Assembly (NCBI RefSeq): GCF_036365525.1
Contig: NC_090416.1
Span: forward strand, 14,728,945 to 14,792,944
Direction: 5' to 3'
Origin: Heterodontus francisci
Taxonomy: Eukaryota
DNA length: 64,000 bases
Below the pieces are notes generated by a model. It saw nothing but the letters and a program-made list of their open reading frames with translations. It ran no database searches and was not told the origin of the DNA. Position 1 is the first letter of the stretch, and every line of letters begins with the position of its first letter. Below, one piece after another: positions 1 to 64,000 of this stretch. The translations under genes and the position numbers were made by a program.

Positions 1-3000
1 CTGTAACACTCTGATATACCCCACATTCCTCACTGTAACACACTGATATACCGCACGCCCCTCACTGTAACACTCTGATATACCCCACACCCCTCACTGT
101 AACTCTGATATCCCCCACATTCCTCACTGTAACACACTGATATATCGCACGCCCCTCACTGTAACACTCTGATATACCCCACATTCATCAATGTAACAGT
201 CTGATATCCCCCACATTCCTCACTGTAACACACTGATATACTCCACACCCCTCACAGTAACAGTCTGATATACCACACACCCGTCATTGTAACACTCTGA
301 TATATCTCACACCCCTCACTGTAACACACTGATATACCCCACACTCCTCACTGTAACACTCTGATATACCCACACCCCTCACTGTAACACTCTGATATAC
401 CCCACACTCCTCACTGTAACACTCTGATATACCCACACCCCTCACTGTAACACTCTGATATACCCCACACCCCTCACTGTAACACTCTGATATACCCCAC
501 ATTCCTCACTGTCACACACTGATATACCCCACACTCCTCACTGTAACACTCTGATATACCCCACATACCTCACTGTAACACTCTGATATATCTCACACCC
601 CTCACTGTAACACTCTGATATATCCCACACCCCTCACTGTAACACTCTGATATACCCCCACACTCCTCACTGTAACACTCTGATATACCCCACACTCCTC
701 ACTGTAACACTCTGATATATCCCACACCCCTCACTGTAACACTCTGATATACCCCCACACTCCTCACTGTAACACTCTGATATACCCCACACTCCTCACT
801 GTAACACTCTGATATATCCCACACCCCTCACTGTAACACTCTGATATACCCACACTCCTCACTGTAACACTCTGATATACCCCACATACCTCACTGTAAC
901 ACTCTGATATACCGCACATACCTCACTGTAACACACTGATATACCCCACACTCCTCACTGTAACACTCTGATATACCCCACATACCTCACTGTAACACAC
1001 TGATATACCCCACATACCTCACTGTAACACCCTGATATACCCCACACTCCTCACTGTAACACTCTGATATACCCCACATACCTCACTGTAACACTCTGAT
1101 ATACCCACACCCCTCACTGTAACACTCTGATATACCCCCACATTCCTCACTGTAACACACTGATATGCCCCACACTCCTCACTGTAACACTCTGATATAC
1201 CCCACACTCCTCACTGTAACACTCTGATATATCCCACACCCCTCACTGTAACACCCTGATATACCCCACACTCCTCACTGTTACACTCTGATATACCCCA
1301 CATACCTCACTGTAACACTCTGATATACCCACACCCCTCACTGTAACACTCTGATATACCCCCACATTCCTCACTGTAACACACTGATATGCCCCACACT
1401 CCTCACTGTAACACTCTGATATACCCCACACTCCTCACTGTAACACACTGATATGCCCCACACTCCTCACTGTAACACTCTGATATACCCCACATACCTC
1501 ACTGTAACACTCTGATATACCCCACATACCTCACTGTAACACTCTGATATACCCCCACATTCCTCACTGTAACACACTGATATGCCCCACACTCCTCACT
1601 GTAACACTCTGATATATCCCACACTCCTCACTGTAACACTCTGATATACCCCACATACCTCACTGTAACACTCTGATATACCCCACACTCCTCACTGTAA
1701 CACTCTGATATACCCCACACTCCTCACTGTAACACTCTGACATACCCCACATACCTCACTGTAACACTCTGATATACCCCACACTCCTCACTGTAACACT
1801 CTGATATACCCCACATACCTCACTGTAACACTCTGATATACCCCACATACCTCACTGTAACACTCTGATATACCCCCACACCCCTCACTGTAACACTCTG
1901 ATATACCCCACATACCTCACTGTAACACTCTGATATACCCCACACTCCTCACTGTAACACTCTGATATACCCCACACTCCTCACTGTAACACTCTGACAT
2001 ACCCCACATACCTCACTGTAACACTCTGATATACCGCACATACCTCACTGTAACACACTGATATACCCCACATACCTCACTGTAACACTCTGATATACCC
2101 CACACTCCTCACTGTAACACTCTGATATACCCCACACTCCTCACTGTAACACTCTGATATACCGCACATACCTCACTGTAACACTCTGATATACCGCACA
2201 TACCTCACTGTAACACTCTGATATACCGCACATACCTCACTGTAACACACTGATATACCCCACATACCTCACTGTAACACTCTGATATGCCCCACACTCC
2301 TCACTGTAACACACTGATATACCCCACATACCTCACTGTAACACTCTGATATGCCCCACAATCCTCACTGTAACACTCTGATATACCCCACACTCCTCAC
2401 TGTAACACTCTGATATACCCCACATACCTCACTGTAACACTCTGATATATCCCACATTCCTTACTGTAACACTCTGATATACCCCACATACCTCACTGTA
2501 ACACCCTGATATACCCCACACTCCTCACTGTAACACCCTGATATACCCCACACTCCTCACTGTAACACTCTGATATACCCCACACTCCTCACTGTAACAC
2601 ACTGATATACCCCACATACCTCACTGTAACACTCTGATATACCCCACATACCTCACTGTAACACTCTGATAGACCCCACATTCCTCACTGTAACACTCTG
2701 ATATACCCCACATTCCTCACTGTAACACTCTGATATACCCCACATACCTCACTGTAACACTCTGATATACCCCACATTCCTCACTGTAACACTCTGATAT
2801 CCCCCACATTCCTCACTGTAGCACTCTGATATACTCCACACCCCTCACAGTAACAGTCTGATATACCGCACACCCGTCATTGTAACACTCTGATGTACCC
2901 CATACTCTTCACTGTAGCACTCTGATATAAAACACACCTCTCACTGTAACACTCTGATATACCCTACACCCCTCACAGTAACACTCTGATATACCCCACA

Positions 3001-4900
3001 CCCCTCACCTTAACAGACTCATATACCGCACACCCGTCATTGTAACACTCTGATGTACCCCATACTCTTCACTGTAACACTCTGATATAAAACACACCTC
3101 TCACTATAAACCTCTGTTATACCCCACAGCGCTCACTTTAATATTCTGATATACCCCACATTCCTCACTGTTACACTCTGATGTACCCCACATTCCTCAC
3201 TGTAACACTCTGATGTACCCCACACCCCTCACTGTAACACTCTGATATACCCCACACTCCTCACTGTAACACTCTGATATATCCCCACATTCCTCACTGT
3301 AACACTCTGATATATCCCACACCCCTCACTGTAACACTCTGATATACCCCACATTCCTCACTGTAACACTCTGATATATCCCACACCCCTCACTGTAACA
3401 CTCTGATATATCCCACACCCCTCACTGTAACACTCTGATATACCCCACATTCCTCACTGTAACACTCTGATATATCCCACACCCCTGACTGTAACACTCT
3501 GATATACCCCACATTCCTCACAGTAACACTCTGCTATTCCCCACACCCCTCACAGTAACTCTGATATACCCCACACCACTCACAGTAACACTCTGATATA
3601 CCCCACACCCCTCACAGTCACTCTGATATACCCCACACCACTCACTGTAACACACTGATATAACCCACATTCCTCACTGTAACACTCTGATATACCCCAC
3701 ACTCCTCACTGTAACTCTGATATACCCCAAATTCCTCACTGTAACAGTCTGATATACTGTACGCCCCTCACTTTAGCACTTTGATACACCCCACACCCCT
3801 CACAATAACAGTCTGATATACCGCACACCCGTCATTGCAACACTCAATATGCCCCATACTCTTTACTGTAGCACTCTGATATAAAACTCACCTCTGACTA
3901 TAACACTCTGTTATGCCCCACAGCGCTCACTTTAATATTCTGATATCCCCCACACTGTAACATTCCGATATTCCCCACACCCCACACTGTAACATTCTGA
4001 TATTCCCCACACCCCACACTGTAACATTCCGATATTCCCCACACCCCACACTGTAACATTCTGATATTCCCCACACCCCACACTGTAACATTCCGATATT
4101 CCCCACACCCCTCACTGTAACACTCTGATATACCCCACATTCCTCACTGTAACACTCTGATATATCCCACACCCCTCACTGTAACACTCTGATATACCCC
4201 ACATTCCTCACAGTAACACTCTGCTATTCCCCACACTCCTCACAGTAACTCTGATATACCCCACACCACTCACAGTAACACTCTGATATACCCCACACCC
4301 CTCACAGTCACTCTGATATACCCCACACCACTCACTGTAACACACTGATATACCCCACAGTCCTCACTGTAACACTCTGATATACCCACACCCCTCACTG
4401 TATCACTCTGATATTCCCCACACCCCTCACAGTAACTCTGATATACCCCACACTCCTCACTGTAACACTCTGATATACCGCACGCCCCTCACTGTATCAC
4501 TCTGATATTCCCCACACCCCTCACAGTAACTCTGATATACCCCAAATTCCTCACTGTAACAGTCTGATATACTGCACACCCCTCACTGTCACACTCTGAT
4601 ATACCCCTCACCCCTCACTTTAGCACTTTGATATACCCCACACCCCTCACAATAACAGTCTGATATACCGCACACCCGTCATTGTAACACTCAATATGCC
4701 CCATACTCTTCACTGTAGCACTCTGATATAAAACACACCTCTGACTATAACACTCTGTTATGCCCCACAGCGCTCACTTTAATATTCTGATATCCCCCAC
4801 ACTGTAACATTCCGATATTCCCCACACCCCACACTGTAACATTCTGATATTCCCCACATCCCTCACTGTCACACTCAATATGCTCCACACCCCTCACTGT
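1..4900. repeat. Tandem satellite/minisatellite, ~31-33 bp unit (ctcactgtaacactctgatataccccacac(t/a)c)
   Basis: Unit repeats continuously from base 1 to about 4900, with variant higher-order blocks near 2800-3150 and 3500-4900. It explains the repetitive ORFs at 284-4930. Confidence 0.97.
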
Positions 4901-5859
4901 CTCAGTTTGCTTGTCAGCTTTCAGCTCCAAAAAAAAAATTTTTATGACTTCAATTCAATTGACTGGTCAGACAAAGGTGGGAAATGCTTTCGAGGAAGAC
5001 CTCAGTTTTATGCAGCATCCTGGGCAAAATGGTTGCTCCCGGTCATATTGATTTCAATGTGATAATAAAGAGAGGTATGTAAAGTCTCAGAGTATGTTAG
5101 TGTCAGGTTTAAAGTATAGGATTGTTATCGGTGTATGTTTTACAGTCGAGGAGGTTTTAAGTATTAAATAGATTGATTGTAACTCAGTGATTTTTTTTTG
5201 CCACAGCAGACTGTAGCAGCTATATAGAAAAAAAACTTTGGTTTGACTCTGTCTGGAATAACTGCGTTCAGTTCTGGGCCCCCGCACCTCGGGAAGAATA
5301 TATTAGCCTTGGAGAAGGTGCAGCACAGATTCATCAGAATGATCCCGGGATAAAAAGGGTTAAATTACGTGGCCAGGTTGCATAGACTGGAGAGTGATAG
5401 ATTTTTCTTGGTTAAGGGGATTAAGCGTTACACAACCAAGATGGGTCATTAATTCCTTACCAGGAACAGCGTGCATTTACACAGTGCCTTTGACATAACC
5501 TCCGAGATCTCTGCCCTCCTCCAATTCCAGCCTCTTGAGCATCCCCCCCGATTCCCATCGCTCCACCATTGGCGGCCGTGCCTCCAGCTGCCTGGGGGCC
5601 CTAAGCTCTGGAATTCCCTCCCTAAACCTCTCCTTCCCTCCTTTAAGACGGCAGTTCTTTTTCCTGGTTGTCCTGGGAAGGTGATGGTCTTGAATCTCTC
5701 ATGGTAGCTTTCTAGCACACTTCAGAGGGCAGTTAGGAGTCCACCACGTTGGTGTGCGGGCTGGAGTTACGTGCAGGCCCAGACTGGGTAAGGACAGCAG
5801 GTTCGCTTCCCTAGAGAGACGTCAGCGAACCAGTTGGGTTTCTGAGGATTTATCCCATG

Positions 5860-6185
5860 AGCAGTGCCGAGGGAGTGCTGCACTGGCCGAGAAGCCATCA
5901 AACCGAGGCCCCTGTTCGCACTATCAGGTGGATGTAACAGATCCCATGGCTGGAGGTGGAGGGACAGGAGAAGCCCTCGCCCAAAACATAGCCCTCAACC
6001 AAGACCTAAAACCCGGTCGTTATCATCACACTGCTGTTTGTGGGATCTTGCTGTGCGCAAATTGGCTGCCGCGTTTCATACATTAGGACAGTGAGTGCAC
6101 GCCAAAGTAAAAACGTGCTCCAGTGGCTGTAGAGAGCTTCGGGATGGCCTGTAGTCATGAAAGGGGCTATAGAAATGCACATTCC
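5860..6185 (+). mobile_element. Deu-domain (SacSINE1-like) SINE fragment
   Basis: Contains gagggagtgctgcactg and gtgggatcttgctgtgcgcaaattggctgccgcgtttc. Similar copies occur at ~13200-13500, 19340-19590, 30300-30750, 59390-59800 and 60580-60870. Confidence 0.7.
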
Positions 6186-6989
6186 TTTTTTTTCTTACAT
6201 TGTCCAGGTTATTTTGAGAGTTCCTGATAATCTGTCTCGCAATTTATAACCTGGACTATGTTTAATCTGCCTGGTTCCCAGGAGACAACTAACTTGATTA
6301 TAGCTGTAACTATTGATTGGAAAGAGCAAGCAGGCCTCTGCAAACATTTGCTTAATCGGACCAACAATGTGACAGCAGAAAGCTGGGTGGAGAATTTATG
6401 ATACCGCTGTTTATTTTGAAGGCGCAACAAGACAGGATGAAAAGGGGAGCAAAAAAAAAGGAAAGCAGTTAAGGAAGGACGGACAAGAAGAAAAGAGACT
6501 CCATTCAAGATGTCGCCGCGTTTCTGGGCAGTGAACGAGAAACAGGGGGCTGCGAGGAATCTTGTGTGACTATTGCCCTGTTGGCTACCAATTTTAAATC
6601 AGCTCCCACCCCACCTACAAAGGCTCTGACACATGCGGGCATACTCTGATTCCTTGGCTGTCCTGCCTCTGTGGCCATTTTAATCCCTGGTGCGAGCCCG
6701 GAGGGCAAGCTGTTCGACTATGGGTGGCATCACTGCCAAACCTGACCCCCCCCCCCCCCGCCCGCCGCTCTCTCCCACCCCGACTCCAGCTGAGATCATC
6801 TAACTGAGCATGGTGGTTAAACCTGGGGCTTTCGGGTCTGTGCAGTTTTACTCTGCAGCCTTTCCCAACCTCCACCCCACCCCACCCACAGGCTGCACGA
6901 AGGGCCAGGTGGTTAAAGGCAACATACAGTTGTAAGCATTTTGTTTCAAACTGCAGTATTATTGCTGTTCTAAATGGAAACATACATTT

Positions 6990-7300
6990 ATACGGCACCT
7001 TTCAGGACGGCCCGAAGCCCTTGATAGTCAATGAAATATTTCTGAAGCATAGTCACTGTTGTAATGTAGGGAACACAGCAGCCAATTTGTGCACAGCAAG
7101 ATCCAACAAACAGCAGTGACCAGATAATCAGTTTTTTAGTGATGTTGGTTGAGGGATAAATATTTGCCCCAGGACACCGGGGAGAATTCCCCTCCCCCCC
7201 CACCACGACTCTTCCAATAGTCGTCATGGGATCTTTTGCACCCACCCAAGAGGGCAGACAAGGCCATTGGTTTAATATGTCATCCGAAATACAGCACCTC
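6990..7300 (-). mobile_element. Deu-domain (SacSINE1-like) SINE, running into the 33-bp minisatellite
   Basis: Reverse complement of the same Deu-domain sequence (gcagccaatttgtgcacagcaagatcc). Confidence 0.7.
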
Positions 7301-7995
7301 CGACAGTGCAGCACTCCCTCAGTACTGACCCTCCGACAGTGCAGCACTCCCTCAGTACTGACCCTCCGACAGTTCGGCACTCCCTCAGTACTGACCCTCC
7401 GACAGTGCAGCACTCCCTCAGTACTGACCCTCCGACAGTGCAGCACTCCCTCAGTACTGACCCTCCGACAGTGCAGCACTCCCTCAGTACTGACCCTCTG
7501 ACAGTGCTGCACTCCCTCAGTACTGACCCTCCGACAGTGCTGCACTCCCTCAGTACTGACCCTCCAACAGTGCGGAACTCCCTCAGTACTTTCTCTCTGA
7601 CAGTGCAGCGCTCCCTCAGTCCTGACACTCCTACAGTGCTGCACTCCCTCAGTACTGACCCTCCGACAGTTCGGCACTCCCTCAGTACTGACCCTCCGAC
7701 AGTGCAGCACTCCCTCAGTACTGACCCTCTGACAGTGCTGCACTCCCTCAGTACTGACCCTCTGACAGTGCAGCACTCCCTCAGTACTGACCCTCCGACA
7801 GTGCTGCACTCCCTCAGTACTGACCCTCCGACAGTGCGGAACTCCCTCAGTACTTTCTCTCTGACAGTGCAGCGCTCCCTCAGTCCTGACACTCCTACAG
7901 TGCTGCACTCCCTCAGTACTGACCCTCCGACAGCGCAGTGTTTTCTCAGTACTGACCCTCTGACAGTGCAGCACTCCTTCAGGACTGCCCCTCCG
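7297..7995. repeat. 33-bp minisatellite (ccctccgacagtgcagcactccctcagtactga) amplified from SINE-internal sequence
   Basis: About 21 tandem units. The same 33-mer occurs once in intact SINE copies (e.g. 59669-59699). A stop-free unit divisible by 3 creates the spurious long ORFs on both strands. Confidence 0.93.
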
Positions 7996-8676
7996 GCAGT
8001 GCAATGCTGGTAGTGTTGACGTGCATTATTGGTCCAATCCTTTTTGCCAGTATTTTGTCAATTATATCACCTCACTCCATTTTCCTCTGAGATAACTGCA
8101 TGCTTTGTTATAAACGATGCCCCACTGGCTTGCAGACCATAACCTGGATTAAATACTGATTTGGTTCCTTGGAAAGTATTGCCCATCCCTCACTGCCCAG
8201 TGATGCTGGTGGCGAGCGGTTTGCACCATTTCAGAGGGCAGTTAAGAGTCAACCACATTGCTGTGGGTCTGGAGTCACATGTAGGCCAGACCAGGTAAGG
8301 ACAGCAGATTTCCTTCCCGAAAGGACATTAGTGAACCAGATGGGTTTTTATGACTATCTGGCTGTGGTCCATGTGATTTCCGGGACTAGTTTCGATCACT
8401 TGAGGTGGGATTAGAGATGAATTTTCCCCAGAGTATTCTGTCACTTATTGGCCTGTTTATTATCAGCCCGGTAACACAACCAATACTGTACATTGCCACT
8501 CCTCACCTAAACAGTATTTTCCTTTTGTTTTGTGACAGCGACCCAGCAAGATTCTTTGCATCTCACACACCATCCTGACTTGGAACTATATCGGCCGTTC
8601 CTTCACTGTCGCTGGGTCAAAATTCTGGAACTCCCTCCCTAACAGCACTGTGGGTGTACCTGCAGTGGTTCAAGAA

Positions 8677-11507
8677 ACATAGAAACATAGAAAATAGGAG
8701 CAGGAATAGGCCATTTGGCCCTTCGAGCCTGCCCCGCCATTCATTATGATCATGGCTGATCGTCCAACTCAGTAGCCTGTTCCCGCTTTCGCCCCATACC
8801 CTTTGATCCCTTTAGACCCAAGAGCTATATCTAACTCCTTCTTGAAAACATACAATGTTTTGGTCTCAACTGCTTTCTGTGGTAGCGAATTCCACAGGCT
8901 CACCACTCTCTGGGTGAAGTAATTTCTCCTCATCTCAGTCCTGAAAGGTTTACCCCGTATCCTTAGACTATGACCCCTGGTTCTGGACTCCCCCACCATC
9001 GGGAACATCCTTCCTGCATCTACTCTGTCAAGTCCTGTTAGAATTTTATAAGTTTCTATGAGATCCGCCCCCCACCCCCCTCACTCTTCTGAACTCCAGC
9101 GAATATAATCCTAACCGACTCAATCTCTCCTCATACGTCAGTCCCGCCATCCCAGGAATCAGTCTGGTAAACCTTCGCTGCACTCCCTCTATAGCAAGAA
9201 CATCCTTCCTCAGATAAGGAGACCAAAATGGCACACAATATTCCAGGTGTGGCCTCACCAAGACCCTGTATAATTGTAGCAAGACATCCCTGCTCCTGTA
9301 CTCGAATCCTCTCGCTATGAAGGCCAACATACCATTTGCCTTTTTTACTGCCTGTTGCACCTGCATGCTTACCTTCAGCGACTGGTGTATGAGAACACCC
9401 AGGTCTCGCTGCATATTCCCCTCTCTCAGTTTATAGCCATTCAAATAATAATCTGCCTTCCTGTTTCTGCTACCAAAGTTGATAACCTCACATTTATCCA
9501 CATTATACTGCATCTGCCATGCATTAGCCCACTCACTCAACTTGTCCAAATCACCCTGAAACCTCTCTGCATCCTCCTCACAACTCACCCTCTCACCCAG
9601 TTTTGTGTCATCTGCAAATTTTGAGATATTACATTTAGTTCCCTTATCTAAATCATTAATATATATTGTGAATAGCTGGGGTCCTAGCACCGATCCCTGC
9701 GGTACCCTACTAGTCACTGCCTGCCATTCGGAAAAAGACCCAATTATCCCAACTCTTTGTTTCCTGTTCACCAACCAATTTTCTATCCATTGCAATACAC
9801 TACCCACAATCCCATGCGCTTTAATTTTACACGCTAATCTCTTATGTGGCACTTTGTCGAAAGCCGTCTGAAAGTCCAAATAAACCACATCCACTGGCTC
9901 CCCCTCATTAACTCTACTAGTTACATCCTTGAAGAATTCTAGTAGATTTAGTTTAGTTTAGTTTAGAGATACAGCACTGAAACAGGCCCTTCGGCCCACC
10001 GAGTCTTTGCCGACCATCAACCACCCATTTATACTAATCCTACACTAATTCCATATTCCTACCACATCCCCACCTGTCCCTATATTCCCCTACCACCTAC
10101 CTATACTAGGGGCAATTTATAATGGCCAATTTACCAACCAACTTGCAAGTCTTTTGGCTTGTGGGAGGAAACCGGAGCACCCGGAGAAAACCCACGCAGA
10201 CACAGGGAGAACTTGCAAACTCCACACAGGCAGTACCCAGAATTGAACCCGGGTCGCTGGAGCTGTGAGGCTGCGGTGCTAACCACTGCGCCACTGTGCC
10301 GCCCAAGCATGATTTCCCTTTCGTAAATCCATGCTGACTCTGCCCAATTCTACCACTGTTCTCCAAGTGCTCTGCTATAAAATCTTTGATAATGGACTCT
10401 AGAATTTTCCCCACTACCGACGTCAGGCTGACTGGTCTATAATTCCCTGTCTACCTCCTTTTTTAAATAGTGGGGTTACATTAGCTACCCTCCAATCTGT
10501 AGGAACTGTTCCAGAGTCTATAGAATCTTGGAAGATGACCACCAATGCATCACTATTTCTAGGGCCACTTCCTTAAGTACTCTGGGATGCATACCATCAG
10601 GCCCTGGGGATTTATCGGCCTTCAATCCCATCAATTTCCCCAACACCATTTCTCTACTAATACTGATTTCCTTCAGTTCCTCTCTCTCATTAAGCCCTGT
10701 GATCCCCAACATTTCTGGTATGTTATTTGTGTCCTCCTTTATGAAGACAGAACCAAAGTATGCATTTAGTTGGTCAGCCATCTCTTTGTTTCCCATAATA
10801 AATTCCCCTGTTTCTGACTGTAAGGGACCTACACAAACCTATAGAAACTTTTACAGTTAGTTTTTATGTTCCCCGCAAGCTTGCTCTCGTACTCGATTTT
10901 TCCCTTCTTAATCAATCCCTTGGTCCTCCTTTGCTGAATTCTAAACTGCTCCCAATCCTCAGGTCTGTTGTTTTTACTGGTGAATTTATATGCCTCTTCC
11001 TTGGATCTAATGCCATCTCTAATTTCCCTTGTAAGCCATGGTTTGGCTACCTTTCCAGTTTTACTTTTGCACCAAACAGGGATAAACAATTGTTGCAGTT
11101 CATCAATGCGCTCTTTAAATGTTTCCCATTGCCTATCCACCGTCATCCCTTTAAGTAATGTTTCCCAATCCGTCATAGCCAACTCGCATGTCATACCTTC
11201 GTAGTTTCCTTTACTAAGATTCAGGACCCTAGTCTCAGAATCAACTACGTCACTCTTCATCTTGATGAAGAATTCTATCATATTATGGTCGCTCATCCCC
11301 AAGGGGTCTCGCACCACTAGACTGTCAATTATTCCTCTCTCATTACACAATACCCAGTCTAGGATGGCCTGTTCTCTAGTTGGTTCCTCAATGCATTGGT
11401 CCAGAAAACCATCCCATATACACTCCAAGAATTCCTCCTCTACGGTATTTACCCAATCTATATGTGGAATAAAGTCACCCATAATTGTAGATGTGCCTTT
11501 ATCGCAT
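8677..11507 (-). mobile_element. CR1-clade LINE, 5'-truncated and frameshifted ORF2
   Basis: ORFs 8769-9008, 9046-9894 (LDFQTAFDKV, VPQGSVLGP, KFADD), 10518-10796 and 10829-11482 (SDHNMI, APE C-terminus). The 3' tail is a tandem agaaacat. A SINE interrupts it at 9950-10304. Confidence 0.93.
9950..10304 (-). mobile_element. HE1-like V-SINE inserted in CR1
   Basis: tRNA-like head (rc ggcggcacagtggcgcagtggttagc), V-domain (rc gtgtggagtttgcaagttctccc) and a ctaaa-repeat tail. It splits the CR1 reading frame at KGKSCL. Confidence 0.85.
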
Positions 11508-13502
11508 GCTCACCACCATCATCTCGAGGGCAATTAGCAACGGGCAATCAATGCTGGCCCAGCCAGTGACACCCACATCCCGAGAATGAATTTTAGTAAA
11601 AACTTTACCTTGTGACTTTTCCAGTGAACTTACTGTAACATTTTCTCCTCCTGTGTAATTAAATTGAATCATTATTCCATTACAGACTGAGCTGAGGAGA
11701 AATGTCTTTGGAATTCTCTACCCCAGAGAGCTCAGTGCAGGCTCCGTTGTCCTGTATATTCATGGCTGAGATTTGAATGTGAAGGGAATCGAGGGATATT
11801 GGGATTAGGCGGGAAGGTGGAGTTGAGGTCAAGGATCAGTCATGATCTTATTGAATGGCAGAGCAGGTTCGAGGGGCCGAATGGCCTACTCCCGCTCCCA
11901 TTTCTTGAGTTCCGTTTAGCCCATGTCAAAGTGCCATTTAAACATGCAAATGAGGATGCGATAAATGTGCAAGTGGTCGTGTATTGATTTGCAATGAAGG
12001 ACAGGTTTCTTCAATTCCCACTCCTGTTATGTTAATACTCTCCTTAGGATCCTGCACGCACATCTTCCTCATGACAGGGCGCACTAAAAACTCTACAGAG
12101 CTGACAAGACACTCTCTCCCTCGACCTGAGCTCTCTCTCGGCTCCTGCCAACACTTGAAAATGATCACTGTTTGATCCAAGGCAAAGATGTTTTACAATA
12201 ATAATAGTTCAAGGAGCGAGGAGGAGAATTTCTCCCCCCCTCCCCCCCCCCCCCAGTGATCTGGAACGCGCTGCCTGAAAGGGCGGTGGAAGCAGATTCT
12301 ATAGTAACTTTCAAAAGGGGAATTGGATAAATACTTGAAGGGGAAAAATGTGCAGGGATATGTGGGGGTAAGAGCAGGGGTGGGTGGGGGGAGTGGGGGA
12401 CTAATTGGATGGCTCTTTCAAAGAACCAGCACAGATATGATGGGCCGAATGGACTCCTCCTATTCATTCTATGCAGTTTGCATACATCTAAGTTGAGCAT
12501 AATTTTCTTTCACCATTAATAACTGATGCAAGTCAGTCCTGTAGCATAGCACATGAAGCTTAAATTAGGAGGACAGGGCGCACAGACCGGGCTTGTGTTC
12601 CCTCGAGTATCGAAGATTAAGGGGGTGATCTAATCGAGGGGTTTAAGATGATTAAAGGATTCGATCGGGTCGATAGAGAGAAACTATTTCCTCTGGTGTG
12701 TGGGGGGGGGGGGGGGGGGGGGGTTGGGAGAGGAGTCCAGAACAAGGGGGCAGAACCTTAAAATTCGAGCCAGGCCTTTCAGGGAGTGATGTCTTCACAC
12801 AAAGGGGAGTGGAAATCTGGGACTCTCTCCCCCAAAAAGCTGGTGAGGCTGAGGGTCAATTGGAAACATCAATACTGAGATTGATAGATTTTTGTTGGGC
12901 GAAGGGGCTGAAGAGTTACTGAAACAAGATGGGTAGATGGAGTTAAGATACAGATCAGCCCTGATCTAATTGAATGCTGGAACAGATTCGAAGGGCTGAA
13001 TGGCCTCATTTTTTCCTGTGTAGCAGGCTCGAAGGGCTGAATGGTCTCCCCTTGCAATTACATATCAAAAATAACAATACAACAAGCCTCCAGCAAGCTG
13101 TGGGACAATCCAATTCAAACATAAATGATGGGGCCCAAATACAAATAAACAAGGTAGCATTTAAGTCAGAAATTGTTGCAGAGAGGACAAAATGCAGCAG
13201 CGGTACTGAGGGAGCGCTGCACTGTCGGAGGTGCCGTCTTTCGGATGTAGGTGCTAAACCGAGGCCCCCGACTGCCCCTCTCAGGTGGATGTAAAAGGTC
13301 CCACGGCCACTATCGGTTCTCCCCGGTGTCCTGGGGCCAATATTTATCCCTCAACCAACATTACTGAAAAAAACAATATCTGGGTCCTTATCACATTGCT
13401 GTTTGTGGGATCTTGCTGTGCACAAATCGGCGTTTCCTACATCACAACAGCGATACTTCAAGAAGTCCTTCATTGGCTGTGAGGTGTTTCGGGATGGCCT
13501 GA

Positions 13503-13840
13503 GGCGCAGTGGTTAGCACCGCAGCCTCACAGCTCCAGCGACCCGGGTTCAATTCTGGGTACTGCCTGTGCGGAGTTTGCAGGTTCTCCCTGTGTCTGCG
13601 TGGGTTTCCTCCGGGTGCTCCGGCTTCCTCCCACAGCCAAAGACTTGCAGGTTGATAGGTAAATTGGCCATTATAAATTGCCCCTAGTATAGGTAGGTGG
13701 TAGGGGAATATAGGGACAGGTGGGGATGTGGTAGGAATATGGGATTAGTGTAGGATTAGTATAAATGGGTGGTTGATGGTCGGCACAGACTCGGTGGGCC
13801 GAAGGGCCTGTTTCAGTGCTGTATCTCTAAATAAATAAAT
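13503..13840 (+). mobile_element. HE1-like V-SINE
   Basis: ggcgcagtggttagcaccgcagcctcacagc...gcggagtttgcaggttctccc...gtatctctaaataaataaa; near-identical to the 9950-10304 copy. Confidence 0.85.
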
Positions 13841-15754
13841 TGGGCCTCCATTGAAGATTACAGATGGCGGGGGGAAATTAATATTGCATTTACAGCTTGT
13901 GTTATTGTTGAAAATTTTGTCAAAATGTTAAGAACTATATTGACTGGAGCAGAGAGAGAGAGTCAATATTTACACCGAATAACAGCCCTTCCTCTGGGAT
14001 CAGAAGAACGGAACACACTGCAAATATATCTTTCCCACCCCATGAAAATAAACGAAGGTTTGACTTTTTCTTGCTTGTCCTGGAAGCAGCAGTCGTGGAA
14101 AAAAAAGTTTATTGCAATTAATGTCAACATTTGCAGGAATAGTGCGTGTTTCGTAAGTGTCACGAAAGAGGGCCGACTCTCAATTTTATGTCCTGTGAGT
14201 GAGATTGTTTTTTTTTCGATCGCTGCCCTTTAACAGTCCTGTATTTGAGGATTTATCACAATTAGATGGCACTTAATTTCCGATCTGTGTATGGCTCCAC
14301 TATCGCTGTGCATGGAAAAATACAGGTGATCTCTGATTGCTGAAACGCAGTCACAAAACCTGTGTAATAAAAATATAACATGACTTACTTAAGCCGCCAT
14401 CAATGTGGCTATATTTAAAGAAGGTTGTCTGTGCACACAACAACATATGGTAGGCTCAACTAAAGAAGAGAGGGATTAACGGGGGATGCTGGTTGGAAAA
14501 AGCACACAACTTCACATTGCCATCTTTGCAAGTTGTTGATGCAAAACTTTCAGTGGAACTCAATAACCCTTTGTTTGTTAACACAGCCTGAGCTAGCAGC
14601 CAGGCAGAGTCCAGGAAGCTCGAATGCAGGAAGTTGAGGGAGCTTGCAACCCGAAAGGTCATTGAATTAAGTTCTGAAGTTAAAAAATATTGCAGAGCGT
14701 AAATAAGGAGCAACTGTTCCCACTGGCAGGAGGGTCGGTAACCAGAGGGACACAGATCGAAGATAATTGGCCAAAGTGGGGGGAGATAAGGAGAATTTTT
14801 TTTTTACGCCGTGAGCTGTTGTGATCTGGAACGCGCTGCCTGAAAGGGCGGTGGAAGCAGATTCAATAGTAACTTTCAAAAGGGCAATTGGAGAAATACT
14901 TGAAGGGGAAAAATTGGCAGGGCTGTGGGGGAAAGAGCGGGGGGAGGAGTGGGACTAAATGGAGAGTTCTTTCAAAGAGTTGACACAGGCATGATGGGCC
15001 GAATGACCCAAGTGGCTATTCGACCATGGGCGCCTGCACAGAGAGCGGAGGCTTCCTGCTCCACCGAGCTGGGGCATCGCCCAATGTCCACACAGCCATT
15101 GTCAAAGAAGGAAATCTTTCTGTTTCTGTAGCGCCTCTCCCGACCTCAGAATGTGCCAAGACACTTTACAGCCAAGGAAGTACTTTTGAAGTAATGCAGG
15201 CAACACGGCAGTTAATTTGCACACAGCAAGATCCCACAGACAGAAACGTGGTAATGAGCCAGGAAATGTTTTTCGCGATGTTGCTTGGGGGATAGATTTA
15301 ACGTGACAAGACATACAACAACCAAACAGTATGCAGATCGTCAATGTGTAAATGACAAGGTCAAGTGGTTAACAGATACTTTTAATAGTGACTGGGACTA
15401 GTTGCTGGAAACGCTGTAATGTGAACTTGAGACAGTTGGAAGTGATTGGGGTATTGTGGGAGAGAGACAGACACACACACAAACACACATATGGCAGATG
15501 GGGGCCTCTGTTTAATGTCCCATCTGAAAGACGGCACCTCTGACAGTGCAGCACTCCCTCAGCTGGCACTGGGAGTGTCGGCCCGGATTATGGGCTCACA
15601 TCTCTGGAATAGGAGATGCTTACTCATTGTGGATGCAGCTCCTGCTGATTTCGAAGGGGAGGGATAATTTGCTGTGTAATTAACTGCGGTTTCTGATTGC
15701 TAAGCAGGGTAAGGGTTACTTGCTGTGTAACTGCACTGACTTACCACTTACTTA

Positions 15755-16530
15755 GAATTATATAGAATTTGACAGCACAGAAACAGGCCATTCGGCCCAT
15801 CTGCTCCGTGCTGGTCTTCATGCTCCACACATTAGCCTCCTCCCACCTCCTCTTCATCTCACCCTATCCCCATATCCTTCTATTCCTTTCCCCCTCATGC
15901 ATTTATCCAGCTTCCCCTTAAATGTATCTCTGCTATTCCCCCTCAACCACTCCCTGTGGTAGCGAGTTCCACATTCTCACCACTCTCTGGGGAAAGAGGT
16001 TTCCCCTGAATTCCCCATTGGATTTATCAGTGACTGTCTTATATTGATGGCCCCCTAGTTCTGGTCTCCCCCCCACAAGTGGAAACATCTTCTCAACATC
16101 GACCCTATCAAACCTTTCATCATTTTAAAGACCTCAATCAGGTCGTCCTCAGTCTTCTCTTTTCTACAGAAAAGAGACCATTCAGTCTTTCCTGATCGTT
16201 ATAACCTCTCAGTTCTAGTATCATCCTTGTAAATCTTTTTTGCACCTTCTCCAGTGCCTTAATATGTTTTTTTTATAACCTGGAGTCCAGAAATGTGCAC
16301 AGTAACTCCAAGTATCAAGCAACCTAGGTTTTATACAAGTTTAACACAACTTCTCTGCTTCCCAATTGTATCCCTCTGGAACTGAACCCCAGTGCTTTGA
16401 CTGCATGATTTCTGGCCTTAATAAGCTGTGTTACTTTTAACAACTCCTTACCTCTCGATTCCATTCCTCCCCTACCTCATTTAGACTTATTTTCCAAGGC
16501 GTATTTGCCTCCTTATCCCTCCTATTCATT
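15755..16530 (-). mobile_element. Old CR1 LINE 3' fragment
   Basis: Typical CR1 3' sequence (gagttccacattctcaccactctctgg, acaggccattcggccc). Confidence 0.7.
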
Positions 16531-16824
16531 CACCAGCTTAAGGGTTACACACTACTTCTGAGCGCTTCATGTTAAGGGTGAGACACGAGAGCGCCTGCAA
16601 GAAATGGAAATGTCCCGCATGTAACTTGTCTGAAGTACTGCCTAACTGTGGAGATTTGTCTAGTGGAGCAGATCTCTCCTCTCAATGCTCTGCTGAACTC
16701 TGCAAGCTCATCGGGGCAGAACAGGAATCAAAGAAGCAGGGAGAGTCAAACTAATACATCAAAGTAGCTCAAGGCTACGAGCTGTCTGATTGTGGAAGTA
16801 GCAGTTAGTGCAGGAGGCAGGAGT

Positions 16825-16840
16825 GCGCCATCTGCAGGCA
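16825..16840 (-). promoter_or_regulatory. Candidate CTCF motif, reverse orientation
   Basis: gcgccatctgcaggca is the reverse complement of TGCCTGCAGATGGCGC, which fits the CTCF core. Confidence 0.45.
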
Positions 16841-17424
16841 GAGAGTTCGCCTTGCCTCCCCTTCCAGTTCCTTTCCCAATTATCGTAAATCTCTCCTCTG
16901 GTTATGCCTTATGCCAGTGGATCACATGCTCTTGGATTTATTAAAGTGTCTTTCGCAAGCACCTCAGAGTTCCATCATAATTGCTTAAGTTGACAGATGT
17001 ACGGTAGGCCATTCAGCCCATCCTTCCGCCACCCACTCATCGCTGCATTAGACGGTCATCCAAACAATGATCCTTCCAGACTTTAGAAGAGATTTTTCAG
17101 ACCTGAGCCCACTGCTCATCGGGTTGCCCCATGTCTCGAATCATGTTCTGCATTAACCATTTGCCATTCAGTTTGATCAGTGGGTCGCTCTCTCCCCTCC
17201 CAGTCAGAGGGTAATGGGTTCGAGTCCCCACTCTGAAGAATCATGCACAAATTCCAGGCTGACAGATCCCAGTGTCCGTACTAAGGGAGTGCTGCACTGT
17301 CAGAGATGCCGTCTTTCAGATGTTACATTAAACCAAAGCCATGTCTGCTCTCTCACGTAGATGAAAAATTACCCCACCATCACAGATTGAAATGCAGAGG
17401 CATCTCCACAGTGTTCTGACCAAT

Positions 17425-17745
17425 TTATTTATTTATTTAGAGATACAGCACTGAAACAGGCCCTTCGGCCCACCGAGTCTGTGCTGACCAACAACCACCC
17501 ATTTATACTAACCCTGCAGTAATTCCATATTCCCTACCACCTACCTACACTAGGGGCAATTTACAACAGCCAATTTACCTATCACCTGCAAGTCTTTGGC
17601 GGTGGGAGGAAACCGGAGCACCCGGCGAAAACCCACGCGGTCACAGGGAGAACTTGCAAACTCCTTACAGGCAGTACCCAGAATCGAACCTGGGTCCCTG
17701 GAGCTATGAGGCTGCGGTGCTAACCACTGCATAACTGTGCCACCC
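17425..17745 (-). mobile_element. HE1-like V-SINE
   Basis: Same family sequence as 9950-10304. Confidence 0.85.
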
Positions 17746-17914
17746 AATATTTGTCTTTCATCCAACTTCACCAAAACAGTTGAAGGTTGGGGAAGTGCGG
17801 TTAGGCTGCTGGGCATGGATTGGGAAGAGGAACTCCCACTAGAGTTTTCCCTCTCACTAGCTAGGGCACTGAGGCCAACTGTAAGACCTCGACTTGCCAA
17901 ACACCAATCCCTTA

Positions 17915-18885
17915 CAAATGTACCCAGAGTACACCGAACCCATATAACAGCTGGACTGTACCCAAAGTATACCAAACCCATATAACATCTGGACTGTACC
18001 CAGAGTATACCGAACCCCTATAACAGCTGGACTGTACCCAGAGTATACCAAACCCATATAACACCTGGATTGTACCCAGAGTATACCGAACCCCTATAAC
18101 ACCTGGACTGTACCCAGAGTATACCGAACCCATATAACACCTGGATTGTACCCAGATTGTACCCAGAGCATTCGCCAGAGCTGGCGGGCAGCCATAAAGA
18201 CAGGGCTAAATTGTGGCGAGTCGAAGAGACTTAGTAGTTGGCAGGAAAAAAGACAGAGGCGCAAGGGGAGAGCCAACTGTGCAACAGCCCCAACAAACAA
18301 ATTTCTCTGCAGCACCTGTGGAAGAGCCTGTCACTCCAGAATTGGCCTTTATAGCCACTCCAGGCGCTGCTTCACAAACCACTGACCACCTCCAGGCGCG
18401 TATCCATTGTCTCTCGAGATAAGGAGGCCCAAAAGAATACCAAACCCATATAACACCTGGACTCTACCCAGAGTATACCAAATCCGTATAACACCTGGAC
18501 TGTACCCAGAGTATACCGAACCCCTATAACAGCTGGACTGTACCCAGAGTATACCGAACCATATAACACCTGGATTGTACCCAGAGTATACCAAACCCAT
18601 ATAACACCTGGATTGTACCCAGAGTATACCAAACCCATATAACACCTGGACTGTACCCAGAGTATACCGAACCCATATAACACCTGGATTGTACCCAGAG
18701 TATACCAAACCCATATAACACCTGGATTGTACCCAGAGTATACCAAACCCATATAACACCTGGACTGTACCCAGAGTATACCGAACCCCTATAACACCTG
18801 GACTGTACCCAGAGTATACCAAACCCATATAACACCTGGACTCTACCCAGAGTATACTGAACCCATATAACACCTGGACAGTACT
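17915..18885. repeat. 38-bp minisatellite (tgtacccagagtataccaaacccatataacacctggac), interrupted at ~18165-18435
   Basis: Direct tandem repeats lie on both sides of a unique insert. Confidence 0.93.
18165..18435 (+). mobile_element. RTE-clade LINE 3' end inserted in the minisatellite
   Basis: ORF 18146-18385 ends WRAAIKTG...FLCSTCGRACHSRIGLYSHSRRC, resembling the C-terminal Zn-finger-like end of RTE ORFs, followed by a short 3' UTR. Confidence 0.75.
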
Positions 18886-19019
18886 CACATTTAACAGAAT
18901 ATTTCTATCAACCATACATTACTCACCTACCAAATCCTCCCCCAGCTGCATTTACCTCTCCCGCTAAACCAAATCTCCACCTCCTCCTCCTCAGGTTCTC
19001 TGCCAGTACTTCAGCCTCT

Positions 19020-19176
19020 GCGTCGCTAGGAAGCGCTGTGGTCGAATATAGCCTCATCCCTGCCGCTCGGTGGCGCTGTGGTAGAAATATATCCTCACCC
19101 CTGTCGCTTGGTGGCGCTGTCTAGTCAGCTGGAGCTGCCAATTCAGCTGGTCATCCTAGCCTGCTGGTGGCGCTGT
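19020..19176 (+). promoter_or_regulatory. Cluster of 3-4 co-oriented CTCF-like motifs
   Basis: gccgctcggtggcgctg (19062), gtcgcttggtggcgctg (19103), gcctgctggtggcgctg (19159) and degenerate gtcgctaggaagcgctg (19022). Confidence 0.55.
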
Positions 19177-22100
19177 GACTGGAGGACCAAAAATGAGCTG
19201 GATAGATTGACTGTTGGCGTGTGTTCAATAGCAGTTGCACTGGGATGGGCACCATGCCCAAGGTTTACTTTTTAAAATATATTAAAAATTGCAATCTGCA
19301 TGTTCCTCCAGTCAACTTTTTAACTTTATAAATAAAGAAAGAACTTGCATTTCTATAGCGCCTTTCATGACTTCAAGATGTCCCAAAGCACTTTACAGCC
19401 AATGAACTATTTTCCTAAGTGCATCACTGGTGTAGTTAGGAAATGCAGCAGCCAATTTGCGCATAGAAAGGTTGTGCAAACAGCAATGACTGGATGGTCT
19501 GCTGTTTAGTGATGTTGGTTGAGGGACATTGCGGGACATCGGGGAGAACTCCCCTGTTCTTCCAGTTAAGGCATTGGGATCTTTTACACTCACAGTGTAA
19601 ATAATCCACACTCTCATCCAGTAGATCAACTGGGTTATAACAGTGAAGAGCTGAACAATCTCAATCAGCAAGATCCCAGGTTTGAATCTGATAGCTGGTC
19701 TTAGTTGGGGCAGCATCCTAAGGATAGGGAGGCAGGAAAAAACTAATTGGTCAGTATCCCCGCTCCTGATCCCAAAGCAGAACTTCCCATTGATCCTGAA
19801 ATGGGTGACATATTCAATGGAAATGGATTCCAGTGTTGTACACTTTCTAGAGTCACATGTAAGGAATGACAGCCTGCGTGGGGTACTAGAGGGCAATGAG
19901 TGCCCATGGACAGTACCCACGTAAGGGGGGTACGTGCCCACAGGACCAAAAACAAGGGGGCATCACCTTAAAATTAGAGCCAGGCTGTTCAGGGGTAATG
20001 TCAGGAAGCAGTTCTTCAGACAAAGTGGAGTGGAAATCTGGAACTTTCTCCCCCAAAAAGCTGTCGAGGCTGGGGGGGGGTCAATTGGAAATTGATAGAT
20101 TTTTGTCGGGTTAAGGGAGACGAAACCAAGGCGGGGAGCTGGAGTTAAGATGCAGATCAGCCGTGAGCTAATGGAATGATGGGATAGGCTTGAGGGGCTG
20201 AACGGCCTCATTCTTTTCTAGAAGTGGTTTGGGGTGGGGGTGGGAGCACATTTAACAGAGAAAGAAAACAGGAAATCTTCGAACGAGAGTGGAGTTTACA
20301 TAAATACAATGACTGATGTGTTTTGTCCGCCACCCCCCATTCATTCCCAGGACGTGGGCATCACTGATATTTATTGTCCATTTTTAGTTGCCCTGAGAAT
20401 ATGCAATGGCCCTCCCTCTGTTTGATACACTGAAGTGGCTTGCTTGGCTGCTTCGGAAGGCAGTTAAGAGTCAGTGTGGTGACTGGAGTCACATGTAGTC
20501 CAGACCTGGTGAAGCCTGCAGGTATCCTTTCCCTTTATACTGGGCATCTCTGATTTAGCTAGGGGTTGACTGATGTCCATGATCGCCCACAGGCCCTGAA
20601 GCAGACACTTGAAAAATAAGCGAGAACAAAGCAGTTCAGGTTAAAATTTTAATGCAGTTTTTAGTCTGGATAATGGGACATTCTTGTCTTATTTTTGCAC
20701 ACAAGGAGGAAATTACACGCTGACTGTTGGCCAAGTGGGTATCCAATGAAATGACCAAGGCCACCACATTTCCTTGACCAACCCTCATCGACGCGGGCAA
20801 GGAACTTGAAAAGTGGATTTTGGTGCAAGGAACGTGGGATACCCCACGTGGGGGAAGGTCGAGTTGGAGCAAACCCACGCTGGTCATACATACCTGTACT
20901 GGTCCGTCTGAACAGGGAGTTTAACATCTGTTAAGAGCACTTACTGCGTTCTGCATGGCAGCGTCAGTCTAGACCATCAGCCGGAAATTCTGACCCTAAT
21001 GCCAGGCCAGTATGACCAGCAGACGTCCATTGGGAGTGACCTCAGCAAACCCTCTCTCGGATCGGATCGAAAATTTGCGAAGGTCTTTGAAACAAGATGG
21101 TTAAGTCTGGCTTCCAAGCACGTCCTTCATTTCGGAGGAGGGAAGGGTTGAGGATAGGGAGGCAATATCGTTTACAAAGTGACCAGGCAGGTTAAGTGCT
21201 AGTAAGATAATGGCGTCCACATTTGTACATTGTAGTGGAATCGGTCGGTGACATATGTACCGACATTGTGACTGCAGGCTTCTCCAATGTGTTTATGCAG
21301 TGAGGGTCTTTCTTATACATTCAGGCACTTGACCGATATGCATTCCACATAGCAGTTTTAGTCCCATTGGAAACACAAGAAAGGAGAGACAGACAAGGAG
21401 GTCCCACTGTAGGTGGGTGGTGTAAAATATTATGCCTCAGCCTTTGACACACAGGGATTATGATAACTGCAAGGCAAGTTTTTGTTTAACGCTGTTGCGG
21501 GAATGAGGGAGTGGACCTGTCACTTTTTTCCCCCGCTAGTGGCCATATTTGATGAAAGGGTGCAATTGAACACCGAATGGACGAAGGTGGGATGAAAGTG
21601 TGTTTTTAAAAAATCCTGTGGAAAACACAAGAGATTTACACCTTTCTTCGAACTAGCAGCTTTAGTCAAAAGAGACACCCGTCTTCCATTAGGGGTCAAC
21701 TGCTCACGAGAAGTCTTAATGACCTTTGAACACAAGCCAATCAAAGCAACTGATCCTTTTGACATCCAATGGGCGTATCGAGTGTTAACCTCAGCTCGCT
21801 CCAATTGGATGAAGTTATGCATTCAATTGCTGTCGGGTATTCGAAAGCAAATGGCCAAGGAGTACGATCCAAACTTCAGCTGCAGAAGTGTTATATTGGC
21901 TAAAGTCTAACTTGCTAGATTGTCAAAAGGATCTGCATTAACATCAAGCGAGAGACATGCCATACAATTGGCACGCAGTGTCAAGGCCCCTAGGCCTCAG
22001 CGTTGGATTGCCATGCCATCTGAGGGCATAACAGGATGGGCTCCCTGAGGGTCATGCCAAGACGTCTATCCAGGAAGACCAGGTGCCAAACGCAGGGCTG

Positions 22101-23909
22101 TATGTATCCTTGCTTGCAATGTGGGTGACGTCTTAGAGCACAGAAAGAGGTCATTCGGACATGGTGCCTGTGCTGGCTCTTAGATACAACTATCCAATGG
22201 GTCCCACTCTCCCCTTCCTTCTCCAATAGCCCTGCTAATTTTCCCCTTCAAGTATTTATCCAATTCCCCTTTTGAAAATGACTATTGAATCTGCTTCCAC
22301 TGCCCTTTCAGGCAGCGCGTTCCAGACCACAACAACTCACTTCTTAAAAAAAAATTCTTCTCATCTTCCCCTCTGGTTCTTTTACTTATCTTAAATCTGT
22401 GTCCCTCTGGTTACCGACCCTCCTGCCAGTGGAAACAGTCTTTCCTTATTTCCTCTATCAAAACCCTTCATCATTTTGAACGCCTCGATTAAATCTCCTC
22501 TTAACCTTCTCTGCTCTAAGGAGAACAATCCCAGCTTCTCCAATCTTTCCACATAATTGAAGTCCCTCATTCCTCATAACCAAAGGGAGAGTCAAACCCC
22601 ATGATAGGTTGCATTGAACAGCTGAGAGTTAAACACTGCCTCTTTGTACTGTGTACCAGCTCCTCTAGTCCAATAAAATTCTTAGATTGATTATTTTACA
22701 CTGTCTCACATCTATAGGTCAAGTCTTGCTTGCTGTTGTGTGGATTGAGGCTATTTACGGGTAAGGAACTGATACAAGAGAGGAATGTGTGCCAAGACAA
22801 TCTATACAAATATTGCTCTCAAAAGCAGGAAACAAATATTCTGCTCAAACCTCTAAATATGCAGTTTAAATACATTAGTGTTGAAGATTATGAAAAGCAG
22901 CATTATGTGGAGATAGTTTCACATGTTATTGGAGAAGGGCGCACTCCAGTTCATAAGGTACACGGGGCCCTTCTGTTCCGAGAGGTATGACATTACGCAT
23001 GCCCTCCTTATAATCCACAAGAGACAGACAATACAAATAATCGAAAACTAGCAGCTCCCCGTGGCATTGTGTTCGGGTAGCGTGCGATTGGGAGCCTGAG
23101 TTATGATGTTAAGTCGCGAAAGTGCCACGGTCTTTGAGCTGACCCTTACCATTCCCGTGGGGACGTGGTCAGACTAGTCAGTGAGGGGATAAGGGTGGAG
23201 GGAGGTTTCCATAGATTTGCGGTGACTGGTAAATTTCCCTCGGAGAAAGGCAGAGGGGTCTTTTTAGTATGTGTTCCTGTATCCCTAACACTGAAGTGTT
23301 ATGCATGGTGTGTGACATCCCAAGTGTGACAGTCGTGCACCAGACACATAGCTGTCTAGCCGTTAACAAACGGTCTCGGGAGTAAAAACATGGCGGGGGA
23401 TCAAAAGCATTTATGTGATTGGTCGTGGGAGATGCGTTAAGCTTGGCAGGCAGCTGTCTGAATTATTAGCGGAGAAGTTTAAGACAACTTTGGAACGAGG
23501 GGGGTAAACGGTTAGTGTATGTGTGAGTAGTTTGGAATCAGAGGCCATTCAGGCCCTCGGGACAGTCCCCCGCCATTTAATGAGACTATGGTTGCTGTGT
23601 CGCCTAATTTCACTTCGCTCCGTAATCCCTTGAGACTGTGACGCAAGATCTTTGTGGAGGTGGCGGACGAGGCTGAAGATTGAGACTTACCCTGGCAATT
23701 GTTTGCAGGGAGTAGGAGGAGGGGAGAGCTCGAGTTCGGCCAGAACATTGAAATTAATTGGGCCAACCGGGCGCTTGGAATGGCGGACGCAGGGTTGAAG
23801 TGCCAACCTGTTGCGAAAATGGAGGGGCAGGGATACGTCTCCTTCTAAAATGTGGGAGCGTCGGGGTGGGTGGGGGGGGGGGGGGGTGCGCGGTGGTCAA
23901 ACCTCCGCC

Positions 23910-24181
23910 TCACTCTCTTTTCGGTTTGACACTGTCGGGGACGTTCACCTGGAGAAAGGAACAAGAACGTGGGGACCAGACCAAGAGGAGGACGAAGAAT
24001 CCGATGACCAGGAGGTTGAGGAAGATGGAGGCTGCCATTACCCCCAGCGTCCCCTCGAGGGACGGGAGGGGCGTGTTCGCCAGCAGCCAAGCACGGCGGC
24101 ACGACATGTCCGTGATGATGGCCTCCAGTTGACAGTATGTGCCCACGACTGCACAGATGTGGAATAGCTGATGGCTGTGAC
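23910..24181 (-). CDS. PAQR6: PAQR6 coding exon 7 (last)
   Basis: cag|GT CAC... reads (G)HSHQLFHICAVVGTYCQLEAIITDMSCRRAWLLANTP...KPKRE*. It carries the PAQR HxxxH motif and ends at TGA 23910-23912. Confidence 0.93.
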
Positions 24182-24724
24182 CTGCATTACACAGATAGAC
24201 AAATCAGCTGAGAGAGGCCAGATGTTCCGCCTGGCGACAGTTACACACTGATCTGTGCAGGAGGCCATTCAGCCCCTCAAGCACCATTCAATCAGATCAT
24301 GGCTGATCCTGTATCTTAAAACTCCATTTCTCCACCTTGGTTCCATAACCCTTAATCCCCCTACACCCCAACAAAATCCATCAATCTCAGTTTGGAAATG
24401 TCCAATTGACCCCCCCTCCCCCCAATCCTTGTTGGCTTTTCTCAGGGGAGAGAGTTCCAGATTTCCACTCCCCCTTTCTGTGTAGAAGTGCTTCCTGACA
24501 TCACTCCCTGAACGGCCTGGCTCGGATTTTAAGGTTCTGCCCCCTTGTTCTGGACTCCCCTCCCCCCACCAGAGAAACTAGCTTCTCTCTATCGACCCGA
24601 TCGAATCCTTTAATCATCTTAAACCCCTCGATTAGATCACCCCTTAATCTTCTATACTCGAGGGAATACAAGTCTAGTCTGCCCTCGTAATTTAACCCTT
24701 TTAGCCCCCGGGATCTTTTAAAAA

Positions 24725-25330
24725 ATTTATTCCTGTGATGCGGACATCGCTGGTTGGCCAGCGTTTATTGCCCATCCCTAATTGCCCCTTGAGAAGGTGG
24801 TGGTGAGCTGCCTTCTTGAACCGCTGCAGTCCATGTGGGGTAGGTACACCCACAGTGCTGTTAGGGAGGGAGTTCCAGGATTTTGACCCAGCGACAGTGA
24901 AGGAACGGCCGATATAGTTCCAAGTCAGGATGGTGTGTGACTTGGAGGGGAACTTGCAGGTGGTGGTGTTCCCATGCATCTGCTGCCCTTGTCCTTCTAG
25001 GTGGTAGAGGTCACGGGTGTGGAAAGTGTTGTCTAAGGAGCCTTGGTGCGTTGCTGCAGTGCATCTTGTAGATGGTACACACTGCTGCCACTGTGCGTCG
25101 GTGGTGGAGGGAGTGAATGTTTGTCGATGGGGTGCCAATCAAGCGGGCTGCTTTGTCCGGGGTGGTGTCGCGCTTCTTGAGTGTTGTTGGAGCTGCACCC
25201 ATCCAGGCAAGTGGAGATTATTCCATCACACTCCTGACTTGTGCCTTGTAGATGGTGGACAGGCTTTGGGGAGTCAGGAGGTTAGTTACTCACCACAGAA
25301 TTCCCAGCCTCTGACCTGCTCTTGCACCTT
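24725..25330 (-). mobile_element. LINE 3' fragment (CR1/L2-like) in the last PAQR6 intron
   Basis: Broken ORF2 C-terminus (DKAARLIGTPSTNIHSLHHRRTVAAVCTIYKMH; SKSWNSLP). A shorter copy lies at ~8560-8675. Confidence 0.7.
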
Positions 25331-25623
25331 CCCCAAGGCCAGTTTAGGTCGATGATATCTGAATTCTTTAATCAAAGCACTTATCACTCGCCTTGAAAGG
25401 CCATGGTCTGAGCCCCTGTAGACATTGTTGTTGAGGATGTAGGGTTGCCAGCTGTGCTTGGACAGGTTATGTCACACGATCAACCGCCCCACCCAGTCAA
25501 ACAGCCCTTTTCCTGTAATTTTGTAACCAAAAAAAGGTCAAAGAAAATGAAAGGAAAAAAAATTATGCGAACCGCTGCTCTGATTTTATTAAAAGCAAAA
25601 TACTGCGGATGCTGGAAATCTGA

Positions 25624-25781
25624 AACAAAAACAAGAAATGCTGGATTCACTCAGCAGGTCTGGCAGCATCTGTGGAAAGAGATTCCGAAGAAGGGTCACT
25701 GACCCGAAACGTTAACTCTGCTTCTCTTTCCACAGATGCTGCCAGACCTGCTGAGTGAATCCAGCCTTTCTTGTTTTTGTT
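25624..25781 (+). mobile_element. Short Penelope-derived palindromic element with a hammerhead-like core in the loop
   Basis: 59-bp inverted arms (25624-25682 / 25723-25781, one mismatch) flank ccgaagaagggtcactgacccgaaacgttaac. The arms match the termini of the Penelope element at 42320-45490. Confidence 0.75.
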
Positions 25782-26035
25782 GGCTCTGATTTTATTTCCT
25801 GGTTGTTGGAACTTTAGCTCCCGGAGCAAGTCCAGGGACATACCTGGACAGGCGGCAACCCCAAGTCGATGCGGTGCCCCTTTAAAAACTCACCACAGTG
25901 GGAATTCTCCCGTCTGACCTGGATGGGGAACTCAGGTCACAAGGAGGTCAAAGGGCAGCTCTGACAGCGATACGCCAATCAGAGCGGTCAAGCAGACAAT
26001 TACATTTCCAGCCAGCTCCCAATCCAGACACTCAC

Positions 26036-26180
26036 CGATGTAATCGAAGCAGCCAGGAGCCAGGCGTTCCGGGAGGTGAGAGGCAAACAGGAAGCAGGTG
26101 AGGAAAGCAAATATCAGGTGGCGGTAGTGCATGGGGACGGCGTCATTGTGGCTGCAGTCTTCACCCCAGCATAACAAGAG
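26036..26180 (-). CDS. PAQR6: PAQR6 coding exon 6
   Basis: ctctccacag|LLLCWGEDCSHNDAVPMHYRHLIFAFLTCFLFASHLPERLAPGCFDYIG|gtgag; PERxxPGxFD motif; 145 nt. Confidence 0.94.
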
Positions 26181-26595
26181 CTGTGGAGAGAGGGAAAAAG
26201 GGAGAGGGCTGAACCACTCTTAGTTTCTAACTCTGCTGTGCTCTCTCGCAGGAGTAACTCATGGATTCTGACACTACCTGTCCGCCTCAAAGGTCATAAA
26301 TCTTGCCCCCGTGTTTCCCCCCACCTACGAAACCTCACCTGCCTTTGTCAATTCATCCCCCAATTGTGTCAGTCTCCTCCGATTATAAATTCCTCTGACC
26401 ATTTTTATCATTGGGAAAACCTATGTAAACATGTCACGCTGCAATTACACCCTCCCCGCCAGGGCTGGTGCTGTTGTTGCTCGGTTTTGCCGGCATTGCA
26501 GAGAAAGTGCAGCGTTCCAGCCAACTCTGCCTCCCTGCTTGCTACTTTGCCCTGTCACCCGCAGTGTGCTGTACATGCACAGGAGCCGATGCTGA

Positions 26596-26596
<1 letters not shown>

Positions 26597-26670
<74 letters not shown>
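26597..26670. repeat. (CA)n microsatellite
   Basis: Pure CA run of about 74 bp in PAQR6 intron 5. Confidence 0.98.
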
Positions 26671-26673
<3 letters not shown>

Positions 26674-26715
26674 AGCAAGCATCTTTCTCCATTAGCCAGT
26701 CAGTTGTTCCCTTAC

Positions 26716-26812
26716 CCTGTAGAAGAGTGGAATGTTGTCAAACAGGAAGGGGTAGCCAAAGGCAGTGATCCGCAGTGTTTTACTCAATTTAGGCTGTTCA
26801 ATCTCTAGGAAC
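26716..26812 (-). CDS. PAQR6: PAQR6 coding exon 5
   Basis: gccag|(R)FLEIEQPKLSKTLRITAFGYPFLFDNIPLFYR|gtaag; 97 nt; absent from the ORF track. Confidence 0.93.
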
Positions 26813-26956
26813 CTGGCAACAAAAACAAAAAAACAGCGAGAAAGACTTTAATAAGGGAGCTTGTGGGGTCATCACTCTCTGCGTCAGACGTAGCTCCTCA
26901 TTGGGGCAACCTCCTAAAAATAAGAGGTTGAAAAAAGTGAACTGGCTGAATCCAGT

Positions 26957-27900
26957 TACAGAATCACAGAATGTTTAAGGCACAGAAAGAGGTCACTCGG
27001 CCCATCGTGTCTGTGCTGGCCGAAAAATGATCCACCTATTCTAATCCCAACTTCCAGCATTTGGTCTGTAGCCCTGCAGATTACGGCACTTGAGGGGCAT
27101 ATCCAGACCCTTTCAGGCAGTAAGTTCCAGACTCCCACCACCCTCTGGGTGAAAATGTTTTCCTCATCTCCCCCCTAATCTTTCTAACAATCACTTTAAA
27201 CCTATGCCCCCTCGTCACTGACCTCTCTGCTAATGTAAATAGACCCTTCACCTCCACTCTATCCCGGCCCCTCAAAATTTTGTACATTTCAAATCAAATC
27301 TCCCCTCAGCCTTCTCTGTTCCAAGGAGAACAACCCCAGCCTATCCAATCTTTCCTCATAGCTGCATTTTTCCAGTCCTGGCAACATCCTCGTAAATCCC
27401 CCTTCCCTCACGAGCGCAATTACATCCTTTCTGTAATGAGGTGACCAGAACTGCACACAGTACTCACGTTGTGGCCTAACCAATGAGTTATACAGTTCCA
27501 GCATAACCTCCCTGCTCTTATATTTGACACTTCGGCTAATAAAGGAAAGGATTCCATCTGCCTCCTTAACCACCTTATCGACCTGTCCTGCTACCTTCAG
27601 GGATCTGTGGACATTCACTCCAATGTCCCTCACTTCCTCTACACTTCTCAGTATTTTCCCATTAATCGTGTATTCCTTTGCCTTGTTTGACCTCCCCAAA
27701 TGCATCACCTCACACTTCTCCGGGTTGAATTCCATTTGCCACTTTTCTGCCCATTTGACCAGACCATCAAGATCTTCCTGCAGCCTACAGCTATCCTCCT
27801 CACTGTCTACCACACAGCCAATCTTTGGTGTCGTCTGCAAACTTCTTGATCATGCCCCCTACGTTTATGTCCAAATTGTTAATGTATACCACAAAAAAAA
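26957..27900 (-). mobile_element. CR1 LINE 3' fragment
   Basis: ORFs 27289-27840 (KWQMEFNPEKCEVMHLG...LRGDLI) and 27081-27287; 3' tail acagaatc. Confidence 0.9.
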
Positions 27901-28388
27901 AAAGAGCCCTGCGGGACGCCGTTGGAAAGAACCGTCCAGTTGTGAAAACAGCCGTCAACAATTCCCCTTGTCCCTGAAGGATACGGGAACGCCAACCCAG
28001 GTGACTGAGTGGAACACCAGTTGCAGGGGAAAGTCCATAAAGTGTAACTAAATATTCCAACAGACACAAACTGATCTACATACATTCTCTGAGGTGTGAA
28101 AGTACAAACGATTAAGTGACAGGGGGACACGACAGATGGGGATGAGGGAGAGTAGGGAACATGCTGGGGTTAAGTGGCTTTAACTCATGGCCCACGGGAA
28201 TAGTCGGAAATGTGACTTGGCTGAGGTGTCTCCTGGGCCCCAGGGCCTTTATATCCTGTGTAGGAATGTGAACGTGAACACGTATTTCCGAGAATAAAGT
28301 TTCCGACAAACACACCGCTGACACCAAAAGAACGTTCGATAAACTCAAGTCTGGCCTGCCCCAGCATCACCACGGTAACCGGGCCTAC

Positions 28389-28515
28389 CTGGAGTAACAG
28401 GAGAGAGTTGTGCAAACCACAGTGTTGAGGAAAGCCACGTGGATGAAGTAACAATGTAGAATGCTGTTAATCCAGCAGTCAGGCATAACGTAGGCCCTGT
28501 ATGTGACTGCACATC
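28389..28515 (-). CDS. PAQR6: PAQR6 coding exon 4
   Basis: ttgcag|(G)CAVTYRAYVMPDCWINSILHCYFIHVAFLNTVVCTTLSCYSR|gtagg; 127 nt. Confidence 0.93.
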
Positions 28516-29427
28516 CTGCAACAGAGAAAGGATGTTGGGATATAGCAAAAATCATTGGGGATGCAAAAATCCCCCACAATTTTGAAATGAAATGCTTAAT
28601 GTGTTAAACGCGATCCCGAAGCACAGGCTGTTGGAGCCCCATCCTTCCTGCTCTGTGTATTGGCCTCAGTACCACGATTAAATTAATTTTATTCCCCTGG
28701 TTTCAGACAGTGCAGAAGTAACATCTATGCCTTGTGGATGTGTCTGATTCTCTGTGAGGGAGTTGAAATACAAGTGGCTTTCTTTCCCAATTGTTCCTTT
28801 GGCTTAACTGCAATTTAACAAGCCCTATCTGCCTAAAAAGCATTCCTGTCAGGGTGATGTCGTGGAAAACAAGGAGAGCTTGTATGCTGCGAAATTAATT
28901 CGGCACTGTGCTCAATAACAGGCCTGTGAATCAGGCCTTTATCCTCGCAGACAATGCTTCTGTCTTGCTCTCTCACTCCCAGCCAGGCTTGTTTGACTAA
29001 CAGGAACATCTGGGAGGGGCGTTCATCCCCCCCCAACCACTGTTTATAACACCACAAACTGCCTGGTCTCAATGTCCCGGAGATCGTACTGGTCCCGCTC
29101 GATTACCAACACGAGGTGTGACGAGAGTCAGATAGAGAGAGAGAGAGAGAGAGAACGCTGGGGACTGTCAGGGAACAGCCTACTCCTTGTTGTAAGCTTG
29201 TCGGACAACGTCTCGGTTTTTAAAATTCTCATCCTCGTGCCCAAATCCCTCCCTCAGTCCCTCCCCCCTCCCGGTAACCTCCTCTAGCCTTGCAACCCTC
29301 CAAGATGTCTGTGCTCTGCCAATTCCAGCCTCTTGCGCACCCCCCCCCACCGCGATTCCCATCGCTCCACCATTGGGGGCCGTGCCTTCAGCTGCCCTGA
29401 GCTCTGAGCCCTGGGATTCTCACGTAC

Positions 29428-29633
29428 CCAAGCTGTAGAGGCTGAGAACCCCATAGTCGAAGAAGTAACAGACGTGCCGGACATGGGCGGACATGGTACT
29501 AAAGGTGTGGGCGCAGCTGGAGATGAGAGGGTAGAGGCAGATGAACAGCATGTAGACAAATAGCGGCCATGAATATGCTTCATTGTAAAAGTCCACAGTG
29601 TGCGAGAAGACGAGGAACTTCCACAGAAAGTAC
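29428..29633 (-). CDS. PAQR6: PAQR6 coding exon 3
   Basis: ctgcag|(W)YFLWKFLVFSHTVDFYNEAYSWPLFVYMLFICLYPLISSCAHTFSTMSAHVRHVCYFFDYGVLSLYSLG|gtacg; SxxxH and DY motifs; 206 nt. Confidence 0.95.
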
Positions 29634-30147
29634 CTGCAGGAAAGAAGAAAAAAGGTTGAGAGCCGGGGGAGTAGATAAGTGAGACGACCGCCAACCATCG
29701 AGCTCCTCGGAGTAGGCGGGCGTGGCACTTAACAACCATCCCGAGACATGCGAATATTGGCACTCGCTCCGCTCTGGTCCGGTCTGCCAGGTGGGGTCCA
29801 ATCTCGGGTCACGTTCCACGGAACTCACAGCAAGCGCCCGCCGGACCAATCCTGGGTGGGGTGTCGGGTTGCCCATTTCAACGGGGTGGCGTTCGGGCAT
29901 TGGAACCGGCCTCAGCGCCCAGCGCCAGTTGGAATCATGCCACCGGGTTATTTCCTCGACTGCTGCCCGCGGGCCCCTACCGGAAACCCCACCCCCCTCC
30001 CCCGCTCACGTGCGGCATAAACACCAGCACGGAGCAGATGGGCCGAATGGCTTCTCTCTGTGTGCCGGAGATACTGCGCAAGAGGGAACTTACATCTGTA
30101 ACATGGTGAGCCAGCGGACTGCAGCCCCACTTAGACCAAATACATAC

Positions 30148-30275
30148 CATGCAGGGAGGAAGTGGGTCCAAATGTTAAGAGTCTCATTGGTCATTTGAAA
30201 GGTGCTGAGAAGACAGTCGACAGCGGAGCTTCTGGGCGGACGGTAGCCGGAGATGATGCTATCTTCACGGAAGAT
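30148..30275 (-). CDS. PAQR6: PAQR6 coding exon 2
   Basis: tctag|IFREDSIISGYRPPRSSAVDCLLSTFQMTNETLNIWTHFLPAW|gtatg; GYR and NETxNIWTH motifs; 128 nt. Confidence 0.95.
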
Positions 30276-31635
30276 CTAGACCACCCAGAAACACAAAGCA
30301 AAAGAAAGAACTTGCATCTCTATGGCGCCTTGCCCCACTGCAGGTCACCCCCAACGCGCGTTACAGCCAATGAAGCAAGGTCACTGTTGTCATGCAGGAA
30401 ACACAGCAGCCAATTTGCGCACAGCAAGATCCCACAAACAGCAATGTGATAATGACCAAGATTATCTGTTTTTTCAGCGATGTTGGTTGAGGGATAAATA
30501 TTGGCCCCAGGACGCCGGGGAGAACTCCACCCCCCCTTCTCCCCCACTATTCTTCTGCCAATAGTGTGGGATCTTTTACATCCACCTGCGAAGGGCAGAC
30601 GGGGCCTTCGGTTTAACGTCTCATCCCGAAAGACGGCACCTCTGACAGTGCAGCACTCCCTCAGTGGTCTGGATTATGGGCTTGAGTCTCTGGGTGGGGA
30701 GTCAAACCCACCACCTTCTGACCCAGAGGCGAGGGAGCGACCCCACTGAGCCATGGCCAACACCAAGAGAGAGAGAGATGAGGTGAGTTGAGGGAGGATC
30801 CCGCAAATCTCAAGAGTACATTCCAAGTTCCTCCATTTGGAGTCAATCCTGCGCTTGCACGTAAAGGTGCCGTAGGAAAGGGGGGAGATGTTGGGGGTGA
30901 CTGAGGAGTGGACCAGGGTGTGGCAGTGGGAATGATCCCTTCAGAATGCTGACGGGAGGGTGGGGAGAATCCTCAGTTGAGGAAAGAGGACGGCATATCG
31001 GAATGCTAATGTGGAATGTTGCACCGTCCTAACTGATGTGACAGAGATGGAGAAACTGGGAGAATGGAATAGAGTCCTTCCAAGAAGTGGGATTGAGAAG
31101 TGTAGTCAAGGTAGCTGTGGGAGTCAGTGGACTTGTAATGTTAATTTTTAACCTGATATCAGGAAGGGTTCAGATGAATAATATTTGAGAGTTTTTTTTT
31201 TAAAATGAAGGACTTTTACTTTCCTACAGTCTATGGTGATTTGTGTTATAATATAAAATATATACACGCGCACACACACAGGACTGGTGCTAGAATTGGG
31301 AAGAAGACAGGTATTTTAGAAACCTCCCATACAGTGTCACCAAGTGGCCAGAGTCTGAAACTACACCGTGACCATTTACATAGCAAAATTGATTGGGAAA
31401 TGTTGACATAGCAATGTAGCCTTGGACATGATGTCATACAAGTATGACCAAAATCTGTGACAACAGGAAGTAAAGATGCTGGAGAGGAAGTGGCTGTCCT
31501 GTGCAGGATTCCGGTTGATTATTGCAGAAGTATAACAGACATCGTGGTGACAACAGGGGTGACTCGCCTACTAGCACGGGTTGAACTCCCCGTGCTCTGA
31601 GAATGCGGTCAAGACATCAGTTACGTTGGACTTAC

Positions 31636-31686
31636 TCTGGGGACTTGGTGATTGTTTAAGAGCTGGGGCAGTTTGACTGATAACAT
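31636..31686 (-). CDS. PAQR6: PAQR6 coding exon 1
   Basis: ATG...MLSVKLPQLLNNHQVPR|gtaag; 51 nt. The seven exons sum to 1026 nt (341 aa plus stop) with consistent phases. LPQLL, QVPR, YPFLFDN, FLFASHLPE and QLEA...RRAWL favour PAQR6 over PAQR5, from recalled human sequences. Confidence 0.92.
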
Positions 31687-32449
31687 CTCGGAGTCCTCTT
31701 CGCGGACAAAATAATGCACTGCCCTGGTTTTCTGCAGGTGTCCGGGATTGGAGGATCAATGTAGTGCAGGCTGGATCCCTCCTCACCTTCTTTTCCTCAA
31801 TTCCATTGTGGGTCCAGTACCTCTCTGCAGGAAACACATTAAAGGCTGGCTTAGAACATGAGGAAATTCCATTAATGACACAACAACAACTTGCATTTAT
31901 ATAGCCACTTTAATGTAGTGCAACATCCCAAGGCTCTTCACAGGAACGTTATCAAGCAACATTTGACCCTGGGCTACACAAGGAGATATTAGGGGCAGGC
32001 GACCAAAATCTTGGTCAAAGAGGTCGGTTTTAAGGAGCGTCTTAAAGGAGGAGAGAGAGAGGCTGAGAGGTTTAGGGAGGGAATTCCAGAGCTCCCAGGC
32101 AGCTGAAGGCACGGCCGCCAATGGTGGAGCGATGGGAATGTCCATGAGTCTCCTCCCACTCTAATGACTTCTTCCCAGCTTGCCTGCTCTTCCTTCCCCC
32201 TCTGGAATGCATCAAGCCTCCCCTTAAATACTCCCTGCGGTAGCACAACCTACAGTCCTGCTAAATTCTTTCCTTGATCTGTTAGGGACTGTCTTACCTT
32301 TACACCCCCTTGTTCCAGACTCACCCACACGTGCACACAATTGCTCCAGGACCCCCGATCGAGCTCCTTCAGAATTCAAAAGAGCTTTATCGAGTCTCCT
32401 CTCACTCTGCTCCCTTTCCTGGGGAAAGGTTTCCCAGTCTGCTCAATCT

Positions 32450-32752
32450 TTTATTTATTTAGAGATACAGCACTGAAACAGGCCCTTCGGCCCACCGAGT
32501 CTGTGCCGACCATCAACCACCCCTTTATACTAATCCTATTTTCCTACCACATCCCCACCTTCCCTATATTCCCCTACCTATACTAGGGGCAATTTATAAT
32601 GGTCAATTTACCTAACAACCTGCAAGTCTTTGGCTGTGGGAGGAAACCGGAGCACCCGGAGGAAACCCACGCGGTCACAGGGAGAACTTGCAAACTCCGC
32701 ACAGGCAGACCCGGAATCGAACCCGGGTCGCTGGAGCTGTGAGGCTGCGCCA
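32450..32752 (-). mobile_element. HE1-like V-SINE (5'-truncated)
   Basis: Same family sequence as 9950-10304. Confidence 0.82.
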
Positions 32753-33625
32753 CCCTTTCCTGTACCATCTCCATCTTTCCCGTACCTTCTCCATCTTTCC
32801 TGTAACTTCTCCATTGCTTCAATATCCTTTTGATAATGTTGGAGAGCAGAACGGCAGACAATACTCGGAGTGCGGTCTAACCAAGGAGCTGCGTCAGTTT
32901 AACATTACCCTCCTTGCTTTGTAAATGAACCTCAGTATTTTGCTTGTACTCTATCAGTGATTTTTAACGGTTGATGTGCCTGCGTTCCCTGACTCCTTTG
33001 CTTCGTCGCCCCCAGTTAAGTCTGAAACTGCTAAAGGGTAAACAGCCTTTTAATTCCTCCTGCCAAAATGAACCCAGTCACACTTGGCGACGCTGAATTT
33101 CTCTTGCTCCCCCGTACCCAGCAACTTTGCAGGCCTGCCTATCTCTCGCTGTGCCCCATCCAGTCTGGCATCCCTCCAATTTCAGAGGCCTAACAGCAGT
33201 GGTCCCTATGGGAGCATCACTTCCCACCAGTGTTCTGTTTACATCGCCATCTTCCCGTCCATTCTGCTAGCTGGACCCCTGACCTCACCTTCCCCTCCCC
33301 TCCCCTCCCACACACTCCATGTCATAGCACTTCCATCTGCTCCCCCTACACACAATGTTCAGAAGTTGTAGCAAGATTTCCAATACTAAGACTCTGTTTT
33401 TCGACCAAAAAAACCCTGAACTTGTTTGCTCCGAAAACAGAACACACACTGTGCAAAAGTTCCCGTACAATGTGTCTTGCCAAGGAAGATAAAAGTTTGA
33501 AAGATAGTTACAACTTGCTTGTTGCTGGTCTTTTTTGCTCGGGGGGAGAATCAAAGTGACTTTTTATCCCCACAGGGTTTGAAAGAGATTCGCTGGGAAG
33601 CTCCCCAACCTGTTGTGCAGTGTTT

Positions 33626-33780
33626 ACTCCGGACGGCTTTGCCCCTGAGTGTTGAGCCTGTTCATGATGCTTGCCTGCCTTCACCGCAGTCTCTCCCTCT
33701 TTGCCTGCCTCCCTTTTGCTTTCTCCTGGATTTGTAGCTGGAGGCAGTCTCCGCCCCATTGCAGCGGCCTGATTGGCGGA
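33626..33780 (-). promoter_or_regulatory. Candidate PAQR6 promoter and non-coding first exon
   Basis: On the minus strand, CCAAT (plus attgg 33772-33776) is followed by a GC box GGGGCGGAG (33749-33757), purine-rich unique sequence and a possible donor GGA|gtaaac near 33626. It lies about 2 kb upstream of the ATG. Motif evidence only. Confidence 0.35.
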
Positions 33781-33837
33781 AGGGTAAAGAAAGGGGCCCC
33801 TTGTTTTCCGAGAATCAGCCGAAGAAGAAGGCTGCCA

Positions 33838-34095
33838 TTTAAAGGGACAGCGCACACATTCTGCAGCACTGCCCCTGCCGTTTAAAGGGACAGCGCACAC
33901 GTTCTGCAGGGCTGCCCCTGCCGTTTAAAGGGACAGCGCACACGTTCTGCAGCGCTGCCCCTGCCGTTTAAAGGGACAGCGCCCACATTCTGCAGCACTG
34001 CCCCTGCTGTTTAAAGGGACAGCGCCCACATTCTGCAGCACTGCCCCTGCTGTTTAAAGGGACAGCGCCCACATCCTGCAGCACTGCCCCTGCCG
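33838..34095. repeat. 43-bp minisatellite, 6 units (tttaaagggacagcgcacacattctgcagcactgcccctgccg)
   Basis: Units start at 33838, 33881, 33924, 33967, 34010 and 34053. Confidence 0.95.
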
Positions 34096-35519
34096 TTTCA
34101 AGAGCACAACACCTCTACTCGACAAGGCTGTGTCAACAATTTAAATGGAGCATATTCCCTCTCGACAGAACCTGACAAGTGCCATTTGTTTGTTCCTTTG
34201 TTCACTTTTGATTTTGCTTTGCTTCCTTAAAGTCCCTCATATCAACATCCATGAAGGGGTTTTGACAGAGTAAGTAAGGAGAAACTGTTTTCAGTGGCAG
34301 GAAGGTCGGTAACCAGGGGGACACAGGTTTAAGATAATTGGCCAAAAAAAAGAGGGGGAGATGAGGAGAATTTTCTTTAAACGCAACGAGTTGTTGTGAT
34401 CTGGAACGTGCTGCCTGAAAGGGCGATGGAAGCAGATTCAATAGTAACTTTCAAAAGGGGAATTGGATAAATACTTGAAAGGGAAAAATTTGCAGGGATC
34501 TGGGGGAAAGAATGGGGGGGGGGGAGTGGGCGAGCGGGACTATTTGCTAGCTCTTTCAAAGGGCAGGGAGGAGGACGATGGGCCAAATGGCCTCCTTCTG
34601 TGTGGTACCACTCTGTGATTCTATGATCACACGCGCCTCTGGGATATGAAGGTGGCAGCTGATCTACTCTGGGGATCTTCACACGCTGTTGAGTGCAGCC
34701 TGGATAGGAAGGGAGGAGACATCACTGCATCACTTGGTTGAATAGTCGTGCCTGATAATGAATCCCATAGCAGCAGAAATGGGGGAGCAATAAATGTCCC
34801 CACAATATCTTAGCTCTGTGACCTTGTTGGTTCCCTGTTGACGGATTCTTTTTGTACTGGGTGGGGGGGGGGGGGGGGAGGGGTGGAAGCCAAGTTGACT
34901 CAGTTCTACTAAATCACAGGTGTAACAACACCAAAAGCCTCCTCCATTTATTTGGCCCAGTGTGAACGTGTTTTAAAGCAACCCAGACTGCTCAGGATTC
35001 AGCAGCAATCAATGTCGGTTCAACAGCCTCCAAAGGACAGTAGGGGGCAGAGTCTCTGCACTTAAACTGAGCTCAAGGGATTTGCATTTCGACACTGGGG
35101 GGCAGTAGTGTTAAAATTAGACAAAATGTACACACAACAGGCCGTTCAGCCCATCTGCTCCGTGCTGGTGTTTATTCTCCACATGAGCCTCCTCCCACCC
35201 CTTCTTCATCTCGCACTATCCCCATTCCCTTCTATTCCTTTCTCCCTCATGTGTTTATCCAGCTTCCCCTTAAATGTATCTCTGCTGTTGCCCCCTCAAC
35301 CACTCCCTGTGGTAGCGAGTTCCACATTCTCACCACTCTCTGGGTGAAGAGGTTTCTCCTGAATTCCCCATTGGATTTATTAGTGACTGTCTTATATTGA
35401 TGGCTCCTAGTTCTGGTCTCCCCCACCCCCCCCCCCCCCCCCCCCACGCAGAGTTCGTGCCCCCTACTCAACACAATGAGCTCAAAGGTTCACCCAAAAT
35501 AATAAAGTACATTGAAAAA

Positions 35520-38500
35520 GAGTCACAGAATCACAGAACTGTTACCGTGCAGGAGGAGGCCATTCAGCCCATCGTGTCCACACCAGCTCTCCGAATGATC
35601 AATTCATAAAGTGCCATTCCCCCACCTTCTCCCCACAACCCTGCACATTCTTCCTTCTCATATAACAGTCGAATTCCCTTTTGAACGCTTCAATTGAACC
35701 TGCCTCCACCACACTCTCAGGCAGCACATTCCAGACCTTAACCACTCGCTGTGTGAAAAAGTTTTTCCTCCTGTCGCTTTTGCTTCTCTTACCAAATACT
35801 TTAAATCTGTGCCCTCTCGTTCTCCATCCTTTCACGAGTGGGGAACAGTTTCTCTCTATCTACTCTGTCCAGAGCACTCATGATTTTGAATACCTCTATC
35901 AAATCTCCTCTCAGCCTTCTCTTCTCCGAGGAAAACAGTCCTAACGTCTCCAATCTATCTTCATAACTGTAATTCCTCATCCCTGGAACTATTCTCATGA
36001 ATCTTTTCTGTCCTCTCTAATGCCTTCATATCCTTCCAAAAGTGTGGTGCCCAGAACTGGGTGAAGAGAACTAGTGTCTTATACAAGTTCAACATAACCT
36101 CCTTGCTCTTGTATTAATGTCCCTATTAATAAAGCCCAGGATACTGTATGCTTTAGTAACCACACTCTCAACCTGTACTGCCACCTTCAATGACTTATGC
36201 ACATATACACCCAGGTCCCTCTGCTCCTGTACCCACTTTAGAATTGTACCCTTTATTTTATATTGTCTCTCCATGTTCTTCCTACCAAAATGTATCACTT
36301 CTGTTATGACCAAGGCTGGAGGAGTACACTGTTAATTCAATCCCACTTCTCCACAGCCATAGCATATCAATACATTTTTACACCAACTGAAAAGCAGCCA
36401 ATTACATACTCTATTTGTCCCCCCAGAAACCAACCAGGTTTCTTTAACCAACAACAAAATTAATTATTTATTAATAAACCAAGTCTTAAACAATAATGAG
36501 ATAAATCTATATACAAAAAGATTTTTTAAAACTCCTTTTTCTTCCTAGCCCTCATGCACACACATATATATCCAAAAGCCGGTTAACCAGGAAAAGAGGA
36601 TTTTTTTGGTTTACAGCTGTTTCTTAGGAATAAAAAGGAATAATAAAATAATTGGCATTGTCACATTCTGGTAGGATGTTGTTGGATCAGTGAGGTGTCC
36701 CAGAGTCAAATAGTGGGATGCCACTCGAAGTCTCTCCAGGCAAGGTTGATGAACAGACTGTGATGGGTAGGCGTGCAAGGCAATTCGTCTGCAGTAGGCT
36801 TCACATAGGTCTTTCAGCAGGGATGTGGCAACAGGTCTGCTTAGGTCTCACAACAGCACTATATCAGTAGAAGTTTTCTTCAGATTTCAGGGTCTCTCAA
36901 AACACAGGAGGCAACAGGAACCACTTTTAATGCAGGATTTTTCAGAGACAAGAGGTTATAGGAATCTGCTACCTCTAACATGCAGAGGTTTTTTTCTCTA
37001 AAGATGCTGTCTTCCTCTACAGTGACTGTGACCTGTCTCTCCAGGCAGGTCACAGCCAAATTTAAAAATGCCTGCTCTTCATCCAACTCACTGGTTTTTC
37101 AGTGTCCAAAGTGAAAGCAAAAAACCTTCCTGAGCTGATCACATGACCAGACAGAGAATCTCCCCTGTCATTCAAAATGTTGCTCTTCGGAGGTCAAGAC
37201 CCCTTGCTGTTTCCTTGAAATTGCCTGCTTTCCAGTTCTTTTGTACAGAGTCAACATCCAAAAAATTCAAATAAAAACAAGAAAAGCTGGAAATACTCAG
37301 CAGGCCTGGCAGCATCCGTGGAGAGAGAAGGTCAGTAACCCTTCGTCAGATCCAAAAATTTCAGCTGTTTGCAGGTCAATGTCCACTGAGCAAAAATCTT
37401 TTTCTAAGTTTTTAAAACACATAGAACTCTAAGTTCTTAGTACACAAAACTCCCCTTGTAACACTTCACATTTCTCCGCATTGAACCTCATCTGCCACCT
37501 GTACACCAATTTCATCAATTTGTCGATGTCCTTTTGAAGTTCTACACTATCTTCCTCACAGTTCACAATGTTTCCAAGTTTCGTATCATCTGCAAACTTT
37601 GAAATTGTGCCCCGTACACCAAGGTGTGGGTCATTAATATATATCAGGAAAAGCAAGGGCCCCAACACTGACCCCTGGGGAACTCCAGTAGAAACCTTTG
37701 TCCAGCCTGAAAAACATCCATTAACCACTACTCTTTGTTTCCTGTCACTCAACCAATTCTGTATCCGTGTTGCTACCGTTCCATTTATTCCATGAGCTAT
37801 AACTTTGCTCACAAGTCTGTTGTGCATCAGTGTATCAAATGCCTTTTGGCAGTCAGTGTACACCACATCAACTGCATTGCCCTCATCAACCCTCTCTGTT
37901 CCCTCTTCAAAAAAACTCCAGCAAGTTAGTTAAACATGATTTTCCCTTAAGAAATCCATGCTGGCTTTTTAAAAAATTAACCCGCATTTGTCCATGTGAC
38001 AATTAATTTTGTCCCAAATTATTCTTTCTACAATTTCCCCACCACTGAAGTTAAGCTGACTGGCCTGCAGTTGCTGGGCTTATCTTTACACTCTTTTTTG
38101 AATAAGGGTGCAACATTTGCAACTCTCCGGTCCTCTGACACCACTACGGAGTCTAAAGAAGACTGAAAAATTATGGCCAGGGCCTCCACAATTTCCACTC
38201 TCACTTCCCTCAGTATCCTTGGATGCATCTCATCCAGTCCTGACGCCTTAAGTACAGATAGCCTGTCCAACACCTCCTCCTTATTCATTTTAAACCCTTT
38301 TAATGTCTGACTTACCTCCTCTTTCACCATTGCCTGGGTTGCATCTTCTTCCTTGGTAAGGACAGATGCAAAGTGTTTACTGAATACCTCAGCAATGCCC
38401 TTTGCCTCCATATGCAAATTGGCCCCATCCTCCTTTTACCACCCTTTTACTATTTATATGTCTATAGAAAACTTTGGGATTCCCTTTAATGTTAGCTGCC

Positions 38501-39690
38501 TGTCTCTTTTCATGCTCTCTCTTTGCTTCTCTTATTTTTTTTTCACTTCCTCGCTGAACCTTCTATATTCAGCCTGGTTCTCAATAGTATTCTCTACCTG
38601 GCATCTGTCATAAGCACACTTTTGCTTCTTTATCTTAGTCTCTATCCCTCTTGTTATCCAGGGAGCTCTGGATTTGTTTGCCTTACCTTTCCCCTTTGAG
38701 GGAACATACTTGACTGTGCCCGAACTATCTCTTCTTTGAAGGCAGTCCATTGTTCAACTACTATTTTTCCTACCAACCTTTGACTCCAATTTACCCCTCT
38801 CAGATCTGTTCTTACTCCATTGAAGTTGGCTTTCCCCCAGTTAATTATTCTTACTCTGGATTGTCCTTTGTCCTTTTCCATAGTCAGCCCAAATCTTATG
38901 ATACAATGATCACTCTCCCCTAAATGATCTCCTACTGATACTTGATCCACTTGGCCCACCTCATTCCCAAGAACCAGGTCTAGCAGTGCCTCCTTTCTCA
39001 TTGGACTAGAAACATACTGCTGTAGAAAATTTCCTGAACACACTTTAGGAACTCTTGCCCCTCACACTACTACTATCCCAGTCTATATTTGGATAATAAA
39101 AGTCCCCCATTATAACTACCCTATAATTTTTGCACCTCTCTATAATTTCCTTCTAAATTTATTCCTCTACATCCTTCCCACTAGTTGCTGGCCTATAGAC
39201 AACACTAAGCAATGGTACCTTTTTGGTTCCTGAGCTCTAGCTGAATACATTCTATCCTTGATTCCTCTGGGACATCCTTTCTCTTCAGCAATGCAATGCT
39301 CTCCTTAATCAATACCGCCATCCCTCTCCCTTTTCCCTCTTTCCTATCGTTCCTGAACACCTTGCATCCAGGAATACTGAATACTCAGTCTTGTCCTTCT
39401 TTGAGCCAGGTCTCTGTTACAACCACAACATCATATTTCCACATGACAATCTGCACCTGTACCTCGCCAGTCTTATTAACAACACTCCACGCATTCACAT
39501 ACACGCACATTAACCCTGATTTAGATTTTCCTTACTCTGACCCCACCCAATAACTTACTATTCTCTACTCTAGTGCTATCTATCTCAGTATTCGGTGCAC
39601 CTTGGTACTCCTCTTTGATATTTCCTCCTGGTTTCCACACCCCTGCCAAGTTAGTTCAAACCCTCCCCAATAGCACCAGCAAATCGCCCC
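35520..39690 (-). mobile_element. Decayed CR1 LINE (ORF2 APE to RT) split by a solo LTR
   Basis: ORFs 35599-35998, 36089-36313, 37429-37866 (GVPQGSVLGP, KFADD), 38028-38417 and 38654-39043 (ESDHCII). The CR1 sequence rejoins cleanly across 36301/37468. Confidence 0.9.
36302..37463. mobile_element. Solo LTR (1162 bp) with 4-bp target-site duplication
   Basis: Termini TGTTA...TAACA; flanked by CTTC at 36298-36301 and 37464-37467; interrupts the CR1 motif tgtatcacttc|acatttctcc. Confidence 0.85.
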
Positions 39691-39847
39691 GCAAGGAAAT
39701 TTGTCCCAACCGTGCTTTCAGGAGTTTACACACGAGCCAATTTCAACAACAAGCAAAATACTGCAGGTGCTTCAAATCTGATAGCAAGGCAAATGCTCAG
39801 CAGGTCATGCAGCGTCTTATGGGAGGTTGGCCAGATTTTCAGCAGCT

Positions 39848-39888
39848 CTGATGAAAAGTCCATCGACCTGAAACGTTAACTCTGTTTC
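39848..39888 (+). ncRNA. Minimal hammerhead ribozyme-like motif in a short Penelope-derived element
   Basis: CTGATGA-aaagtccatcgacct-GAAAC-gttaactct-GTTTC: canonical core, short stem II, and stem III enclosing the palindrome GTTAAC. Confidence 0.55.
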
Positions 39889-42319
39889 ACTCTCTACACA
39901 TGCTGCCTGACCTGCTGAGTCTATCTGGTTTCCCAACGCCTTTGATCGCCTTGGAAGTTGTAGCGTCGGAAACAAGAAGCAGCTCCGCCCCGTGGCAGTC
40001 AGCCGCAACTGCAAGGGCAAGAACTTGATACTTCCCTGTCCCTCCCCAAGATCCAATATGCACCAAGGGATTAAATTGTTCTCTAGTCTGTCAGTATTAC
40101 ACCGTTATAAGATTCATACAGAAAATACTCAAAAAAAGTTAACGTGCCAGGGGGAATGAGGAGTTCAGTTTTTTTCCCCCAGCTTTGTTATCCCACAAAC
40201 AGCAATGTGATCATTTCCTTTTTATTAGTGAATGGGATTTGAGCCTCGCTGGCAAGATCAGCATTTATTTCCTACCCCTAATTGCCTTTGAGAAGGTGGT
40301 TGTGAGCTGCCTTCTTGAATCACTGCAGTCCATGAGTTGTCGCTGCACCCGCAGTGCTGTTGGGGGAGGGAGTTCCAGAACATTGACCCAGGATTTTGTT
40401 CTAGGAATATGAGTCAGCTAACCTGTTTTAGTGATGTTGTTTGAAGGATCAATGCAGAACTCACCCTGTTCTTCGTTCAATAGTGGCCATGGGATCTTTA
40501 CCTTTACCTGAGAGGGCAGACAGGTCTAATATCAGAGAGCAACTGAGCCAGATAGCTAGAAAGTCAGATAGTGATACAGAGGGAGAGACAGGTAGAGAGA
40601 CTGAGAAAGAGATAGATGACGGACAAGAAATACGGAGCAGGTCAGTCAGATCTTTAAAGGGTAAAGAAAGGATAATATTTCAGATACTTTAATTATAATT
40701 GAAAATTGAAGGGTAAGTAAACCCCTTCCTAGGGCTGAGAGACTCTGGTCACCGAGTGGAAACGAATGGGTTAAATAACCAGCAAACTGCGCAATAGAGA
40801 GGCAGGGATTGTAAAGGGACAATCTGAGTGGGTCAATGAAGAGACATCAATTAAATCAAAACTCATAATGAAACACAGGGAGGAGGCAAGTTGTGAACTG
40901 GATGCAAGAAATACTGAATGTGTGTGAGAGCTTGGTGCGCGGGAGAAGTTAGTGTGTAACAGGTTGCCAAGCAACCTGCAGTGGCTTGCAATCTGGGTCC
41001 AGATGTGTGAGAATTAATGTGTGGATTCCTGGAAAGGGTACATGCTCTGCTCTCATGCTAGTCACATGACGAGAAAGTATTGAGTAATGTTGGTCAATAG
41101 TGGATAGGATTCATGAAGACTTTTCTATTAGAGGGGTGAGTAGATATTTGAGGGATGGAGAATTCAGGGCCAATGAAAGTTTAAGAATGTCATACACAAG
41201 ATAAGACTCAAGGACTGTGCAAGAAGCAGACCTGAGAACTGGAATTAACTGGATTTTAGAAAAGGAACAGATGAACATTAATGAGAGATAATGAATTCTT
41301 TTACTGTCGGCATTTCTGTATCAGCTATAAATGTGGGAATGCCCGAGGTTCTGTGAAATCCTTATTCCATAAAGAGTTATGTGCAAAGAGATTCTAAGCA
41401 GAGCATCATCACTAAGTGCGGTCATTTCTCGGTACCCAGATGTGAGTTCTCCTTGTAATTATATAGGCTATGTTTGCAAAGGCATTGCAAATTGAAATTG
41501 TTAAAACTGAGATGGATAGATTTTTTATTGGGTAGGGGATAATGGATGCAATGAACCGCACGTCTACTCTGTATCGATGGAATTAGATTTCACCTGAACA
41601 ATAACCCAATCGTCCTTTTGTATTAGTGGGCATGGCTGACGGGCACACTGCTCTCAGGAGTTTTGAAAAACCATCCGATCTGCAAATCATTGAGAAAGCA
41701 CTCACTGGAGGGAATCGAGTCCAGGGCAAATTGACCTTTTAGGCTTGTACTACCTCACCTTCAACACAAGAGGGCACCAACCAGCAGCACTGTAGAAATT
41801 CACATTTCCGGTCTAAGTTGCCAGTTCCTCTATTGACAATTACCAACACAGAAATTCTGATAACAATGGCAAACAAATATTTTTATGATTATAGTGTGAA
41901 TCAGCAGTTGCACATGAGACTCATACACTTGAAACATAGGCTTAGAGGACGGAACAGCAAAAACGCAATGAGACACAGGCACCACACCGCTCATTTGAAG
42001 TCGGATGTGCTAATTTGGGGAAACGGACCAAAATAATTGGAGCTCAAATATTCCTCTTTGGATGGGACTGACTTGGCTGCTTCCCCGTCAATCCCATCCA
42101 GATGTGGATGTTAGTCCCATGAAAGCAGAGGAGGGGGAATCTGACCATTATTGTGTCTCAGTCTCAAGATATGGCCAATGATAACAATTGGTCATGCGAA
42201 ACTACACGCATCTGGCGTGCAGATATCACCATCTGGGTCACACTGGTGCGTTTGCTCAACAACCTGCATTTATATGGCGCCTTTAACGACCAAAGGCGCT
42301 TAACAGGAGTGTTACCAAA

Positions 42320-43520
42320 TGCAAGAAAAATACTGCGGATGCTGGAAATCGGAAATAAACATAAGAAATGCTGGCAATACTCAGCAGGTCTGGCAGCATC
42401 TGTGGAGAGAGAAGCAGAGTTAACGTTTCAGGTCAGTGACCCTGCTTCAAAATTAGCAAATATTAGAAATGTAAATGGTTATAAGCAAGTAAAGCGGGGG
42501 TGGGGCAAGAGATAACAAAGGAGAAGGTGTAAATAGGACAAGGTCACAGAATAGCTGACCAGAAGGTCGTGGAGCAAAGGCAAACAATATGTTAATGGTG
42601 TGTTGAAAGACAAAGCGTTAGTACAGATAGGGTGTTAATGGACTGAAAGTTGAACAGCCGCAAGTATAAACATGAAAAAAAGTGGGTAAGCAAACTGAAC
42701 AAACTAAGATGAAATAAAATAAAATAAACACAAAAATATATATCAAAAAGGAAAAAAAAGAAAAAAATAACTAAAAATAAATGTAAAATGGGGGGCCCAT
42801 CATGCTCTGAAATTATTAAACTCAATGTTCAGTCCGGCAGGCTGTAGTGTGCCAAATCGGTAGATGAGATGCTGTTCCTCGAGCTTGCATTGATGTTCAG
42901 TGGAACACTGCAGCAATCCCAGGACAGAGATGTGAGCATGAGAGCAGAGGGGGTGGTGTTGAAATGGCAAGCAACCGGAAGCTGAGGGTCCTGCTTGCAC
43001 CAGTGTGACCCAGATGGTGATATCTGCACGCCAGTCTGCGTTTGGTCTCCCCAATGAAGAGGAGACCACATTGTGAGCAGCGAATACAGTATACTATATT
43101 GAAAGAAGTACAAGTAAATCACTGCTTCACCTGAAAGGAGTGTTTGGGGCCTTGGATAGTGAGGAGAGAGGAGGTAAATGAGCAGGTATTGCACCTCCAT
43201 GGGACGGGGATGAGGTGGTGGGGGTAATGGAAGAGTGGACCAGGGTGTCACAGAGGGAATGATCCCTTCGGAATGATGACAGGGGAAGGGAGGGGAAGAT
43301 GCACTTGGTAGTGGCATCATGCTGGAGGTGGCGGAAATGGCGGAGGATGATCTTCTGGATGTGAAGGCTGGTGGGGTGGAAAGTGAGGACAAGGGGAACC
43401 CTGTCATGGTTCTGGGAGGGAGGGGAAGGGGTGAGGGTAGAGGTGCGGAAATGGTCCGGACACATTTGTGGGCCCTGTCAATCACAGTGGGGGGGAATCC
43501 TGGGTTGAGGAAAAAGGAAA
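42320..43520 (-). mobile_element. Penelope-like element, inverted copy of the 3' end
   Basis: Reverse complement of ~44345-45490 (ORF 43127-43465 NHDRVPLVLTFHP; ORF 42800-43069 EEQHLIYRFGTLQPAGLNIEF). Confidence 0.88.
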
Positions 43521-45490
43521 GCTGTCCCAGCAGACCCATTGTGTCAGCCTGCTCCTGCCCCACTGAACTTATTTTTTCCTATCTTGACTCTGTCCTTTCT
43601 CCGCTGGTCCAGTCTCTTCCCACCTACATCCGTGACTTTTCTTACGCCCTACCTCATTCTGACAATTTCCAGTTTTCTGGCCCAACCGCCACCTCTTCAC
43701 TATGGACGTCCAATCGCTCTACACCTCCATCCTCCACCAGGATGGTTTAAGGGCTCTCCGCTTCTTCCTTGAACAGAGGCCCAACCAGTCCCCATCCACC
43801 AACACCCTCCTCCGCCTGGCTGAACTTGTTCTCACATTGAACAACTTCTCCTTCAACTCCATTCACTTCCTTCAAGTTAAAGGTGTTGCTATGGATACCC
43901 GCATGGGTCCGAGTTATGCCTGTCTTTTTGTGGGATATGTCAAACATTGCTTGTTCCAGTCCTACTCAGGTCCCCTTCTCCAACTCTTTTTCCAGTACAT
44001 TGATGACTGTATCGGTGCCGTTTCCTGCTCCCACCCCGAACTGGAAAACTTTATCAACTTTGTTTCTAATTTCCAACCTTCTCTCACCTTTACATGGTCC
44101 ATCTCCGACACTTACCTTCCCTTCCTCGACTTCTCTATCTGCATCTTTGGTGATAGGCTGTCTGCTAATATTCATTATAAACCCATTGACTCCCACAGCT
44201 ACTTGGACTACACTTCTTCACACCCTGCCTCCTGTAAGAACTCCATTCCATTCTCCCAGTTTCAGCTCTGTTCTGTTCAGTTTCCGACGCATCTGCTCTG
44301 ATGATGCTACCTTCCATGACAGCACATCTGATATGTCTTCCTTTTTCCTCAACTGAGGAGCCTCCCCCCCTCCCCCCACTATGGTTGACAGGGCCCTCAA
44401 CACGTCCGGCCCATTTCCCGCACCTCTACCCTCACCCCTTCCCCTCCCTCCCAGAACCGCGACAGGGTTCCCTTTGTCCTCACTTTCCACCCCATCAGCC
44501 TATATATCCAAAGGATCATCCTCTGCAATTTCTGCCACCTCCAGCGTGATGCCACTACCAAACACATCTTCCCCTCCCTTCCCCTGCCAGCATTATGAAG
44601 GGATCGTTCCCTCCGCGACACCCTGGTCCACTCCTCCATTACCCCCACCACCTCACCCCCTTCCCATGGCACCTTCCCCAGCAATTGCAGGAAGTGCAAT
44701 ACCTGCCCATTTACCTCCTCTCTCCTCACTATCCCAGGCCCAAACACTCCTTTCAGGTGAAGCAACGATTTACTTGTACTTCTTTCAATGTAGTATACTG
44801 TATTCGCTGCTCACAGTGTGGTCTCTTCTACATTGGGGAGACCAAACGCAGACTGAGTGATTACTTTGCGGAACACCTCCGCTCAGTCCGCAAGCAGGAC
44901 CCTGAGCTTCCGGTTGCTTGCCATTTCAACACCACCCCCTCTGCTCTCATGCTCACATCTCTGTCCTGGGATTGCTGCAGTGTTCCATTGAACATCAACA
45001 CAAGCTCGAGGAACAGCATCTCATCTATCGATTAGGCACACTACAGCCTGCCGGACTGAACATTGAGTTCAATAATTTCAGAGCATGATGGGCCCCCCAT
45101 TTTACTTTTATTTTTAGTTATTTTTTTCTTTTTCCTTTTAAAAATATGTTTTGTGTTTATTTTATTTTATTTCATCTTAGTTTGTTCAGTCTGCTTACCC
45201 ACTTTTTTCATGTTTGTACTTGCGGCTGTTCAATTTTCAGTCCATTAACACCCTATCTGTACTACACACCATTAACATATTGTTTGCCTTTGCTCCACGA
45301 CCTTCTGGTCTGCTATTCTGTGACCTTGCCCTATTTACATCTTCTCCTTCCATCTCTTGCCCCACCCCTGCTTTACTTGCTTATAACCTTTGACATTTCT
45401 AATATTTGCTAGTTCTGATGAAGGATCACTGACCTGAAACGTTAACTCTTGGTTCTCTTACCACACCTGCTGGCTGGCCTGCTGAGTACT
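43521..45490 (+). mobile_element. Penelope-like element: RT plus GIY-YIG endonuclease, frameshifted
   Basis: RPIVS, MDVQSLYTSI, GVAMDTRMGPSYACLF, YIDD and HYKPID (43702-44301); NVVYCIRCSQCGLFYIGETKRRL..FAEH (44595-45035). Confidence 0.92.
45415..45455 (+). ncRNA. Minimal hammerhead ribozyme-like motif at the Penelope 3' end
   Basis: CTGATGA-aggatcactgacct-GAAAC-gttaac; the 3' strand of stem III is degenerate. Confidence 0.5.
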
Positions 45491-48031
45491 TTGTGTCTTT
45501 AGTCCACATAAGAAGATATTCAGACAGGTGATCAAAATTGGTCAAAGAGGCGGGATTCATGTAGCGCCTTAAAGAAGGAAAGGGTGCACGGCCAGTGAAC
45601 CAAATTCATCTGGGACTACAATGCCTGCAATATTTAGAGCAGTAATATGGAAAGACAGTGTACCATAAATAACACGAGTTCGGACAGTGTCGGTGAGCAG
45701 AGAGACATTAGTCTCCATATCGACAAAGGGAAAGTTGATATGATTAATAAAAAATTATTTAAAAAGATTTATAAGTAGAATAACCAGAATATATAAAAAA
45801 GCAAAGTGATCACGTTATAAATCACTGGTGAGAGCTCAGCTAGAGTACTGTGGTAAATTCTGGGCACTACAATTCAGGAAAGATGGCAAGCCTTTGAAAA
45901 ATGCACAGAGGAAGTTTACCAGGATGATACCAAGGATAAGGGAGTTCTGTTACGAGGAGAGGTTGAAACGTGTGATCAGGAGGAGCCACCGGTGACAGAG
46001 AGACGCCAACAAGCACATCGCCTCCTCACATGTAGCTCCCATTCACTGCTAAGTTTCAGCTTTCTCGAAAGATTCTTCAGTCCATTCTGAAGCAAATTCT
46101 GAATGAATTAACGAGTCTTTTGAACGTCTGAGTGATACTTGTTTCCACTTCATTGAGAAAAAGTTTAGCATTTTGATGCCGGAAGTTTGTGGATAATTGC
46201 CGGAAACTCACTCTCACTGCTGTTTTCTGCTTTTAAGAATTTTATACAGACATAAATTTTCAGCAATTAGCTTCCTAAAATAGGACCATTATAGAAATCA
46301 TAGAAAATCTACGACAGACAAGGAGGCCGTTCCTATCTGTGCTGACCAATGAAGATCTACCCAGCCTAATCCCACCTTCCTGCCCGGCAGCTCACAGCTC
46401 TTTAAGTAGATACACAACAGGCTTGTGAGCAAACCTGTGCCTCGTGCAATAAAAGGGACGGCATCAACATGCCTGAGAGTGTGGTGGAGGCAGGTTCAAT
46501 TGAAGCATTCAAAAGGGAATTAGACAGTTCTAGGAAAAGGAAGAATGTGCAGGGTCACGGGGAGGAGGCAGGGGAATGGAACTGAGGGAATTGCTCTTTC
46601 GGAGAGCCAGTGCGGACACGATGGGCCGAATGGCCTCCCTCTGCACTGTAACGATTCTGTGATTCTAGCCATCCGTTTTTAAATGTGATTTTCTGCCTTT
46701 ACCACCCTTTTACGCAGTGAGTTCCAGGTCTGCATCACCCTCTGGGTGAAAAAAACGTTTCCTCATCTCCCCTCTAATCCTTCCATCAATTATTTTAAAT
46801 CTATGCTCCCTGGTTTTTGACTCCTCTGCTAAGATAAATAGGTCGTCCCTATTTACTCTGTTTAGGCTCTTTTTTTTACACCTCAATGAAGTCACCCCTC
46901 AGACCCCTCTGTTCCAAATAGAATAACCCCAGCCTATCCAATCTTCCCTCATAACTAAAATTCTCCAATCCTAGCAACATCATCACAAATCTCCTCTCCA
47001 CCCTTTCCAGTGTAATCACGTCTTTCTTGTCATGTGGAGACCAGAACTGTACGCAGCACTCAAGCAGTGGGCTAGGTTTGACAGTGAGCCATTCTGCCAG
47101 TTAATTTTATTTATCTAGATTCACTTGTGTGAACAGTTGAGTACCTGAATGGTTCTGGAAATTAAAGAATGGGGATTATTGACAGAATTAAGTTGAACTT
47201 GGTTTACTCCAGTCTTTTGAGCTTTCAGATTCCTGTTTAGTGGTTACACCTAAACCAATTACAATTAAAACAGAAATGCATTCAGTGAAATTATTAATTT
47301 GCTCTCAGTAATGTTAGGACTCCTCCCTTTCCAAAATCCAGTCATTTCTTGTTCTCAAGTCTGTTTCTTACTCTGTCCTTGAGCCTTATCTGTTTCTGTT
47401 TTACACTCTTAACTCTTCTTCATTGGCTCTGAATTCTCTATCCCTCAAACCTGTGCTCACCCCTGTTACAGGTCAGTCTTAATGAATCCTATCCACTATT
47501 GTCTAAAATAGGGAATGTGTTTCCCCTTGAAGCGCAGATACGAACTAGGGGGCTATAAATATAAGATAGTGACTAATAAATCCAATGGGGAATTCAGGAG
47601 AAGCTTCTTTCCCCAGAGAGTGGTGAGAATGTGGAACTCGCTACTACAGGGAGTGGTTGAGGGGAATAGCAGAGATACATTTAAGGGGAAGCTGGATGAA
47701 CACAGGAGGGCGAAAGGAATAGAAGGATGTGCTGATAGGTTGAGACGAAGAGGGGGTGGGAGGAGGCTCTTGTGGAGCAGAAACACCAGCATGAAGCAGA
47801 TGGGCCGAGTGGCCTGTTTCTGTGTTGTGTATTTAATATCATTTACAGCCTTTCCTGATAGTCATAACCTCTCAGTTCTGGTATATACCTTGTGAATCTT
47901 TATTACACCATCCCCAGTGCCTGTACGACGTTGCTCTAATATGGAGACCAGAACTGTGCATTGAAACTCCCAGTGTGGTCTAACGAATCTGTGTAGAAAC
48001 GTGGGTCTTTTTGTAAAACAGATACTGTATG

Positions 48032-48075
48032 TGTGCGTGTCAGCACTCGACCTTGTCAAAACAGGAAACCCACAG
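48032..48075 (+). promoter_or_regulatory. Conserved promoter block of gene A (ETS plus RUNX-like composite)
   Basis: AACAGGAAACCCACAG at 48060-48075, 195 bp upstream of the ATG. The identical 16-mer lies 180 bp upstream of the gene B ATG; both are preceded by TGTGCGTG. Confidence 0.65.
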
Positions 48076-48254
48076 AGAGGTCTCTACCTCGACACTATTT
48101 ACCAGCCCAGTCGTGTATTTATTAATAAACACAGAGGGCAATTTCCGCCACCCGCTCTTCATTTCACACCTCCTTCAGCACCGATCTAACGAGAGCGATT
48201 TCTCAGTGAGTTACTGACCGGTAACTCAGCGATCACCGGCTGGGTCACGGGACA

Positions 48255-48297
48255 ATGAGCTTCGTTGGTGTCTGCGCTTTGTCCCTTCTCATCCAGG
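48255..48297 (+). CDS. VJ-C1 receptor gene A, exon 1 (signal peptide)
   Basis: ATG...MSFVGVCALSLLIQ, then G|gtgag; 43 nt, phase 1, typical Ig/TCR-like split leader; paralogous to 60351-60393. Confidence 0.85.
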
Positions 48298-49162
48298 GTG
48301 AGATATCCTGACATATTCTGTTAGAGTGGAGAAGGGATGGAGGAAATAAGAAGCTGTTTCCAGTGACAGGAGGGTCGGTAAGCAGAGGGACACAGATTGA
48401 AGATAATTGGTAAAAGAACCAGAGGGGGGAGAGGAGGAGAATTTATTTTTAACGCAGCGAGTTGTTGTGATCTGGAACGCGCTGCCTGAAAGGGCGGTGG
48501 AAGCAGATTCAATAGTAACTTTCAAAAGGGGAATTGGATAAATACTGGAAGGGGATAAAATTGCAGGGATATGGGTGAAAGAGCAGGGGATGGGGGAGTG
48601 GGACTAATTGGATAGCTCTTTCAAAGAGCCGGGACAGAAACGATGGGAAGAATGGCCTCCTTCTGCCCCGTGGGATTCAATAAGATGTAACTAAGGGCGC
48701 AATTTTAATATAAAAAACGAATGTATTCAGTTAGTTTGAAAACCATGTTCTCCAGTCAATGGCAATGCAGCGACATGGATCACTAACACCCGTGAATGGA
48801 ATTTATCCGAAACTGAATTTCCTCCTGGGAGATGAGGAAAATCATAGCTGGAAAATGTAGCCTTGAAACAGGCTCTTTAAATCTCAACTTCAGACAGTTT
48901 CCATGTTCCTCCCTAGTGAGAAAACTAGATTTGGCGGTGAATGGACTCGGTCTGCGCCTCTTGAAAGTGAGGGTAAAAACGGCGCAGCCAACACGGCGGG
49001 CGCATATTTACCCAGGATTTTAATAGTGTGCGGGGCGCCCGATTTTCCGACATCCGCTCCCGATGCGCTATTCGACGCAAATTTAGATTTTTCGGTAACT
49101 TGGCCAAAGATTGTCTTCGGGGGTCGATAACCTGACGTGAATATGTTTTGTCTCCTGTTCAG

Positions 49163-49501
49163 TTGTTGTCTCTCAGTCCTTCTTGTCCCAGTCTCCGCCG
49201 ATTCAAACAGTCCTTGTGGGAAGCCGTGTTCAACTGAATTGCTACACCACCAGGTTAGTAGCTAGCTATGTCTTCTGGTACAGACAGCAGCACCGGAGGG
49301 ACATGCAGCTCCTTTACACAGTGGGCAAAAACTACCCTGCAGATGGAAGGTTTTCCGGTGAGGTTGATGATAATTCGGGTAATTATGCTCTGGTGATTTC
49401 AAATGTACAGAGAAATGATTCTGGGATGTATTACTGTGCAAGCCGCAATTACCAGAACATGGCCCGAATATTTGGAAATGGCTCCACGCTGGTGGTTACA
49501 G
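49163..49501 (+). CDS. Gene A exon 2: germline-joined VJ-type Ig domain
   Basis: ttcag|..VVSQSFLSQSP..VQLNC..WYRQ..LLY..GRFSG..LVISNVQRNDSGMYYCA-SRNYQNMARI-FGNGSTLVVT, then G|gtaaat. All V-set hallmarks and the J FGxG motif are in one exon. Confidence 0.93.
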
Positions 49502-49604
49502 GTAAATCTTCACGAATATTTCATTCAGTTGGACATTAACATATCAGTTAAAATGTGTCTTTTAAAATTTTTATTCCGGGTTCCGTTTTATTTTCCCACT
49601 TTAG

Positions 49605-49910
49605 AGGGTCGCCCGGCCGTGTTTCTCTTAATTCCGCCGCCGGCTGAAATTTCCTCCATGGAAAGGGTCCCATTGATGTGTTTGGTAAGAGGCCTGTCTC
49701 CCCATTCCCTTCCCATCCTCTGGAATGTTTCCGGAGTGATTAGCGAGGGACAGACCGATTCCGGGGCAATAGACGAGGACGGGACATACAGTGTCAGGAG
49801 TCACATCAGCGTCTCGGCGGAAACGTGGAGCAGCGGCGTTGTCTGTATTTGCACTGTTCAAATCAACTCTACAGAGAATCATATCAGTGAAAGTGTCTCA
49901 TCTCAGAGAG
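49605..49910 (+). CDS. Gene A exon 3: C1-type Ig domain
   Basis: ttag|(E)GRPAVFLLIPPPAEI..PLMCLVRGLSP..ILW..DGTYSVRSHISVSAETWSSGVVCICTV..SVSSQR, then G|gtaac. PxVFL, CLVxG and DGTYS-S-W-C are C1 motifs. Confidence 0.92.
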
Positions 49911-50599
49911 GTAACTATTAACAGTGACCCTTTACTAATTTATTTAATGCTGATGTGAGGCTGATTTTATAACTGTAAAACTTTGTACACTCCGAACATC
50001 TGTCTTTCCACGTGTCCATACATAATGATCTCATCATCGACCTATCGCATATCAATATTCAGTGTTTATCTCCCCTAATGTTCAAGTCTATCTGTTTTCC
50101 CCACCCCAGAGAGTTGTGGGTGCTCAGACATTGAGTATATTCAGGACAGAGATTGATAGATTATTGGACACAAAGGGAATTAAGGAATGTGGGGATTCGA
50201 CGGGATAATGGAGTTGAGGCAGAAGATTAAGCTTGATCTGATTCAAAGGGGCAGCACCCTCGAGGGGCCGAATGGCCTACTCTTGTTCCCATTTTTTGAG
50301 TTCTAATGTCCAGCTGGGCCACACTTTTTCATGGTTGGAGGTCAGTGTCTGTCTGATTGGTCTTTTTGTAAAGTTGGAAGATGTGATTATATTTCCAGTC
50401 CGCCACTTTCTCTGAGCATGTTTGTATATAATTATCTAGTAGCTTAAAGGTTCGGCACAACATCGTGGGCCGAAGGGCCTGTACTGTGCTGTACTGTTCT
50501 ATGTTCTATGTTCTATTAATCTGTCTGTCTGTCTACTTATTATTGACAAAATTTCTGTCTGTCCTAGTTAAACAATGTGGTATAAGATATCTGCTTTGT

Positions 50600-50601
<2 letters not shown>

Positions 50602-50675
<74 letters not shown>

Positions 50676-51030
50676 GTCTAGCCATTTCTGTCCTGGTTAA
50701 AAAGAGCAGCATAAGATACATGCTTTATTTATACATGTGTGGATCTATCTCTCTACTCTATCTCTGGATCGGTCTCTGTAGCTATCGCTCCATCTGTCTC
50801 TATTTATCTATCCATCTCTCTATCTGTCTCTGTATCTATCTCTCTTTCCAACTCTATTTGTCTGCCTCTATATCTATCTCTCTATCCATCTCTGCACAAT
50901 CTATCCATTTATCTATCTCTATATTCATCCATGTTTCTAACTCTGTACCTATCTATTTAATTCTCTCTCTCTATACATCTATCGATCCATCTCTATATAC
51001 TGATCTATCTATCCCTCGGTCTCTCTCCTA
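50602..51030. repeat. (TC)n/(TATC)n microsatellite and degenerate extension
   Basis: Lies in intron 3 of gene A. A counterpart at ~63765-63945 lies in the matching intron of gene B. Confidence 0.9.
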
Positions 51031-51177
51031 GTTAAACAGTCTGCTGCATTTAAGGATGGTGGAAGATGCAAAACCAATTTCCGACTTGTGTGTGAAATTA
51101 CACATCAGTTTTGCCAAATTTCTTCAGTTGTTTAATTATTTTTCATAAACTTCTTTAACGTCAGTTTGTTTTTGCAG

Positions 51178-51297
51178 ACTCTCCGCTGCACACCTCCTGC
51201 GCTTTACCGATTTACGGGAGTTTGTCGGCGGCGGCGTTTCTCCTTCTCGGGATGGTTGTGTTCACCGCGGGAAAAAGCTGCAGGAAGCGGCAGTCAG
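51178..51297 (+). CDS. Gene A exon 4: stalk plus transmembrane segment
   Basis: tttgcag|(D)SPLHTSCALPIYGSLSAAAFLLLGMVVFTAGKSCRKRQS, then G|gtacc. Hydrophobic run followed by a basic stop-transfer; phase 1-1. Confidence 0.85.
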
Positions 51298-51443
51298 GTA
51301 CCGATTGTCGGGAGGCGCTGCAACTCCGCGACGCTCTCAATCCATCCATTTATTACTGTGTTATTTGCTCTTTACACGTTAGCGGACTGGTTCAGTGTGA
51401 ACTGTGGACATTGAGACTCAGTTTAAGTTTCTCTTTCTATCAG

Positions 51444-51502
51444 GCAACATGAACAGAGATGAGGAACTGCCGAATTCCAGACCACGTGCACAAGAAAAGG
51501 AG
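51444..51502 (+). CDS. Gene A exon 5: cytoplasmic
   Basis: ctttctatcag|(G)NMNRDEELPNSRPRAQEKE|gtaaat; 59 nt, phase 1-0. Confidence 0.75.
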
Positions 51503-51584
51503 GTAAATATGAATGAAATTGTTACGATTACCTTTCACTGATTTTTAATATAATTTTAACATTCATAATTATTGTTATATGAGT

Positions 51585-54500
51585 CAAAGAACAAAGAAAA
51601 TTACAGCACAGGAACAGGCCCTTCGGCCCTCCAAGCCTACGCCGATCCAAATCCTCTATCTAAACCTGTCGCCTATTTTCTAAGGTTCTGTATCTCTTTA
51701 CTTCCTGCCCATTCATGTATCTGTCTAGATACATCTTAAAAGACGCCATCGTGCCCGTGTCTACCACCTCCGCTGGCAACGCGTTCCAGGCACCGACCAC
51801 CCTCTGCGTAAAGAACTTTCCACGTATATCCCCCACTAAACTTTTCCCCTTTCACTTTGAACTCATGTCCCCTTGTAATTGAATCCCCCACTCTGGGAAA
51901 AAGCTTCTTGCTATCCACCCTGTCTATACCTCTCATGATTTTGTACACCTCAATCAGGTCCCCCCTCAACCTCCGTCTTTCTAATGAAAATAATCCTAAT
52001 CTACGCAACCTCTCTTCATAGCTAGCGCCCTCCATACCAGGCAACATCCTGGTGAACCTCCTCTGCACCCTCTCCAAAGCATCCACATCCTTTTGGTAAT
52101 GTGGCGACCAGAACTGCACGCAGTATTCCAAATGTGGCCGAACCAAAGTCCTATACAACTGTAACATGACCTGCCAACTCTTGTACTCAATACCCCGTCC
52201 GATGAAGGAAAGCATGCCGTATGCCTTCTTGACCACTCTATTGACCTGCGTTGCCACCTTCAGGGATCAATGGACCTGAACACCCAAATCTCTCTGTACA
52301 TCAATTTTCCCCAGGACTTTTCCATTTACTGTATAGTTCACTCTTGAATTGGATCTTCCAAAATGCATCACCTCGCATTTGCCCTGATTGAACTCCATCT
52401 GCCATTTCTCTGCCCACCTCTCCAGTCTATCTATATTCTGCTGTATTCTCTGACAGTCCCCTTCACTATCTGCTACTCCACCAATCTTAGTGTCGTCTGC
52501 ATACTTGCTAATCTGACCTTCTATACTTTCCTCCAAATCATTTATGTATATCACAAACAACAGTGGTCCCAGCACGGATCCCTGTGGAACACCACTGGTC
52601 ACACGTCTCCATTTTGAGAAACTCCCTTCCACTGCTACTCTCTGTCTCCTGTTGCCCAGCCAGTTCTTTATCCATCTAGCTAGTACACCTTGGACCCCAT
52701 GCGCCTTCACTTTCTCCATCAGCCTACCATGGGGAACCTTATCAAACGCCTTACTGAAGTCCATGTATACGACATCTACAGCCCTTCCCTCATCAATCAA
52801 CTTTGTCACTCCCTCAAAGAATTCTATTAAGTTGGTAAGACATGACCTTCTATGCACAAAAACATGTTGCATATCACTGATGAGCTCATTTTCTTCCCTT
52901 TGGGAATAGATCCTATCCCTCAGTATCTTCTCCAGCAGTTTCCCTACCACTGACGTCAGGATCACCGGTCTATAATTACCTGGATTATCCCTGCTACCCT
53001 TCTTAAACAAGGGGACAACATTAGCAATTCTCCAGTCCTCCGGGACCTCACCCGTGTTTAAGGATGTTGCAAAGATATCTGTTAAGGCCCCAACTATTTC
53101 CTCTCTCGCTTCCCACAGTAAACTGGGATAGATCCCATCCGGACCTGGGGACTTGTCCACCTTAATGCCTTTTAGAATACCCAACCCTTCCTCCCTCCTT
53201 ATGCCGACTTGACCTAGAGTAATCAAACATCTGTCCCTAACCTCAACATCCGTCATGTCCCTCTCCTCGGTGAACACCGATGCAAAGTACTCGTTTAGAA
53301 TCTCACCCACTTTCCCTGACTCTACGCATAACTTTCCTCCTTTGTCCTTCAGTGGGCCAATCCTTTCTCTGGTTACCCTCTTTCTCCTCATATATGAATA
53401 AAAGGTTTTGGGATTTTCCTTAACCCTGTTTGCTAAAGATATTTCATGACCCCTTTTAGCCCTCTTAATTCCTCGTTTCAGATTGTGCCTACAATCCCAA
53501 TATTCTTTCAAAGCTTCGTCTTTCTTCAGCCGCCTAGACCTTATGTATGCTTCCTTTTTCCTCTTAGCTAGTCTCACAATTTCACCTGTCATCCATGGTT
53601 CCCTAATCTTGCCATTTCTACCCCTCATTTTCACAGGAACATGTCTCTCCTGCACGCTAATCAACTTTCTTTAAAAGCCTCCCACATATCAAATGTGGAT
53701 TTACCTTCAAACAGCTGCTCCCAATCTACATTCCCCAACTCCTGCCGAATTTTGGTATAGTTGGCCTTGCCCCAATTTAGCACTCTTCCTTTAGGACCAC
53801 TCTCGTCTTTGTCCATGAGTATTCTAAAACTTACGGAATTGTGATCACTAGTCCCAAAGTAGTCCCCTACTGAAACGTCAACCACCTGGCCCGGCTCATT
53901 CCCCAATACCAGGTCCAGTATGGCCCCTTCCCGAGTTGGACTATTTACATACTGCTCTGGAAAACCCTCCTGGATGCTCCTTACAAATTCTGCTCCATCT
54001 AGACCTCTAACACTAAGTGAATCCCAGTCAATGTTGGGAAAATTAAAATCTCCTATCACCACCACCCTGTTGCTCCTACAGCTTTCCATAATCTGTTTAC
54101 ATATTTGTACCTCTATCTCACGCTCGCTGTTGGGAGGCCTGTAGTACAGCCCCAACATTGTTACCGCACCCTTCCTATTTCTGAGTTCTGCCCATATTGC
54201 CTCACAGCTCGAGTCCTCCATAGTGCCTTCCTTCAGCACAGCTGTGATATCCTCTTTGACCAGTAATGCAACTCCTCAACCCCTTTTACCTCCCTCTCTA
54301 TCCCGCCTGAAGCATCGATATCCTGGGATATTTAGTTGCCAATCATGCCCTTCCCTTAACCAAGTCTCAGTAATAGCAATAACATCATACTCCCAGGTAC
54401 TAATCCAAGCCCTAAGTTCATCTGCCTTACCTACTACACTTCTTGCATTAAAACAAATACACCTCAGACCACCAGTCCCTTTGCTTTCATCATCTGCTCC

Positions 54501-54890
54501 CTGCCTACTCTTTCCCTTAGTCACGCTGACTTCATTATCTAGTTCCTTACAGGCTTTAGTTACTACATCCTTACTCTCCACTGACCTCATTTGGTTCCCA
54601 TCCCCCTGCCACATTAGTTTAAATCCTCCCCAACAGCGTTAGCAAAAGCACCCCCAAGGACATTGGTTCCAGTCCGGCCCAGGTGTAGACCGTCCAATTT
54701 GTAATAGTCCCACCTCCCCCAGAACTGGTCCCAATGTCCCAAAAATCTGAACCCCTCCCTCCTGCACCATCTCTCAAGCCACGCATTCATCCTGACTATT
54801 CTTTCATTTCTAGTCTGACTATCACGTGGCACTGGGAGCAATCCTGAGATTACTACCTCTGAGGTCCTACTTTTTAACTTGGCTCCTAGT
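51585..54890 (-). mobile_element. Relatively young CR1 LINE (ORF1 esterase C-terminus plus nearly full ORF2) in the last intron of gene A
   Basis: 54614-54841 SGNH-esterase-like (MNAWLERWC...DGLHL); 53661-54614 APE (NARS, ITETW, GDFN, SDH); 52267-53664 RT (YADD); 51736-52257 C-terminus; few disruptions. Confidence 0.95.
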
Positions 54891-55224
54891 CGCGAAACTT
54901 CGCATACAAGGGGGGCAGAACCTTAAAATTAGAGCCAGGCTGTTCTAGGGGTGATGTCAGGAAGCATTTCTTCACACAAAGGGGAGTGGGAATCTGGAAC
55001 TCTCTCCCAAAAATGTGTTGAGGCTGGGGGTCAATTGGACAATGTCATAACTGAGAGTGATAGATTCTTTGGAGGTAAGGGGATTAAGAGTTACAGAACC
55101 AGGGCGGGTAGATGGAGTTAAGATTTAATTGAATGCCGGAACAGACTGGAGGGGCTGACTGGCCTCCTCCTGTTCCTCTGATGATGATCTGGGTTACGGT
55201 AATGGTTTCTGTTTTCCCTCACAG

Positions 55225-55269
55225 ACACTTTACGCTCGCCTGGCGGTTAACGCGGATCCCACACTCTGA
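55225..55269 (+). CDS. Gene A exon 6: terminal cytoplasmic exon with ITIM/ITSM-type motif
   Basis: tttctgttttccctcacag|ACA CTT TAC GCT CGC CTG... = TLYARLAVNADPTL*. Phase 0 matches exon 5, and the six exons sum to 912 nt (303 aa). Confidence 0.72.
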   Translation, partial: TLYARLAVNADPTL

Positions 55270-55605
55270 TGGGGAAAGGAAGCTCTCACACTCTGCTTCC
55301 GGGATATGACGTATTGTAGAAAGTTTCCTTTGTTTGGCCGGAGAGTCTTTCAGTCCAACTGGCGGCAATTTCAGCCAAATCTGGGCGTAATTTTCCGATT
55401 GCACCTAAAACGGAATCTGTGAATTCCCTCTGAATATCCGCTATTCTAACGATGATATGTCGCCTGCAGTTTCAGTTCAGTCTCGACATGTTTCCACTTT
55501 CTTGGATTGGTAGTTTTTAATTGTATTGGACATCTTTATACAGCATGTGAGTGGGATATCGTTCAAACAATCTTTACAATGTATCAGTGTCCGAGTTACA
55601 ATTAT

Positions 55606-55611
55606 AATAAA
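55606..55611 (+). terminator. Candidate polyadenylation signal of gene A
   Basis: AATAAA about 340 nt after the stop, followed by GT-rich sequence. Confidence 0.5.
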
Positions 55612-57669
55612 AGAGATTTGTAAATGAATGATAGGTTTGTGATTCCAGTTGTTTAATGGTTCAGTCGAGATTCGCTCAGGATATCTCTCAGACCAATTTA
55701 CAAAGACCTTTAGAGAGCACATGTGTGTGGGTTAAAAATAGACAGAAGGACTGACAGGAGATTTCAGACACTGACTCGGGATTTAAGCTGCATTAATGTT
55801 CAAGCTGCAGTGTTAGTGAAGCCGAGCTTTCTCTGATTGTGTCCTGGGAGTGAACACTGTTACATTTACTCTTCAAACACAATATTTTAAATCAACCTGC
55901 TCTTTGATATTGCAGTCCAGTGATTTCGGCAGTAAAATTGTGTTGAGTTTCACCTCCTGTTAGAATCATAGAATCACAGACACAGCACAGAGGGAGGCCA
56001 TTCGGCCCCTTACCCATATGCTGGTGTTTAAAGAGCTGTGCAGTTTACTCTGAAACCCTAGTGATCTCCACACATCCTGAAAATTAGTCCCCTTCTAGTA
56101 CACGTCCAAGTAAAGCTAGTGTCTAATATTTCTGAAAACAGACTCCATCCACTGTGACTGAAAACAGTTTGCTGGCGATGTAAATAATCACAAACGTTAA
56201 CACAATTCGCTCTTCAGATTAGAAAATCAGTCAACCGTGTGAGTTAGATTCAATGGTTCACTGAGATGGGGTGATATGTTTCGGGTCCACCTTCAATTTG
56301 ATATGCATTAAAAAGCTGGGATTGAGACCATTGGTGTGATGAGTACTGGATAATTGAGTTGGTTATTAAACTCTGATCAAATCGGCAACCTCTTGTGATT
56401 CATGTCCCGAGCGGATAGAAAACATTCCCAAATTCACAACGGTTTATTCTGCTGTAAAATACAGATAATGTTAAGAAGTTTTGGAAACACTTGTTAGATG
56501 ATGCAGATGGAAAAGGTCATTCTGCTCAACATGGCTCATTCACCCAGACAGGTTCAGTCCTCCTCGCCCCTCAGGACAGTGAACTGTTTCTGAAATGACT
56601 CCAGGGGAGTTAACACACTCCGCCCAACCCAGAGGATCATTCCCAGTGCTGATCACTTTCTGTGTCATGAACCTCCTGACATCAGTCCTCATTCTTCCTA
56701 GTCATAGTTTGAACAGCTAATTCTGCTGGCAACAGGTACATAGGAACAGGAGGAGGCCATTCGGCCCCTCGAGTTTGTTCCCTATTCAATCAGATCATGG
56801 CTGATCTGTCTGTTAACTCCATCTCCCTGCCTTGGTTCCTTATCCCTTAATCCCCTTACCCAACAAAAAATGTCCATTTCAGCACCGAAATTACCAATTG
56901 ACCCCCTCCCAGCCTCAACAGCTTTCTTGGGAGAGAGTTCCCGATTTCCACTCACATTTGCGTGAAGAAGTGCTTCCGAACATCGACTCTGAACTGACTC
57001 TAATTTTAAGGTGTTTCCCCTTTGTTCTGGACTCCCCACCACCAGATGACAAAGTTTATCTCTTTCATATCATTTAGTCAAGTAAAACAACCCAATTCGC
57101 CCAACCCTTAATCTATTCTCATGGGAATACAAGCCTAGCCTGTGCAAAATGCAACCCTTCCGTCTGCAGTGCAGTTTGGTTTGCATTAGTCTTTGCCGTT
57201 TAGCGCATCTACTCCCACATGCTCAACAGTCAGTGAATTTACTCCAAACTGTAAATCACCAATAGTAACTCATTCTGTCAACGCACTGTTACTCTGTTCT
57301 GAACCAGCTCTTAGGCCTAAATATCTGCCCGCGTGTTTGGGATACTTCTGGTCTCCAATTTAGCCAGACTACAAATCAGTTTCGGCCTGGTGGAGCATTA
57401 TGTGCAAATCGGGACTTCTGGCCTAACTGGGAGTACAGGGGATGGATGATGGGTAAACAGGACTTGTTGCGAGATGGGACACAGGACAACAAAGTTTACA
57501 ACGCTAATTATTCTCCCTTAGGGATACCGGGACACAAGAACCAAATTTATCCCACACGACGGTACCTCCACCTGGGCTCCATTGGGCGCCTGAATTGATT
57601 GTCCAGTGTGACTTTCATTTGAACATGGAAAGGTATTTGGGACGTCACCGGAAGGAAGTTGTGCTCCCG

Positions 57670-57780
57670 CTGCTTCTACACCTCAGCTGCAAGGTGTGAA
57701 AAAGAGCAGCTCCTGGTGGCGGAGAAATGCCGTCAGACACACCCTCTTACTACATGTTGCTACTTGGGTCCTACTTGGTG
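57670..57780 (-). pseudogene. Possible decayed TM exon of an inverted third VJ-C1 paralogue
   Basis: rc GTGTGTCTGACGGCATTTCTCC...TTCAC...AGCTG...GAAGCAGC resembles gene A TM GTTTGTCGGCGGCGGCGTTTCTCC...TTCAC...AGCTGCAGGAAGCGGC. It lies in the expected order downstream of the pseudo-C1. Confidence 0.4.
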
Positions 57781-58469
57781 AACTGAACAAACCTAATTTA
57801 CATTCAAGTGTCAAGCTATATGAAATTGAATGATGAATCTGCTTCGAGATGAATTGACTGGAAGTAATTAATGAATCCTTGGATTGTCTGAGTGATGCAA
57901 TGAGTTGATTGCCGTTTATAACGAAATATTCTAGCACGTTAATGACGGGGCTTGTGGAGTATAGCCGGTTAACACACACCTACACTGTTTCCTGATACAG
58001 CATGCTTTTTTCAAAACAATATTCAGATATAATGTTTGATAAATCAGCTACCTAAAACATTGCTGTAAGGTATCGTAGTGAGTTATGGTGAGAGATGACC
58101 TTATTTTGCTAGAATCAGTCCTGTTGGATGATTCCGGATATCACAAAATGCGGATTAATGGACACAATTTGCTGCAGCTCCAGAAATTGTCGATCCCGGT
58201 TTAGAGGTTTTAACCGTCAGGAAAAATTGTACAACTGAGGCTTCTTTCTCCAGAATAAAGAAGGTTGAGGGGAGACCTGATAGAGGTCTTTACAATTATC
58301 CTCGTGTGGAGGATACAGACCAACAAGGAGCAGTTGGGGCTGAATGTCCTGTTTCTGTGCTGTAAATTCAACGTAATTGCAACTATTGAAGGGCTTGCAG
58401 TCAAAGGGACTGTCAGAGGGACTCAGCCATGTCTGATTTTCTCAATAGTATTTCCCCGACATGCTATAC

Positions 58470-58665
58470 ACACATTTGTGCTGGTGAATCTGAGTTGAAC
58501 CACAGACAGCGCCGCTGGTCCAAGTTTCCATCGAGATACTGTTACACTGTCGGTTCCGCCTGGGTCTATTGTACCGGAAATCAGTTCGTCTCTCAGTAAC
58601 TCGCTCGGAAATATCCCCAAAATAGGAATACAGTTCGAGGAAACACCAGTGACTAATCTCAATAA
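58470..58665 (-). pseudogene. Frameshifted C1-exon relic of an inverted third VJ-C1 paralogue
   Basis: Minus-strand frames give RLVTGVSSNCIPILG (cf. CLVRGLSPNSLPIRW), ISERVTERRTD (cf. VSGRVTEEETD), SGTIDPGGTDSV (cf. SGTIDPDGTYSI) and SISMETWTSGAVC (cf. SVSAETWSSGVVC). Confidence 0.85.
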
Positions 58666-60147
58666 AGATCAAATATACTTTAATTAACATCAAAGTTCAG
58701 GAACATAGCGACAAGAGGAGGTCATTCACCCCCTGCAGGTGCAGATTTCCGCTCCCCTTTGGGTGACATCACCCCTGAACAGCCTGGCTGTAATGTAACT
58801 AACAAACTGTCCATTCGCAACAATTATATTGAACCTGAATACACAGATTCCTTTGCTGTATATATTACATGCTTAGAGTGCAAAGGAATGATTCTTCCCC
58901 CATTCACTCCCATTACAAGAAACTCCAAAACACATGCATTTTCAAAATTCATTATTCTGAATGCTACTGGGAAAATATCAGTTAATTCACAATGTGTATC
59001 ATTCCAGAGGACGAAACTCTTCCCCACAAATCATTATCCGGAAGTAGAAATGATTGCAATTTACAAAGTTTACAAAATACCAATGGGTTAAACCTCTTTA
59101 TTGTTTCATCTGCCAATTATAATCTGAGCAATATTACTTCCATCTTTATCAAAACTTAAGGGAATGTGTTGTAAGAGCTGGAATGTAATCGAGATGGGAA
59201 TTCTGTCTGTCTCGCCAGAGGAGCTGGGAAGGGGCTTGGAATACAGGAATCCTGAGGCCGAGCGTGGACATCAGAACAGGAGCGCCATCAGAATCGCACC
59301 CAGGGCTGATAAATGATGATGAACCGGCGGTGACCTTTGATCTGCGGTTAATAACACTTGGGAGTAAAACGCGGGGAATGAGATAAGAAAGAACTCGCAT
59401 TTCAGTAGCGCCTTTCACAGCCGCAGAACGTCCCTGAGCGCTACACCATACACTTTTGAAGTGTGGTCACTGCTGTAATGCAGGAACTGCGGCAGCCAGG
59501 TTTTACACAGCAAGATCCAACAAATAGAAATGTGATAATGATTAGGGCACTTCTTTTACTGATGTTGGTTGAGAGATAAATATAAATAGGGAACCTTGCA
59601 ATAATGTCTGTGGGAGCCCGAGAGGTCAGACCGGCCATCGGTTTAACGCCTCATCCCGAAAGACGGCACCTCCGACATTGCAGCACTCCCTCAGTACTGG
59701 CACTGAAAGTGTCCTGGATTTTTGTGCTCAAGTCTCTGGATTGGGACGTGAACCTCTGATGCTTTGTCTCAGACCCCGAGAGCGCCACCCACTGGGCCAC
59801 AGTGTGTGAGACAGGGAGGAGCCCGACACAAGAGACTGGCGGGATAAAGATACTGGGTGACAAAGTTACTGAAAAAATCACATATTATCCCACCTTTCTT
59901 AAATCTGATATATTTTTATTGGAATAAATAAGGGTGTCTCCATTAATGTGTTCTGGGTGAATAAAACACAACACTCGGAATGAGGGGCATTTCCCCGTGC
60001 CCAGGTAAATGATATAAAGGAGTATAGTGTGTTGAATTCAGTACTGTAGACCTGCCCCTTGTCTACAGTTTAAACAGCCTGGACTGCACCCGGCCTTTCA
60101 TGCGTGTTGAACACGATCTGTGACGTATAGACCTTTGCAGGCAGATC

Positions 60148-60186
60148 TGTGCGTGGGCGCTTAACCTGTCAACAGGAAACCCACAG
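60148..60186 (+). promoter_or_regulatory. Conserved promoter block of gene B
   Basis: TGTGCGTG followed by AACAGGAAACCCACAG (60171-60186), identical to the gene A 16-mer. Confidence 0.65.
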
Positions 60187-60350
60187 CGCGAATTTACACC
60201 GCGCTGCATTTTCCAGCCTGCTATTTTTAAACGCACCACCTAATTTGCACAAATGTCTATTTTCACATGTCTTTGGAGCCGGGCCCAGCACAGAGACACC
60301 TGAGCAAACAGTCAGTGCAAATCTCACAGCAACCGCCCCGTTAGCAGAGG

Positions 60351-60393
60351 ATGAGCTTCGGAATTCCCTGTGTGCTGTTCCATCTTTTCCCAG
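60351..60393 (+). CDS. VJ-C1 receptor gene B, exon 1 (signal peptide)
   Basis: ATGAGCTTCG...MSFGIPCVLFHLFP, then G|gtttg; 43 nt, the same length, start and phase as gene A exon 1. Confidence 0.8.
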
Positions 60394-61050
60394 GTTTGTC
60401 CTCTTCACTTCTCATTCATGGCGGAATTCCAGCGTAAGATGACTGAGGTAGTCAGCAAAGTAGAAGGTTGCTCCCCTACCTGTATTTTATACTATTAATG
60501 TCGTGTTGAAGGGCTGCATTATCTCAGGTTAGTCATGTTAATGACACCAAGTGTCAACCTTCTCCAATCTTTCCTCAGTGATGTTAAACCGAGGCCTCGT
60601 CTGCCCCTCTCAGGTGGATGTTAAAGATCCCACGGCCACTACTGGAAGAAGAGCGAGGGCAGGGGTGGGATGTGGGGGGCGGGGGAGAGGAGCTCTTCTC
60701 GGTGTCCTGGGGTCAATATTTATCCCTCAACCGACATCACTTATATACATGATCCGGTCATTATCACATTGCTGTTTGTGGGATCATGCTGTGTGCAATT
60801 TTGTCTGTGGTGTTTCCCACATTGCAATGTGACTACACTTCAAAGATGATTTCAATGGCTGTAAAGTATCTCTGTCTCTTCCTCGTGTTATTGCCTCAAG
60901 TTTAACCTCAGCATTTGACTCAATTATGTTTGCTGATCATTAATGACACGTTGGTCCATTTTACAGTTTACTGTTGTAGCCGTTTCCTCATATGAAACAG
61001 TATTTATTTCCAACATAAGAGACCCTTTTGTGATCAGTTAGTTCTCTCAG

Positions 61051-61386
61051 TTATTGTCTCTCAGGCAGTATCCCAGACTCCGGACTTTCAGACTGTCTCA
61101 CATGGAAGTATCTTTACAGTGCATTGTCAGCCGGGTTGGTTAGCAGGAGGAGCGGTTGACTGGTATAAACAGCTGCACCGGGAACATTTAAAACTGGTTT
61201 ACACCGTGACAAAACACGGCCGTCCAGCCGGAAGATTTTCCGGGGAAGTTAACGATGAATCGACTCTTTATTCTCTGATTATTCGGGATGTGCAGGCAAA
61301 TGATTCGGGCTTCTATTGCTGTGCCGCTAAGGAATTTAGCGGGCAGCCCTTGATGTTCGGAAACGCCTCGAAATTGCTCATTACAG
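61051..61386 (+). CDS. Gene B exon 2: germline-joined VJ-type Ig domain
   Basis: ctctcag|..IVSQAVSQTPDFQTVSHGSIFTVHC..WYKQ..GRFSGEV..LIIRDVQANDSGFYCCA-AKEFSGQPLM-FGNASKLLIT, then G|gtaag. Confidence 0.92.
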
Positions 61387-61476
61387 GTAAGGATTACGAG
61401 TTTTTGACTCATTTCATCTTAAATAAGCAGGAATTGATGTCGAATGGTGATCACATCTTAATTCCCACCTCGGCAG

Positions 61477-61779
61477 GGTCTCCAATCATGTTTCTCTTAA
61501 CTCCACCGCCGGCTGAAATTTCCTCCATGCAAAGGGTCCCATTGATGTGTTTGGTAAGAGGCCTGTCTCCCAATTCCCTTCCCATCCGCTGGAATGTTTC
61601 CGGACGGGTTACCGAGGAAGAGACCGATTCCGGGACAATAGACCCGGACGGGACATACAGTATCAGGAGTCACATCAGCGTCTCGGCGGAAACTTGGAGC
61701 AGCGGCGTTGTCTGTACTTGTACTGTTCAAATCAACTCTACAGAGAATCTTATCAGTGAAAGTGTCTCATCTCAGAGAG
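61477..61779 (+). CDS. Gene B exon 3: C1-type Ig domain (downstream exons expected beyond the window)
   Basis: cggcag|(G)SPIMFLLTPPPAEISSMQRVPLMCLVRG...VVCTCTV...SVSSQR, then G|gtaac; 84/101 aa identical to gene A C1 by hand count. Confidence 0.92.
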
Positions 61780-62304
61780 GTAACTACTAACAGTGACCCT
61801 TTACTAATGTATTTAATGCTGATGTGAGGCTTAGTTGTTAGCAATATCACTTCGTAAGTTAAAATTCTCCCGATTTCTGTGTGTCTCTGTAAATTATCTC
61901 ATCATTTCCCTCTCCCTCCTATGGCTCATTACTGCGGTGTTTAACTTTCTGAATTTTTAAGTCTAGCTGTATCGTTGGGACGTCCATGTATGGCGGGGAA
62001 TTAAGCACCTTGACTGGTCGGAAATTAAAATTGTAAAATAAAACTTCAATTTCCAGTTAACCACTTTCTCCCTCCATGCCTATGTGTTGTTACCTATATT
62101 ACATCGAATTTCCAGCACTCAAATAGACCATTCGGCCCACTGGTCTGTGCTGATGTTTATGCCCCACATATACCTGCTCTCATTCCCTCTTCACCTCATC
62201 CTATCAACAGATCCTTCCAATCTTTTCTCCTTCATGTGTTTATCCAGATTCCCCTTAAATGCATCTATGTTATTTACCTCCGCCAGTCCCTGTGGTAGCG
62301 AATT

Positions 62305-63250
62305 CAGCAATAGAGATTCCATGACATTGCTGTGTGTGTTCTATAGGCCACCGTCTATTGGGAAAGGTATAGAGGAACAAATCCGCAAGGAAACGAGAGA
62401 GGTGCAAATACTAGAGGGCAGAGGGGGGAAGAGTTTCTACAGTGTATTCAGGAGCATTTTCTCGATTAGTATGTTTCTAGTCCAACCAGGAAGGAGGCAC
62501 TTGTGGATTTGGTTCTGGGGAATGATCTGGGACAAGTGCATTAAGTGTCAGTCGGGGAACATTTTGGAGGCAGTGATCATTATATCAATAAGGTGTAGTT
62601 TAGCTATGGAAAAGGGCAAGGAGCAATCCAGAGTGAAAATAATTAATTGGTGGAGGGCTAACTTCAACGGGGTGTGAATCAAAAGTAGGCAGGCAAAACT
62701 GTAATGGAACATTGGGCTGACTTCAAAGAGGAGATGGTTCGGGTCCGGTCTCGGTAGATTTGCATGAGGCAGTTAGGTAGGACAAACAAATGCAGAGCTC
62801 CTGGATAATGACAATGGTAGACATCAAATAGAAAGGGTGCATCGGACAGAAGAAAGGTGAAAATACAATTGAGAATCAGGTTGAACACAGGAAGTTCAGA
62901 GGACAGGTGATAAAGGAAATGAGAGAAGCAAAGAGAGAATATGAGAAGAGACTGGCAGCCAAAAAGGGTATCTGAAAGTCTTCTGTATATAAACAGTAAA
63001 AGAGTGGGAAAAGGAGGAGTGGGGCCGATTATGGCTCAAAAACAGATTCATGCATGGAAACAGAGGGCAAGGTTGAGATGCTAAGTGAATACTTTGTATC
63101 TGTCCTGACTAAGAAAGAAGATGCTGCCCCAAGTCATGGTGGAAGTGGAGGCAATTGAGACAATGTATTGGCTACAAAAAAGTGATAAAAAGGTGTTATT
63201 AGATAGGCTGGCTGGACTTAAAGTTGATAAATCTCCAGGACCGGATGAGA
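62305..63250 (+). mobile_element. Highly decayed CR1 ORF2 fragment in a gene B intron
   Basis: VFYRPPS, MEKGKEQSRVKIINWWRANFNG and LKVDKSPGPDE remnants. Confidence 0.8.
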
Positions 63251-63764
63251 TTTGCTTTATCTTTCCATGGGATGTGCTTGTCACTGGCAAGGACAGCATT
63301 TGTTGCCCATCCCTAATTATCCATGAGCTGAATGGCTTGTTCGGCCATTTCAGAGTGAAACACATCATTGTGGGTCTGGAGTCACATTTCGGCCAGACCA
63401 GGTAAGAACGGCAGATTTCCTTCCTCAGGACCTGAGTGAACCAAGTGGGGTTTTTACAACAATCGATGATAGTTTCATGGCAGCATTACTGAGACGAACT
63501 TTCAATTGCAGATTGTGATTCATTAATTGAATTTAAATTCCACCAGTTGCCATGGTGAGATTTGAACCCCTGTCCCTGGACACTAGCCTGGACGTCTCCA
63601 GTACCAATCCAGTGACATTACCTTTATGCCAACATCTCCTCCAAAATGCTTCCAAACATACTAAGGGAAGTAAAGTTGGAAATTGCGGAGGCACTGGCCA
63701 TAATCTTCAGTCTGTGGGCAGGTATATACGAGTACAGATACACAAATCGCTGAAAGTATAGATT

Positions 63765-63783
63765 TATCATTATCTATCTATCC

Positions 63784-63837
<54 letters not shown>

Positions 63838-63945
63838 GTCAATCTTTCTTTATTATGGCTCTTTCCATCCCTATCTCTATCTATATCACTCTCTCCATCT
63901 GTTTCTCTGTCATTCTCTATCTCTGTCTCATTCGCTCTATCTATC
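63765..63945. repeat. (TATC)n microsatellite and degenerate extension
   Basis: Pure TATC run at ~63785-63834. Confidence 0.92.
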
Positions 63946-64000
63946 TTCAGCTGTGTAAATGCGTTCCACTTCTCTAACGATTTTCAGCAATTAAAAAAAA

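Follow-up and report, generated by a model that had tools for sequence, protein, structure and literature searches.

We conclude with good confidence that genes A and B of the horn shark are non-rearranging VJ-C1-TM genes of ancient V lineages that were likely subject to exon-limited gene conversion, with loop selection likely among the younger copies and B being a member that skips its ITIM. Direct support comes from the exon structure, the splicing, the contrast in synonymous divergence (dS) between exons, two islands of identity, and a conflict between trees. Both genes are on the + strand of the window, which is the whole stretch of 64,000 nucleotides analysed here (C46:14728945-14792944, C46 being the contig), and each consists of a leader exon, a VJ-type V exon, a C1 exon, a transmembrane (TM) exon and two cytoplasmic exons (CY1 and CY2). 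The features are as follows, in window positions unless C46 is given.

48255..48297, + strand: gene A (X1) leader exon with a phase-1 donor, same as the N-terminus of NCBI model P0001
49163..49501, + strand: gene A V exon, single-exon VJ type with FGNG J-like motif (Pfam V-set, 1e-16)
49605..49910, + strand: gene A C1 exon (Pfam C1-set; contig joints)
49619..49962, + strand: conversion island 1 in A, starting at nt 13 of C1 and taking in 52 nt of the intron; it matches B at 93-96%
51178..51297, + strand: gene A TM exon with juxtamembrane Cys and uncharged helix; island 2 begins here
51444..51502, + strand: gene A CY1, GT donor intact
51736..54275, - strand: broken non-LTR retroelement ORFs in the CY1-CY2 intron of A, endonuclease/RT-like by inspection
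55225..55269, + strand: gene A last exon CY2, ITIM-like TLYARL followed by a stop
58502..58633, - strand: C1 remnant between A and B, inverted and frameshifted
60351..60393, + strand: gene B (Y1) leader exon, matching NCBI model P0088
61051..61386, + strand: gene B V exon, VJ type, Y lineage (Pfam V-set; contig with 0 differences, joined to C1)
61477..61779, + strand: gene B C1 exon, A-like (Pfam C1-set)
61488..61831, + strand: conversion island 1 in B (alignment with A)
C46:14793114-14793965, + strand: gene B TM, CY1 and CY2, just beyond the window end

A sequence-only reading of this DNA had described divergent V domains on near-identical C1 domains. Its count of 84/101 identical C1 residues was reproduced exactly, and its approximate 50/110 for V became 51/111 in a global alignment (45.3% over 106 by tblastn). 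The reported absence of any match over ten CDR3 positions is also correct if counting starts after the common Ala; the full loops share 1/8 (CDR1), 3/8 (CDR2) and 1/11 (CDR3) residues. As that reading had noticed, the differences between A and B are concentrated in the loops, where 5/27 positions are identical vs 46/84 in the frameworks (Fisher p 0.0016). Near-identity was said to run about 50 bp beyond the C1 donor, and indeed 50 of the first 52 intron nucleotides are identical, after which identity falls to 58%; the first 12 nt of C1 are outside the near-identical tract. The introns between V and C1, 103 nt long in A and 90 nt in B, had been called dissimilar. They are 57% alike and in that sense the description stands, but they are weakly homologous (z 4.1 vs shuffles) and not unrelated.

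The same reading had proposed a comparison of dS per exon. Nei-Gojobori estimates between A and B were 1.46 for the leader, 1.03 for V, 0.089 for C1, 0.11 for TM, 0 for CY1 and 0.43 for CY2, so that C1 lies far below V, uniform dS is rejected and conversion of C1 is supported. The proportions of synonymous differences (pS) were 0.56 for V (CI 0.43-0.69) and 0.084 for C1 (CI 0.03-0.15), and V and C1 differ in synonymous divergence with a Fisher p of 3e-10. The C1 exon of B has a mean dS of 0.131 to the nine A-type C1 exons, which differ among themselves by 0.128 (36 pairs). Because this last value is not below the V dS of the A-type copies (0.092), we rejected the idea that C1 evolves slowly at silent sites.

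If A and B were instead recent duplicates whose V loops had been split by strong positive selection while C1 stayed constrained, one would expect the observed enrichment of amino acid differences in the loops and the loop omega above 1 among A-type paralogues (see below). Yet silent divergence is 11-16 times higher in V and leader than in C1, and this inequality refutes recent duplication; most introns of A and B are near-unalignable, one ray carries both V lineages, and monophyly of the horn-shark V exons is rejected. We consider a recent duplication scarcely credible.

A and B are highly identical only within two islands. The first extends from nt 13 of C1 to 52 nt into the intron, and the second comprises TM, a 146-nt intron, CY1 and about 60 nt beyond (88-95%). 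The intron preceding the first island and the one separating the two are only 51-58% identical between A and B, compared with 83-100% between pairs of A-type (X) copies. Low C1 dS, the two islands and the conflict between V and C1 trees together bear out the earlier suggestion that C1 was homogenised by conversion, and the near-identical stalks of A and B likely result from stalk exons copied between genes. A single unequal crossover that placed a Y-type leader and V onto an A-type 3' half would likewise make the C1, TM and CY1 of B all A-like, and products of crossover do exist in this species: X4 has an A-type V-C1 with B-type introns behind it, and Y4 has an A-type intron behind C1, intron mixes which imply that crossovers were resolved in island 1. 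The catshark gene P0090, too, carries a B-type V on an A-like C1. However, the intron of B between the islands has remained B-type (53-58% to A), which argues against a single crossover because introns would have travelled along, and CY2 and the 3' UTR (69%) are more diverged. A one-off chimera is therefore unlikely; an ancient crossover followed by later conversion is possible.

Trees of the two domains give different histories. The V tree (43 rows) places A with the X-type genes of basking shark, smooth-hound, sawshark and rays (99/97) and B, among the Y-type genes, beside a catshark gene (97/87). Monophyly of the horn-shark X and Y V exons is rejected (AU test, 24 rows, p 6e-6), whereas the best C1 tree (24 rows) holds a horn-shark X+Y clade (77/60). 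A C1 clade of all bearers of Y-type V is rejected (AU p 0.022); one uniting B with its catshark counterpart is compatible with the data (AU p 0.12), so that the trees do not demonstrate repeated conversion in each lineage. Both V lineages are found in rays, including one Mobula species, and the trees thus date them to before the shark-ray split. Between the A-type and B-type genes of Mobula, 46/107 V and 43/96 C1 positions are identical, and in the basking shark (Cetorhinus) 49/111 and 47/101. C1 is as different as V in these species, which indicates that C1 drifts no less than V when conversion is absent, and a common C1 on two V lineages is not general in the family. Within the horn shark, the C1 DNA tree places the five Y exons in one clade against the ten X exons (98/94). 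Such separate B-type and A-type clades indicate that exchange is not sweeping all copies at present, and we infer that the last sweep between X and Y occurred shortly before the unit was amplified.

The age of the V lineages also bears on the loops. The idea that ligand-binding loops had diversified between A and B was not upheld: CDR3 is saturated at synonymous as at replacement sites (pS 0.91, pN 0.68; dN/dS for V overall about 0.45) and the lineages pre-date the shark-ray split, so that the loop differences between A and B are unable to show selection. The younger A-type paralogues are more informative. Using our own codon model on nine X copies (X9 left out), with null models in which w1 was fixed at 1, and bearing in mind that the model is without recombination, which can inflate such tests, we obtained a loop omega of 3.4 vs 0.77 for frameworks under a common synonymous rate (p 1e-7 against omega 1), and 3.8, 4.9 and 3.0 for CDR1, CDR2 and CDR3. 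A separate synonymous rate for the loops lowered their omega to 1.9 (p 0.039), or 2.2 when X6 and X7 were removed as well (p 0.023), and pairwise counts gave 1.57 (bootstrap P 0.06). The frameworks are near omega 1. Among seven Z-type V exons, no significant loop selection was seen (p 0.08, 0.74). These estimates lend moderate support to positive selection on the loops of the nine younger A-type paralogues, with an apparent omega of 1.6-3.4.

The tails of A and B differ at one splice site. The donor after CY1 is GT in 8/9 X copies, with the broken X7 as the exception, and GG in B (C46:14793439-40); Y4 also lacks a CY1 donor. Splicing was followed in contigs from three runs of one sample, which is only guessed to be RNA. 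The A-type V-C1 joint is present, and the V-C1 joint of B occurs without mismatch at a depth of 129, which is not an expression level. In 2/3 runs the TM exon of B is joined to its own CY2 across 687 skipped nucleotides bounded by GT..AG; no joint of CY1 to a B-type CY2 is listed among the contigs of the three runs, and in one run a contig end shows CY1 continuing in frame into an A-type last exon. The skipped form of B ends ten residues past the TM exon and leaves the ITIM out of frame, contrary to the NCBI models (P0088), which give B an in-frame ITIM. Transcription specific to A is weakly shown by one exact 87-nt piece of V, as the joints could have come from paralogues too. New here are the lack of a GT donor at the first tail exon of B and the contigs that skip that exon; the B product is predicted to lose the inhibitory signal. 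It is a real possibility, somewhat short of an even chance, that B is a decaying copy and the donor loss an early step of pseudogenisation, with no functional decoy involved: 5/6 B-type copies are broken and Y4 has lost the donor too, whereas the leader, V, C1 and TM frames of B are open and B is spliced. This question touches the role of B only and does not conflict with conversion.

A and B stand at the start of a 330-kb tandem cluster (C46:14.778-15.109 Mb) with 23 C1 exons, 15 of the A/B type and 8 of a more distant Z type (46-49%). The repeat unit holds three genes: X (A-type), Y (B-type) and, on the opposite strand, Z. Frames are open through the tyrosine motif in 8/10 X copies, the tail of X7 being broken and X9 frameshifted, and B alone is intact among the six Y copies. 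The proposal of a germline repertoire on a common constant domain is fair for this species, but a single B-type copy out of six is intact and the common C1 is not family-wide. The CY1-CY2 intron measures 3.7 kb in A vs about 0.43 kb in X2. X, Y and Z genes all encode an uncharged TM and an ITIM-like motif, called with the ITIM consensus (LYARL in A-type, (L/I/T)YASL in Z-type), and the juxtamembrane Cys is invariant in 25/25 aligned rows. Z-type chains have LQNG where X and Y have FGxG.

Upstream of A, no family member was found over 248 kb, and Pfam matches in the scanned ORFs there (284 of the 327 unmasked ones) were limited to PAQR-type, ankyrin and one weak coiled-coil match; a PAQR-family gene lies inside the window. 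SELENBP1 is on C46, 1.6 Mb away, and one lizard homologue is labelled APH-1A. We take SELENBP1 to be at human 1q21, and the human positions of the neighbours presumably point to the 1q21-23 MHC paralogon. Linkage to the MHC itself was rejected, MHC class I genes being on C29 and none on C46 among 64 matches.

Rearranging Ig light-chain clusters occupy 15.04 to 16.87 Mb. They begin 260 kb from A and are interleaved with the end of the receptor cluster, and a 12-spacer RSS is present in the one examined. The AlphaFold model of A (mean pLDDT 72.9) has a TM helix besides sandwiches for V and C1, and among solved folds it comes nearest to Ig light chains. Fold and neighbourhood could thus suggest that the adjoining clusters gave rise to these genes as Ig light-chain or TCR genes joined in the germline. 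Against this, the fold matches reach only 22-27% identity, the family C1 domains (22 rows, sharks to birds) stand apart from eight shark Ig C domains (94/96, with no TCR C included), and the TM with ITIM-like tail recurs in the same architecture in bony vertebrates, making such an origin very unlikely. Databases label the cluster genes as Ig or TCR chains, and an entry identical to the A protein, from Heterodontus francisci, is named 'Ig heavy chain Mem5-like'. A currently rearranging Ig or TCR was rejected, VJ being joined and RSS present only in the neighbouring light-chain cluster examined; no RSS heptamer was found at CDR3 in 13/13 X and Y V exons examined.

Under the conversion scenario that we favour, the C1 and TM-CY1 exons would have been homogenised by exon-limited conversion shortly before tandem amplification of the three-gene unit, and the loops of the young copies then likely diversified by positive selection. 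The A-type chains may be inhibitory receptors whose V loops bind ligand, with the invariant juxtamembrane Cys linking the dimer and the ITIM-like TLYARL passing on the signal. B, spliced from TM to CY2, would yield a product without the ITIM, a putative partner, non-inhibitory or a decoy, whose V tip differs. More speculatively, and in our view doubtfully, the cluster could be a germline two-chain, TCR-like repertoire in which X and Y pair with Z (through C1 and the Cys), conversion of C1 and TM keeps the V lineages partner-compatible and B-like members tune the signal. If true, a two-chain germline repertoire beside rearranging Ig light-chain clusters would model, in a living animal, what the receptor was before RAG invasion. 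What the locus offers is an expanded, transcribed shark cluster beside rearranging light-chain genes, on a contig separate from that of the MHC, and a recipe for a germline repertoire: old V lineages, stalk exon conversion, loop selection in young copies and loss of the ITIM by one splice-donor change.

Homologues in sharks and rays number 85 proteins, including one from pike and two unnamed fragments, and others occur in lungfish, coelacanth, sturgeon, salmonids, caecilian, turtles, alligators, lizards, frog and birds (for the bird matches V-set is listed but C1-set is not). Among the 117 homologue matches listed, no mammal is named, nor is PRARP or a chicken protein. The family is probably PRARP. 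Fu and colleagues (J Immunol, 2019) reportedly described PRARP1 and PRARP2 as two membrane proteins of the non-rearranging VJ(-C1) kind that carry ITIM/ITSM and are said to form disulfide-linked dimers, with orthologues from bony fish to birds and a degenerate C1 in birds. The shark genes resemble them in the non-rearranging single-exon VJ with J-like segment, the V-C1-TM architecture, the presence of two oppositely oriented types (X/Y and Z), an invariant juxtamembrane Cys and the ITIM-like tails, and snapping turtle has two family types on one contig. They differ in the tandem cluster of 23 C1 exons, the converted C1 beneath two ancient V lineages, and the ITIM-skipping member. PRARP is named in PMC10751288 and PMC11599192, and in PMC12227049 and PMC10751288 non-rearranging VJ-C1 genes are candidate relics of the antigen-receptor precursor.

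Also non-rearranging single-exon VJ and C1 genes of elasmobranchs are, according to Flajnik et al. 2025 (PMC12227049), UrIg (3 C1, secreted, MHC-linked) and UrIg2 (9-11 C1, beside IgH/TCRad, with gene conversion among C exons). By comparison, the genes of the shark cluster have one C1 and an ITIM-like tail and are on another contig than MHC class I, and conversion acted between genes here and between domains of one gene in UrIg2. Membership in UrIg/UrIg2, defined by at least 3 C1 and MHC or IgH/TCRad linkage, was rejected, given one C1 and no MHC class I on C46. No description of the shark cluster was found in the literature searched, subscription papers and supplements, which may describe it, being outside its scope. 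An activating paired receptor was rejected as well: X, Y and Z lack a charged TM residue, so no adaptor-coupled activating form is seen. The mechanisms themselves are already familiar from other immune receptor clusters. NITR, SIRP, KIR and LILR genes form tandem birth-and-death clusters with a variable distal Ig domain, recombinants, and ITIM-bearing and ITIM-less members. The shark cluster matches them in its tandem arrangement, variable distal Ig domain, recombinants and two kinds of tail, and differs in that its proximal domain is a single C1.

The repeat unit of the receptor cluster on contig NC_090416.1 consists of an X gene (A-type), a Y gene (B-type) and a more distant Z-type gene on the other strand.

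NC_090416.1:14797800-14801070, opposite strand: Z-type genes (sequence stretches L031, L032 and L021)

Eight more Z-type V exons lie beyond this interval, up to 15.096 Mb. The Z-type V domain has two additional cysteines near CDR2, and LQNG replaces FGxG; the genes have a TM, with (T/I/L)YASL at the tail end. We consider their product a candidate partner chain.

The X and Y genes and the sequence between them held the following features:

Window 58502-58633, minus strand: C1 remnant in inverted orientation, located between the X and Y genes
Window 61387-61476: V-C1 intron of gene B, 90 nt
Window 49317-49333: CACAGTG heptamer with a nonamer-like run close behind, CDR2 region of gene A (X1)
NC_090416.1:15016974-15017786: X7, second case of tyrosine-motif loss

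The inverted C1 remnant is found again at 14.821, 14.859 and 14.969 Mb and thus recurs in several repeat units, indicating that it is older than the amplification of the unit. Because the gene B intron is in frame and free of stops, its retention would add 30 residues between V and C1. The X1 heptamer, which X2 has at the same place, and its nonamer-like run are spaced in a way unsuited to an RSS, and their occurrence is probably due to chance. X7 has a disrupted CY1 (a cytoplasmic exon) and Cys in place of the motif's Tyr. In most X and Y V domains the G strand bears an N-glycosylation sequon within the J-like FGNGS motif, and across the family the C-x-C pair of the C1 F strand is invariant (25/25 aligned rows).

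Other genes and repeats in or near the window, and the neighboring Ig light-chain exons, were as follows:

Window 25935-29728, minus strand: PAQR-family gene exons (HlyIII domain)
L078:2511-8031 and L080:147-332 (sequence stretches), minus strand: ankyrin-repeat exons and a coiled-coil-like ORF of 610 codons
Window 1-4900, 7297-8006 and 17919-18887: long tandem-repeat arrays, units about 32, 33 and 38 nt
NC_090416.1:15.04-16.87 Mb: Ig light-chain C exons, nearly identical and about 40 in number

We take PAQR6 to be the closest likeness of the first gene, and the ankyrin-repeat exons with their ORF are presumably ANKRD35/UACA-like. Many of the light-chain C exons are spaced about 16 kb apart, and one lies inside the receptor cluster. 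In the single light-chain cluster examined, V and J are split and carry a 12-spacer RSS; the isotype is, we assume, type I/sigma-cart.
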